Assembly (NCBI GenBank): GCA_964187785.1
Contig: OZ076409.1
Span: 58,592,001-58,656,000 of the forward strand
Length of the DNA: 64,000 bases
Direction: 5' to 3'
Origin: Amphiscolops sp. MND2022
Lineage: Eukaryota
The position numbers and the translations under genes are program-made. How positions within the stretch are numbered: the stretch's first letter is position 1; each line of letters starts with the position of its first letter. The notes beneath the pieces are model-generated. The model ran no database searches. It was given only the letters and a program-made list of their open reading frames with translations, and had not been told where the DNA came from. Below are positions 1 to 64,000 of this stretch, piece after piece.

Positions 1-1729
1 TATTGAACCATCCTCCTCAGACTTTCAGAACTAAGATTTTGTCCGAACAAAAAAACATTGGTTCCGAATCACATTGATAGGTTGATTGACAGTTCAAGCT
101 CAAAAATCTGATTTACTGCAAGGTTTACACTTGTTTGTCGTTGATTAGTGTCAATCTGCTGTTGAGCCTGTTTTGCAAACATCGAGTTTAGCTATAGACT
201 CTTTTTAGGGATTACGTAAGAATTGAGTGTGTTGACTTGATCGCACTCTATGATTTCTACGTAACGTGAGAGGACGCTTTCGAGCAACAGTCTGCATGTC
301 ATCATTGCAACTGCTCTTTGCAATCTTCCGAAGGAATCTTGAGTCAAAGAAAGTTCTGCGAGCAAAGCTTATTGAAGTCAAGACGCTACTTTAATTCAAA
401 ACTCCTTTCGATTCCTAATGTTATTGAATCAACCGTTCGATTCTAAATAATATTACATAGCCATTCCATATTAAATATTTTTTACACTTTTTCGATTCTG
501 GATATCTCAATCCAAAGAATATTCAAAGAGTTCAAAAGTAGAATGTTCAAATGAATAGGTCAAATGTTTTGCAAGTTCATGTAGCCTTTTAACTTTCACA
601 ATATCAAAATTTTCACTTTTTTGTCACACCCTTATATCCCAAATTACAGACAAAACATTTTCTCAAATGATGAAAAATTGTGCCACTTTCTCCCCAAAGA
701 GCTACTTCGTTTCAGCTGCGTCTTTAGTTAGCGTTTTGTAGAAGAAAAGGTCGAGAACGTCTCAAGTCGAATCACCGCCTGAGGCTCAAAAATAATTATA
801 AGTCTCAATTATAATCAGGGTGACTTCTAGAAAAATCTAATAGCTTTTAGGTTGCCAAGAAGAGTCTAAAAGGCCCATCAGGCCTCAAAATTTTCATATT
901 TGTACTTCATAATTGTGTATAGATCACGCACTTACAATTCACCCGGTCGAAATGAAGACTCTGTCAAAACCTATAACAGATCACTACGCATTTAGAACAA
1001 ATTTAGTTTTACAGCCTTCCCGGATAACTATTAGGTTTTGATTATCAACTGCGCGTAAAAACTTTTATATTTTACTACAGAATAAAGTAGGCAAAAACAT
1101 GAATGAAAAGATATTGAAAGACAAACTCAACAATGCTCAAATCTTATGTCGAGAGGAAAAACCCTAAAAATGTCGAGGAACGAAAAAAGATTATCTTCCA
1201 ATCACCACATGCAGTCATTGAAAAACTCTGAGTCTGGTTGATAAACTCAAAAAACGAACGTTTGAGAAACTGTTCGTCAAACAGAAGCAAATTTGTTATG
1301 TAATCGGTCCTCCATGGTAAAGCCACATGTTGTCTGTTTGTGTTATGATATGTATAATAATAATTTATAATTAACTCTATTTTATATTCACTTTTTCATC
1401 AACTCATTTTTGACCTGAACTATATATACTGTTATCGTACCAAATATTCCGTATTTAAAACTGGGAATAATCCATTTTTAACACTTCGTAAACATGTTTA
1501 TAGGAAAAGATTTTCTGATGTGTTTCAAAAAACTAATTGGTAATTTATGAAAGTTTACCAGTTTGCTCCTATGTACCAATCGAAGACCAGTTCATTGTCG
1601 ACCAGTTTTCCGTTTTTCAATTTCGAGTAGCTTTCCTCGACGAGTTATTTTTGACTGCCTAAAGCTCATGGGCATCATTATAGGGTCCAACTAAAGAAAA
1701 TCTGAGGCTCATATGCCGGGGTTATTTCT

Positions 1730-2091
1730 AACAAGACGGGAACGGCCCAAGTCGGCGCCATATCTAAGGCTCAAAAATAGCAAAAGGACTTCAAAGTGTC
1801 AAGTATTCTCTTCTACAGTACCCGCATGAGGAAAAAATTGAAAAAAAGTCCCATTTTTTGAAGTTTTTTCAATTTTTTTGTCTCCGATAAGTCGCATAGT
1901 GCCCAAAAATGTAGAAGGGGACCTCAAAGAAGCCTAATTAACCTCTATCTCAAGTGCCAGTATAAGTAGTGTGGCATTTAGTGTTAGTTCAAGTCAGCTT
2001 ATAAAGCTTATAAAATCTGTCACTTCATTGGTCTTAAAAAAATTCACTACTATAGTCTGCGTTTTTCTACGAAAAAGCGCCGACTAAAAAA
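1730..2091 (-). mobile_element. Non-autonomous Helentron/DINE-1-like element (family A)
   Basis: Left end AACAAGACGGGAACGGCCCAAGTCGGCGCCATATCTAAGGCTC and right end AAAAGCGCCGACTAAAAA carry inverted subterminal AGTCGGCGC/GCGCCGACT. The same ends recur at 47978, 54547, 55344 and 58128. Confidence 0.7.
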
Positions 2092-2274
2092 CGCATTCGT
2101 CAACTGTTTCAAAGAATTGTTGCCGTCATAAGCTATCTGAACAGAGTTTTGTGTGCAACTTCATGACAAAAAAAACCCACCGGAGATGCTCAAAACATGC
2201 TTTATAGTATCGCCATCATTTTCGCCCCAATAATTACAGACATAGCTTTAATAGAAAGTGCAAAAAACGAACGA

Positions 2275-2479
2275 GGGATCTTTTCTGTTAATTCCCCCCA
2301 CCAATTTAATTCTCCCCCAGTTAACAGGTCAAGTGAAATTATCATTGAATTAATAGTAACAACCAGTCAAATAGCAGTATTTTATAACTCTAACTGCAAC
2401 TGAAACTCATCGCTGATAGTGGTGGGGAATTTAAATTTCCGCGCTTACTGTGGAGGGGGGGATTAACAGAAAAGATCCC
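2275..2479. mobile_element. MITE with ~25 bp terminal inverted repeats
   Basis: GGGATCTTTTCTGTTAATTCCCCCC at the left and GGGGGGGATTAACAGAAAAGATCCC at the right (first 18 bp perfect). Possible 2-bp GA target duplication. No coding capacity. Confidence 0.8.
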
Positions 2480-2959
2480 GAACAAGATTTGTCAAATTCT
2501 GTCCATGAGAATTACCATTTACCGAAATCAAAGCGTTCGAACATTTTGGTTTTACGCAGCTTTTAATATCTCGCGAAAGTGTTTAAAAAAGTGATTTCGG
2601 GATTCTAAGGAGGCTTTTTATAGGATGCTTTCAAGTTGATGAAAACGTACAACTTTAACTACACTATTTCGTGGCGAATGTATTTTGAAACCGAGAGAAA
2701 TTATAAAAGCCGGCTCCTTTGTTCAATTAAACATCAACCAAGATTAGGAGCAAAATGAATTTCAGACAATTTCTAAAATTTTTTCTCAGTATTGGACCAA
2801 AACGTTCGTTTACATTGCCGGGGTAGATTTTGTTGACAGAAGAGAGAAGAGAAGAGAAGTTAATTTCCCCATTACCGCAGGGGGGACGCCGAATAAGCAG
2901 TTCTGCTTTTGTAAGTCGGATACCATATTTGGTACTATATTTGCAGCCAAGTGGTCAAG

Positions 2960-3205
2960 TAATGGTGGACTTGAAGCTGTGGTTTCAAACTGACTTGCTC
3001 AAGGTCACAAATGTCTGACTGCTCACCGTTGCTCTTTTTTGTTTTGCTTTTCTCCGCCAAATGCGTTATTTTTTGTCATTCACCATACCACCAAGCTAGG
3101 GATGAAGGACTTGCTTAAGGTCCAACAATGGTGAGTTGAGAAAGATTCGAACCTGATACCGCCCCAGTACAGGCCGAATGCTCTAACCACTACGCCATGT
3201 TTCCC
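2960..3205 (-). mobile_element. tRNA-derived SINE
   Basis: Minus strand reads GGGAAACATGGCGTAGTGGTTAGAGC (A box) ... GGTTCGAATC (B box), then GGACCTTAAGCAAGTC and a second GTGACCTTGAGCAAGTC resembling SINE core motifs. The 3' boundary is approximate. Confidence 0.7.
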
Positions 3206-3710
3206 TACATGCTCCCCCGGTTGACAACGGGAAGTAAATATGCGAACTGTTTTGTAACCGTATCTGCTCTCGCTTTACTGACAGTTTGAAGGGTGCAACT
3301 TCAATTCATCGAACATTCAAATCGTCGAAAAATGAAAAGCTATGCAGTGCGTCGAAAGATATTCCATATCAGCGAATATTATCATTTAGTTATATTTTGT
3401 GGCGATTAGCATATTTGTTGTATGGCTCGGTCGCTTCGCTCCCTTCGCCAAGTAGCAATATTGAGGCATGGCCAAATGGCACGTCGCTCCGCTTCGCTTC
3501 GCTCCTGCATTTGGGGCACTAGGAGTATGTGAACATAGCTGACTACGTTATCGTAATATTGAATGCTCGAATTTGATTGGCCGAAATCAATTTATTCCAT
3601 TACCTCATACCAGGCGCGCCAATTCGGTCGTTTGGGTTTTTCGTGACTTTGATACTCTTTTTGCGAGTTTGATACTTTGACAGTTTTTTGACACTTTCAT
3701 GTCCTTTTGC

Positions 3711-3762
3711 TATTTTTGAGCCTTAGATATGGCGCCGACTTATGCCATTCCCGGCTTGTTTT
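3711..3762 (+). mobile_element. 3' end of a family A Helentron-like element
   Basis: TTTTTGAGCCTTAGATATGGCGCCGACTTATGCCATTCCCGGCTTGTT is the reverse complement of the family A left end. The 5' boundary was not identified. Confidence 0.6.
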
Positions 3763-5944
3763 GGCTTACATTGTGATTGATTATAGGTTATTCGCAAGTG
3801 TATGATGACTTCGGATCTGTTAGATCCTTCATTTTTATCATTTTCCCTAATAGGATTAGGATAACTTTAGCTTAAAAAAAACCTTTTTGAACCTCGGGAG
3901 TATGTAGGAAGTTGCAGGAACCTTAGGAATCGTTTTTACGTGCTTGACGGACGTGTCTTGATTTTGAGTGTACCGACACGTCGTCACGGAACGCTAAATG
4001 AGGAGTCTCCTCGTTGTTCGAAAAGTCCCCCTAGGAGACCGCTTTTGGGACAAAAACTGATGTCTAGGGTTGTAGTAGGACCATTGTCTTCTGTTGATTC
4101 AACCTAAGCATTATCTCGGCTCTAGTATGTACCGCGCTAGCTTGACGTTATACACGTTATTATAACCAGAACAGCTTCATGCGTTTTACAATTTCTTAGA
4201 GCTTGTTTGTTTCATCATAAAACAATTGCTTCGAATTTTATCAAGATGACGGCGAGTTTTAATGAAATCTTCGGCTGTCAAGACGTGATGAACGTCTGAA
4301 TAAAACCGTTCCCTCCACAATGTGAATATTTACATCAATCAAAATTATAATATGTCGGTTTGGAAATGGCACCCGTCATAGAACTCACTGCCTCCTACCT
4401 GATAGCACATGGGACTCGCTGCTAAAGTAATTTTGATTTCGATCGTTTCAAAATTATATTCCGATAGAAATTGTGGGTACTGTATCAGAGTTTTTTGCTC
4501 TTTTAAGTTACTAAAAACAACAGAGAAAAACGCAGTCTCCTTGCCATATATGTTGCTGCTTCTTTCTCACGAAGATATCAAGGAAAGGAGATCAAAATTT
4601 AGGTATTTGTTTCGGCTTCCAAAGCAGAAAAGGCTTACAGATAAACTTTGAGACAAGAAAAATTTGAGGCAGCAGAGTCAAAGTTTTCCAAACGTTGTCT
4701 GCAGTGCAAGGGCGAAATTTGCTCACACTCGACACCGGCAAGTAAACATGAGAGCAGTAGTTATGTAATTTTCAGTTTTACTTAAGTTGGAGTTGGCGAG
4801 AGAGACTACAGACTTCGCAAGCAATTCGGACGAAGTATATATAGTCACAAGGTGTGACGTATTTTTGGAAAATTGTCGGCTTTACTACGCATAAGCTTCA
4901 GACGTGAACCAAACTAAAGTTGGATAAAACTTTGAATAATTTAAAGGTTTCTGAATTTTTGGATACAAGAATCACAATAATCGCAAAATTCTTTGCATTT
5001 CTTACAAGAATCTTACAAGTTTGTAGGAGTATAGCAATTTTTGCAAGATTGGTACATTGCGCTACATTTCTTGCATGATTTTTGCGAAAATTTTGCAGAA
5101 TTTACGTCCTCCATACAAAGATTCCCACAAAACATGCGGTTGTGATTTTCCATTATTTTGACCGAAATTTCGTTCCTTTCTTCAGAATTGATCTTGTACC
5201 TTTATCTAGAATGGGGAGCGGGAGTGAATAAGTTCTAGGGAATAACGGGAAATTCTAAATGCAAAACGGGAATGACGTGTAGACACAATTTGCTCTTTGG
5301 TGGACATGCTGGATTCAACTCTTTCTCAATTGGTCAGTGGAAGTTTGAGTTTTTTTGAAAAAATGGTGTGCTTTCCTATGGATCAATTCTGATCGAACAT
5401 TGAAGTTTGTGTTTTTTATATGTTCCGTCTTTCAGACTAGTGTTTTTCACTAGAATTGTTTGGTAATAGACCTGCCAGCTTCGGCTGTTCCGCAATTACC
5501 CCGTAGAACCCGAAAAAGAATTGTTTCTTGAAGAAACGAAGACGAAATGACGTTTCTACCAAAATTTAATTTTTCGATGTATGTGATTTTATATGCTTGC
5601 TGCAACTAATACTTCAAATTAGTTTCTCCTACGACTGTTTTAGATTGAAATTTCAGAGTGAAAAAAAAGCTCAGCTTGGCATTTGAAGTGAAAAAAATGT
5701 GTTCACTGAAAATGTGCTCCAGCTATAGGGTTCCGAGGAGTAAGGGTCGTTCATCTAGAATAGTTTAGCTTCAAAATGGAGCAATGTAACATTCTCGGGT
5801 TCAGATCGTTTGTTTCGCACCTGTTTAATTTTTTTGAGACAGGAAATGCAAAGTTCAAAGTTTGTTGGAAATTTGTAAAAAATTGATGCATGATATGTAA
5901 CACGCTAATAGATTCTAAAATAATATTTTCTTATAAGATCTCAT

Positions 5945-6570
5945 ATTACGGCTCTGGCTACAGTCGCAGGCTGGGGGACTATTGATCCTTACTGTTTTAG
6001 TAGGGTTTGACAACTTAAAGACTCATTTCCAGAGGTTAGTTAGTTCCCCTCATTAAGATTTCCTCTTGTTTTAGGTTTCAGCAATTTAAGGAGTTTTCTT
6101 TGGGATTATAACGACAGACCCTTGATTTCAGAAGTAATTTCTTCTTTCAAAGACGCTCTTAGATCCTCCAAAAGGCTACCGTCGATCCTAGGTGACTTGG
6201 CTTTGGATGGACCCGCTACCAAAACGTCTTGTTCACTAGAAGCAACTCCTCCACCCGAAACAGGAGAAACTATAATTTCAATTACATTCTCGGTGCTTTC
6301 TTGGTCAGGTGATTTGTTTTTCTCTTTTGACTTCTTGAGACGTCTTGAAGAAAAGATTTCCTGTTTGATTTTTGAATTGAGGTTCAGAAGTTTCATTTAG
6401 AAAAATATACAAGTTTTGAATGAATATTATAACAAAATCCTAGATATATGTATACCCTCACAGCATCATTTGATCACGATAGCGTTTGAACTTTTCCGCG
6501 AACAATTAGTCATTACCTGTGTTTTCGTGACTAGTTTCGTTTAGATCTTCGAAATGCGTCAACGGTTTGT
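5945..6570 (-). mobile_element. Ty3/Gypsy fragment: 5' leader and gag N-terminus (second family)
   Basis: ORF 6106-6396 (LVAGPSKAKSPRIDGSLLEDLRASLKEEITSEIKGL) resembles the gag start at 16397-16621 (LVAGPCKSLRAEPENLDKIKTSLRKGILNDL). It shares the leader motif CCTAGATAT..TACC..CAGCATCATTTG. Confidence 0.6.
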
Positions 6571-9500
6571 CAATTTTGGGTCACGAAGTTATTACCTTGA
6601 TATTAGTAATCACACTTGATTACATCACTTACTTCCGGCGTCGTCTTTTTATTTTTTCTCAAGAAGCTGGCAGTAGATTTTACTCCTGCCTTTGAAACCG
6701 GAAATGATTGCTTATTTTACTGCTTTGATTCGCGGGAAATTTGACGCGTAAATAAAGCCGACGTGAACAACTAATACCTGTTTTTTGTATTTCAGCTTGA
6801 AAAATTGTGACTAACTTTCTTGATTTTGAAGGAATTGATGATGCTGAGAGAGAAAATAGCTATCGCTTTGCAAAGGGAATTTAATTAACTGGAATAATTG
6901 GAATGTATGATTGGCACCAAAATAATTGACGCGATACCATCGCTAGCCAATTTGTAGTCGTGTTAAATCTTCATCAATAGAAACACAAGAGCAACATGAA
7001 CTTTGCCCAAAATGTTCATAATACCGTTGAAAATGTTACAATACTAATTACTGCTCGGTGAGATAAGGGTTATCCTGATGCAACAACAATTGAAAGGACA
7101 ATAACATCAGAAAATTTTCTAAAGGTAATAAAGCCAGGATAAAAAATGAGGCCATGATTGGACTAGTACCGTTCTAAAATAGGTAGGTGGGAACACCCTA
7201 CAAAATACCACCTGTTCAAATTACTTCCCAACAAGGAATTAGCCGCACTTCGGACATCATTCGAGTATAAACAAGGCACCTCAACAATAATCACAGTGAG
7301 TTACTCTTTTCAAATACTGTGACTTTTGTTTCTGAGTGATTAAGACATTTCATTCGTTTTCTTTTAGTTTCTCCCGAATTTGATGAGTGTTTTTCTCTCA
7401 AGTCACAGTTTTATTTTTTATATAAAGTTCAGTAGCTAATGTACATTTTCGCTAGTTCTGCCGCACATCCATGGCCTTGCCTGATTCCGAACTTTGTGCA
7501 GACACAAGCAAGTGCGGGCTTGGACTGTGACATCTTATAAAAATTTTTGTAAGATATTTGCGAGTCTTATGATTCTTGTAACCTAGGGTTTGCTAAAAAT
7601 GCAGACCAGCCTTGTCTAAGAATAAAGTTGCTCGGTTTCGGAAGTTTTCAACAGCGTTCGCTACTGTCCTGCTCAATTGAACAGGCGAAACAACGGACAG
7701 CTTCGTTGAAATCAAAACGGCTATCTTGACTGCCCATCAAAACGTTAGCTGCCAAATGCCACTACAGATAGAGGTCTATTGGATTCAGTCACGAGCTTTG
7801 AAGGGGACACCGCATTGAAATTTTGCGACTGATGGTACTTCTCTAAATTTTATCTGATAACCAAGGCAACACTCCGTTGGTGGTGCAATGTTGAACTGAT
7901 TCCAGACTGCACGAACAACATTCCTAAAAAATTGCGTTTCAAATGAAATTAATGGAGGTAATGAAAGCTGATGTAACGTTTTTAGTCTTCAAGCAAAAGT
8001 TTAATTTTTTTCTATATTTTTGAATTGGTAGCTTTCACGTGTAAAAAAGAATTGGGCAAAATAGAAGTGTGTTTTCATTTTTTTTACAACAAACGAAAAG
8101 TTTTACATCCGGAGCAAGAGTCGAAACATGTTTTTGTTCTTTGGGTTTTTGCTTGACGATACCTGCTAAATAATATTTTGTACAATCACAAACCAGCGGT
8201 TTTCGGAAAAAAGATTTGAAACGCGACCACATTGTCTCAAATCCATGCATACCATAAAAAGAAAAAGTTTTTGGGTAATTGTCTCGTCCTGATGAAATCC
8301 TTCCATTGTCGCAAAAATGCAACATCTTTGTAAACACAAGCAGTGTTTGGTTGCTTAGTACGCTACAACAAAGTGCCAATAAAGATACGGGCGTGTATGG
8401 CGTCGATCAGTAACAGGCATCTAGCTCATCTTTTCAGGACCACCGCTTTAATAGCCTCTAAAACTGAATTTCCAATTCTTCAATTGACCGGTTGCCCAAC
8501 TAAAAATTCTGTGATTACATGACCATAAATAACCATACCACCACATCAATGTGCAACAATCATCACGACCATACAATGGTAGTCAGTCGACAAAAATCCA
8601 CATACAGATAGGGTCCACGCAAGCTGGTTCTCCACAGGCACAGGTTTGTAATGTAGGCAAGCAAACTAATTGTAACAAGGGTATCATAACTACTTTAAGC
8701 AGCATCGTTTTTTCCAAGACTTCTAGCCTTTTCCGTCTCCTCTTTTTTCTGCCCTCGACTTCTACGCAAAGTAGCCGAAGCTGCGAAATGAGCAATCCGC
8801 ACCCAATGCAACCTCATATTTCGCATTAGACCTTTTCACAAAGTTCCCAATCATTATTGTCGGTATGCTAGAGGGAGGCGTTACATACACTTCCGTGACC
8901 TCAACTATGACATCCCTGTCATTTGCGAAGTGGCCGGCATTAAATACGTCCCCACATCTTCATTGCAATCAGTGGAAATTCCAGAGTGATAATTCTGCAA
9001 AGCTACAGTGATACTGTCCACTTTTGATGATTGGACAATTAGTCGTTGCTTCTTGCAACCTATTGAGCCTGAATAATGCATCAAGTGTCAAAACCAGAGC
9101 TAGCCCTTAGAAACAATAGCTAAAAAGAAGCTCTGAAATGTGCAATTGTAAAACAAGTTAAAATCAATAATCTGTGTCGACTCAACATCATCGTTTTTGT
9201 TTTGTTTTTTTTTTGCATCCATCGTGCTTTCAATTGTCCTAGAACTGTTTTTTTGAAGGTTGGAAATTGTTTTTTGAGCTCGAAAGCTACACATCGTGCA
9301 TTTCGTTCAAAAGCCTTGTGAAAAAGGTTTCAATAAAACTTTTATTCAGAAGAAAAACCACTGGTTAGCAGGAAAAGCAGTTTGTTTTGTTTAGCGTTCG
9401 GTTTTGTTGGGACAGCACGAACTAATGTACCTCTCCAACACGGTATAAAACAATATAACATCTGGTAAGGAGCGCATCAAAAGCAAACTTCGAACTACTC

Positions 9501-11821
9501 GTGATAATAACGAGCACCGATGTATGGAAAGCATAGATAAGTCAATTTGAGTCAAGTCAAGTTGGTCACCTGGAGCCTACGGTACTCCCCTTTGTTAGGT
9601 GTGACGGTTAGAATTGTAGGAAGACACTGAATCAGGGAAGAATTGACCTGGAGTTTTTGAGGAAAAGAAAAAAAGGAACAAAAACGGCAATTTGGGAAAG
9701 CGCCGACAAAGGTCACTTTTAAAATCGATTCGAAAATCATACATCGCATGCTTTATTCGAAATGTTATGTATTCACTGAATAATTTTGTTTGATAATAAT
9801 TTTCCATCCCACACTCCAATTGAATATGCAGATTACAGTCCTGTCGAGCTATAAGTCATGGCCAATGAAGGTGGAAAATACGAATAAGTTAGATACTGTA
9901 TTTTTTCTAGATTGCTTGGAATTTGATATATAGTTTTTGTCAATTTTTCTGTAGGAGCTCTTCAGACCAATACTCAACATTTCTGAAGAACCAAGTCTCA
10001 TATACATCAGGTCAGTAAGTTGTGCGTTATTGGTAGGGTCAGACATCTTGCATGAGCCATATACCATTTTGCGTACCAAATCTGAGGAGAATCTGAAGCC
10101 ATAGACTTAGATTGTATGTATAGGTTTTACACTTTTTGCGCTTTCATTGTTCTGAACAATTGCTAGAAAAAAAAGATCCTTCGAGATTTCCTACACAACA
10201 AACCTTCTGCAACGTTACTAAAGGCATAATGAAATAAAAATTTTTCATCAAACTTTTTATTTTGAAGAGTTTTGGAAAAAGAGTAGACTCTCGTGACATA
10301 GTATTGATGTAATTTTCAATACTTTATTGAGATGCCACACCCCCTGAGAGTAAGTTTTTCTCATTCCCTTGTTTTCTGCTGAATTTGCCGCAAAGGCTGA
10401 ATTTGCCGCACAAACTTTAGTTTTTGTCAACCAGTATGGAATTAGGGGCCGCTAAATCATTAGATAGAGCTTTCTCCGGAACTGGATTTTTATTTCTGTC
10501 AGAGTTGTCCTTTTATGGTCAAATGGACCCTTCTACGTTAACTCCAGGCAAAATTGATATGATTAAAAATTCATATTGAATGCAATGTTTAAATACTTTA
10601 CAACTAAATAACCAATAAATTATTCTTTCAGAAACTGCTAAATGCGCATTAAAAATTTACGACTTGCAAGCACATTCAACAGGAAAGAAACGATAGCTCT
10701 GCGTAAACGATCAAGTGTAAAGTTTTTCAGAGTTGAAAACTAGAGTGACAATCTCAGTACTTTTAACACCTGTCCCACTCTTGTTCTGGAGAGACTTCAA
10801 AGATTTTGAGAGACAAAATCAGGTCTTCCAAAATAATCACTCACATCGCCCAAATAACGGTTATTGTTCGAAAAACAACTGGTTCGATTCGGTCATTTCG
10901 GAGGTTGCTTTTAAAAGTAGAGTTTTTAAAACGCATCTATATCAAGCATGAAATCGAGAAAAAAACTTGAATCTCATTGTTTTCACAAAGAAGAAGTTTG
11001 GCTAATATTTTCATCATAAAGATTAAATATTGTAAGTTGTTGAACGTTCAAAAATGCTGAGCAAGCGGAACTATCCAGAGCAATAATCATCCAAAAATTC
11101 ACTAATTAGGCCTACTGAAGCTTTATTTGAATGGTGAAACTTTGAATTTCATGAAACCTTCACAATAGTACATATAATTGTGTTCAATTTGACTGGACTA
11201 CTTTAAACTTCAAGTTGATAAAAAGACTATTTTGCTATGTACTTTTTTCTTGTAGCAGTGTTAGAGAGTTAACAAACTGCTGAAGGCTATGGAGATTTAC
11301 TTCCAGGAGTCTGCTTCAAAAATTTACCGGATTTATTAATAGTTTGAAAAGTGCTATAATGTTTTTTTTTGCTTCCTGGACAAAACATTTTATTCCATTT
11401 CAATTGATACAGAAATCCCAAATTAGTTTTTCAAAACCTTCCCCTAATTTGGTCCAGACTCTTCATCATAGCCAGACACTTCAGATGAACGTTGTAGCAA
11501 AGCTACGATAGAAAGGTTATGTACTGGTTTGTTTGACCAAGTTCCAAGGAGATGCTATTTTCACGGAATTTGAAGCAGCTGGAACAAATATTGAGTGGCG
11601 GTCTCCCTTGAAAGACTCTTCCAGGTGGTAAATGGATTACTTCGAACAGCGCGTCATTTCACACCAACAGCGCGTCATTTCACACAGAACAGTTGACTAT
11701 TGTTACGCAACATTTAATGAACTTCTAAACTTCAGAAACCTGAAACATCACTGTTAAAGCAATTGTTTCTATCTTCGCACAAATTATTCTGCATTATTGT
11801 GACCAAGATTTTTATCAAACA

Positions 11822-12607
11822 ATGTTATCATCATCGGCGTTTCAAGCACTCTCAAAGGTTGATCTATACCAACTCTACACTGAAGTATACAAAAAAATGG
11901 AAGAGAAAGATGAAATTATCAAGAATTATGTAATTGCATCCAGCGAGTTTTTATCCAAGGCAGTACCAAAAAAGACCACGGAGCCTACAGGTATCACCGA
12001 AACTTCTAAAAAGGTTAGATCGTTTCAAGCTTTCCATATTAAAGAAGAACAAGGAAACTTAGTCATTGGAAGCAGTCTTGTGAAAAACTTGGTAAAAGAT
12101 CAAACACCCTTGTGATATTGGAATTCATTCGTATCGAGGATCGACAACGGTTGAAAAGATTGAAATCTTGAAACAATACCCTTAAAAAAGATGAGAACTG
12201 TTATACTACAAGATGGGACAAATGCTATTCTGAAAGAAAAAGATCAGAATGAAGAACAACTATTCTCCAATTACATTGACCTGATCGAAGCAGTTGATGC
12301 CAAATTTAAACCGGACAAATTGATCCTAATGCAAGTTCCCCCAATACGACAGAGTACCCATCATGAAGCTATCAACAAACGAAAAAAATGTTTCAATGAT
12401 AATTTAACATCTTATACGAACAACTCTGAAAAATCGAACATTGATGTCTTACCTATCCACGATACAAAGATAAACCTTCCTAATTATAATAGTCTGCTGT
12501 ATGATGACATACATTTTAGTTTTCACTACGGTGTTCCTTTTTTAAAGAATTCGCTTTTGTCTTTTTTATTGAAAACATCGAATAATGTGACTACTTTCCC
12601 ACTCTAA
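11822..12607 (+). pseudogene. LINE ORF1 with SGNH/GDSL esterase-like domain (stop and frameshift)
   Basis: Coiled-coil-like N-terminus, then LVIGSSLVK (block I-like), VILQDGTN (GxN block III) and YDDIHF (DxxH block V). Split between ORFs 11822-12115 and 12191-12607. Confidence 0.75.
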
Positions 12608-12743
12608 AGTTTTTCTGGTGCGAAGCAAAACTAATTGAACAACAAATGGAAACAGAGCTATCATTATATGCAAGGAAACTATGGAACGAATTACTATTGA
12701 CCAGTAATGATGCTTTCAGGTAATTGATTCGATATAAAACTTC

Positions 12744-15700
12744 ATGGAAGCAGACTCTCAATCGAAAAGACTAACATTTTTCCTTCTTGCTTCATTTAAT
12801 ATAGCAGCTGGGAGTTTTCAGTTTCGACAGTTGTCTGCTCCCATGTTTCACCCCATTGCTGTATATTGTTATATATCTTTGAACACTTCAACCAAATATT
12901 CCAAAGCTTATGAGTTGAAATATAAAATGACAAGAAAACCAGGAAACACAAGACTATCGAAGTATTACAACACCTACAGATATAATCAACGTCTGCTTCT
13001 ATTCGGCGATGTTGAGTTAAATCCTGGTCCACTTATTTATTTCAAGTTTTTAACTGGACAATTCGCCAGAAATAAGAAGCAACTTAAATTCTTCCATGTA
13101 AACAGTCAGTGCATGTTGCACAAAAAACACAGGTGGAATCCATTATTAGCGATCTTTGGAGAAAATTGTACTTATGGATTCACCGAAACGTGGCTAAAAA
13201 ATTGTGACGATGAAACGACGAAAAAAGATCACTTCAAAACATTCCGAGCCGACCGCAAACTTACCAAGAAATTGAGAGGCGGTGGAGCAATGATAATTGT
13301 GCCAAAAAATCTCAATCCAAAGATAAGAAGAGATTTGGTTCACACTAATGAGCTTGATTTTGAAAGTGCATGGATAGAGTGCAATATCAACAATGATGTA
13401 TCCAATAAGAAAAAACAACGGATAAATGGGAGTTATAATAGCAACAAAGCTCTTCTCAATACTTTTCTAGAAGAATTGTCAACCAGCATAGATTATGCGA
13501 TAACTGAAAATAAACCCATCACCTTAGTGGGAGACTACAACTTGGATTACCTCAATAAAAAAGAAAAAAAAAGTTTAGACACAATTATGGTAAAGTATGG
13601 AATGAACATCACAAATAATAAAATATCTACAAGCATATCAGGCAATTGCAAATCTCTTCTCGACTATATCATAACAGATCTACCTGAATTGAAACGAACA
13701 AATGTATCCGATACCCCTCTTAGAAGAATCCAGGGAAAAATGAGCGATCATTTTGCGACATCAATCATTACGGAAAATAAAATGCAAAAACCGCCAAGTG
13801 TTACAATCAAAGAAATTTTCGATAAAACATAATACAGAGTCGAAGAACTAAGAAGTTTTATCAGTAAAAGCAACTGGTGTTTGTTTTATAATCAAACTTG
13901 TGCTGAAGGAATGTTTACGGTTTTCGCGGATATTCTAGAAAAAGCATTGCGGCGATGTGCATCCATAAAAACAGTTTCATTAGAAACGATAAAAGCAAGA
14001 TGACAATGGAACGAAAATGGATAAAGGAGAAAACAAAAAAATTGTACCGGAAAATTGACTCTAGAATGAAACCACAGTCCTTAACTTACCAACAAATTCA
14101 AAATGACCTGAATGAGAATATTAACTCTAGTCGTTAAGATTTTCAGTCTGAATGTTTCAATAATCTGAAAACTGAACGTGACATATGGAATTTCATTAAC
14201 GAGACCAGGAATAGCGAACGGACAAAAACAGAAAAATTCAGTCTGAAAAACAGTTTTGGCGACACTGTCACTGACCGAAAACGAATTGCAAATTTATTGA
14301 ACTACCGATTTTCAAAACTAGGAGAACTTCGGACAAACCAGACAATATATGAATAAAGCCTCGAAAGAATTAAAGAACGATAATAAAAAATTCAGTCTTC
14401 AGCCCATAAGCTTATTTGAATGCAAAAAAAAACATTTGAAACGTTTAGATAAGATCAAACCGTTAGGCCCATCTAACATCCCGGCTTGGGCGTTGAAAGA
14501 TTGTCTGAATTTATTAGCTGAACCGCTTTGCTTCATGATAAAAGCTTTTATTGAAGAGGGTAAATTTCCAGAACATCTAAAACAAGCACATGTTATACCG
14601 ATCTTTAAGAAAGGTGATAATGAAGATCCTGATAATTACCAACCAATATCAATCACATCTTCTCTTGCAAAAGTTTTTGAACAAATCTTAAGAGAGCGAA
14701 TGAACGAGTACCTTGAAAGGAACAATTTACTCGGCCCATTGCAATTTGGATTCCGAGCAAAATATTCAACAACGGATGCTTTACTGAAAATATAAGAAAA
14801 GATCTAGATGACAATCAAAGCACAGCAGCAGCTTTTTTGGACCTATCCAAAGCATTCGATTCGATGTCTCATGAAATCCTTTCGGAAAAACTACATCATC
14901 TCAATTTCGATGAAAAGGCCATCAAAATGATAGAGAGTTTTTTGACTGGAAGATACCAAATGGTTGATGTATCCACATGTAGCTCAGATTGGATTCAATT
15001 ATACCTAGGTGTTCCACAAGGGACAGTTCTCGGACCACTTCCTTTCAACATCAACGTTAATGACATGCATAATCAGTCATGGAAAATTGTAATTTATTCC
15101 AATATGCTGATGATACTATGATATCTAGTTCACATAACGATTTGACGACAGCTCGCAATAAATTACAGCAAGCAATAGAAAGACTTGTCAATTTTTTCGA
15201 GAGTCACCAATTAACAATCAATGCGAACAAAACTGAATTTTTTGGTTTTTCGTAAACCATCCAAAAACAAATTTGCCGGAAGTCATACCTTCAAGATTAA
15301 AAATCAAATTATCAATACATCAACAACTATGAAACATTTATGTGTTTATCTGGATCAGAATTTGGATTTTCAAGATGAAGTGAAAAACATCCTCCGGAAA
15401 ATGGCTACCGGCATCAAAAAATTATATGCTATACGCGATATCTTTCCAACTGCGACACGATTAATATTACTCAATGCCTTAGTTTTAAGTCACCTACATT
15501 ATTCTTCTATCCTACTATCTGGTATCAGTGAAAACTTGATTACAACTCTCGAAAAACAATTGAATTGGGGAATTAAAGCCTGTTTCAAAAGAACTAAATT
15601 TGACCACTCAAAAGATCTCAAAATTCGACATAAAATCCTTCTTGTTCGACATTTTGTAGATTACAACTGCCTCTTATACCTTTGGAAATATGAAAGCAGC

Positions 15701-15991
15701 CTAATTCCAGCGTTTGATAGAAAACATCATTTACCGACTGCTGCGACAAAGACTGATGAAAGAACATAAATTGAGTACTCAGATATGGCAACAAGGTCTA
15801 ATTTTCGGCGCAATTGTTTCTTCAAAAGAACATTACCCCTGTGGAACACTCTTCCGAGAAAAATGATAGAGAAAATTTCATACGAAACAATGAAAAAAAG
15901 AATCAAATCTTTTCCTTCTCAAAGATACGAAAAGGAAATAGACCGACCACAATATGGAAAAAAATGTTGGAGTGTTTACCGTTATACATAA
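12744..15991 (+). pseudogene. LINE ORF2: 2A-like peptide, APE endonuclease, reverse transcriptase (fragmented)
   Basis: ORF pieces 12744-13832, 13955-14137, 14349-14795, 14837-15121, 15221-15769 and 15785-15991 carry collinear EN and RT motifs. Confidence 0.9.
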
Positions 15992-16254
15992 TTCGTCCCA
16001 TAATCACCCCTTTTTTACTCATCAATTAGTTTTTCTAACAATTATATTGTAGACACTGCCTTTTGAAATAGAAATTCATTTTTTATACTATTTTAAGTAG
16101 GAAATACAGTGTTCATTTTACTTCCCCCGTGTTTCGCCAATTCGCATTGGAGCAGTTTGGAGATTCACTTTATACTCCAATAGAACAATAATCATGTTTT
16201 CTACATCAGATAAGATGTCTGCTTCATGCGAGGGATTTACTTTTTGTTAGGACA

Positions 16255-17420
16255 ATTTACTGGTGTTGTTTTGGAGTTAGTCGCATTTGATTTTACAGGT
16301 GTCGACGTCCCGGCTACGGAGACGTTTTCTGGCTCAAAATCAGTATCTTGATCTTGTAGACTGATTGGACGTTTTTTACTCAGAGGTACTATTAGTTTAA
16401 GCAATTTTGTTTTGGTTTTCAGCTAATATATTTGTTAAATCGTTCAAGATTCCTTTCCTCAGAGACGTTTTTATCTTATCAAGATTTTCAGGTTCAGCTC
16501 TAAGAGATTTGCAAGGACCGGCTACTAGATTTTCCGATAAGTTATTTTCAGCTACAGGGGCTTCAAAATCTCCAGAAACTAGCTCAGCTACAGTTTTTCT
16601 TATTTGACTTCGGGTTGTCATGTTCTATGTTGAAAAGTTTTGGTAAGATTTCGATTCTTCGAAAAATACAATTTGCGTTTTTAAAACGGGACGGTTATCT
16701 ATCACAACAGGTTACAAAACTAACTAAAATTACATGACAATCCTAGATATTTATACCTTACCAGCATCATTTGTTCCACACCTAAAATTTCTTAGGTATC
16801 ACAAAGTCGGGTTTTTTTCCATCAGAAAGCACTAATGAAACAACTTATTTCAGATCTGCATCATAAAATCAAGTATTAGAATTCCTAGTTGCGTTGCTAT
16901 TCCGTAAAACTTTGTTGAAATCATTTTTGTACAGGCAATTCCATTTCCTGTTTGAGGCTCAAAAATGCGTCAAAATAAAGATCTTGTTCTCGTTTTCATC
17001 GACGAAAGCACGCCGGCGTGATCAATTAGTCAAATTCCAAGTTGGGAAGATAATATTCGAATCAAAAGTATGACACTCAAAAATATCGACAGAATCGAAA
17101 CGAAGCAAAAAATTTTGGAAATGAAAATATCTAGATATTGAGAAAGAAACAAATGATGCCGGGATGGCATATTCCAAATCCAAAATTCCGATTCACGCAG
17201 CAATAGTAAATGGTATATTTAACAAAACACAAACAATTACTGACGGAAACTATCCGTTAAAATGGTACATATTCAGCACAATAAAATTAACTTGGAATAA
17301 ATAATGGTACATCATTACAAACTGTACAGCAATGACAAAATTTTCAGGTATCATTCATTTAAGCAACAGGACTTCTGAATTGCATCAATCTTACGTTGTC
17401 TTTCAGGTATATTCTAACAA
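16255..17420 (-). mobile_element. Gypsy 5' leader and gag start (same family as 29905-30455), truncated
   Basis: 16255-16801 aligns by eye with 29905-30455. ORF 16397-16621 starts MTTRSQIRKTVAELVSG. Confidence 0.8.
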
Positions 17421-17424
17421 ACCA

Positions 17425-18072
17425 TGATGGTAAAGTTCCCAACTTTGAAGTCTTAACAAGGATTTTATACAATGTAGGATTAACGTTTCATTATTGAGTT
17501 AGGAAAATAAAATCAGAGATTATGAATATAATCCTTTAATGCTTCCTCACAGTACAGCTTCTTTTAAGTGAAACCCTAACTCTAAAATTGTTCAAACGCA
17601 TTGATTAGAAAAATCTTCATTTGAATTTCATTTGAACCGTTACTTCATAGTTACAATCTTACAATTCGTTTCGTAGTACGTATTAAGATTAGTCATAGCT
17701 GTGCAGCGGCGTACAGTTTTACAATCTGGTGCGTAGTCGCTCCGTACGTATTAACATTAGGTATAGTTGAGCAGCGGAATGCAAATTTACAATTCACTCC
17801 GTAATCGCTCCGTACGTATTAAAATTAGGTATAGCTGAGCAGCGGTGGCTGACGGAGAGAAAGCGGAAAGCATAGTTGACTTCGTTCTTCTTCTCTTAGT
17901 AGGGGCAACCAAGCACGATTTTATCAGCTTGAGCTCAAACAATTGGGTTGAGAAGAGAAGCTTTTGGTCCGTAAAAATAGAAACACCTATTAATAGCGCT
18001 GAGTGACGTTGTCATAACGTTGTAAACATTTACTTAGAATCACTTGACTGCGGTTTTAATTGAATATTGACA
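17425..18072 (-). repeat. Candidate LTR containing three 68-bp tandem units
   Basis: Minus strand begins TGTCAATATT (18072) and ends ...ACCATCA followed by TGGTTTGTTAG (PBS-like). Units CGTATTAA.ATTAG.(T/C)ATAG.TG.GCAGCGG start at 17679, 17747 and 17815. No second LTR copy in the window confirms the boundaries. Confidence 0.35.
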
Positions 18073-18429
18073 ACTACTATAGTACCGGAAAATACTTCCT
18101 CTATACTATTTTGTATGTTTTTTTCACTTTAGATTGTCTGAACTCCGTTGGGAGCGCGGAGTTAAATGTTATCTTCAATGTTTCATTTTAGTGTGGAGAA
18201 GAAAGAAAGGATCGCATTTTTGAAAAATGTTTCTGTTTTAGTATTTAGATCAGTATGGAAATTTCAGAAGGTGAAACCGGAACCAGAAAGGAAGGTTACA
18301 TCTGAAAACTTTAGACCGGAAGTTTTAGCTATCCTAAAATCATTTCCAACAATATTCCGTAATGCTTGCGTTAGATTCCGTGTTCATAAAAATTTCTACA
18401 GATAATTTGATTGTAACGTGAGTAGAATT

Positions 18430-19960
18430 AAATTAACTAAAGTTAAATTTAACAGTATTTGAGTTAAGTTTAACAGTACTTGTAGTTGCCGTGACCAACT
18501 CCGCTTGTATAGTTCGGGATTCCAGAGCAGCAGTAGGAATTACGACCGGGAGCGGGTCGTGACAGGGTCCCTCTCGCTCGAAATGCTGGCAGACCTTGAC
18601 AGTGGGCAACTTCTTTCACAATTGTCACGGCCTGCTTCCGTGGTCTTTGTATTTTTGTTGATGAAAACCAGCTGCCACGTCCAGCTAACGAGTAGAATTC
18701 TGTTGCTGTTGAGTCATTTAGGTCTAGTCCCCACGTTTCTTCAATTTCTGCGATCGAAGGCTCATTGAAGTCATCTAGTTTCCCAGCCTTCTCTGGGGTT
18801 CATATTGGGTAGGCGATAGATTCGTCAAGTCCCTTAGTATTGGGGCTGCTTGTAGGGGGCGGTAACTCACGTGGAGAGTCCGGTTCTTCAAAAAAACTGG
18901 GTTCTGAGTCTTCTTCGGTGTGATTTTCTACCACGAGAATTTCAATTTCTTCATTCGAGGCGATCCTTTCGCGAATTATGTCTACTGCAAATTTTCGCGG
19001 GGAGGGCCCGGGTTCAAAGGTAGAATCTGAGTCGTTTAGCAGGTTTAAGTTTCACGGCTGAACCATTTAATTCTTTTCTGCTTCCTGGATGAACTTCCGT
19101 GGACGAATCGCTTAAATCCAGTCTCCCATTGCCCATGTTTATTGGCATTGTTTTTATGGGAGTACTATAACGGTTGTTTTCCTCATCAGAAAAGATGTCA
19201 ATTACCAGTGCGTAATTATCCATTTCAAATGAGATTGAAACTGCTTTCCTTTTCAAACTGTAAAGGTTTTCAGATCATTTAGTCAGGCTGTTCGCTAATG
19301 AAAATGGACGACAAATGAACGTTTCAGTTTCCTTTTTCTGTGATTTTACTGCTTTTTTATTGGCTGTCATCCCTCCTTCGTTCCGGTCCGTCTTGGGCTG
19401 TTGGAAGCGTTTTGCTTCCGTCTACGCTGTGATTGGCCATTAAATTAAAGGAAAAAGATTTTGATTCAATATTCGTTTTCTTCAGCTACAACGTTATGAC
19501 GTCATCAGCATTCTTTCGGAAGAATTACGTTCACGTGACGAAATTTTTGAAGTGGTTTTCCTTGATGATTTTTCAGGATTTCTTGATCAACCTCAGATTC
19601 ACTGTATGATTTGTGGAAGCGTTTTGTTCTGTCAATGCCATAATAGGCTTTCACTGAAGTTGGAGAATAGGTATTTTTCCAAATATGTAAGGATAGCGTT
19701 GTTAATTTCCTTTTAGGGGGGTTACGTTCAAATAACGTAGTGGTTTTTCCTTTTCTTTCAAATTGCCTTGAAGATTTCACTATTCTTGATTTGTGGAGAT
19801 GGGAGACAAAAATATGTTCCCCCTACAGGCCCTAACACGGGATTTGTCAGTGGGAATGAGACCGTTTTTGGATACAGTGACGACGATGTGATTCCGTCTG
19901 GTTCTGATATTGGACATACTGTCCCAGGTGGTAAAATCTTTCTGACTTCCATGAGTACTT
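18430..19960 (-). pseudogene. Decayed low-complexity ORF(s) in a Gypsy 3' region
   Basis: Minus-strand pieces (19758-19952, 19505-19780, 19014-19256, continuing with stops to ~18440) are Pro/Ser/Glu-rich. No recognised domain. Confidence 0.35.
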
Positions 19961-19999
19961 AGACTTTTGTTTTTGGTGATCAGCCTTTGTAGTCTTACC

Positions 20000-22950
20000 C
20001 GAATTCCTGAAGCGTCGGAACCAGATCTTGATTTTCAATAACTCCATCTGTTGCTTGTTCAACTGCTCCCGGAGACAATGCGGAGGGGTCCCATTCAGCC
20101 ACTGTGGAATTGTTTACATCTTCCACCACTGTCTTACCCTCTATTTCTGAGGTTTTGTCAGCAGTCCGGACTCCTTCCGTTAATGAGACATTTATCTCCA
20201 CATTAACTGTTCCTGCGCTTGAGACTGTATCCTGTTGCGGCTGTCATTTCTGCCGTATTTCCTACGTCAGTTCCTGTTTTATCTGATTCTCGGCCTACCA
20301 ATAGTGAGTCTCAAGGAGGTGAGACCGATCCCCCCGCCGAGAAAAATCTGGGTTAGTTGCTGTGTGTATTGTGATCAAATATCACTTTAGGGCGAGGTGT
20401 AACGTGTAGTATTAATCTTGGGTTTGTATTATTAGGGTTGAAAGGTCGTTCCGCGGCAAAGCCGTCCGTGAATTTTGCGACGCACCCTAGGCGCGCTAAG
20501 AAAGCTGTTCCTCCTCCTCCGAGCCCTCCACCTTTGACGCGAGCATCTGGGGGCTGGGATAGTCAAGATGAGGAGCAGACTGATTTTGTTCGTGATATGC
20601 TGTTCAATTCTGAGGACTTGATGCAATTGAGTCACCGCTTGGTGGATGAGGTGGAGAATCGGACTTCGCAGACTATCCAAAGCGGTTTGTTTTCATTTTA
20701 GTTGTTATTGGTGGGCTTGTTGTATTTGCTTGTTTTTGTTCGTTGAGTTATTCTTTATTTGCTTGTGTTGAATTGTGTGTGTTTCCTCTTCTCCTCGCAA
20801 TAATTGTATATTTGTATGTTATAGGTTTCCGTGAACTCAGCGAAAAAGTTGAGAGCCAGCTGGGTAAGAAGACGCCTAAAAAGTACAGCAGTCGCAAGTT
20901 GTTATATCGTCTCATGCTGGATCTCCATCCCGTTTATAAATGTTTCGCGAGTGCAAAGAACAATCAGGCGACGTACTTCCACTGCCTGGTATGCCGTTGT
21001 GATGTGGCTATGAAGGCGCATGGTTCTGGCGAGTTTGGACGCCATTTTAAATGCGATAAACATTGGATCAAAGATGTGACCTATAGATAGCATATGGGCT
21101 TGCCTGTTCTTAATCTCTTAATGTAGCCTATGGATTTGACTGAGGCCCAGTTAGCTGAGTATCGAGCTAAGCTTTTCGAGGATCTTGGTGAAGAGTACCC
21201 CTTCCCTGACGACCTTGTGCCGAAGCATTACCGTGTCGAATCTAAAGTTCCATTTATGACGTTCGTGGGATGCCTGGGAGAATTTTTCGCAGTGGAGGGG
21301 ATTTTACTTTCTTGCGGCGGGTTCTGGGGACATTTTTGTTTGTCTCCGGGAGATCGGAAGACTGAATTCGCCTTGAACTGGAGACGTTCGGAAACGGTGG
21401 TAAGATATTTTTCTTTTGTTTCCGATTGCCTGACGTTGTATGTTGTTTTTTTCTTGGTTGATCTGTTAGAAATACGTGTGCTGTACGTCAATTGTGTGTC
21501 AATTTCTGGCCCTTCGTGTGTTGTGGTTGATGATCAAGCATATTACAACCTTCGGAGTGTATAGTTTGCAATTTGAGAAGTCGTCGTTCGTGGAGTATTG
21601 CTATGTACTTGTTGGGAAGTCAACCATCTAAAAAGGGTGTGTATTGGAAAAGAGTCTTTGGAACAGCCCGTTCCCAATGCGGACCTGGTGCCTTTATTGC
21701 GAATTGTGTATAGTCTTCCCACTAAACAGCTGCCATTTGCCATTTCTGGTGCGAGTCCGTCTTTGGTCCGTGTTCTGGGAAAGACTCGTGAAGATGGTCG
21801 TCGTTTCATTTTGTATCAAGCCTTTAGCGAAGAACTTTTCTTGCAGTGCTTCCTACAGGCCAACCAGGATGTGTCCGGTTTGGTGGAAGTGGTGACGATT
21901 GTCGACTATGTTGTAGATCGTCTAAACAGTGCCTTGTACGAGGAATGGACGGAGGATAAAACGGTGTTACGTAAATGTGTTCGTCAAGGTTCCGTCAATT
22001 TTGGTGACTATCGTGCTCTGCTGACTAATTTGATCGGCCTGTGGCCGTCGATCCAGCCTTACATTCGTTGCACTGGGAATCCCGAATTGAAAGAAAAAGC
22101 CGATAGTGTTAGTATAGCATATTTGGTTGTTATGGGTTGGGGTTGACTTGGTCTGTAAGTAGGTTTTGGTTTGCTTTTATATGAGAGGGCCAGACTGGCA
22201 TTTAATTGCTGATGATATGATTACATATCGATTCGAGCTGTTACGTTTCGTGCTCGATACCTGTAAGCACGATCGTTCCAATACCACTGCCAGTTAGATA
22301 CCTAATGTGGTGCACTTCCTACTTCGTGATTTCAGTTTCCAGGCACGTCATCATGTTTGCCGTTTATTGAAGCTGTGTTGCTTGGTTATGGGGGGTTCTT
22401 GCGGGGTTCATCCGCAGGTGACCTTTGATCTGGGAGGGAGTAAAATCGGTGCAGACGTGTTTCAAGGCTGTCTTTGACTGGTTTAAAGTTATGATTTGAG
22501 ACCAGGGTTTTGTCCTCAGTCAATTTTTACAGAGTCAACTTTGGGTGCAGTTCGTCATGCTATTGCCACTGCTGGGATATTTTTCGTTACTCCAGCTTAT
22601 GATGTTTGGAAAGACGTTTGTGATCTTGGAGAGGATTCGTTTGTGTCACAGAGTAAGAAAGCTTATGATACATACTTGGAGCGCCGAAAATCTTATGAAT
22701 GAGCATCATTAGTGGATTGTAATAAAGTGAATTGACTTTCTCGCGTCAATGCCGTAGTTCCTGCTGCTGATACGGGCAGTACAAGCAACTGAGGTTCAAA
22801 GAGATCCAGGGGCAGTGTTGAAAAGTCGGGTTGCGGAATAAAACCTGCATCGTCTTCCAACAAGACAGTCGGTGCTGGTGCTGGTAATCAAAAAGGGAAG
22901 CAGAAGCCTCCGAAACCTGATGATCGAGACGTGTTCCATCGAATAAAGTG
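20000..22950 (+). pseudogene. Intron-containing hAT-transposase-like gene with C2H2/BED-type zinc finger, decayed
   Basis: CLVC-x16-H-x5-H finger (CLVCRCDVAMKAHGSGEFGRHFKCDKHW). YSLQFE resembles the hAT FSLxxDE strand. GT-AG intron 20685-20824 joins ORFs in frame, with further donors at 21400 and 22108. In-frame stops near 21088 and 21124. Confidence 0.55.
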
Positions 22951-23109
22951 AGGATTAGCGCATTTAAATGACTCTATTTGAAGTTTGGGTAGAAGAAATG
23001 TAATTGTATCATTTATTGGACTCTGAGGTTCTGTTTTAAATGATTGCACTGTTGTTAGAAGTATTTTGTAGTTAAAGAAACAGGAATTAAACGTCACCAC
23101 TCCGGTTCG

Positions 23110-26100
23110 GGTTGGTCTGTTGATTGTTTTCCTCCAGTCTTTGGCGTAAGTCTTCTGTTATAACTGAGTCGAGCATTCTGAAGTCTGGATTCACATTAGG
23201 CTTTGGGTTAGGTTGTAAATTATAGCGTCCGATTTTTTTAGGATTATATCCAACGACAATAGGCGTTAATTCAGCAGGTTTTTTTGGAGGGGGGGCATTC
23301 TATAGGCGGTGGAGACAAATTATAGGGATTATCACTGACATCCAGATTAAATGACGTAGCGTTATTGGAAGATGTTTTATCCTCATCAGAATTTTCAACT
23401 GTGGTTGTTTTAACCACCACATTTTCACGTTGTAATTGCGTTATCTTCTTTCTTGTCTGTGATTTCTGTGATTGTAGCTTTTTCTGACAACTTTTGCTTG
23501 GGTGTTCCGAAGAAAAAGTCTCCGAATGCGGTTTCCCAAGGTTGCGCGTACCAATCATTGTGGGTTGTTTTAACCTCTGGATCTGGAAGATAATCTTCCT
23601 CTCTGACTGTTACGTCAGGTACTCGCTGATTGTGCGCATATAGCCTTAGGCGAATCCTATGGAGGGTTTGCGTGAACCTTGTACCCGTTCTGCGCAGGAT
23701 ATAGTTGTTATTTGAAAGGACTTTGACTACAATATAAGGGCTAGTTCAGATGTAATTGTTGAAAGCGAATTTCATTGACTGATTATCAGCTTTCGGATTA
23801 ACCTTAAGTTGGCCAGGAAAAATCTTGTTGCGTCCAAAAATCAGGTGCTTCAACTTTAAACCGCAATATCTCCTGAACTATACAAGTCCGACAAACGATT
23901 TATACAGCGTTCGAAAGAGGAGCATTGGGGCTTTCAAATCAATTTTTAAACTGCTGGGCTTGGGGCCCGCTAGCGCGGGCTCCTTGCGCGCAGTTTTTTG
24001 CGCGAAGTCCTCCACTGGCGTGCGGCTTCGCCGCACTGGCTCCGAACTTTGCGCCAAAACTTTGCACGCGTCGTGTCTCTGCTTGCTTTCCAACATGTTT
24101 CAAAACATGCTGGGGACGCTTTGACCCAATGTTGATACCAGTGGGATAAAAGGGGCACAAACGAAACCTGGGAAAACGGAAAATCTGCACTTATTTTTCT
24201 TTTGATTTTTTTGCGTCATTTTCTGGGTTTTTGAGACATCACGTCAATTTTCCGTGAAAAGGCGCCGAATGCTGTGCAATATTGTCTGAAACTCTTATTA
24301 AAGGGTTTGCTTTACCATACAATCAGCTGGTGCGTTAACAATTTGCAGAAACAAAATGTGCCAAATTTGGCACATTGGCCAAGTTAAGGTTAAGAACGTA
24401 GCAGTAGTCGTTGACCTTGAGTGGCGTAGCCGTCGCTTTCTTGTCGTAGTATTGTTTGTACCCCAATGTAGGATTGCATAAGGTTGTCTTTGGCTGCTTG
24501 ATGTATCTCTGTTAACTGTTTTTGCAGTTCATCCGTTAGGTCTTCGTTCTTATCTTTTTTCCACTCTGGCTTTTTTCCGAGTTTGATGTCTAAGATGTTA
24601 TACGGGATACGTCCGTCGAATATTGTTGCGGGTTCACAGCCTAAGTTTTCGTGGTGTTGTAGTTCATGACTCCTGTTTGGACTTGGACGTATTTGTGCCA
24701 CATCGAACGTCTCTCGCCCGTTGATATTTTTAATGAGATCTTCAAGGAGGCATGAGTTCTCTCTAGTATGCCTATTGTTTGGGCGTGTTTCGTTGAAGCG
24801 TGGCTTATTCGTATGTCTAGTGTCTGGGCTTTTTGGTTGACCACTTCTGATCTAAATTGTGATCCTTTGTCAGTCAATTTGACTGTTGGCAAATAGCAAT
24901 GTCTTGTCATTACATCGATGATGCAACGTGCTACTGTTTTTGCAGTCATTTCTTGGGTTGTGTATGCAAAGAGGTAACGGGAAAAGACATCCATCATTGT
25001 ATTGATGTGTTGGTATCCGTTTGAGGAAGGTAGGTTTGGGAGTATGTCAACTTCCAGACAGTCTTCTGGTCCCATTGTGAGTTCAGTATTGCTCAGCATT
25101 TTGGGACGTATTTGTCTTGCGTCAATTTTCTTGTTGGCGATGCAGTCTGGACAGCTTGTTACTCTTGCTATGATTTTTCGTGCTAGGCCCGGGAAATATA
25201 ATTTTGCCCTGCATTCTTGTATCATTTTCGTGATTCCCGGGTGTTTACTTGTTTTTCCGTGTAATGTGGATAAAAGTTCAGGTACTAAATGTTTTGGGAT
25301 TATGACTTGATTGTGGGTGACTGACCCATCATCTCCGTAGTACTTGCGCTTGAGTACACCGTCTTTCATGATTATTCTTTCCTCGTGGCGGAGTAGATTT
25401 CTCCAACGCTGTTCAGTTTTGAGGAGATGTTGGTCATATTCTTCGTGGAGTACTCGTGATTTAAGTGCCTTGAGTATTGGGAAGCCATCATTATCGTTTC
25501 TGATGCGTGCGTTTTCTTTGATTGCTCCAAACGTGTAGACTGCGGAGTTGAGTGGTATCTTGATTACTTCAGTTACTTTTGTAGATAGTTCTTTGTTGTG
25601 ATCGTCGATAGCGCGTTGTTTGCTATGTGAGTTTCTGGCAAAATTGTCTTGCTTTGATTCTTTTTCTTCATCCGGGAGAAAAAAAGTTGTACTTCGTCAG
25701 CAACGTCCGATGATTGTAGGTTGACTTCAATAGGTGACGTTAGGAAGTCGTCCCTTAATTTCAATTGCACTTTTTCCTTGGGAGTTAGTTCAAGTCTGGA
25801 TAGGAAATCTGTTGCCGTGTTTTGGGAGCCTGCTACGTGCATGATGCGAATCTTGAATTGAAGGATGTAGTCGCAGGCATTCCATAGTGCAGGTTTTCCA
25901 TAGTTTTTGTTTGAAAAAACCATGTCACTGATCGGTTGTCTGTTAAGACCAGTGTTGGTATCGTTGTTTCCCATTATATATGACTATATTCGAAAAAGGC
26001 GCGGTATATGGCTAAAACTGTTTTGCAATATATTGACATCTTTAGTTGTGCCGGCGAGAAAACACGTGATCTGAACGCTACTGGTGCCAACTTTTTTTTT

Positions 26101-28865
26101 TCAGAGTGTAGTTTCCGTTCATCCTTTTATTTGATCATGAGAGCGTAGCCTGAAGCACGGAAGCTCGCGTCCGTCATTAGGACGTATTGTTTTCCAGCTA
26201 CTGGTTGTCTCAGTGCGAGTCGGCACGCTTCCGCTAGGCTAGCGTCGATTTGCTTGGAATTGTCGACAAGTTCTTCTGAGATTCGGATTTTGGAAACAAC
26301 TTTTAGGTGTTCATACATACTGACAAGGTTTTCTGATAGGCGTGGTGTGTAATTTCGGTAGTAGTTTACAAACCCGATATATTTTTACACTTGCTTTTTT
26401 GATTTCGGGAAACGGAGTTTGGAGAGAAAGTTTTCGATTTTTTGGTCTTGCAGGTCTACTCCGTTCTGGGTGATTGTTCTTCCGAGGAATTCGACCTGAG
26501 TTACGCCAAAGTGACATTATTTTTTGATTGTTAGTTTCAGTCCCGCTTCTCTGATGCACTTGAAGACTGCTCTGATGTTTTTGATGAGCTGTTCCGTTGT
26601 ATTCGCGGCTATGCCGATATCGTCAATGTAATGCGCACAATGATTTGCTTTGATGACTGAGTCACGGTACTCTCACATGAAGCTCAAGAAGGTCGACAGG
26701 GCTCTGCTTAGTCCTTGTGCTAGGCGCCGGTAGGCTAACGTCCTACTAGCAAAATTAAAAGCAAGTAATTCTACTGACCTTTGATCTGCCATTTGGAGGC
26801 AGTGGTACGCCTGGGAGCAGTCAAGATTGCAGATTTTCCCTGCTAGGTGTTGTGATGCGACTGAAAGGGTGCTGAGGTAGTCTCAGTTTGCCGTTGGGTT
26901 TCCCTTTGGCGAATATGTGGCTTGCGTATTTGGAGAATGGTAGTGTCGTGATTATTCCGTATCAATGAATGAGGGCTAGTTCTACTCTTAGGTCTCCTGT
27001 GAGATTGGTCGGGACAGGTAGACTCTGCGTGTACACTGGTTTGTCATTTTTTGGGTTTAGATTGACTTTGAATTGCGTGTTCATCCCGATGTCGAATCTG
27101 TGTCGTGCGAAGATGTCATTGATTTCTACTATTGTGTTTTCTAGGTTTTCTCGGTCTTTGCCCGTAATCAGTGAGTTTGTCCTTTTGGACATTGTTAGAA
27201 ACTAATTTCGGGATCCTCGTTCTCCGTTGGGTCAAGTTTTTCAAGCTCAGTCAGTTCCCGTAGTTCTTTCAAGATCCCTTTCTGGATGGGGGAGTGTTCT
27301 TGTTCATTTCCGGGCTTTTCTGGGGTTGGGAACTAGAAGTTTTCTTCATTGTTGTTGGGCGTTCCACTTGCATCAATTCGTTGATGTACGTTACAACGTC
27401 GTCGTTTGTTGGGAGGTTGAGTGCAGCTATGTCAACTGGACGGATCATCTTCGTTCCTTCCGGTTTTAAAATTTGCAGTTCTGCCACTTTGGTGTCTGCA
27501 GCTATTGGGTAGGGAAAATTGGCGGTGTTGGCGATCTTTATTGCTGCTCTCTTGTCTCTGGCAGTTGTTATTGCCGGGGCTACTATCAGTTTCGCGCATT
27601 CATCGAACTGCGGTAGGGTCTGAATGGTCTCAGTTATTGGGTGTTCACTACTTACAGGGATCGATGCGTAGATGATGCGAGTAGAATGTGTGGGTATCGT
27701 GTGTTTTGCGTCTGTTTTAATCGTGATTGGCTTGGGGTTGCACTTTTGCATTTCGTCGGTAAGCGCCACCGTGATTTGAATTTTAAGGAAGTCGATGGTC
27801 CCTTGGGCACTGTCAAGGATTGCGGCATGTTTTCGCAGAAACGTCAATCCTATTATGGAGAATGACGTCTGGTTGATGATGATGAACGTTTCCTTAAAGG
27901 TGTAGTCCCCAGTTTGAAATCGTATGGCGTACTTGGCGAGTGGTTGCTCAAACTCGGTGCTGGCGTATTGTACTTTGAAAGGGGGTGGAGGTGCCTTATT
28001 GATGATGCATTGGCTTGCATTTTGTCAAATTTTTTTCAGCGTCCCTTTCACTAATAGCAATAATATATGCGCCTGAGTCAACTAACGCATCAATCTTGAC
28101 GGTATTGAGTTCAACTGGGAGAAAAAGCATTCTCTTTTTCTTCTTGAGTGCGGTTGCAGACATCAACGGGATGTAATCATCATTTTTGCCGTGTCGTATG
28201 AATTCTTTGATGACATCCAGATCTTCGGGTAGTGGTGGTGGGCCTTCCGTTTGTTCTTCGTTGTTGTCCGTTACTGCACTAGCGGGTGCGGTTTGTGGTG
28301 GTGGAGGGGCAGAGGAGTCAATTGTATGTTCTCCTGATTTCCGTGTCCACAACGTCTTGTCTTCTATGCCTATTATATGGTCAGAGTTTATTGGTGTAGA
28401 CGTGACGGTGACGGGTACTTTTGGGGACGGTTCTGATTTTTTCAGAAATGGTGACAGAGGTGGCGAAACGTTTGGTATCTCTTCAGGCGGTTTTTGTGGG
28501 TTTGGGACCTGGATCTTGAAGGAGAGTTTGTTAGTGTCGTAAACGGCAGGTTCATCCCATGGGTCGCAACGGTAGTCCGTATCGTAAACAAATATTCTGT
28601 CAGTTTTTGATTCTGGCAGTTGTGGTTTGAGTGTAGCGTAATTGTCAGGGGACTCCGTTATCCATTGGGGGAGTGGTGTTGGGTCGTCTGGGTGTCTGGC
28701 ATTATGTTTGAGGATCATGCCTATGTTGCAACGTCGCTGCCAATCCTGAGTCGGTTCTTCGTTGCATTCTGTCATGAAATCCTCTTCGTAGCGATTTGGG
28801 GGGTCTTCGATCGTATATGCCCTCGCATCCACCGTTTCCCCAAAGCGGAGGCGCGGCGATTTCAA
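23110..28865 (-). pseudogene. Gypsy pol (protease, dUTPase-like spacer, RT, RNase H, integrase), fragmented
   Basis: ORFs 27996-28865, 27269-27847, 26962-27192, 26127-26318, 25573-25974 and 24641-25369. C-terminal GRYNLQPNPKPN near 23200. Confidence 0.9.
23802..24389. mobile_element. piggyBac-type MITE (588 bp) inserted in the Gypsy integrase
   Basis: TTAA duplications at 23798-23801 and 24390-24393; TIRs CCTTAAGTTGGCCA / TGGCCAAGTTAAGG (1 mismatch). Removing it restores DYCYVLNPKADNQSMKF. Confidence 0.9.
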
Positions 28866-30270
28866 GTATTCGGCTGAGAGGACACGGTGAGCACTGGCTG
28901 TCCGCTGATTTGGTTAGTTGGGATGGCAATTTTGCGCGTTTGCTTCCGTGGGTCATTTGCCGCGTTAGCTCCGTCCCGGTTAGCATTTTTCGGTTTTGTG
29001 CAATTTTCCGCACGTGCCGCACTGGGTTTTGGTGCTTCTGGTTGGTTTAAGTCAGTATTGCCCGTTTCGGTTGCGTAGTGTCGTTCTTTTTGTAGTCGAC
29101 GGCATTGCGCTTTGTAGTGGTCATATTTACCACAATGAAAACAATAACCCCTCTGTTGTTGTTCCTTCTTGCCTTCCGTCACTACTGCGTCCACTGTTTT
29201 GAGAGGGACTAGGGTCGTTTCATCAGGCGCTCCTAGGCCGTTTAGTCGCATCTCCCGCTCAAGGTGCAGATCGATATCGATGTACGGTTTATCTTCGAGG
29301 TACGCTCTAATGAGGATCTTTTTGACGTGATCCGGCATTTTAGCGTATATTGCTTTGTCAATGAACTTTTGCGCTTCGGAACCGGACGCTTCTTTTGCAG
29401 GTTCCTGTAGGGTTTCAATGATTTCAGGCAGTTTTTGTTTTGTGGGTCAAAATGCAGTGCGTCCCACTCGCATCTAGCTTTTGCGGAGGGTTGGAAATCC
29501 CCGAAAAGACGTTTGAATGCCGTTATAACTTCTTCTTGGTTGTCTTTTTTGGCATCCTCAAGGTTGCAGTACGCTTGAAGTGCGTTCCTTCTTAGTAGCG
29601 AGTGGAAGTGGTTGATTTTCTGTACCTCAGTGAGATGAGGGTACACTTTGATGTTATTTCGAAATGAGTCCGCAAAAAGTTCAAACTTTTTGGACTTACC
29701 ATCGAAAACAGAGAGCGTAGCAGTGAGTGCTTTCGGCATCGGGAGTAGGTTGGAGTGTGGGAAAGTCTGCGGTTGAGGTGCGAACAGTATTTTAGATCTT
29801 GAGGGACGGTCTCTTGCTTGTTCGCTGGAGACGCGTTGTTTTTTCCGTCGCCTATTGAGTTGATTTGTTGAGTCATTGAGGACTCATGTCACCATGTTAC
29901 GACTACTTACCGGTGTTGTTTTGGAGTTAATCGCATTTGATTTTACAGGTGTCGACGTTCTGGCTACGAAGATGTTTTCTGGCTCAGAATCAGTATCTTG
30001 ATCTTTTTGACTGATTGGACGTTTTTTTACTCAAAGGTGCTATTAGTTTAAGCATTTCTTTTTGGTTTTCAGCTAATATCTTTGTCAAATCGTTCAGGAT
30101 TTCTTTCCTCTAAGACGTTTTTATCTCATCGAGATTTTCAGGTTCAGCTCTAAGAAATTTGCTAGGACCAGCTACAACATTTTCAGATGAGTTATTTTCA
30201 GCTACAGAGTCTTCAAAATCTCGAAAAACTAGCTCAGCTACAGCTTTTCTCTTTTGACTTCGGGTTGTCC
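28862..30270 (-). pseudogene. Gypsy gag (frameshifted)
   Basis: ORFs 29242-29739 (FDGKSKKFELF..., HFHSLLR) and 28862-29338 (CCHC knuckle). N-terminus TTRSQKRKAVAEL near 30270. Confidence 0.85.
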
Positions 30271-30458
30271 TTTTCTATGTTGAAAATTTTCAGTCTTCGG
30301 TAAGATTTGAATTCTTCGGAGAATATAATTTGCGTTAATATAACGGAGCGGTTATATATCAACAGGTTACAAAATTAACCAGAATTACATTTCAATGCTA
30401 GGTATTTATACCTTACCAGCATCATTTGTTCCTCGCCTAAAATATCCTAGGTATCAAT

Positions 30459-31039
30459 GTTGATGTACGTTACAACGTCGTCGTTTGTTGGGAGGTTGAG
30501 TGCAGCTATGTCAACTGGACGGATCATCTTCGTTCCTTCCGGTTTTAAAATTTGCAGTTCTGCCACTTTGGTGTCTGCGGCTATTGGGTAGGGAAAATTG
30601 GCGGTGTTGGCGAACTTTATTGCTGCTCTCTTGTCTCTGGCAGTTGTTATTGCCGGGGCTACTATCAGTTTCGCGCATTCATCGAACTGCGGTAGGGTCT
30701 GAATGGTCCCAGTTATTGGGTGTTCACTACTTACAGGGATCGATGCGTAGATGATGCGAGTAGAATGTGCGGGTATCGTGTGTTTTGCGTCTGTTTTAAT
30801 CGTGATGGGCTTGGGGTTGCACTTTTGCATTTCGTCGGTAAGCGCCACCGTGATTTGAATTTAAGGGAAGTCGATGGTCCCTTGGGCGCTGTCAAGGATT
30901 GCGGCATGTTTTCGCAGAAACGTCAATCCTATTATGGAGAATGACGTCTGGTTGATGATGATGAACGTTTCCTTAAAGGTGTAGTCCCCAATTTGAAATC
31001 GTAGGGCGTACTTGGCAAGTGGTTGCTCAAACTCGGTGC
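30459..31039 (-). repeat. Near-identical duplicate of Gypsy pol segment 27380-27960
   Basis: Sequences match at offset 3079 with few substitutions. ORF 30447-30848 repeats most of 27269-27847. Confidence 0.92.
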
Positions 31040-31689
31040 ACGTTTTATACTTTATATAATTTTTTAATTTTAGATCCTCATTGACTTATTTTTTTTCTCA
31101 AATTAGATCACATTAGAGGAGATTTTTAGACCTGATTATTTAGATCAATTTATTTAGATCTCAGATTTGCCCCCTCTCTTAGATCTATTTCATTAGACCT
31201 GATTCCACGCACCTTCGGAACATATCTGACTACGTTATAAAAATTTCGATCAGAGTTGTTTCGATCCCATTCAAAAATTTGGTATGTCGACCTGAGGACT
31301 TACTCTGATTTTCGATCCCGTTCCTTCGACCTACTTCCGCCCACCCGCGAGCGTGCATACACCGGATATGCCCCACATTTCAATTTTTAGATCATTCTCC
31401 TTTAGATTTCAGGATTTTGTGTGAAGAATGTCCAGTTTGTAGAATTTAATGATCCAGTTTGTAGAACAAAATTGAAACTGAACCTAATTTATTTACCCAC
31501 CCATAGTAAGTTTGTAGAATTCTACAAACATGCTTCCTACAAACTCACTATAATCCGTCTTCTCCCCCATGGCACTTGATTGATGACGACGATCCATGAT
31601 ATCTGATATCTTTGGAAAAGAAACAAAAACTTCGAATATAGCGTGCTGGGTCATTTCTAATTTTAAGACGAAAAATCATTTTGTAGTAG

Positions 31690-32389
31690 GGGGACTTCGC
31701 GCTTTTTTAAAATCCAATTTGCTGGAAAACTTTCAAAACACTGAATGGGGAGCCTTTGGAGAAATTGAAAATTATCGAAAAAAATCTCAAAGTGCCGAAA
31801 AACTTGAAAGGGACCCTTCAGACTACTCCTTTTTCGTATGCTACGTTATAAATTGAATAAATGGGACCCTTTGCACAACAGCAGCTAACTTGGATCTGGC
31901 TCTTCAGATCGGCAATGCGGCCTGTGTTCTTGGAACTGTGGGCGACAGAGCTGCGTGCGAAGAAATTTATTACATATAGTTTATTTTCTTGAAAACCTGT
32001 ATATCCTTGCAGCTTTTTTAAAAATTTGTTTCTACCGGTCGACTGGGATAGTGGCTGGTATGAGCAGTTTGTTGGTTGTTTTTTTAGTGGTCTTCTTTGA
32101 TAGTGGCTGGTATGGGGTTCCCTACTTTCACGCAGACCACGGGTGTGTGTCTTCTCCACCCAACATGATGATACACATGGTACTTGATTGATGACGAATA
32201 TCCGTGATATCTGAAAGATTAAAAACTACTTAGATGGGTGCCCGCTGGCCGGTCGAGTGGTTTATTATTTTCTACGAAAATTTCAGTACGTTCCACTACG
32301 CTTACATTATGTTATCTGACGATAAAAGTTTTAGAAATTGCCCCTGTAACAGTCGCGCTCATTTTCTGCTGAAATGTGCCGACTAAAAA
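31690..32389 (-). mobile_element. Degenerate family A Helentron-like element
   Basis: Ends CTGTAACAGTCGCGCTCATTTTC...GTGCCGACTAAAAA, with internal GGGGAC/AGTGCCGAAAAA motifs as in other copies. Left boundary approximate. Confidence 0.5.
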
Positions 32390-32513
32390 TGCGTTCTTTG
32401 GTTTCCCTTTGAAATATTGTCATTTTTGAGAAACAAGTTGCTTAGTTTTTTTTCAACTAGTCGATTCCCCCAAACAGTTTGAATTTTTGCATTTTGTTCA
32501 TTTCAGAGCTTTC

Positions 32514-33977
32514 ATGACAGGCCTTTCGTCTAAAAGTGTGGGTTATCTTTTGGTGAAGTCCAATACGGTGTTCACTTCGAATCTTTCGAAGTCATGTACC
32601 AAAAGCTTTTCGACCAACACAAACTCCACTGTTACCAGTTTCCAGCCTGCTGTGAGATGCAGTTATCAGTTTTCATCTCAATCAAGTCTTTTTTGTCCGA
32701 GTAAACAGCTTTATTTGCAGTTTAGTCGAGAAGCCTCGAGAAAAGGTGGCTTCTTCAGTAAGTTGTATCAATCAATTCAAGACGAACTTGAACAAAGTAA
32801 AGAAATCAAAAGTTCTATCAAGAAATTCAGAGACGAAACAACCAAACTCGACGAATCAGATGCTTTGAAAAGCGCCCGGAAAAAGTATGAGTCCTTTGAA
32901 GAAGAAACTAGCCAGAAAACAAAAGTGCTAAAGGAGAAATTCTCGGATGTTTCTGGAGCTTTGAAAGGTAGCCTAGATGATATAAAAAGATCAGAACTTG
33001 GACAACAGACCACCAATGTAATCGAAAATGTGGGCAAAGGTGTAAAAAGCGCCGGTGAGACATTGAGTAAAGGTGGAAAAGTCATCACTGAAAGTGAAGC
33101 CTTCAAAACAGTAAGCGAAGCATCTGAAATTGTTCGGAAAAACATTGACGAAGAGTTAGCTAGAGCTCGAGTTTACAGTTCTCCCAAAATATTGAAACGA
33201 CGTTCTGATTTCAGAATGTTCTCAACAAAACAGGCTGAAGCATTCAACCCTGAAACTCATGATGTAAACGAAAGTGAGTTACGCATGGAGCTGCATAAAG
33301 ATGCAAGGTGGTACGCCAAGTGGCAAGACTTCAAGGATACCAACCCTATGATGAATAAAATGTTTGACTTGAAAAACCAATACGATGAATCTGAAAATCC
33401 GGTCATTGCCAGCACCAGATATATATCGGAGAAAATTTCCGGAATTGTTGGTGGTATACTGACACCCAACTCAACCAGCAAAGTTATGAGCGAGATTCGG
33501 AAAGTTGATCCTAGTTTCACTGTCACCCGTTTCAATGACGTATGTCATAAAATAATATTCCCTCATGTTGTTGAGGCTTTGTTTCATACAAAATTCGACC
33601 TTTTGGAGGACTGGTGTACTGCCCCTGCTTACAATAAAATTCGCGCCCAATTAGACCCTTTGATTAAACAAGGCTATAGAATTGAGTCTCACATAATGGA
33701 TGTTGGAGAGCCTGATGTTGAGACTGCCATCATGGAAGATTCAGTGCCAGTTTTGGTGAGTCGCTTCAATGTGCAAGCTCTGTGCATCATCAAAGATACA
33801 AGAGGCAAAGCACTTTCTCTTCCAGATGGAACAGCTTTGATTGGAGGCGGCGAGGAAGGAAAAGTAGACCAGTACATGTGGTTTGTAGCCTTGACCCGAG
33901 ACATGGACGACGTTGACCCAATTTCATCATGGAGGATAGGGGATGTTGAAATCAGGAGACACAAATTAGCTTTTTAA
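32514..33977 (+). CDS. TIMM44: Mitochondrial import inner membrane translocase subunit Tim44
   Basis: Ser/Thr/basic presequence-like N-terminus, coiled coil, LHKDARWYAKWQDFKDTNP, YDESENPVI, EIRKVDPSF, LLEDWC and a C-terminal Tim44 domain. Intronless; ATG 32514 follows TTTCAG. Confidence 0.93.
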   Translation: MTGLSSKSVGYLLVKSNTVFTSNLSKSCTKSFSTNTNSTVTSFQPAVRCSYQFSSQSSLFCPSKQLYLQFSREASRKGGFFSKLYQSIQDELEQSKEIKSSIKKFRDETTKLDESDALKSARKKYESFEEETSQKTKVLKEKFSDVSGALKGSLDDIKRSELGQQTTNVIENVGKGVKSAGETLSKGGKVITESEAFKTVSEASEIVRKNIDEELARARVYSSPKILKRRSDFRMFSTKQAEAFNPETHDVNESELRMELHKDARWYAKWQDFKDTNPMMNKMFDLKNQYDESENPVIASTRYISEKISGIVGGILTPNSTSKVMSEIRKVDPSFTVTRFNDVCHKIIFPHVVEALFHTKFDLLEDWCTAPAYNKIRAQLDPLIKQGYRIESHIMDVGEPDVETAIMEDSVPVLVSRFNVQALCIIKDTRGKALSLPDGTALIGGGEEGKVDQYMWFVALTRDMDDVDPISSWRIGDVEIRRHKLAF

Positions 33978-34169
33978 ATGTGAAAGAAAGTTTGTTTTCG
34001 CTCATTTTTGGAAAATGATATGAAGTATATCTCATTTTGACTATTCAATGCGAATTTGACTATCACTGAAAAAAACTATCTAATGTACCTCATTTTTACC
34101 AAATCGATCAAAAGTGGATTTGTGTTTTATACAAACATTTTCCTCAACTTTTTTGTTTCAGATTTAAAA

Positions 34170-35036
34170 ATGGGTATACGACCTTATTTGCCAATTCCTA
34201 GAAAAAGTCTCTTCAGATCTAAGCAACTACCAGGACCTTACAACCATTTATTCGATTATTTTGGTTTTCCTGTCGAAGGAATAATTTCTCAATTACCCAA
34301 ACATTATTTGGACCAGATAAAACCGTGTCAGCCCCCAAATAGAAACTGGAAAGTCCCCAACTACCCATATCATTTTATCCCTAAAGGTGCCAACAAGGCG
34401 CCTATTGAGAAAAAATACAAGCAAGCGATGTGGGCGCCTATTCCTGTCCTCTATCCGAAGCGTTCACGTGAAGAACTATGGTCAGGTGAGGGAATGATTT
34501 TTGGATTCCGTCAAAGAGATCGATACGATCAACCACACAGAACCATTTGGCATCCGAAACTGGAACACTGGACACTTTACAGTGAAATTTTGGACGAAAC
34601 TTTTGTTACAATTGTGTCAGACACAACTTTAGATCTCATAGACGAATGTCAAGGCTTTGACAATTTCATCTTGAAAACCTCTGCACAGGAACTGATGTCT
34701 GATTTGGCTATGAGAATTAAAGGCAGACTGTTGGTCTCGTTAGCAAAACAGGACTATTGGGAGAATGATGCTAAAATGAAACAGAAAATTCGAGAAAAGT
34801 ACAAAGAATTCAGGATTCCGTTAGAAGAAGCGGAGTGGGTTGGCTTGACTCCACAAGATGCAGTTTTCAAATTACAAATTTCGCAGTTGCCTGATTACAG
34901 ACCCCTCAAAGAAGTTTTTGCCGATGAAGAGAAAAAGTTGCCTGAAATTCCCTCTTTACTGAAAAACTCAGATACTTCAAATGTAGATAAACCTAGTTTT
35001 GGATCCAAAATACGGAGATTTTTCAGAAGTTCTTGA
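34170..35036 (+). CDS. MRPL28: Mitochondrial large ribosomal subunit protein bL28m
   Basis: PIPVLYP..LWSGEG, W.PKL...LYSEILD...TLDLIDE..GFD.FILKT, IPLEEAEWVGLT match metazoan MRPL28. Intronless; ATG 34170 follows TTTCAG. Confidence 0.93.
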   Translation: MGIRPYLPIPRKSLFRSKQLPGPYNHLFDYFGFPVEGIISQLPKHYLDQIKPCQPPNRNWKVPNYPYHFIPKGANKAPIEKKYKQAMWAPIPVLYPKRSREELWSGEGMIFGFRQRDRYDQPHRTIWHPKLEHWTLYSEILDETFVTIVSDTTLDLIDECQGFDNFILKTSAQELMSDLAMRIKGRLLVSLAKQDYWENDAKMKQKIREKYKEFRIPLEEAEWVGLTPQDAVFKLQISQLPDYRPLKEVFADEEKKLPEIPSLLKNSDTSNVDKPSFGSKIRRFFRSS

Positions 35037-35160
35037 TAATTTAGTTTTCGAATAATGCATGCATGTTTTATAGTTTAGTCCAAGCTATTCGGCGTACAAC
35101 AATCAATCGTAATTATGCTTCAACAAACCTCAAAAATATTTGAAAGTATTCACATTTCAG

Positions 35161-36222
35161 ATAGAATAGGAGCATGTCCAGTCGTTGTTGGTAAAACTAC
35201 AGAAACGTGGAATTGTCAGTGGCTTCAATGTTGGTAAGTAAAAAAGAGACTGTTAATTGACAAAAAATTGTCTAGAAAAACAGTAATTGTTTCATGAATT
35301 CATGTTGAAGTTGGTAATATGGAGAATTGGATGTCAAATTTGAGATGAAAAGCTTTCGATGTGCTGGTTGAAAACAGAGGGTCTTGACTTTTATCTATTT
35401 TTCTAAATGTTTGTCTAAATTTTCAGGTGCGATATAAATCATTGGGGTGAAGAAGTGATAGCCGAAGATTACGGCAGAAGCAGAGGCGACAGTGAAAATG
35501 CAACTAGTTCCAGCAGTGACGAAGATGTTGAGAAATCAATAGTCAAATCGGCACTCGAGGGTGCTCGAGTTCCCAAATGAGCAATAAAAATGAGTTCCAA
35601 GAGGCCCTATTAAGTGTCGTCCGACCATCTCGAATCCCTTACCACGAATGTTCTGTCTATAAACAAAAGGTCGGCTCCCGTATAGATGCTGATATGATGC
35701 GTTATATGATGCAAAAGGGTGTTAAACCGAAGAAGAATACCGAAGAATGGGATTCACTTCTGATACCAAAGGTGTCAACTTCCCGATACCCGAAGATGAA
35801 ATTGAGGATAAAGCACCTTTGCCGCCGCCGTTTGGATCAAAATGATCGACCCATCCAGGTTCAGTTTTGTTTTACCTGTTCGCCTTACGGTTTTGCTGAC
35901 AAAACTAGTAGTTCACCATTGAATGTAGAATATTTGCGGCGCTGTCTTGAGATGAAGCAGAAATTTTCTCGTTTGTTGATGCCAATTTTTGTAACAAATG
36001 TCTACTCTTCTAGAGGGCAGTCTTCTTACTATTGGAACCGCGAGAATGATTTGGTCAGTGAATTATTTGCAGTCGAAAGCCTCCATTTAGAGCAATCCTC
36101 AGCTGACTCACAAGTTTGAACGCGACAACTTTGATTGAGAGGGTGAACTGGAGCCGATCGATCCCGCGGCGTATGACGAAGCTCTCTCCAGGTTTGTAAA
36201 TCTTTTGAAACATTCACTCTAA
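35161..36222 (+). pseudogene. Unidentified gene with one intron (35234-35426), apparently frameshifted
   Basis: Acceptor at 35160, GTAAGT donor at 35234 and TTTCAG acceptor at 35426. One frame runs to TGA 35578 overlapping ATG 35577 of a 180-aa ORF, and a coding-like tail (EGELEPIDPAAYDEALSRFVNLLKHSL) lies in another frame after a stop. Confidence 0.4.
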
Positions 36223-36879
36223 AGCCCCTCTAAAAAGTTCAACGACTAAAATTCAAATATTCTTAAAACGTAGAATAAAGTGATGGTAACTCGTTTTTAA
36301 AACATACCGTAGGGTTTCAAAGTAATGGAGCTTTTACTTCAGTGTTCACAGAACATTTCATTGATTTCTTTTCGAAATGGTATATGAAGAAACGATACGA
36401 GCAGAAAAGGTCAATATTGAATAGGGTATCCTTTCTTCTGCTATATCAGCAATACAAGCGCTCAAGAATATCGTCCTGAAGGTTCTTGGCGAAATTATTT
36501 TTCGCCCATATTTCATGAGAAAGGAAAATATTAAAATCAGCTACGTTTTTTTTGAACAAAATTTGCCATGGTAATCCAAGTTGAACGGTTTTCTTTGATG
36601 TAAATTTAGTTTCATGCGATATGTATTTGTAGAGATTTTTGGACTTTTTTGGTTGACCCCAAAACGACAAAATTCTCCGATTTTTACCGTTTTTACGCAA
36701 TTTTTGTGAAATTTCTGAAAGACTTGGAGGCCTGGTATGTTAGAATCGTTGGAAAAAGAAAAAATTGGTTGTCCATGAGGAAAACTTTTTAAAATAGAAA
36801 AAAATGGTATAAATTGTTCTCAAATAGGCTTTTTGAAGAGTTATCTGCATGCTTATGTAAATGCTTCAAATTGATCCCA

Positions 36880-38453
36880 AAAATTGAAAAACTCGAATTT
36901 GACACTTTATAGCTTTTGAGCAAATTTTGTAAAAAGTAATTTAGCTCCAAACAAAATATCTAGGTTGGCAATTTGGCTTCTATAGGAAAATTGACAGTTG
37001 TATAGGAAGAAAAATACATTAGATTTACCAAAGCGTTCGAAAATACAGAATTTTGCAAACGTTGACTGTTTTTGTTTTGCAACTTTTTGTAAAGTGGTCG
37101 AAAGGTTTCGTGTGTTAAAAACATTCAGCAACGAACAAACAAGTGAACTTTTTCGGGTGAAAATGCAGTTTCTTGTGAGAAAAATGCCTCAAAATTTTCC
37201 GATTTCTGAGTTTCAGTGTATTTTATTGGAAATTAAGTATGTTGGTGAGTTAAAAGCTTCAAAAAGATCCAGATGATACAACTGAATTGACAGCACGCTT
37301 TCAAAAGAAGTTTGCAGGTTTTATGCAAAGATAATACCTCATAATGACCCCGAATAATGTTCGACGTTTTATGCAGGTTTTTTTTCTCGAAATTCTCCGA
37401 GGAATTTCGTGGCAAACAATAGTTTAAATACCCAACAACGACCAAGCCCTGCATCCAGTAGTTGTTTGTGAAATGATGAATGCATGAATTGTTAGAATCT
37501 GCCTCAAGAGCACCCCAAAAGCCAAAAAATGAGAAACTGTTTTTTTCGAGAACTTTTGTTAATTTTGTTCAATTCAAAATTTTTTGTAGAATAGAATTTC
37601 TATTGACCTGAACGTTGAAACAAAACTCCTGAGAAAGAAAATGGGATCAAGTTCCTCGAATATGAGAACAAACTAGTTTAAAAATCCGAAGTTTCTCATT
37701 TAGCGACCACATACTTCTAGTTTTGGACATTTTGCGAAAGTTGTCCTGAATTAAAATAAACATAGACTCAGGGACGAAACAGCTGCCAGTGCAGGTGTCG
37801 AAAAGCAGTTGTACTAAGCAAAAAAGTTACAAAATTCAAAAATTCGTCGGAAACCTTTTCGACCTGTTTATTTAGTAAGCTGGAAATTAAATAACCTTTT
37901 ATATAGTACACCTTTGAAGTTAATTTTCACAGTTTTTTATGTGGAAAAAAATGGAGAAACACTGCTCAAAATCCAAAAGAGTTTCACGCTTTCATGCAAT
38001 TTTTGTTGAATTTTCTAGCTATATCGTTGGTTAGAATGGTGTAAAGGTGTATATATGCGCCATTAACTGAATCCGGTATACAGTAGGCATTTTGGAAAAG
38101 ATATGGACAGTTTCTTGTCTCATAAGCGCGTCAAATTGACCCAAAGGAGAGGGAAATGTCCAATTTTTGAAATTTTTAGTGAAATTTGTTAAACAACATT
38201 TTGGTAGGTTAGGTATTCACTTAGTTCAACTACAAAGAAGGTTCAACAACAAAACAAACGTTCGGTACTTAGCGTTTTTTGAATCGGGTTTTACCTTTAA
38301 AAATGGGATAAGTAGAATCAAAAGTTTCAAAACTGTCATTCCTTCAAACTTCTTTGCATTTCCGTTGTACATTGGCTACTTTTAGCTTCAAATTCATGCC
38401 GTAGTAGAACAGTTTGGGTGGAAAATATTCCGCTGGTCAGCGAGCGTCTTGTT
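36880..38453 (+). mobile_element. Longer non-coding repeat (family B), Helentron-like 3' end
   Basis: Ends CGCTGGTCAGCGAGCGTCTTGTT (hairpin plus CTTGTT). A diverged inverted copy lies at 48687-50040. 5' boundary not found. Confidence 0.55.
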
Positions 38454-40590
38454 GTTTTTCTCCAGTTCCTTGGTGGCAAATAGGAAATTTTTTTCCAAAT
38501 GTGAATACATCTTGGAGACTCGAAGCTTTAGTTAGTATGTGCCAAAGATATTTCGATATTATTGATTTCGGATGGTAGTGGAGGCCAGCTCCCTGCAAAA
38601 CGAAAGCTTTCTTGAATTTTGCTTCGTGAGCCGGGGCATTGTCATGTTGGAAAAGTTGATGTATGTGTATATCTTGAGAAAATGGTCTCGCAAGTTCTTG
38701 ATGAAGCAGTCCGAATTAACTTTAGTTTGAATAGAAATCGACAATTTTTCTGCGAATACAGCGCCAAACCGTGAGTCCTTGCAAGAAGTATTTTTGAATT
38801 TTTTCAAAAAAATAATTTAGAACGTTCACTCATTCTTGATTTTTCTGGTCGAATAACGAAAAATTTTCTTCGGATTGAGCTCCTACCATGTCTTGGCGGT
38901 AAAAATGACAACTTTGCTTAGAAAATCACGAAATGTTTGGCTGTGAAACTGCATCATTTTGAAACACTACTGTACTTATATCCAAGAATCGCCAGTTAAT
39001 CCTATTCCAGGTGAAATTTGGTTTAATGAAATTTTCAAATTTCACTTGCATATAGAAGAATTGTGATTACATTTCGGACTTTCGTCTGTCCTTTGCCTGG
39101 AATTTAATCTCTTCTTATTTTACAGAGGCATTTGATCGGCCGGTCTCGTGCAGCAAAGAGCTAAGACAGCACAGTTTCGGGCCCTCTCTTCCAACAGCGA
39201 CCTTATCCTAGTCCAGGAGACGTGTTCAGCTAATCGGAGGGAACCTTCGGAATAAAGCGAAAGTTGATTCAATAACGTGTGTTACCCTATTACAAAAATC
39301 CCAAGCAAATCGAAAGGAGGTTAAATGTGTGTATCAGTTGGGTCAAAGACAGCTTCAGTTTGACACTGACCACGAGAGTGATGAGGCGGGCAGCCCCGAA
39401 GACAAGACAGAAAATTCCAAATGACAATGAAAATTATTTTTGCTGTCTGAAAACGTGGAATTTATAGCTCATTAAAAATGATTTTTTTCTGAGTTTGGTT
39501 TTTTCCCGCTCAAAAATTGTCAGGATAATGTGAGATTTGAGGCACGCGCTGTTTTACAGTTATGTTCAATCACCAATTTTAGTAATAGTCTTCAGAGATG
39601 TGAATTTAGATTAACATATAGACTACGGACTTACATTTTAGTTTAATCAATTTTTGAAAAATTTGTGATGGTGTTCAGTTCAGTTCACGAGGAATTTCTT
39701 AGTGCTTCTATAAACAAGTCGCGCTCAAGACTCAGATAGTAGAGTCTTTTGAAAATGCTCAACGACAAATAATGGGAAGGCATTTCATTTTTGAAATTGG
39801 TTGACTGTTTTTGATGCACTTACGAAATCACTTTTAAGACGTATATGGTTGACCGTTCGCATCACTGGTCATTGTCTTTCATTCTGTCAAATAAGGTATT
39901 GTTCTAGACTGTTCTAGTACTTTCTGTGGAATGCCACGAGTTTGCTTGTCTTTTCCCATGTGTGAGTAGATTTAAAATGAAGATTATCCCGGGGGAATTC
40001 ACTGTGGATTTCAAAGAATTTCATTCAAAATAGGTGAATCTTCAACGATGAATTTTCTGTCAACTGATGTACCACACAGCTAAGATATGACACCATTAAT
40101 TAGCGAAGCGGAGAAATTTCATAAGCAAATTGATTTAGCTGTAACCATTTTAATCGTAATTTTTCAAGAGTGCACACTACAATGACCACATATTCATTGT
40201 TTCATGTGACAACTAGCATTCAAAAGTCCGTTAGAAATCTACCAAAATCCATTGAATTTTGACACGGATTTCCTGAAATCACTGAAAAGTTGTATTCGAA
40301 GTGTTTGTTCCATCCATAAGCAACTACACGCTTTTTGACGGTCAGCTTTCCTCTCAAATTCGAAAATTTCCCACTCTGGAATTTACCTATAGAATGCTTT
40401 GTGTATGAAATTAGACCATCGAATAGATCTTTGTTTTGATGCATTGCAAGTATGAGAGCATAGCAGTTTCGACAGTATCCACAGCGAGCGTCGACACAGG
40501 ATGCTCAATTGGAATCGACCTCGTACATTTGTTTGCTGAAATGTTATTTTTTAAATCTTAGTCTTGTTCATTTGTTTGAGATAAAGGCCA

Positions 40591-40700
40591 ATGTCGAGCA
40601 CTCACAAAACACCGTCATCGTCAAATAAGAAGAAACCTAAGGTGCAAGCCGAATGGTTCGAATGTTTGAGATGCGAGTGTAAGATCCCTTCTCACTCCAG
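40591..40700 (+). CDS. Probable first coding exon of SPATA5/AFG2A
   Basis: MSSTHKTPSSSNKKKPKVQAEWFECLRCECKIPSHS: basic patch and WxxCxxC, followed by AG|GTATCA donor. Intermediate exons unresolved. Confidence 0.5.
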
Positions 40701-43030
40701 GTATCATTCAAGTATCCTTATACTACGAGTTAATTCTTTTTTAATGCTGATGAATACAAGCACACGTAGCTGAGTTTTTAGCTACAACAATACGCCCACC
40801 AAGCATCAGCATATTTCGTTCACGTTTTCTATAGCAGAGGGTGGAAACGGAGAAGCTAGTGGCTCAATGTCGACGAAAAGTTCGGAAATTTTTCAAACCT
40901 TGCACAAAAAGTTGAAGTGAATCAGTTTTGATATTTTTTGTTCTGGCAACTTACTAAGGAAAAAGTTACAAGAAACAAAAGTACCATAACTGATTCACTT
41001 GAACGTTTGAACGTTTTGTGCAAGTTTTGAACCGCTTCCAAGCGTTTTTGTGGATACTTTTTCAGTAATCTTATCTGTTTTCACTTGTTGCTCAGACATC
41101 TCCATTAATATATAATGTTTACTTCGAAGCTAATCTCTATTTCGTTGTATTGTATGCAAAGAGCTCCATCTTTTGACTTGGAAAAATGTTTTTTTTTAAA
41201 GGCGGCTAAGGAATTATTCTGGGCTACTGAATTATGGACGGAAAGAAGTTCGGTATGAACCGGTGTGGTTCCTTTTGTTTTCATCGTTTGGAGCATTTCT
41301 TGACTACTTTATTTGAATAGGAATGAAATAATTAAAGTTTTAGAAACCAGTCCTTTAAAACTGATGTCATCTTCCGCGAACGACATAAGTCGGTGCCCCA
41401 CTTAAGACTCAAAATGCGCAAATTACTTCAATGCTCCAAGGAATTCTTCTTGAACAATTCTCAATCTCAGTAAAAAAAACACAAAAGTACTTCAACAAAG
41501 GGTCGAGTATTTTTTTTTAAATCTCTGCTGAAAACTCGTTGTTTTGGACTTGAAAGGATTTTTCTCTTTGAAAAATCAAAGCTGAAACAACGCTTTTGTG
41601 AAATAAAATTTTTCCCTTAAAAGTCGGTCTGTGACGAAAAACCCACAAGGGGAACCTTTGTGGTTGAAAGACCTTTTATTAAAAATATCACAAAAACAAA
41701 GCCGGACCCAGTGTTTTGACGTGTATTACAGTAGCTTGTACCTTACTCGGGTATTGTCACAAGACAAAAGAGTATAGTACATACACGATTGTTTTCTACA
41801 ATACCGGACAAGATCTTCCTGTATTATAAATTATCGGCAAGCGTGTAAACTTATAGAGCACGCATTAGAAATTGCTATACCTCAATCCGACCTAACAAGA
41901 TGGAATTCGGAGTTAAGGTTATTCGAAACGATCTTTTAAAACAGTGATTCTATCAACAGCTCGCTTGCTAGTTGTGGGTTTGGTTCGCTCGAACTAAACA
42001 CTCATGAAAAGCAGACTTTGGGCGAAATTGTACCAGTTTTAGAATAATTTTTTCCATTAAGAATATTTTAGGTAAATAAACTTTATATATAAAGATGGAA
42101 AAATACCGTTTATAGTACTTGAGTATCTCGGAATACCTACCGTTACATACAAGAAATTTTGAATGTTATACATAAAATACCGAGTACCGGAAACTTTTAT
42201 ACTCGTCAAATCAATGGTCGTGCCTCTTTTTGGAAAATCCACCTTTTTTAGCAAACCAAATAGCTAATTTGGCATCCAGCATGAAATGGTCAATTCGACC
42301 GGATTGAAATAATAAACAACGAGAAGCCAATTCAATAAATAAAGCGCGAAGTTCTAAATGGAATTTAATTCATGAAGGGCCATCTAACATGAAGCGCTGT
42401 CTAAAACTTGAGGATTTCTTCTGGTACTTAGTCTGAAGTTTGGAACTTTGATTTTAGGGATAAACACAAATGTGAGCAGTCTCCAATACCACCTTTCATC
42501 ACAAAGTACAACGGACGACATTTTCTGGTGACCAACACTGGCCATTTTTTGTTCACGAAGCAGGGTTGTCATGTTTTCAACAGGTCCGTTAAGAACAGTT
42601 TGGAACTCATCGAAAATAAATTTGTACCTCTCATTTGTTTCAGAGCACATTTAATTCTCTCAATGTTATGAATGCTGGAATTTTCTCAATGTTATGAATG
42701 CTGGAGGTATTCGCGCTCAACTTGGCTGTGAGAAAACAAAAAGTTTCCATGATTCGTCATAAACTACAATGGTTAATTTTCTGTTAAATTGTTTCTTTTG
42801 TAGAGAGGTCATGAATAAAATTACTGTATTTATCGCAGCTAAGGCCGCGACGTTCATTCTTTAAACCGATCCAAAACTCGGTTTTCAAAAGAGCTGCTTT
42901 TTTCCGAAAAATTCGGTACATATTCGCCTTTTACTGTTGACTCTCAGTTTTGGTTGAAACCGTGAAATACTACTTGTTTGAAGCGTGAAATTGTTGAAAA
43001 TGTTTTCATGACAATCTTGTTGCGGAGCAG

Positions 43031-45484
43031 GTCTCGGAAAGAGCTGCCACTTCTTATTCGTTCCGGTCTCTCAGTACTCCGGATCCTCTGAGCCTCAATA
43101 ACGAGAATCGCCGACAAGAGGAATTTGAACTTGATTCTGATTACTCGTTCGGCTCCAGAAGAAGTTCTAAAAAGACAGAACATTTTTTGAAACTATCTTT
43201 CGAAACTATGTTGCAACTGAAACTAGCAATCGGAGACTGGGTTTATGTCAATATCATTGGACACGGGCTGCTTTTGTCTGGCAAAGGGTACAACTTTGTA
43301 GCTCAGGTAGCGCCATCTAGCGTTTTAAAAGGTGGTGATGCGAAGTATGAACTTCCTCGGGAGGTTGCATCTCAATTAACGAAGAATAAAGCCGAAGTTT
43401 ATTTGTCTCCAATTGCCCTTCAAGAATGCAGAGAGTTTTCGGGTGTGACTTTCAGACGCGAAGACAAAGAGAGTTTTAGAGATTACCCTTTTGAAGAAAA
43501 ATTGGAGCAACAAATGATTCGAAATGCATTCAAAGAGAAGCTGTGTTTTATGGGAGAAGTTTACCGTGTGGATTGTTACAGAGTGCAGACCACTTTCAAA
43601 ATCGTCGGCACCAATAGTCTTGAGAGTGACTTGCAAAATTTAGGTTTTTTGGATTCGGATGTGAAAGATTTCTCGTGCGGTGATGCTCGAAGCAAATACA
43701 ATACGAACAGCTCCTTAGACGGTCAAACAACTTCGGACAAAATCGATTATCTAGGAAGGGCAGAAACTTTTTTCCACCGACCCGAATTCGGGTTTTGTTC
43801 GGCAAACACAGATATAAGTTTGCTGTATGATTTTAACCCTCAGTGTTTCGACTCTAACTTTGGCGAGGAGCAGATGAAAAAACGCGGGTTTGTCAAATTT
43901 GGTGGTTACCAGAGCTTGAAAGATCGGCTTCGAAAGGAAATAGTTACAAATATAGTTCCTGGAGATAAACCAAATTTAAGAGTGTCGAATCTGCTTTCAA
44001 AGGATAAAATTGTAACAGGAATTGTTATCCATGGTTGCACTGGGGTTGGAAAAAGTTTGCTGGCTAAATTGATTGTTGAGGAGTTGAAAATAGACCCTCA
44101 GTTAGTTTTCACAGAGATTCCAACCGGTTCAAAAAGAACTCATCATGCAAATTTAATTTCCAAACCATGCGTTTACATACTTGATGATTTACAGTTCAAG
44201 ATGCTGGGAAGTGGCCAAAAACTTGGAGCTGATCAAAACTTGAGTGAGAAACTTTTTCCTGCTGATATTCGTAAGTTTTTCGACAAGCTGAGATTTCGAG
44301 TTCAAAACAAAGTTTTTGTTATTGGAATTTGTTCTGACATCGAAATGCTTGACATAGCTTTAAGGAGAGACGGCTACTTTGAACTGGAATATGAAATCCC
44401 GGCACCTTCGCAAAAAGACCGTTCGAGTATTTTGAACATTCTAGTTGAGAAGTCTTTTAGTCATCTTTCGCTAAAGCCTGAAGACATGCAGGAAATATCT
44501 GAGCGAACACATGGGTATACTGCCAGCGATTTGATCTCACTTCTAAAGCGGGTATCTTCAGAAATGCAGGACGGAAGTTTCGAGGCAGGAACTTGGAAAG
44601 ACGTCATTGCTAAAGTGAGACCTTCTGCAATGAAAGAAATTGTCTTGGATATCCCAAAGGTCAGATGGACTGATATTGGTGGTCAAAACGAACTAAAACA
44701 GGTATTGAAGCAATGTATAGAGTGGCCCATTCAAAAACCGGAACTTTTCCGGTCTTTTAATATAAAACCTCCGAGGGGTATTTTGCTGTATGGACCTCCT
44801 GGTTGCTCAAAAACCATGATTGCCAAAGCCATCGCCACCGAGACTGGGTTGAATTTCTTGAGCGTCAAAGGTCCTGAAATTTTCGATAAGTACGTCGGCC
44901 AATCTGAAAAGTCAATTCGCAAACTTTTTCAGAAAGCGAGGTTGGCTGCTCCAGTTATAATATTTTTCGACGAAATTGATGCCATAGCCCCTGCACGTGG
45001 AAATTCGTCAACCAATAGCGTTTCAGACCGAGTTCTCACGCAACTTCTGTCCGAGTTGGACGGTATTGAAAAACTTGATGACGTAACGATTGTTGCCGCG
45101 ACTAATAGACCTGATATTATTGATCCTGCTTTGCTGAGGCCCGGGAGAATTGACAAACTGATTTACGTTCCTTTGCCTGATCAAGAAACCCGAAGGCAAA
45201 TTATTGATTTGAAACTGAAGAAACTTCCAACCAGTAATGAAGCAGAAAATTCCATTGACGTCGAAGGTTTGGTTTCAAGGACCTTGGGATTTTCGGGCGC
45301 CGAAGTTTGTGCTTTATGTGACGAAGCTGCCATGTTAGCCCTTGTGAGGTCAACTATGGAAAGCACTCCGAATGATAAAACGTTTATAATCGGGTCGGAT
45401 TTTGAACAAGCTTTTCAGAAAGTTAAACCTTTGACAGACGAAAGAACTTGGAAAAAATTAGAGAATTTTGCGACAGGGAGATAA
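43031..45484 (+). CDS. SPATA5: AAA+ ATPase SPATA5/AFG2A (Drg1/Afg2 orthologue), large terminal exon
   Basis: Two AAA modules. D2 has WTDIGGQ, GILLYGPPGCSKT (AFG2-type Walker A), FFDEIDA and ATNRPDIIDPALLRPGRID. The frame is open from a CAG acceptor at 43030. Confidence 0.85.
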   Translation, partial: VSERAATSYSFRSLSTPDPLSLNNENRRQEEFELDSDYSFGSRRSSKKTEHFLKLSFETMLQLKLAIGDWVYVNIIGHGLLLSGKGYNFVAQVAPSSVLKGGDAKYELPREVASQLTKNKAEVYLSPIALQECREFSGVTFRREDKESFRDYPFEEKLEQQMIRNAFKEKLCFMGEVYRVDCYRVQTTFKIVGTNSLESDLQNLGFLDSDVKDFSCGDARSKYNTNSSLDGQTTSDKIDYLGRAETFFHRPEFGFCSANTDISLLYDFNPQCFDSNFGEEQMKKRGFVKFGGYQSLKDRLRKEIVTNIVPGDKPNLRVSNLLSKDKIVTGIVIHGCTGVGKSLLAKLIVEELKIDPQLVFTEIPTGSKRTHHANLISKPCVYILDDLQFKMLGSGQKLGADQNLSEKLFPADIRKFFDKLRFRVQNKVFVIGICSDIEMLDIALRRDGYFELEYEIPAPSQKDRSSILNILVEKSFSHLSLKPEDMQEISERTHGYTASDLISLLKRVSSEMQDGSFEAGTWKDVIAKVRPSAMKEIVLDIPKVRWTDIGGQNELKQVLKQCIEWPIQKPELFRSFNIKPPRGILLYGPPGCSKTMIAKAIATETGLNFLSVKGPEIFDKYVGQSEKSIRKLFQKARLAAPVIIFFDEIDAIAPARGNSSTNSVSDRVLTQLLSELDGIEKLDDVTIVAATNRPDIIDPALLRPGRIDKLIYVPLPDQETRRQIIDLKLKKLPTSNEAENSIDVEGLVSRTLGFSGAEVCALCDEAAMLALVRSTMESTPNDKTFIIGSDFEQAFQKVKPLTDERTWKKLENFATGR

Positions 45485-45574
45485 TTGCTCGAGTGGATGC
45501 TGAATTTTTTATTGGTGCTGTCCAGAATTTGCTCGAGTGGATGCTGAATTTTTTATTGGTGCTGTCCAGAATTT
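45485..45574 (+). repeat. 44-bp tandem duplication immediately after the SPATA5 stop
   Basis: TTGCTCGAGTGGATGCTGAATTTTTTATTGGTGCTGTCCAGAAT occurs twice. Confidence 0.9.
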
Positions 45575-45815
45575 GGAATTTGTTTTGACTTTTGATTTTT
45601 TTCTGAATTGAGATTTGGGTCATATTTTTTGTAAGGCAGATTCTGATCCCTCAAATGGCTATGAAGAAGCAGACAAGTTTATGGGTTTAAGTTTATTATC
45701 TACAAATTTTCAGTCTGATTTCATGTTTATAACTCGTTAGGAAATGTTTACAAAGCTCTACTTCAGCAAGAAACATTAGTCAACTTTTAACTGATCAATA
45801 TGAGAATTTCGCTTG

Positions 45816-46170
45816 TTTTTAGTCGGCGTTTTCTAGTGGAAAGTGCCCGGCTATTACAGTGGCTAGTTTTTTCTCAGACCAAAGAGCTCAACCTGTGTGT
45901 ATCACTTTTTGTGCCTCATGCACTTTTACCAAAAGAACTTAGTAATTCATTTTGAACGCATCCAAAGCCTAAAACATGAAATACAAAACCATTGCAAAGC
46001 AGAAGGGCCCCCTTTCCAATTTTTCGCACTATGAGACTTTCACAGCCCCTTTTTCGGCTTTGTGAGGAAGATCTTTGTGAGTCCCCTCTTCAATTTTTTT
46101 GATATTTTGCAACAAACTGGATTTTAAAAAGGTTCAAACGGTCCCCCCTTTACAATTTTAAAAACTTATG
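45816..46170 (+). mobile_element. 5' portion of a family A Helentron-like element
   Basis: TTTTTAGTCGGCGTTTTCTAGTGGAAAGTGCCCGGCTATTACAG is the reverse complement of the family right end. Right boundary approximate. Confidence 0.6.
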
Positions 46171-46267
46171 CTACAAGAATGCAACTTAGTTGGCTGGAGT
46201 TATTTTTCTAGATTAATAATTCAAAGTTGTCCGTATTTTGAAAAAGCTGGGGCCCGATTCAGGATTA

Positions 46268-46317
46268 CCAGAAATTTCGTCGTCGGAAATTTTGTCGCCA
46301 GAAATTTCGTCGTCGGT
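46268..46317. repeat. 15-bp minisatellite
   Basis: CCAGAAATTTCGTCG / TCGGAAATTTTGTCG / CCAGAAATTTCGTCG. Confidence 0.8.
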
Positions 46318-47977
46318 GATTACGTTCTATAAACAGTCGCATTTTCTCTAATTTATTAGGAATCGTTTTATTATTGAGTCTTAATAAGTATCGAGTCTTG
46401 TTAATTATCTTAATAATTATTGATAATTGTGCAATTATTGCCATCATTGACTGTTTTTATTTATGATTTTGAGAGAAAAAGTTTCGGATCATGCTTATAA
46501 ACACCCTAAAGCCATACCCCCACCCAGATACACCTTGTTTCGTATCTCCCAACACGAAGTTGTTTCGACACTTGAAGCAAAAATTACCAAGATGTTTTGA
46601 TAGTTTTCTGAACAACCCCTGGAGGAAGCTTAAATAGTTTTGTAAAGCCCCGGTAAGTAAGTAGCTCCACAGGTAGGACTGTTGCTCAATACCATTGCTC
46701 AATAAGCGTCTTGATGAGTTGATTGGATGCAATTAACTTTTTGACTTTAATTTGGTGTTAAATAATTTAAATGATATCTTTTCGTGAACGCTGTTAATTC
46801 GAATCAATACAACGAAGTTTCCGCCTGCCCGTTTCAGGCTCAAAAATAGCTTTGTTCCAATGTGACCGGTAAAATTTTCCTAAAATTCCGCAATTTTTCA
46901 CTTCGAAAAATTTTTTCAGAAGTTTTGGGCTCAAAATGGCTTTCCATACAAGGAACATGAAGTTCTTTTGGTGAAGTGAGAAAATTTTCAGAAGCACAGT
47001 TCCAAGTAAATTCAAAGTTGGAAACTGAAAGAATTATTTAAAAAATTAAACGTTTCCTAAACGTTTGTAATGGAGCAACGGCGTCTCCGAAATTTCTAGT
47101 GGGAGAGGCGACATGAATGTTTTTCAGTGACAAATCTTGAATGTACGTAAGTTTTGCATTTTGAAATATGGCAAGATTTTTCATAACCGAGAAAGAAAAT
47201 GAAAGCCACAAAAATCTCTTTCTGTTCCCCTTCTCCCACATCAAAATTTTTGAAAAAAAATTTAAACAGCCGATTTAAAAATGTTCAACTTATTTGTCAA
47301 GTAACCCAGTTGAATTTTTTCAAGGAGGTGCCCCCCTAAAGGCGCCACTGTAATGGAGCCTGATTATACTGGTTCTCTCGGAATTGGAATTTTTAAAATC
47401 TTCCACTGCATATAATTCCAAGTTATCGCCCACTCTACCCAGCCACGCGGAGGCTGCATCAACCATTCAAAAAGAAGAAAGTTCATTTATTTAGATGCAT
47501 AGGATTATCAATCTCTGGACCTTTGATTCAAATCTCCAACTTTTGAATGCAACACTTTCTGAAAACGGCGTCCGAATTTACTTCGCAAAATGATCACAAA
47601 ATGCGAAATCGTGTTTTTACTCCGTAAAACTTTTGACGAGATTATATGTTTTTGGCTGTTCATTTATCAATGTTTCAATTATAGAATAATTGCTATATAT
47701 GAATGGTAAAAAACGGTGTCACGGCTACGAAAATAATAGAAGGAGCTTTTTCTGACTAGTAGTTTCTGAGATATGGCTTAATAAAGTTCAAAAATTTCCA
47801 GAATTCTTCGAAATACGTGATATAACGATTTCCAACCGAAAATTTATTTACTGATGAAAATTTGACTTTTGCTCCTGAGACTTTTTTGTAAAATGAATTT
47901 GATGAAAGATTTCGCGCTTTGGAAATACTCGTACGCCAAATGGGCTCTAACGTTTTGGTACACTGGTATAAATATTG

Positions 47978-48425
47978 AACAAGACGGGAACGTTCCAAGT
48001 CGGCGCCATATCTAAGGCTCAAAAATATTCAAGGAACAGCTATTGGAAACATTTGGAAAACATTTTTTTCAAAAGTAAAACGCACAATGCCGAAAAACTC
48101 AAAAAGGCCATTTAGGCTCAATAAACGTTTTTACAAATCGAAAAAATGCAAGGGGTACCCTTTGATAGAAAAAAAAGTCGCATAGTGCCGAAGAAAACCC
48201 AAACGGGGGACCCTTTGGTCTCGCCTCTACTTTTGGAAGCATAAAAAAATTGTAGTTTAGTGCGAGAATCGAACCCTTGATCTCCTGCTTCTCAGAAAAC
48301 TAGTTGAACAAATGAACAAAAGATTGTAAAAATGTGGACCATTCAGGGTGAGATTGTCAGCTGAAAAAACTACCCTTTGTAATGGTCGGGCTCTTTTCCT
48401 TAAGAGAAAAGCCGCCGACGAAAAA
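47978..48425 (-). mobile_element. Family A Helentron-like element
   Basis: AACAAGACGGGAACGTTCCAAGTCGGCGCCATATCTAAGGCTC ... GTAATGGTCGGGCTC..AAAAGCCGCCGACGAAAAA. Confidence 0.7.
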
Positions 48426-48686
48426 CCTTATCAACTGAGGACAGAGAAAGACCCAATACCTGAGACCATAGAAATATCAAAGTATACATAAATATTGAAA
48501 CAGTTTAGCAACTAAAAGAGACCGAGAAAGACTTAATACCTGAGCTCATTGGTGAACCATTAAATCCTTATTTTTCCTCAAGACTGAGTTTTTCAGTTTT
48601 GAGACAGAAACTTGCCAGTTTTTATTTTCTCCGTTTCAAAACGCTTCTCATGCGCTTTAGATTTCAGCGATGATGAAAAAGTGATG

Positions 48687-50040
48687 AACAAGACGCTCGC
48701 TGACCAGCGGGATATTTTCTGCCCCAAAATGCTCTACTACGACATAATCTTGAGGCTCAAGAGTAGCCAGCGCACTATGAAAATGCAAAGAAATTTCAAG
48801 GAATTAAAAATTAGACAATTTTTGATTCATCTTATCCGAATTTTAAAGGAAACGCCTGATTCAAGAAAACGCTGAAAACCGAATTGCTTTGTTGAAGTAA
48901 TTGAATGCAAATACCTACCAGGTTTTTATATGTATATAGTCACAAATTAGCATCAAAAAGTTTCAAAACTTCGAAAAGATTTGATGTTTTCCACTCCTTT
49001 AGGTTATTTGACGCGCTCTTCAAACAAATAGCCTGTACATGTCCTTTCCACAATGCCTACCTGATACCATATTCAGTCGATGGTGAACTATTACATTGTA
49101 ACACGGAATAGCTCGAAAAAACTTTACTCGAAAAATTGCATGAAAACGTCAAACTTTTGTGTTTTTAGGGGCATTCATGCATATTATACTACCTGGGAAA
49201 GTGCAAAAATTTCTTTTGAAAGGTGCACTGCATATATCGCTGTTTCGTTTGGAGCCTATTCAAGAGTAAATGTTTTACAAAAAGAAATCAAAAATACCTT
49301 TTCAAGGACTCTGAAAATTTTTTTGCAGTAGTCCAATTTCTTCCAGAAACTTGTACTGGTAGCTACATTCTTTCTCACCCTGAGCCATGTGTTTTCTAAT
49401 TTAGGAAAACACTCGGTACATATCAAAAATTCGGAGCATGTCGATGAATGAAGCTTCGCAATTTGAATCCTTTGGTAAACGTCATGAACGCTGCATAAAA
49501 CGTCAAAAACTTGTCAAAAATTTGTTGATAACTTTTGGTAAATCGGATGAAATTTTCTTCCATAAAAATTGCAAAGTTTTAAAAACGCGCTGCCGAACTA
49601 GTTGTATCGTCTGGATCTTTTTGAAGTTTTCCCTCACCAATGTGTTCTATTTTCGGATAAAAAATTTCTAAAGTTTCATATTTTTGACCAATTTGGATTC
49701 ATTTTGATAAGTTACAAGAAACCGCTTTTTTTTCAACGAGCTCACTTGATACGTCTTTTTGTTGTTGAATGTTTTTACTGTACTAGCGCACTAACTTTTT
49801 CGACAACGTTGCAAAATCTGCAGAATAAATCGTCAAAGTTTGGAAACTTCCGGGGTTTTGACTGTTTTGGTCAATTAGTGTATTGTAATATTCTTCTCGA
49901 AAACTGCGAACTTTCCCTTGAGAGGCGTACTGCTTGGCTAGATATTTAGTTCCAAACCTCTAAAACTTTCAATATACGAAATTTTCTCCAACAATGCTCA
50001 AAAAGTCTATAAAAGTGTCAAATTGATGTTTTTGACTTTT
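48687..50040 (-). mobile_element. Family B repeat, inverted relative to 36880-38453
   Basis: Starts AACAAGACGCTCGCTGACCAGCGG. 49560-49640 is the reverse-complement homologue of 37240-37325. Confidence 0.55.
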
Positions 50041-51137
50041 TTTGGTCAATATGAACGATTTTCTGACATGCCGATCTCTTCAAAAAGCTCATTTGAGAAC
50101 AATTTTGATCATTTTTCAAGTTTTTCAACATTCTTACTGCAAAACTTTTGGTCACATTCACAAAAATAACTTGAAACACGATAGAAAAACGTTATTTTTT
50201 TTTCATTTGGAGTCATTAGGAAGTGATTTTGAATCAAAGTGATTTGACGAAGGTGTACTGGATACCTTGTTCTTTCGTCTTTGAACGTTTTGAACCCACT
50301 AACCCAAGTAAGCGCTCTAAAATTGTACACAAGTTGTATGAAAAACTATAAAAACGGGAAAGTTATGGATTTTTGGCAAGGTTGTCATGTTTTAAAACAT
50401 GTTTTAAAACACATACCAATAAAACATGTTTTAAAACACCCATAAAAAACATTGTTTAAAACAATTTACGTGCAATCATCTTTTTCAGGTTGAAATGGTC
50501 GAAAAGAAGACCAAATTAGGCTTTTTCAAAAAAATTGAAACCGATGGAAGAACCAGAGCGCAATGTCAGGATTGTTTCGAAGATATTGTGCCACTGGCAA
50601 GCTTCGAAGCAATTTGGACGCCCAAAAAGCCGGCAAAATGGCCTTTCTCTACCGGCAACTGAACTCAGCTTGAATGAATTGCTTCATTTTGTGATGCTTA
50701 TGTTCTATGTGTCGCTGAAAAATAAAAAAAACATAAAATACAAAAAAAAACTTTTTTTCGATAAAAAACATGTATAATTGTTTTTTTAGATAAAAAACGT
50801 TTTTTTGACAACCCTGATTTTTGGTAATTTTCGGGGTTGAATTTGAGGCATAATGCAATATAGTTCGGATGTAACGTCAAAAAATCGTATGTAGCGCAGT
50901 AATTGGGATCTTTCGCGTCCTCCTTAGTGAAAACCAAATTTCTTCATGAATGAACATATTTTCCGCATGGATGAACATATTTCCTGCACGAGTGAACAAA
51001 GTGGTGTAGAAAGTGGAGATCCAGCAAAAATTGGAAAAAAAACGCAACAGAATATACCTTCCTCCCCTTTGTAGAGGAAATTTGAGACGATTTTTTGGTG
51101 TTCCTGATTTATTTCTAGCCGTTTTTCATCTCCCAAA

Positions 51138-54100
51138 GGGACTCAGTGTCACTATGTTCTGAAGACAGCGTTTCCTCGATGTTTTGTATTTCTGGGATAA
51201 CTCTATCACTGATTGCAGAGCTTATGGCCCTGTTAATTTGAGAATGCATCGTGACATCGAGGAATCAATTTCTGAGAAAGTCTCATATTTCTATGTTTTG
51301 AGAAGATCTTTATGGACTCTGCGAAAATGTCCTTCCTGGGAATTACACTCTCAGTCTTATAATCCCTGATCTCATTTTCTTGTGGTGAATTTTATTTATT
51401 GTTGAAATGTTAGTGTCATTTTTACTGGTATAACCAATAATAGTATTTGCCAATTTCTTTTCGATTGGGTTTGAATTTTCATCACCTAGGATCACATCCA
51501 TGTTTTCGAAGTCAGACAATAAATCCATTTCTTTTAATTTTCTAGCTTTCGCTTTCTGTCTCCTAATGGAAGGCATATAAGATTATGCAAAAGGAAAAAT
51601 TTATTGTTCTTGTAACGTGGTTCGTTTGGACTGTATTTCAGGTAAATGTTTTACAATTGTCTCGAGGCCTTCGTGTCCCGGGTATAAATACCCAAGCCAG
51701 CATGACACTCGTATTTTCCATGATCATCAAGTTATAAATAGATCAAGATATTGCTGTAAATAGCCTTACATAAATCTAAATATAGCGACGTCATGTTACT
51801 AAAAAGTTTCAAAGCAACAAAACACCGCCTTGTCGTATTAGGACTAGAGACTGCGTGAATTGCTAATGACGTCACTCAGGACGCATATTATAACTGCATT
51901 CACTTTTCACGATATTTTACATGACAACTAATATGAACGTAACATCACATGTATTTGCATGTTTCATGATATACGGCCATGAGGGACAATTTAATCACAT
52001 ATCTAAACATAGGTTTTTCTACATTTGAAAATATTTCGAAAAACAAAACTTCGAAAGCACAGGTTAGTTTTCATTTTGTCCACTTAGTCAGAGTCCAATT
52101 AAACATCTGAACTAGGAGAAAGTTACAGTAAAGGCACTCAATTTCTGGAAGGACGGCATGTCCTTTGTTGAATGTCTATTTTGTATAATTAGGACGGGCA
52201 CGGCGCAAAGACTCAGTCAGCAGCGCTGGCAGATTAAAACAATCCTTTTGGTTCTGGCAATTTTGCACTGTGATTGGATGACAGCAATTTGGACACTTAG
52301 TCCGCCGCGTCAAGCGAGCAGGCATTTGAACTTGTTTCCTTCTCATTTGTGGGTTTAGTGTCAAGTATCCGTATTAAATTAATAGATGAATATAATAGGA
52401 ATGACTAACAGTTTACATATTAATACAAATCAACAATGTAAAATAGGTAGTTGATTAGGAAACGGATAATTCAGTTCGATGAAATTGTATTTGGCCAGGT
52501 CCGCTGGTAGTTGTGGCTTATCGAAGAAATGTTCCCGTCACAGGTGGCTGCTTGGGACAATACGTTACAACCGGTTGCCGTTATATTGGAAAAAGCAAGA
52601 GCGTCTCGCTTTTGTCTAGGGTGCTTTTGTCTGGTGTCCAATGCTTTATCAACTTGAAACTAACAAAGAAAACTCGGGAAACTAACAACTTGAGAACTGA
52701 AAAAGAAAACAATGTCAAGAGAGGACTTTTTGAGTTGACGTCCCAATTAAGGGAATTTTGAGAATTGCTCAGGACTTTTTATTGAAAAACAAGCCGAGAA
52801 CGGCCAAAGTCGGCGCCATATCTAAGGCTCAAAATTGAAAAGGGGGGACCCACTTGTTCTATCATTCCTATCCTTCCTGATTGTTATTAGACGAACGGGA
52901 CTCAGTGTCACTATGTTCTGAAGACAGCGTTTCCTCGATGTTTTGTATTTCTGGGATAACTCTATCACTGATTGCAGAGCTTATGGCCCTGTTAATTTGA
53001 GAATGCATCGTGACATCGAGGAATCAATTTCTGAGAAAGTCTCATATTTCTATGTTTTGAGAAGATCTTTATGGACTCTGCGAAAATGTCCTTCCTGGGA
53101 ATTACACTCTCAGTCTTATAATCCCTGATCTCATTTTCTTGTGGTGAATTTTATTTATTGTTGAAATGTTAGTGTCATTTTTACTGGTATAACCAATAAT
53201 AGTATTTGCCAATTTCTTTTCGATTGGGTTTGAATTTTCATCACCTAGGATCACATCCATGTTTTCGAAGTCAGACAATAAATCCATTTCTTTTAATTTT
53301 CTAGCTTTCGCTTTCTGTCTCCTAATGGAAGGCATATAAGATTATGCAAAAGGAAAAATTTATTGTTCTTGTAACGTGGTTCGTTTGGACTGTATTTCAG
53401 GTAAATGTTTTACAATTGTCTCGAGGCCTTCGTGTCCCGGGTATAAATACCCAAGCCAGCATGACACTCGTATTTTCCATGATCATCAAGTTATAAATAG
53501 ATCAAGATATTGCTGTAAATAGCCTTACATAAATCTAAATATAGCGACGTCATGTTACTAAAAAGTTTCAAAGCAACAAAACACCGCCTTGTCGTATTAG
53601 GACTAGAGACTGCGTGAATTGCTAATGACGTCACTCAGGACGCATATTATAACTGCATTCACTTTTCACGATATTTTACATGACAACTAATATGAACGTA
53701 ACATCACATGTATTTGCATGTTTCATGATATACGGCCATGAGGGACAATTTAATCACATATCTAAACATAGGTTTTTCTACATTTGAAAATATTTCGAAA
53801 AACAAAACTTCGAAAGCACAGGTTAGTTTTCATTTTGTCCACTTAGTCAGAGTCCAATTAAACATCTGAACTAGGAGAAAGTTACAGTAAAGGCACTCAA
53901 TTTCTGGAAGGACGGCATGTCCTTTGTTGAATGTCTATTTCGTATAATTAGGACGGGCACGGCGCAAAGACTCAGTCAGCAGCGCTGGCAGATTAAAACA
54001 ATCCTTTTGGTTCTGGCAATTTTGCACTGTGATTGGATGACAGCAATTTGGACACTTAGTCCGCCGCGTCAAGCGAGCAGGCATTTGAACTTGTTTCCTT

Positions 54101-54608
54101 CTCATTTGTGGGTTTAGTGTCAAGTATCCGTATTAAATTAATAGATGAATATAATAGGAATGACTAACAGTTTACATATTAATACAAATCAACAATGTAA
54201 AATAGGTAGTTGATTAGGAAACGGATAATTCAGTTCGATGAAATTGTATTTGGCCAGGTCCGCTGGTAGTTGTGGCTTATCGAAGAAATGTTCCCGTCAC
54301 AGGTGGCTGCTTGGGACAATACGTTACAACCGGTTGCCGTTATATTGGAAAAAGCAAGAGCGTCTCGTTTTTGTCTAGGGTGCTTTTGTCTGGTGTCCAA
54401 TGCTTTATCAACTTGAAACTAACAAAGAAAACTCGGGAAACTAACAACTTGAGAACTGAAAAAGAAAACAATGTCAAGAGAGGACTTTTTGAGTTGACGT
54501 CCCAATTAAGGGAATTTTGAGAATTGCTCAGGACTTTTTATTGAAAAACAAGCCGAGAACGGCCAAAGTCGGCGCCATATCTAAGGCTCAAAATTGAAAA
54601 GGGGGGAC
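51138..54608. repeat. Tandem duplication, 1759-bp period (51138-52849 and 52897-54608, 47-bp unique spacer)
   Basis: ORF pairs are offset by exactly 1759. I saw only two substitutions (52182/53941 and 52609/54368). Confidence 0.95.
51300..51900 (-). mobile_element. Gypsy-like leader and gag N-terminus (third family); duplicated at +1759
   Basis: MPSIRRQKAKARKLKEMDLLSDFENMDVILG is preceded by the same ATGCTG / GGTAT-hairpin leader motif as the other gag starts. Confidence 0.5.
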
Positions 54609-55063
54609 TCTTCGGGCTTTGTGAAACTCCAGCTGGTTGCAAAAAATGAAAAAAAAATTGAAGGGGGGACCCTTTGGGGACATGAAAAAATTTTGAAAAA
54701 AAATTTTTCAATGAGATTTTTGAACAGTGTCACAGTGCCGAAAAATGTAAAAGGGGGACCCTTTGCGATTTTTTGACATCCATTGTGTTGCAAAATATAG
54801 AAACAAATGAAGGGGGGACCCTTTGGTGCAATCCAAAAAGTTTCAAAAAGTCTCATAGTGCCGAAAAAAAGTGGGGCTATGGGGGATCCTTAGTGTGTTT
54901 TCGATGTTCTGGACGTCTGTTTTGTTTTTTCTTTTCGTTTTGGACGCGCTTCTGAGGTTGGAGTTGTTGAACAAATGAACAAAAAAGTGGACCTGACGCG
55001 TCTAAAAAAACTACCTACTGTAATAGTCGGGCTCATTTTCTACTAAAATGCGCCGACTAAAAA
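54547..55063 (-). mobile_element. Family A Helentron-like element (intact termini)
   Basis: AACAAGCCGAGAACGGCC hairpin, AAGTCGGCGCC subterminal repeat, right end ATAGTCGGGCTCATTTTCTACTAAAATGCGCCGACTAAAAA. Confidence 0.75.
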
Positions 55064-55343
55064 CACGTCGAAACACCCAGAAGGAGCCTTTAATGCTCGG
55101 AAAACACTTCAAAAAATCGAATATAGCCTGCTGAATGGGAGCGCTTTTTGAACCTCCACCTCCTCAGTAAAATGCAATTTATTTCGGGCATAACGTCAAA
55201 TTCGGATATAGCGCAATATTTTTGTATCTCCTTGTTCGTGGTAAGTGGAACGCAACTCAGTTCGGATACAACGTCAAATATTTGGATATTTTTGGGCTAC
55301 GGCCGCCGTAGGTACAGTCTGAGATTCTCAACTGACAAAGAAG

Positions 55344-55984
55344 AACAAGATGTGACCGTCTAAAGTCGGCGCTATATCTAAGGCTCAAAGAGCTCAGTTT
55401 TTAAAATATGCGTAGGACGTTTTCAGGAAAAACTCCTGTTTTCGAACCTCCAACTCCTTAATGAAAGACAATATAGTTCGGATATAACGTCAAAAGTTCG
55501 GATATAGCGCTTCACTTCGGATATCAGGTCGAAAACTCGGATAGTATTGAAAACAAATATTGGTATATATTGACAAAACCTAACATCAGACAAAAATCAG
55601 AATTTTGAAACAGTCTCATAGTGCCCAAAAGTCTGAAAGAGGAACCATTCGGGTTTTTTTAACATTGCTTTTGCTGCAAAATATCAAAAAACTAGAAGGG
55701 GACCCTTTGGAGACTCTAAAAAATTTTCAAAAAAGGCTCATTGCGCCAAAAAAATCGTAAGGGTGGCCCTTTAGCCTAGTCCGGCTTGGTAGGCTACTTT
55801 CAAAAAGTAAAAAAAGGAAAGGGGGACCGTTCACACTAAGTTTTTGTTGGCCGGATTTGGCCTGAGTAGTTTTAGTAGTTTCTTTAAAAAGTGAACCAAT
55901 CAGTGTGAGGTCCGTGGCCTGGAGAAAAAAATGTCACTGTAAGAGCCTGGCATTTTTTGCTTCACAAAATGCACCGACTAAAAA
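55344..55984 (-). mobile_element. Family A Helentron-like element
   Basis: AACAAGATGTGACCGTCTAAAGTCGGCGCTATATCTAAGGCTC ... AAATGCACCGACTAAAAA. Confidence 0.65.
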
Positions 55985-56319
55985 CAAGAGACAAGGGGCC
56001 TGCATTTTGATCTAGAGAAATGTACTTTCTGTAATTCTACTTCTTGCCAAGGTTTTCACCAAAAATTTCATGAAAATGCAAGGTTCTTATCAAGAGTTTT
56101 GAGAGTTTTTACACTGGGTTGGCTTTCAGTTTTTCCAAAATCGCAATTATTGTCACGGAAGTTGAAAACACCTACCCGGCCACTTCCTTGGACAAAAAAG
56201 AAGCATTTTTCATCTTTTATTGGAACATTTCACTTGATAAAAACATTGCGTTGTCTTCACGGTTATAGTTTGCTGAGCTCCATAGTCCTCTTAAAATTGT
56301 CCTCTTTAAAATAGTCCTC

Positions 56320-57790
56320 TTAGTTTGCTGACGACAAGGAGACTTTTGCCAAGTATTTAGCACCATTCCTCACGTAGAAATGAGGTTCTTAGTGTGGCAT
56401 TGGTTACGACTCATTCATTATCTTTGTCGTTGACACGATGTTTGTAGTCAGCACATATCGAAGAAATCGATCTCTTTTTCTATGCTATACTACAGGGGAA
56501 GCCCTATGCACCCGACTTGGCACTACCTTGCCTTCGACTTCTAATTTTTCTAACTCTCTTTTCACGTGTTCACGCCATGCTAACGGAACTTTCCAAGCAC
56601 GACGAAACAAAGGTTTCGTTCCTTGCTTCACTTTCATTTCAACAGATTGCCCTTTCACAACTCTTGGCGGAGAGATAATTTTCGAATTGTCTACTCGATT
56701 GATATATGATTGATTGCCAAGTGTTATATATCGTCCGATTGAACCGGTTAAACCGCTTTCCAGATTTGATTACGACAACCTAATGGTCATGAATGTGATC
56801 TGGAGTCCTATTCAAGACCTGAAAATGCAAGAATGTTATGAACCATAACTTTCGAAGAACCATTCAAACCTTGCTTTCACTGGTTTCGTTTATAGCGAAT
56901 AGCAACTGCAGCACAATCAAGGTGTGGATAGTGTGATGGATAGATTACACTGATTGAATAACGTTGAATATATTGATAAATCATCTTTCGATTGTGAAAC
57001 GCTTCTTTGTGGGGGCATTGTCGATAGTATATTACTGCGATATCTTCGTTGAAAACAGATAGTCAGTTCAATGGCCCCAAAAATTTAATACATTCTTTTA
57101 GTTTCCGTTTAAGCTTGCCAATTATTTCCCTAAGCAAGTCGTATTCGAGTAGGATTGTTGTTCTGATAAACCGTTTGAAGAAATCAAACATAGTTGTGAA
57201 CTCATTTTCCTAGAGAAAAGATTAAATCCTATTGCTATTTAAGAACATCTTTTTGACATTTGATATGAAAAAGAAAACAGAGAAAGTCAGAAAAGAACGC
57301 TCAATTTCGCGTGTAATAATAGGTTAGCGAGAAGCATTCGAACATTAACATGACCATTGGATTCTTTCAAATGTAAATTTATATGATTATAAAAAGTATC
57401 AATGAATCCTGCTTGGGAATTCTGGAGACATCAATAGTTTTTCAACATCGTTATGACACTTATATGTGATAATGTTAGGTTCAGTCGTTTGAAGCGTAGG
57501 ACCCAAATTGCCAAGATTGTTTCGAATTGGATATGTCACACTTTTCAATTATCGCTTCACTGTTGTCATTGTAGCTCAAGCAATTTTGCAGGTTCGTTAA
57601 AGGGCGTATACTCGTTTTTGGTCCATCGTGAGTCCATTTCTGCTGATCATTTCTCGAACAAGTAAGCAACGCCACCTTCACGGTGGAGTAGGTTGTCAGT
57701 TATTGGAACATCATTTTCTAGATGCATATCTATCTATTTAGAGGCGTCTTAAGGAATATCGTCTAAAAGTGTTTCGGGAATAACATCTAA
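56320..57790 (-). pseudogene. Heavily decayed Gypsy gag/pol fragment (RT N-terminus); duplicated at ~59104-60575
   Basis: Minus-strand translation gives VEMKVKQGTKPLFRRAWKVPLAWREHVKRELEKLEVEG..ASPVV..K......CADYK..VN, typical of the Ty3/Gypsy RT start. Confidence 0.65.
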
Positions 57791-58127
57791 AGGAATAATA
57801 TCGAAAATAGTCGGGCTCATTTTCTACTAAAATGCGCCGACTAAAAACACGTCGAAACACCCAGAAGGAGCCTTTAATGCTAGGAAAACACTTCAAAAAA
57901 TCGAATATAGCCTGCTGAATGGGAGCGCTTTTTGAACCTCCACCTCCTCAGTAAAATGCAATTTATTTCGGGCATAACGTCAAATTCGGATATAGCGCAA
58001 TATTTTTGTATCTCCTTGTTCGTGGTAAGTGGAACGCAACTCAGTTCGGATACAACGTCAAATATTTGGATATTTTTGGGCTACGGCCGCCGTAGGTACA
58101 GTCTGAGATTCTCAACTGACAAAGAAG

Positions 58128-58768
58128 AACAAGATGTGACCGTCTAAAGTCGGCGCTATATCTAAGGCTCAAAGAGCTCAGTTTTTAAAATATGCGTAGG
58201 ACGTTTTCAGGAAAAACTCCTGTTTTCGAACCTCCAACTCCTTAATGAAAGACAATATAGTTCGGATATAACGTCAAAAGTTCGGATATAGCGCTTCACT
58301 TCGGATATCAGGTCGAAAACTCGGATAGTATTGAAAACAAATATTGGTATATATTGACAAAACCTAACATCAGACAAAAATCAGAATTTTGAAACAGTCT
58401 CATAGTGCCCAAAAGTCTGAAAGAGGAACCATTCGGGTTTTTTTAACATTGCTTTTGCTGCAAAATATCAAAAAACTAGAAGGGGACCCTTTGGAGACTC
58501 TAAAAAATTTTCAAAAAAGGCTCATTGCGCCAAAAAAATCGTAAGGGTGGCCCTTTAGCCTAGTCCGGCTTGGTAGGCTACTTTCAAAAAGTAAAAAAAG
58601 GAAAGGGGGACCGTTCACGCTAAGTTTTTGTTGGCCGGATTTGGCCTGAGTAGTTTTAGTAGTTTCTTTAAAAAGTGAACCATTCAGTGTGAGGTCCGTG
58701 GCCTGGAGAAAAAAATGTCACTGTAAGAGCCTGGCGTTTTTTGCTTCACAAAATGCACCGACTAAAAA
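58128..58768 (-). mobile_element. Family A Helentron-like element (duplicate of 55344-55984)
   Basis: Same termini, inside the second 2784-bp unit. Confidence 0.65.
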
Positions 58769-61054
58769 CAAGAGACAAGGGGCCTGCATTTTGATCTAGA
58801 GAAATGTACTTTCTGTAATTCTACTTCTTGCCAAGATTTTCACCAAAAATTTCATGAAAATGCAAGGTTCTTATCAAGAGTTTTGAGAGTTTTTACACTG
58901 GGTTGGCTTTCAGTTTTTCCAAAATCGCAATTATTGTCACGGAAGTTGATAACACCTACCCGGCCACTTCCTTGGACAAAAAAGAAGCATTTTTCATCTT
59001 TTATTGGAACATTTCACTTGATAAAAACATTGCGTTGTCTTCACGGTTATAGTTTGCTGAGCTCCATAGTCCTCTTAAAATTGCCCTCTTTAAAATAGTT
59101 CTCTTAGTTTGCTGACGACAAGGAGACTTTTGCCAAGTATTTAGCACCATTCGTCATGTAGAAATAAGGTTCTTAGTGTGGCATTGGTTACGACTCATTC
59201 ATTATCTTTGTCGTTGACATGATGTTTGTAGTCAGCACATATCGAAGAGATCGATCTCTTTTTCTATGCTATACTACAGGGGAAGCCCTATGCACCCGAC
59301 TTGGCACTACCTTGCCTTCGACTTCTAATTTTTCTAACTCTCTTTTCACGTGTTCACGCCATGCTAGCGGAACTTTCCAAGCACGACGAAACAAAGGTTT
59401 CGTTCCTTGCTTCACTTTCATTTTAACAGATTGCCCTTTCACAACTATTGGCGGAGAGATAATTTTCGAATTGTCTACTCTATTGATATATGATTGATTG
59501 CCAAGTGTTACATATCGTCCGATTGAACCGGTTAAACCGCTTTCCAGATTTGATTACGACAACCTAATGGTCATGAATGTGACCTGGAGTCCTATTCAAG
59601 ACCTGAAAATGCAAGAATGTTATGAACCATAACTTTCGAAGAACCATTCAAACCTTGCTTTCATTGGTTTCGTTTATAGCGAATAGCAACTGCAGCACAA
59701 TCAAGGTGTGGATAGTGTGATGGATAGATTACACTGATTGAATAACGTTGAATATATTGATAAATCATCTTTCGGTTGTGAAACGCTTCTTTGTGGGGGC
59801 ATTGTCGATAGTATATTACTGCGATATCTTCGTTGAAAACAGATAGTCAGTTCAATGGCCCCAAAAATTTAATACATTCTTTTAGTTTCCGTTTAAGCTT
59901 ACCAATTATTTCCCTAAGCAAGTTGTATTCGAGTAGGATTGTTGTTATGATAAACCGTTTGAAGAAATCAAACATAGTTGTGAACTCATTTTCCTAAAGA
60001 AAAGATTAAATCCTATTGCTATTTAAGAACATCTTTTTGACATTTGATATGAAAAAAAACAGAGAAAGTCAGAAAAGAACGCTCAATTTCGCGGGTAATA
60101 ATCGGTTAGCGAGAAGCATTCGAACATTAACATGACCATTGGATTCTTTCAAATGTAAATTTATATGATTTTAAAAAGTATCAATGAATCCTGCTTGGGA
60201 ATTCTGGAGACATCAATAGTTTTTCAACATCGTTATGACACTCATATGTGATAATGATAGGTTCAGTCGTTTGATGCGTAGGACCCAAATTGCCAAGATT
60301 GTTTCGAATTGGATATGTCACACTTTTCAATTATCGCTTCACTGTTGTCATTGTAGCTCAAGCAATTTTGCAGGTTAGTTAAAGGGTGTATACTCGTTTT
60401 TGGTCCATCGTGAGTCCATTTCTGCTGATCATTTCTCGAACAAGTAAGCAACGCCACCTTCACGGTGGAGTAGGTTGTCAGTTAATGGAACATCATTTTC
60501 TAGAGGCATATCTATCTATTTAGAGGCGTCTTGAGGAATATCGTCTAAAAGTGTTTCGGGAATAACGTCTAAAGGAATAATATCGAAAATTCATTGTCTT
60601 AAGATTGTGAATGAGCATGACTTGGCTTTAGTCGTTATGCCTGAGAAGTTATTCTTTGGACGTTATTTCCGCTTGCAATCATTTTCTAACATTCAATTTT
60701 TCTTATTTTTTCAATTCAAAATAGAAGCTCTCAGACATTAAGAGTGACACTATGTTTGGAAAGGAATAACGATTGAAAATATAACTGTTTTTAGACTGTT
60801 TCTTTGAAGGACACAAAAGAAACTGATGGAATTTGCTAGGAACAAAGCATAGGCATCAAACAGCTGACAAAATTTGTGCAAATCAAAAAACTTCAGTAAT
60901 TTTCTCCTGGATTCCGGATTAACGGTGATCCCCTTACCAGCAGGTATAAACATGTTCAAAATTGAAATGGTTTCAACTTAAGTTTTGCTAAAATTGAGAA
61001 ATTAAATCTGATGAATGCTTACACGAGATTTCGAAGACAAAAATACTGAAAACC

Positions 61055-61203
61055 CACTGTTGCTGAATCTGGCTGAAATTCTAAGCACCATATCTCGTTT
61101 ACCCGGATGTCGTTTTCATCTGTCCATTCAAAGTTTTGTGTTGTCCCGTTGTGACAATCATAATATAATTTCGGAAAGTAAGGGGGTTGCTGGTTCATAA
61201 TAT
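61055..61203 (-). CDS. GALNT ricin-B lectin exon
   Basis: After a TTGCAG acceptor: DIMNQQPPYFPKLYYDCHNGTTQNFEWTDENDIRVNEIWCL (CHxxxxQxF...IR...CL ricin repeat). Confidence 0.7.
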
Positions 61204-61468
61204 CTGCAACCACTTAGTGACGTCAAAAAAACCGCTCGGTTCCCCCTATTGGCAACAAGTCCTTTTTCAATCATCCGAAACGAGCATTCGTATAATGAGT
61301 GATTGAGTTCTTTTTGGCCACAAGTATTTTTCTTTTAGATTTTCATCTTTTCAAGAGCTATAACAAGCAGAAAATGTTTCGGCAAGAACGCACATGTGCG
61401 TCGGCCCACATAGATTTGAGAAAAGAAGAAACGTCTTCTCTTTAGCAAACAGAGTTTTTGTGACGTCC

Positions 61469-61740
61469 CTAAGCATATCTGTTTATCATTCTTCAGCCCA
61501 TTTCGCGCTTTTGCCTTCAATGTGGAAACATAAAGGTCAGGAATGACATTTTGTAAATACCACTTGAACGATTGACATTGCAGACGTTTGCGCAAGGAAA
61601 TCACCTCCGAAAGGTCACCTTCATTACTTCTCTCAACGTCAGGGTATTTTTGGTATACAATGTTTCTGTATTCGTCCAACCAAACTTCGGCCAACCTGTT
61701 TCGGAGCCAGTTTCTTTCGCTGTTACCTTTCGAAAACTTT
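61469..61740 (-). CDS. Polypeptide N-acetylgalactosaminyltransferase exon (catalytic C-terminus and linker)
   Basis: RLAEVWLDEY...GDLSEVISLRKRLQCQSFKWYLQNVIPDL is the GALNT family signature. The paralogue cannot be assigned and it may be a pseudogene. Confidence 0.85.
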
Positions 61741-64000
61741 TTTGGTTGATTTTCAAAGCTCATAATTGTGTTGAAGTGGTTTATACGGGTCTCAAGAAAA
61801 CTTTCCCACGGAAAATTATGCATCGAACATAAAAGGGAAGGTTGATAGTTTAAGAGAAACAGTTTTTTGAACTTAAAGTTCTCTTCGTTTTCGAACTGTA
61901 TGTTTTAGAGGTTGTCAATGAGGTTTCCCAAATTCTGAGACACGATTCCCCGCTTGATCTACTTTCAAAAATTGGTTAACCTATGCAAATATTAGAAACG
62001 TAGATCAGAAATAAGACTGCTGCTCTTCGAGTTTAACAGAACTAAAACAAAGACATTATCTGCTAAAAATATCGCCACAAAATGCTCTAATTCGGTAAAT
62101 TACCCAAAAAGTTGAGTGTTTTATCAAAACAACGAGGTAAATTATGGTTCAAAAGATACCCATGTTGAACACTCCCTGCGAATCTGTACAGATCTGAACA
62201 GATCCTGACAGGTATTCCAGGATTGGTCGAAAATCGACTATTAATGATTACAGTTTTGAAATTGAAATTAGTTGATTAAAAAGTGCTCTACGAGATAAAC
62301 ACGCCTCCTGATTGAAGTTTTTAAAAAGTGTCTGTGCGAATTGGTACCGATATGTACAAATCCTGGCATCTATTCTAGGATTGTCAAAAATAACCCATAG
62401 GAAAATGATCAATAAATCACTATAAACGTATTCCAACTTTCCATCAATTTCTAAAACTACTCCATCAAACCATGTTCCCTAAATATTACAACCACAGCAC
62501 TTTATCACCACATCTACCCACCAAGACGGTGGCCTCTGTTCTAATTACACCCGCCAAAACGAAATCAATGTGGCAAACGAGCCTCTCAAAGTTGAAAAAC
62601 CATTTCTGGAAAGTTCAAGTGAAATGGATAAATATACCGTGTGTTACCAATACCGAACATCCCCAGACACCACAACTACCAAGATGGGGACAAGCTTTCC
62701 TGCTTGCTAGAGAATTTTGAGTGATGGAGAGTTTCAACTGATTGAGTTTTGATCAGCCAAAATACTTGTTGAAGAAGCCCAAAATTGATATACATAGTTT
62801 CACTGGAAGGTCCGGAAAAAGTCCTGAAATATTTGTACAGGAAATCTTTGATTATTTGTAAACATCCTTACAGATCTGCAGTTGTCCTTACGTAGCAGTG
62901 GCACGATCTTTTGAAATACTCAAGAAAAATTGGCTCAGAGATCTGTAAAGATTCTCAAGGAAAACTCATCATGGGTATGATATACGACACCTGATTAGTT
63001 GGTGGAACGACACTAAGTAGGTTTTTTGATAGTTTTGTTAGTTTGATAGTTTTGCCAAATATTTCTTTGGTACCAATGCGTCGCCATCCCTTTTCTGCTT
63101 CGAAATCATGAGATACATTTTAGTTATACTTTTGGCTTCAACAAAAATTGTCCGAATGCCCATCTTCAGTTCTTGGACTATCCTGGGTTTTTGTTCATTT
63201 ATCAGCTTAGGTTACTTAATTGACGCACCAGGGCATAGGCTCGAAGTGGTGCAAAACCTCATTCTCTGTCCTTTTTGAATACATCTAGCCTGAATATTTT
63301 AGGCTAACTATCATTGTAATAATCTGTATTCAATCAAATGAACATTCCTCTCCTTTCATGGAGCTAGTTAATTTTTTATGGGTCAACGAAGACATTTCAA
63401 AGTTGTTACATGAGGCTTTTTATCAGTTTTTGAACCTACTAGAGCTCAGTCAGTTCCCGAATAATGTTGTGGAAATAATGAAACATTTCATGTTGTGGTG
63501 GGGAAAGAAACTGCTTCCTTTTTCTATTCACCTGGTAGTAGTCAGGATTTGCTGACCCTCGACCGACCCAATATTTGTAAAGATGTGCCTGAAATGATGT
63601 ATAATGAAATATATAATTTTTGGAATACTATTTTGATGCATGATGTTGTTTTGTAGGTTTTTATGGAAACAGCCATAATGATCTATATTTCGGAACAATT
63701 TCAGGTTATGCTTTGTATAGTGTTATGAATGGATTTGGGCTGAGATTCAGCATTATCATTTTGAAGTTTATGTTACTGAGGTAGCATGTTCAATAAATGC
63801 ATAAGTATGTATATCCTACACTTTGTACAAGACTGCTGCAAAATACTTTAATAAAATAGGACAATTTCAACGTTTGAGAAAGGGTACTATGTTTTGAGAA
63901 ATATTTCAGGTATAAGAGAAAAACTTGAAAAAGTCAACTTCAAAAGTTGTCTCTAAAAATTGAAGCGAATCAGCTTGACAAAATACAATTGGTTGAAAGG

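What the first reader, a model, noticed from the sequence alone, without database searches (positions are those of the whole stretch)
20000..23090. Antisense, intron-containing hAT-transposase-like gene sitting in a Gypsy 3' region
Seen: directly downstream of the Gypsy integrase end, the opposite strand carries a multi-exon gene. It has an in-frame GT-AG intron at 20685-20824, donors at 21400 and 22108, a CxxC..H..H finger and a YSLQFE strand where hAT enzymes have the first catalytic Asp. I found no convincing TIRs or 8-bp TSD. Inference: a catalytically dead transposase derivative captured as an accessory gene. Introns antisense to the genomic RNA would survive retrotransposition, and the protein could act as a DNA-binding regulator or anti-silencing factor. 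Caveat: 18430-19960 may derive from a different Gypsy, so the locus could be a mosaic.
Basis: partly seen in the sequence, partly recalled or inferred. Interest (0 to 1): 0.7.

Follow-up and report, generated by a model that had tools for sequence, protein, structure and literature searches.

The report
Dead hAT transposase gene inside Gypsy
A copy-and-paste Gypsy retrotransposon appears to carry, on its opposite strand, a spliced gene derived from a cut-and-paste hAT transposase that has lost its cutting residues, which suggests one kind of mobile element recruited another's enzyme as a DNA-binding helper.

Summary
A multi-exon plus-strand gene (about 19606/20436 to 22950) ends 137 bp from the stop of a minus-strand Gypsy pol. 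This copy is broken (stops, a frameshift, degenerate acceptors, an internal deletion). Its relatives form a large, deeply diverged family: 291 clustered members for one exon, and 638 representatives at 50% clustering. hAT ancestry is supported by structure, not sequence. A model of an 890-aa homologue ranks Hermes 1-10 in Foldseek (best E 4e-4); Pfam and PDB sequence searches are blank. Zinc-finger ligands are conserved, but the second catalytic-Asp position holds Asp in 1 of 47 rows. No TIR/TSD surrounds the gene, whereas a nested piggyBac-type insert in the same integrase keeps both. One chimeric ORF ties the gene to the neighbouring 18.5-kb ORF in another copy. No LTR pair could be shown; the 560-bp repeat is duplicated gag. 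Best reading: an antisense accessory gene encoding a non-catalytic DNA-binding protein. Function and expression are untested.

The parts
19606..19670 (+). putative first coding exon (ATG, Cys-rich), followed by a GT donor at 19671
   Evidence: sequence only; no homologue in hand; unverified
19830..20351 (+). decayed Ser/Thr/Pro-rich upstream exon(s); boundaries uncertain
   Evidence: inference
20352..20435 (+). GT-AG intron, phase 1 at both ends
   Evidence: donor read from the sequence; the coordinate tried was 3 nt off
20436..20684 (+). exon; its 3' part is homologous to P0003, P0033, P0283, P0306 and P0235, with matches ending at or within 14 nt of this donor
20685..20824 (+). in-frame GT-AG intron, 56% T
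20825..21399 (+). exon with BED-like C2H2 finger (20983-21063) and helical domain; two in-frame stops in this copy
21400..21469 (+). phase-0 intron (the acceptor used by homologues maps near 21487 and is degenerate here); absent from P0226 and P0300
21470..22107 (+). exon with RNase H-like core (first strand YSLQFE 21560-21577; second-Asp position about 21745, non-acidic) and start of the helical insertion domain; frameshift near 21610
22108..22180 (+). phase-0 intron, acceptor degenerate in this copy; the position is shared with P0188, P0172, P0209 and P0268
22181..22262 (+). short exon
22263..22297 (+). 35-nt intron remnant with mismatched phases; probable site of a deletion of internal exon(s), about 145 aa
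   Evidence: the deletion is inferred from P0226
22298..22950 (+). last exon, collinear with P0226 residues 663-835; basic tail; AATAAA at 22942; five stops in this copy
23087..30456 (-). decayed Gypsy gag-pol (gag, protease, RT, RNase H, integrase, p58 C-terminus); pol stop at 23087
23802..24389 (.). nested 588-bp insert in the integrase with 13/14 TIRs and TTAA duplication (piggyBac-type; label recalled)
18470..19274 (-). decayed small acidic ORF, divergent from the hAT-like gene; a homologue is fused to the accessory exon in P0223
17640..18100 (-). LTR-like or regulatory region with a 68-bp unit x2.5 (17676-17845); LTR status not shown
   Evidence: inference
16245..16801 (-). second copy of the 5' leader and gag N-terminus (86.9% to 29895-30456); not an LTR

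Best explanation
An ancestral Gypsy captured a hAT transposase gene in antisense orientation downstream of pol. The gene has since travelled with the element as an accessory gene. Because its introns face the other way, they are not spliced from the genomic RNA and survive retrotransposition (established logic of intron-based retrotransposition reporters; recalled). It would be transcribed from its own promoter near 19280-19600, shared back to back with a small acidic ORF. The protein keeps the BED-like zinc finger, the helical domain and the RNase H fold but has lost the DDE centre, so it would bind DNA without cutting it. Most likely it binds repeats in its own element (candidate: the 68-bp units at 17676-17845) and helps keep the element transcribed or protected from host silencing. 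Shown: gene anatomy, multicopy diverged family, Hermes-like fold, loss of the second Asp, no TIR/TSD. Indirect: linkage to pol. Inferred only: expression, DNA target, regulatory effect (about 0.45 that it is a transcription or anti-silencing factor, given that it is an accessory gene).
For: Fold: Hermes ranks 1 and 2 of 350,542 chains even for a poor model (E 0.064-0.068). It ranks 1-10 for the better model (best E 4.3e-4, prob 0.96). VIA aligns 216 residues, model 244-486 to Hermes 146-375 (Z 7.6, rmsd 7.4), where the non-Hermes rows align 70-119 residues. Ligands conserved: C 19 of 21, C 20 of 21, H 21 of 21, H 21 of 23 rows. First-Asp column: E in 24 of 33, D in 0. Second-Asp column: D in 1 of 47. 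Family: 37 clusters with 291 members for one exon and 24 clusters with 93 members for the next; 638 representatives at E<=1e-3. The subfamilies are deep, with root-to-tip paths well over 1 substitution per site, yet the exons stay open. The window integrase lies in a 640-member cluster. 3 of its 14 other listed members have contig lengths (39,324, 69,175, 106,724) that also occur among 167 accessory-bearing contigs. Likelihood ratio 15-1,900 depending on assumed assembly size. P0223 joins the accessory exon to a 48%-identical homologue of 18778-18485, as one inversion of the divergent pair would. No TIR/TSD, although a nested insert in the same element keeps both.
Against: No DNA of any other copy was seen, so linkage rests on contig-length matching of 14 of 640 members. 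Counted without length weighting, 3 of 14 is only P about 0.008-0.33 for assumed sizes of 1000-200 Mb, and the small-contig split was chosen after seeing the data. Repeats can cluster regionally. No LTR pair or TSD bounds the element here, and the locus is rearranged. VIA Z is under 8, and an actin-like chain ranks first by Z (7.9, 88 residues) in the wide search. No Pfam or PDB sequence hit. The folded protein is a homologue 25% identical to the window copy. The catalytic columns are placed by strand position, without a residue-level alignment to Hermes. Pol members 95-97% alike sit with accessory exons only 58-61% alike. That needs fast accessory evolution or recombination, and would also fit independent neighbours.
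Confidence: 0.7

Rival explanations
1. An independent, non-autonomous hAT-derived DNA transposon (possibly a two-gene unit with the small ORF) nested in this Gypsy copy and moved in trans by an active transposase.
For: hAT-like fold. Introns are usual in DNA transposons (recalled). P0223 links the two genes to each other but says nothing about pol. Old TIRs can decay.
Against: No TIR/TSD above background. Catalytic loss is family-wide while exons stay open across deep subfamilies, which a passively moved dead gene would not show. The gene ends 137 bp from the pol stop. Three pol/accessory contig-length matches.
Confidence: 0.14
2. The gene is Gypsy-borne but acts against other elements or through RNA: a dominant-negative repressor or decoy of hAT transposases, or a source of antisense RNA that tunes the element, rather than an activator of its own element.
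For: Loss of catalysis with a retained DNA-binding finger fits a repressor equally well. Convergent 3' ends allow read-through overlap. Antisense-RNA roles are discussed for plant elements (PMC7264820, passages).
Against: Deep protein-level conservation argues against an RNA-only role. No active hAT relative appeared among the best 150 of 638 hits as judged by Pfam on 15 of them.
Confidence: 0.1
3. A domesticated host gene family that expanded by segmental duplication and lies next to Gypsy copies because both gather in repeat-rich regions.
For: Non-catalytic hAT-derived host genes exist (DAYSLEEPER lacks DDE, TIR and TSD; PMC8616336, passage). Introns are present.
Against: Hundreds of copies in bursts of 13-90 near-identical members, spread over many different contig lengths, and many broken copies: this is a mobile-element pattern.
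Confidence: 0.06

Closest known systems
Plant Retand/Grande/RIRE2 (Tat) Gypsy elements with antisense ORFs between pol and the 3' LTR
   Same: Position and orientation; own promoter (Grande gene23); proposed DNA-binding regulatory role (PMC11963269, PMC7264820; passages).
   Different: Those ORFs encode TRP28 (PF04195) and similar domains, described as confined to flowering plants. Here there is no TRP28 hit, the protein has a Hermes-like architecture, and the gene has at least five introns. The word 'intron' occurs 0 times in the main text of both papers.
hAT transposases (Hermes, Ac)
   Same: Order of domains: BED-like finger, helical domain, RNase H-like core, helical insertion.
   Different: No Asp at the first position and 1 of 47 at the second; no Pfam hAT hit; no TIR/TSD.
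Domesticated non-catalytic hAT genes (DAYSLEEPER)
   Same: BED finger kept; DDE, TIR and TSD lost (PMC8616336, passage).
   Different: Host genes of low copy number; this family has hundreds of copies and sits inside a retroelement.
Bdelloid rotifer LTR elements with captured ORF3 (GDSL, DEDDy)
   Same: Animal LTR elements with captured non-env genes and a dUTPase between PR and RT (PMC5408684, passages). The pol here has a weak dUTPase hit at that place (E 0.15-0.22).
   Different: Different cargo with catalytic residues intact; not described as antisense genes in the passages seen.
PMD/VANC accessory factors of plant Gypsy and Mutator elements
   Same: Precedent for transposon-encoded anti-silencing or chromatin accessory proteins that evolve faster than core proteins (PMC13547354, PMC8616336; passages).
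   Different: Unrelated domain; no functional evidence here.

Membership tests
hAT transposase | N-terminal BED-type C2H2 finger | tested here: inconclusive
   C-x2-C-x16-H-x5-H ligands are conserved, but there is no Pfam BED hit and the fold searches did not align this part separately.
hAT transposase | RNase H-like core followed by a helical insertion domain | tested here: met
   Foldseek Hermes E 4.3e-4; VIA 216 residues, model 244-486 to Hermes 146-375, Z 7.6, rmsd 7.4; tested on homologue P0226.
hAT transposase | Catalytic D180 and D248 (Hermes numbering, PMC6027215) | tested here: not met
   End of strand 1: E 24 of 33, D 0. End of strand 4: D 1 of 47 (next column D 2 of 47). Columns placed by strand position.
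hAT transposase | E572, R318/W319 and the C-terminal dimerisation region | tested here: inconclusive
   Model pLDDT is mostly below 50 beyond residue 480; no Pfam hit; no conserved RW pair seen in the columns printed.
hAT transposon (element) | Short TIRs and 8-bp TSD | tested here: not met
   0 TIR+TSD hits; inverted matches at or below control counts; this copy only.
Ty3/Gypsy LTR retrotransposon (carrier) | pol order PR-RT-RH-IN | tested here: met
   P0349 and P0342 domain order, collinear with the window.
Ty3/Gypsy LTR retrotransposon (carrier) | LTR pair, PBS, PPT, TSD | tested here: inconclusive
   The only long repeat is duplicated gag; no TSD; locus rearranged.
Antisense accessory ORF of an LTR element (Retand-like arrangement) | Present between pol and 3' LTR in most copies | tested here: inconclusive
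   3 of 14 contig-length matches and P0223; no flanking DNA seen.
Antisense accessory ORF of an LTR element (Retand-like arrangement) | Transcribed from its own antisense promoter | not testable with these tools
   No run could be listed for read mapping.
Retand TRP28 ORF | PF04195 domain | tested here: not met
   No hit.

The most novel reading that the evidence does not exclude
A whole lineage of Gypsy elements carries a two-gene accessory cassette between pol and the 3' LTR: a small acidic ORF back to back with an intron-rich, catalytically dead hAT transposase. The cassette has diversified into many subfamilies much faster than pol, as in an arms race with host silencing, and the former transposase uses its BED finger to recognise the retroelement's own repeats as a sequence-specific anti-silencing or targeting factor. 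This would be a class II enzyme domesticated by a class I element.
Probability: 0.3. Interest if true: 0.85.

Novelty: new variant of a known kind. Interest (0 to 1): 0.64.

Why it matters
Transposase domestication is known mainly as a host trick, and antisense accessory genes of LTR elements mainly from plants, where their origin and function are open questions. A Gypsy lineage that domesticated a hAT transposase would give such a gene a clear ancestor and a testable activity (BED-finger DNA binding). It would show a multi-intron gene persisting inside a retroelement by orientation alone. It would also warn annotators, since the gene is invisible to Pfam and would be split or mislabelled as a nested DNA transposon.

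Tried and rejected
No whole genome was held. No sequencing run was listed; this is no evidence on expression. Locus scans found nothing: metagenome contigs with P0001 and P0112 and viral contigs with P0349; alignment A2 was too variable to search with. The ESM Atlas gave no usable hit. Pfam and PDB sequence searches were blank. Four look-ups of earlier findings were empty. I first read the 560-bp repeat as an LTR pair and rejected this because it encodes the gag N-terminus and has no TSD. Alignment A3 stacked the two exons on each other and was discarded; A4 was chosen as the 1 of 3 mixed sets that aligned correctly. The read-through tail of pol P0342 does not match the antisense of the last exon. 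7 of 10 window ORF guesses were not in the collection, and 2 more were singletons. dN/dS could not be computed without DNA of other copies. Literature: searches (Gypsy/LTR with antisense, additional or extra ORF, hAT, transposase-derived, BED finger, captured, intron) listed no paper whose title or abstract opening describes a hAT-derived gene in an LTR element. The library lacks most subscription journals and Repbase reports, so absence is weak.

Full report
Setting. The window holds a decayed Gypsy on the minus strand. Gag (DUF1759), protease, RNase H, integrase and the p58 C-terminal domain are found by Pfam in the window ORFs. Intact relatives show the order PR-RT-RH-IN and are collinear with 28718-23084. 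The pol stop is at 23087. The host is a eukaryote: there is a Tim44-domain gene at 32430-33977 and a LINE-type RT at about 12.7-16 kb. I did not determine the organism.

Boundaries. The 560-bp direct repeat (16245-16801 and 29895-30456, 86.9%) looks like an LTR pair but is not. It contains the gag N-terminus running on into gag, has no target duplication, and its 30456 end abuts a 97.8% duplication of 27372-27960. The order on the minus strand is gag-pol, then the antisense gene, a small acidic ORF (19274-18470), a region with 68-bp units (17676-17845), an AT-rich kilobase and a second, truncated gag start. This resembles a head-to-tail tandem sharing one LTR near 17640-18100, but that LTR is not shown: no second copy and no clear PBS were found.

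The gene. The introns read here are 20352-20435, 20685-20824, 21400-21469 (homologues point to an acceptor near 21487), 22108-22180 and a remnant 22263-22297. The last exon ends at 22950 with AATAAA at 22942, 137 bp from the pol stop. Homologous ORFs called without regard to splicing stop matching at the same donors and continue as low-complexity tails. A valine follows the exon end in 115 of 118 and 72 of 77 stored proteins that carry the flanking motifs. These counts include redundant cluster members, and the two intron-less homologues also have valine at the first site, so they are only supporting. Stronger is that P0226 and P0300 lack the 21400 intron and are collinear across it. The window copy is broken by seven stops, a frameshift near 21610, two degenerate acceptors and a gap of about 145 residues relative to P0226. 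Its last exon still aligns to P0226 residues 663-835 (E 3e-5; score 93 against a shuffle mean of 33.5, 0 of 300 shuffles reaching it).

The family. Exon 20825-21399 finds 37 clusters with 291 members at 51-78% identity, the window's own ORF aside. Exon 21577-22107 finds 24 clusters with 93 members at 56-85%. All are labelled ENA only. A profile finds 638 representatives at 50% clustering, of which I saw the best 150. A tree of 38 selected rows shows many well-supported subfamilies and root-to-tip paths well over 1 substitution per site. Exons that stay open over such distances imply selection on the protein. This is inference, and gene callers favour open copies; dN/dS could not be computed.

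Ancestry. Sequence searches against Pfam and PDB are blank. A poor model of P0112 (pLDDT 45) nonetheless ranked two Hermes structures first and second of 350,542 chains (E 0.064 and 0.068). A model of the 890-aa homologue P0226 with a 71-row alignment (most 10-residue blocks from 61 to 480 score 60-98, mostly below 50 beyond) ranks Hermes 1-10 (best E 4.3e-4). VIA aligns model 244-486 to Hermes 146-375 over 216 residues (Z 7.6, rmsd 7.4). Other RNase H-like folds align 70-119 residues; one of them, an actin-related chain, has a tied Z of 7.9. Z under 8 alone would be weak; the length of the match and agreement across two models and two programs make hAT ancestry likely (about 0.9). P0226 is 25% identical to the window gene over 424 columns (E 1e-20). 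Hermes needs D180, D248, R318, W319 and E572 (PMC6027215, passages). At the end of the first core strand the family has E in 24 of 33 rows and no D; at the end of the fourth strand, D in 1 of 47. These columns are placed by strand position. The third acid could not be placed. The four zinc ligands are nearly invariant.

Does it travel with the Gypsy? No DNA of other copies could be fetched. Four indirect lines bear on it. First, there is no TIR/TSD (0 hits; 7 inverted matches against 5-24 in 8 controls), while a 588-bp insert in the same integrase keeps 13/14 TIRs and a TTAA duplication. Second, a gene that lost catalysis before its subfamilies diverged cannot have mobilised itself, yet it spread in bursts of 13-90 similar members. 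Of three collisions among 126 exon rows, one is two exons of a single locus and two are near-identical proteins of the same subfamily, so chance sharing between subfamilies looks rare. With assumed assembly sizes of 300-1500 Mb the likelihood ratio for linkage is 15-1,900. Without length weighting the excess is modest (P 0.008-0.33); contig length is only a proxy; and repeats may cluster. Fourth, P0223 fuses the accessory exon to a 48%-identical homologue of 18778-18485. One inversion (or a read chimera) within a back-to-back pair gives exactly this, so the small ORF and the hAT-like gene are neighbours in at least one diverged copy. Against a simple picture, pol proteins 95-97% alike sit with accessory exons 58-61% alike.

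How it most likely works. A promoter between 19280 and 19600 would drive a spliced plus-strand mRNA. The introns are invisible to splicing of the minus-strand genomic RNA and so persist (recalled logic). The product would be a non-catalytic, probably oligomeric DNA-binding protein. Hermes uses its BED finger on subterminal repeats (recalled), so the 68-bp units are a natural candidate target, and a role in keeping the element expressed is my best guess. None of this was tested. A repressor or decoy of hAT elements, a nested non-autonomous transposon and a host family remain as rivals.

Comparison. Antisense ORFs between pol and the 3' LTR are general in plant Retand elements and encode TRP28 (PMC11963269, passages). 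Grande's has its own promoter (PMC7264820, passages). Rotifer LTR elements capture enzymes as ORF3 (PMC5408684, passages). DAYSLEEPER is a non-catalytic hAT host gene (PMC8616336, passages), and plant accessory proteins evolve faster than core ones (PMC13547354, passages). No supplements were read; other papers were seen as search listings only. Searches listed nothing describing a hAT-derived, intron-containing antisense gene in an LTR element, but coverage is incomplete. It works like a Retand-type antisense accessory gene and descends from a hAT transposase; it is neither a TRP28 ORF nor an active hAT. Verdict: new variant of a known kind, interest 0.64.

Noticed in passing
window 23802-24389: 588-bp insert interrupting the integrase, with 13/14 terminal inverted repeats and a TTAA duplication (piggyBac-type; label recalled).
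   Followed up: partly
window 18004-18024 and 19487-19507: A 21-nt inverted match (86%, 14 exact) is shared by the LTR-like region and the presumed antisense promoter; CRE-, E-box- and CCAAT-like words lie nearby. May be chance.
   Followed up: no
window 18470-19274 (-): Small acidic ORF with a Cys-containing C-terminal part; no Pfam hit; conserved at 48% in P0223. Possible second accessory gene.
   Followed up: partly
P0349 337-415, P0342 187-265: Weak dUTPase hit (E 0.15-0.22) between protease and RT in the carrier's pol.
   Followed up: no
window 30453-31039: 97.8% duplicate of 27372-27960 (protease region) joined to the gag leader; marks a rearrangement at the element's 5' end.
   Followed up: partly
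window 51135-54608 and 55022-60590: Near-identical tandem duplications (1715 bp at 99.8%; 2787 bp at 98.6%); recent duplications or assembly artefacts.
   Followed up: no
window 12738-15991 (+): Decayed LINE-like element (RT hit) abutting the truncated second gag copy.
   Followed up: no
window 32430-33977 and 34041-35036 (+): Two adjacent, apparently intron-less host ORFs 63 bp apart: a Tim44-domain protein and a 331-aa ORF with no significant Pfam hit.
   Followed up: partly
P0226, P0300 versus P0313, P0287, P0293: The intron at 21400 is absent in one distant subfamily and apparently present in its relatives: intron gain or loss within the family.
   Followed up: partly
window 36778-38453 versus 48687-50138: Several long inverted matches about 10-13 kb apart, probably copies of another repeat family.
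   Followed up: no

Follow-up and report, generated by a model that had tools for sequence, protein, structure and literature searches.

A likely two-gene TIMM44–MRPL28 operon with predicted spliced-leader trans-splicing in an acoel genome

Operons are expected in animals that possess a spliced leader (SL). In acoels, SL trans-splicing is already known, and the mechanism itself with it: it has been published for Convoluta pulchra and for Symsagittifera roscoffensis, which is reported to have one predominant leader, 30.2% of genes trans-spliced, and a 1.1-Gb genome of 34,493 genes (PMC9911081; preprint 10.1101/2022.08.27.505549). The words operon and polycistron occur in neither the accessible text of that paper nor that of the preprint, a 2008 table enters the Acoela as "+" for trans-splicing and "?" for operons (PMC2481426), and we found no acoel operon described in the literature. 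As the accessible portions of the respective papers present them, the operons of Macrostomum lignano mostly hold two genes, have a commonest gap of ~100 bp, and favour conserved genes (PMC8629364), those of chaetognaths were called at <250 bp plus SL reads, show no operon-specific leader, and contain metabolic genes (PMC12460157, PMC2481426), and intergenic gaps have a median of 1 bp in Ciona and measure ~30 bp in Oikopleura (PMC7986045).

The window analysed here is a 64-kb, repeat-rich stretch of DNA (Table 1) in which TIMM44 and MRPL28 lie head-to-tail on the plus strand. The first-pass annotation had described two intronless mitochondrial genes in this arrangement, and ORF analysis bears this out with one intact open frame for each, of 487 aa for TIMM44 and 288 aa for MRPL28 (bL28m). 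The TIMM44 product matches Pfam Tim44 at E 1.3e-16, with further backing from homologues, alignment, and tree, and is 67% identical to the protein of Symsagittifera, an acoel other than the window species; MRPL28 is assigned by homology search to bL28m homologues and by its tree, and is 66% identical to Convolutriloba macropyga XP_075263266.1. Both ATG starts agree with the starts of the homologues, and both protein trees place the sequences among acoels with support of 100/100. Between the TIMM44 stop codon and the MRPL28 ATG lie 192 bp, and 124 bp separate the MRPL28 stop from the end of a third TTTCAG, the same values on recounting as were first given. The spacing falls within published operon criteria of 250 bp and 1 kb and is far longer than that of Ciona or Oikopleura (PMC7986045). 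The locus shares a repeat-rich worm genome with M. lignano, which differs in phylum and leader and in having SL sites that were read-mapped, whereas those here are predicted (PMC8629364). Chaetognaths have three leaders and SL reads behind their operon calls, while the TIMM44–MRPL28 operon is a prediction from sequence (PMC12460157, PMC2481426). The likeness to nematode SL2 and tunicate operons would lie in a leader that provides downstream genes with their 5′ ends (PMC7986045).

Table 1. Features of the TIMM44–MRPL28 locus (window positions 32344-36279)
Feature	Position	Strand	Basis and remarks
Dispersed repeat, end	32344..32389		self-BLAST, 89% to 55018-55063
Pyrimidine tract + TTTCAG, candidate TIMM44 trans-splice acceptor	32477..32506	+	+1 A; ATG 7 nt on; pyrimidine rank 3/66
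TIMM44	32514..33977	+	Pfam Tim44, homologues, alignment, tree
Spacer 1, stop to acceptor, 184 nt	33978..34161	+	27% GC; no AATAAA; no strong donor
Pyrimidine tract + TTTCAG, candidate MRPL28 trans-splice acceptor	34132..34161	+	+1 A; AG-free for 45 nt; ATG 8 nt on; pyrimidine rank 2/66
MRPL28 (bL28m)	34170..35036	+	homologues, tree
Spacer 2, 124 nt, weak TTTCAG at end	35037..35160	+	+1 A; ATG 13 nt on; pyrimidine rank 52/66
Possible first exon, third transcript	35161..35233	+	ATG 35174; weaker donor at 35191
Probable cis intron, GTAAGT to TTTCAG	35234..35426	+	+1 G; 29.5% GC between 41% and 46% GC flanks
Acid-rich open frame, TGA 35578-80	35427..35580	+	TGA overlaps next ATG; AATAAA at 35583
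Orphan 180-aa ORF, 195 codons stop to stop	35577..36119	+	shuffle test; no credible homologue
AATAAA, possible 3′ end of third transcript or whole cluster	36274..36279	+	sequence match

The three TTTCAG sites first reported (32501-06, 34156-61, and 35155-60) were all confirmed, as was their distance of 7-13 nt to the next ATG. TTTCAG is also the splice acceptor of C. elegans. The T-rich tract claimed before each of them holds for the first two, which rank third and second in upstream pyrimidine content among 66 TTTCAG sites, and fails for the third, which ranks 52nd and has 29% T. The hexamer is common, with 67 copies on the window's plus strand, and the ease with which the third site was matched after the fact illustrates how two ordinary, independently transcribed intronless genes might carry TTTCAG by coincidence; yet only 17 of 1039 plus-strand ATGs, the three cluster sites included, have a TTTCAG ending ≤13 nt before them, and two conserved starts would both have one by chance about 3 times in 10,000. 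The first two acceptor-like sites thus exceed chance expectation and, given their pyrimidine ranks, coincidence is a very improbable account.

Donor sites were scored against a generic donor consensus (maximum 9). No GT in either spacer scored above 6/9, in agreement with the earlier statement that the spacers hold no strong donor, so that at the sequence level the MRPL28 acceptor, with its high rank and 45 AG-free nucleotides, has no nearby cis donor. Donor-like sites elsewhere, at 31506 (7/9) upstream and at 33274 and 34486 (8/9) inside the two coding regions, were counted against an operon. The one at 31506 and another at 32143 could serve a shared non-coding first exon spliced in cis to TIMM44 or MRPL28 as alternative 3′ acceptors, with no trans-splicing at all, and TTTCAG does terminate a probable cis intron at 35426. 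The DNA upstream of TIMM44, however, is mostly retroelement and dispersed repeat, with ~110 nt of unique sequence between the repeat end and the first acceptor; both acceptors carry +1 A, as do 69 of 95 SL junctions, whereas the probable cis acceptor carries +1 G; and relatives have an SL system. We consider such cis use improbable.

The SL context was drawn from a contig scan with one leader pattern, taken from the published leader, which returned 95 SL-led contigs and 3 SL RNA genes. The contigs share a 22-nt stretch with the leader of S. roscoffensis, a member of the same animal group (PMC9911081), and two leader variants differ upstream of the searched pattern. The first ATG lies within 13 nt at 63 of the 95 junctions, and the combination of +1 A with an ATG at ≤13 nt, which the TIMM44 and MRPL28 acceptors both display, occurs at 42/95 junctions vs 7.5% of AG sites taken over the whole plus strand of the window. 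A single mismatch separates the 8-nt 5′ UTR of MRPL28 from the 5′ UTR of SL-led contig L014, and the SL-led contigs include mitochondrial proteins, MRPS2 and NDUFA9 among them. The search for an SL RNA that had been proposed at the outset yielded the three genes in related acoels and none within the 64-kb window, where the leader pattern and Rfam both gave 0 matches; viral contigs likewise gave 0 matches to the pattern. TIMM44, MRPL28, and the third unit are absent from the 110 SL-bearing loci, a small sample in which 30 have only 300 nt behind the leader. Neither the metagenome contigs, the collection behind the SL-bearing loci, nor the genome contigs yielded an MRPL28 relative in a profile search built on the MRPL28 alignment; the shortest metagenome contig seen was 1004 nt, and MRPL28 contigs below 1 kb may be absent from that collection. 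The absence of both genes and of the third unit from the SL-bearing loci, the window's lack of an SL or an SL RNA gene, and the lack of a precursor were counted against an operon. Because both protein trees place the animal among acoels, SL trans-splicing is published for S. roscoffensis and C. pulchra, and the scan turned up SL RNA genes as well as SL-led contigs, its assignment to a group with SL trans-splicing is right; the window species itself presumably has an SL.

Linkage of the two genes appears to extend to relatives. Eight of 10 genomic contigs bearing MRPL28 equal a TIMM44-bearing contig in exact length, two of these being just 51 and 56 kb long, and the Convolutriloba proteins XP_075263265.1 (TIMM44) and XP_075263266.1 (bL28m) carry consecutive RefSeq numbers in one record. 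Equal contig sizes and accession order suggest that the two genes are linked in three further acoel lineages, across which protein identity is 62-67%. Contigs with no listed partner (2/10 for MRPL28 and 3/11 for TIMM44), together with the reliance on contig sizes and accession order, were counted against an operon. Five JGI/Logan contigs of 965-1004 nt contain the MRPL28 frame in full, as two Logan contigs (1588 and 1618 nt) do the TIMM44 frame; these short contigs are probably RNA assemblies, and their sizes are as expected of separate messages.

Sequence search found neither AATAAA nor ATTAAA in either spacer, in contrast to C. elegans SL2-type operons, in which an AAUAAA 3′ end signal precedes the trans-splice site by ~100 nt. 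This difference from typical C. elegans operons was also counted against an operon. Spacer 1 has no notable fold (z 0.63); two 5-mers within it complement the SL donor but are too short to count as a Ur-like element, and spacer 2 and the upstream DNA have none. A spacer 1 devoid of AATAAA would suit one stable, unresolved two-gene mRNA from which MRPL28 is translated by re-initiation, as would the finding that the cluster sharing contigs with the Symsagittifera TIMM44 lists no RefSeq MRPL28, which a fused annotation could cause. Set against this, the homologous frames occupy separate short contigs of ~1.0 and 1.6 kb, and a strong acceptor directly precedes the MRPL28 ATG, which makes such an mRNA scarcely credible.

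Taken together, the evidence makes it likely that TIMM44 and MRPL28 are a two-gene operon, co-transcribed and SL trans-spliced; this reading is favoured because a 192-bp gap in a repeat-rich window, strong acceptors at both conserved starts, and conserved linkage coincide, and because both sites match the SL-junction context and SL-led contigs include mitochondrial proteins. A single promoter upstream of 32500 would drive both genes, the TTTCAG acceptors at 32506 and 34161 would receive the acoel leader by trans-splicing, the TIMM44 3′ end would be made inside the 184-nt spacer without an AATAAA, and the outcome would be two capped single-gene messages with native 5′ UTRs of 7 and 8 nt. Both the use of these acceptors by the SL and the single promoter are proposed here by inference. 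One promoter does not follow from close spacing plus trans-splicing, a point counted against an operon, as many SL-spliced genes are monocistronic in the accessible literature. Both genes could instead be SL trans-spliced from separate promoters, with MRPL28 transcription starting in the spacer or late in TIMM44 and leaving a short outron. The acceptors, the +1 A, and the short distance to the ATG suit monocistronic trans-splicing equally well, many SL-spliced genes are reported outside operons in Macrostomum (PMC8629364) and tunicates (PMC7986045), and no polycistronic precursor was seen among the SL-led contigs, with a second frame of ≥80 codons in only 1 of 68 of full extent. Just 184 nt would nevertheless have to accommodate a promoter and the outron as well as the 3′ UTR and end of TIMM44, and linkage kept at such protein divergence suggests a constraint such as co-transcription; separate promoters are therefore rather unlikely, though they retain appreciable weight.

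The SL-resolved operon first proposed for this locus is supported indirectly, by spacing, acceptor context, and conserved linkage, for two genes of an animal from an SL-bearing group, and its third cistron is not. The third TTTCAG is a weak acceptor with the +1 A, and the ATG at 35174 behind it closes after six codons if unspliced, which a weaker donor at 35191 would avoid. The 180-aa ORF has no acceptor adjoining its ATG; a frame of its length arose in 0/5000 shuffles, and its single-sequence AlphaFold model (built without an alignment) has a pLDDT of 37. Homology searches gave no credible homologue for it, and none of 99-315 aa for the third unit; the sole phmmer match, P0101, was rejected as a sum of short alignments to the ankyrin repeats in a scallop protein. 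The third unit has no PDB match, Atlas match, or Pfam family, just GUCT at E 0.1 with a 39-aa frame, and the acid-rich frame has neither a Pfam family nor an Atlas match. Codon scoring left the frame unsettled: per codon, the long frame scored -0.03, real genes 0.03-0.09, off-frame readings -0.10 to -0.16, and two short acidic frames 0.23 and 0.31; a minus-strand reading was no better. The unit could also be a single longer gene interrupted by a series of one-base breaks. A third gene as a member of the operon is not supported. A third, spliced transcript may follow and be co-transcribed with the pair, a weaker proposition than the pair itself and a doubtful one.

More tentatively, acoels may have old, conserved SL-resolved operons, with TIMM44–MRPL28 having remained a single transcription unit in four or more lineages even though the genomes are large and rich in repeats, inner 3′ ends cut without AAUAAA in coupling to trans-splicing at the next acceptor, and a third orphan unit carried at the cluster end; we regard this as possible rather than probable. 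Public RNA data for S. roscoffensis and C. macropyga allow this to be tested directly on a conserved, named gene pair. Operon status also bears on acoel gene annotation. If true, conserved SL-resolved operons would be so far undescribed for Xenacoelomorpha, and the presence of operons in a phylum near the bilaterian base would bear on the number of times they arose in animals.

TIMM44 and MRPL28 each occupy a single open frame on the forward strand, and we consider it likely that they form an operon of a known type, made up of two genes and not three. The first-pass annotation had proposed that these genes and a following unit constitute a polycistron resolved by spliced-leader (SL) trans-splicing, each member being preceded by a T-rich tract ending in TTTCAG. 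The three motifs are present as described, with the next ATG at 7, 8, and 13 nt, and so are the gaps of 192 bp (TIMM44 stop to ATG) and 124 bp (MRPL28 stop to third acceptor). Because TTTCAG occurs often (67 copies on the window's + strand), sites were ranked by the pyrimidines in their upstream 24 nt (66 scored, with one omitted at <60 nt from the window start). The tract was borne out for the TIMM44 and MRPL28 sites (ranks 3 and 2 of 66), whereas the third site ranked only 52. A TTTCAG ending ≤13 nt before an ATG was found for 17 of 1039 ATGs, our three sites included, giving a chance of ~3 in 10,000 for two starts that conservation had already defined; a coincidental placement of frequent motifs is thereby made very improbable.

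Coordinates of the gene pair, its acceptor-like sites, and other features of the window
Feature	Position (strand)	Frame or unit	Remarks
TIMM44	32514-33977 (+)	487 codons, single frame	Tim44 domain
MRPL28	34170-35036 (+)	288 codons, single frame	ATG 34170; matches bL28m proteins; start agrees with starts of acoel homologues
Third unit (candidate)	~35161-36279
TTTCAG sites	32501-06, 34156-61, 35155-60 (+)
LINE-like element	~12200-15800 (+)		Broken; weak RVT_1; upstream of cluster
Gypsy-like element	~24600-31000 (-)		Broken; integrase, protease, DUF1759; upstream of cluster
Acceptor-like site, then protein-like frame	39125-39424 (+)		Frame interrupted by one stop; last 70 codons match no Pfam family
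AFG2A/SPATA5-like AAA ATPase	42638-45484 (+)	828-codon single frame	No ATG in first 70 codons, start likely requires upstream exon; TTTCAG at 42638-43, followed by A at +1; both gene ends bear short direct duplications
Near-identical long tandem duplications	~51150-54590 and 55000-60000	Units of ~1.7 and 2.8 kb, judged visually	Either real or assembly artefact
Polypeptide N-acetylgalactosaminyltransferase fragment	61335-61823 (-)		Intron-free; probably a pseudogene piece

Neither spacer holds a strong GT donor, in agreement with the earlier description, the best GT reaching at most 6/9 against a generic donor consensus of our own making; the same consensus gives higher scores to donor-like sites upstream, at 31506, and within both coding regions. 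Cis-splicing of the two genes from a shared exon is given little credence. AATAAA occurs at 33354 and 33633 (within TIMM44), 35583, and 36274 and is absent from both spacers, so that the TIMM44-MRPL28 spacer differs from those of C. elegans SL2 operons, in which AATAAA is the rule.

The gene pair appears to be linked in other acoels as well. In trees of 17 TIMM44 and 18 MRPL28 rows hand-picked from the matches, the window grouped with Symsagittifera and Convolutriloba rows at 100/100 both times, on its own branch with relatives of 80-92% identity, which by these sequences identifies the species as an acoel distinct from those two. Convolutriloba macropyga XP_075263266.1 fell in a cluster of 66%-identical MRPL28 homologues, and RefSeq proteins of Symsagittifera and Convolutriloba were present in the TIMM44 clusters. 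P0050, an MRPL28 match from a Symsagittifera-type contig, is longer by 44 residues, and the end of this extension would weakly fit an acceptor situated ~20 nt ahead of the true ATG. Linkage in relatives was judged from equal contig sizes and accession numbers rather than from their DNA, using 9 of 42 MRPL28 matches, 4 of 29 TIMM44 matches, and the window's own proteins. Acoel MRPL28 proteins lay on 10 distinct ENA/NCBI contigs and TIMM44 on 11 (window's contig excluded), with eight sizes common to both (845220, 51209, 257644, 596217, 213217, 188018, 56085, and 48883530); MRPL28 contigs of 2978 and 14597 and TIMM44 contigs of 9117, 20225, and 56557108 had no partner among those listed. The eight come from three lineages, and several of them are probably different haplotypes or assemblies of a single species. 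The Convolutriloba pair, XP_075263265.1 and XP_075263266.1, sits on one record, and we take the consecutive numbers to mean neighboring genes.

Whole MRPL28 frames (292-293 aa) were found on five JGI/Logan contigs of 965-1004 nt (83-122 nt non-coding); two Logan contigs, 1588 and 1618 nt long, carry the complete TIMM44 frame (487 aa; 124-154 nt non-coding). If these contigs are RNA assemblies, each mature message covers one gene and has short ends. We rate an unresolved two-gene mRNA as the least probable reading of all. Such contigs fit a resolved operon and trans-splicing of transcripts from separate promoters equally well; the latter is the main rival, although we regard it as unlikely.

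A leader system is documented in relatives. The S. roscoffensis genome has one predominant leader with 30.2% of genes trans-spliced, and the words operon and polycistron are absent from the accessible parts of that paper and its preprint (PMC9911081); a 2008 table scores the acoel Convoluta pulchra as yes for trans-splicing and "?" for operons (PMC2481426). A 22-nt piece of the published leader, used to scan metagenome contigs, returned 110 loci, their acoel origin being based on the leader match alone, with the leader ≤40 nt from the contig 5' end in 95 and internal in 15. Two of the contigs, L085 and L104, share 77% of their DNA and 90% of their protein sequence, a hint that more than one species may be represented. 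Three internal loci (L042, L028, and L055) represent SL RNA genes: the final AG of the leader runs straight into a GT or GC donor, and an Sm-like stretch rich in U and a hairpin at the 3' end are also present (fold z -3.25 in L042). They are near-identical across ~100 nt, the GC donor being that of L028, and two SL RNA variants differ immediately upstream of the published leader. Judging by the junction, the last A of that leader most likely belongs to the target exon as its first base. The 12 other internal loci (L016, L024, L072, L077, L025, L034, L049, L057, L075, L081, L087, and L108) have the leader within a longer contig; in the first four it precedes an ORF1-like frame and then an endonuclease and/or reverse transcriptase frame, and these appear to be LINE copies starting with the leader, as though trans-spliced RNA had been retroposed. 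The literature matches listed included leader-tagged retrogenes in dinoflagellates and none in acoels, and no leader was found near the window's own LINE-like element.

The base after the leader was A in 69, G in 15, and T in 11 of the 95 SL-led contigs, and the first ATG followed within 13 nt in 63. Both +1 A and a near ATG occurred in 42/95, versus 7.5% when every AG on the window's + strand is counted; all three window sites match this pattern, at a modest likelihood ratio of ~6 each. The products, scanned in 67 of 68 fully available SL-led contigs (L039 omitted), are in the main housekeeping proteins, including ATP synthase alpha, a mitochondrial carrier, M16 peptidase, aconitase, NDUFA9, and MRPS2. 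Three results count against an SL operon: TIMM44, MRPL28, and the third unit are all missing from the 110 loci, only one of the 68 contigs (L059) has a second frame of at least 80 codons, and neither leader nor SL RNA gene was found in the 64-kb window.

The third unit has a weak acceptor, and its ATG (35174) runs into a stop after six codons. A cis intron probably follows, from GTAAGT at 35234 to TTTCAG at 35426 (29.5% GC versus 41% and 46% in the flanks). With this donor the frame stays closed, while a weaker donor at 35191 would fuse it to an acidic frame, for a product of 56 residues; its stop at 35580 overlaps the ATG of a 180-aa ORF. This ORF is probably not due to chance, since 0/5000 shuffles of the region gave a 195-codon frame; searches returned no credible homologue, and no confident structure model was obtained. 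As the first ATG opens a frame of <30 codons in 19/95 SL-led contigs, a short first frame is compatible with trans-splicing. The unit is probably a spliced transcript, and its status as a third cistron is doubtful; the proposed operon likely retains its first two genes and loses the third.

For TIMM44-MRPL28, we favor with reasonable confidence a model in which one precursor would begin upstream of 32500, the leader would be joined in trans to the acceptors at 32506 and 34161, and the 184-nt spacer would supply the TIMM44 3' end. The two genes, their spacing, the motifs, the acoel affinity, and the leader system of relatives are established; what we infer is that the leader occurs in this species and is added at the two sites, and that the genes share a promoter. 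From the accessible text of the sources, the pair would work like Macrostomum (PMC8629364) and chaetognath (PMC12460157) operons, assuming leader use in the window, while its gap length is unlike that of tunicate operons (PMC7986045). The literature matches listed, drawn mostly from outside subscription journals, held no description of acoel or xenacoelomorph operons (Hofstenia and Convolutriloba included) or of TIMM44-MRPL28 as an operon pair. Operons thus seem to be undescribed in the phylum of this animal.
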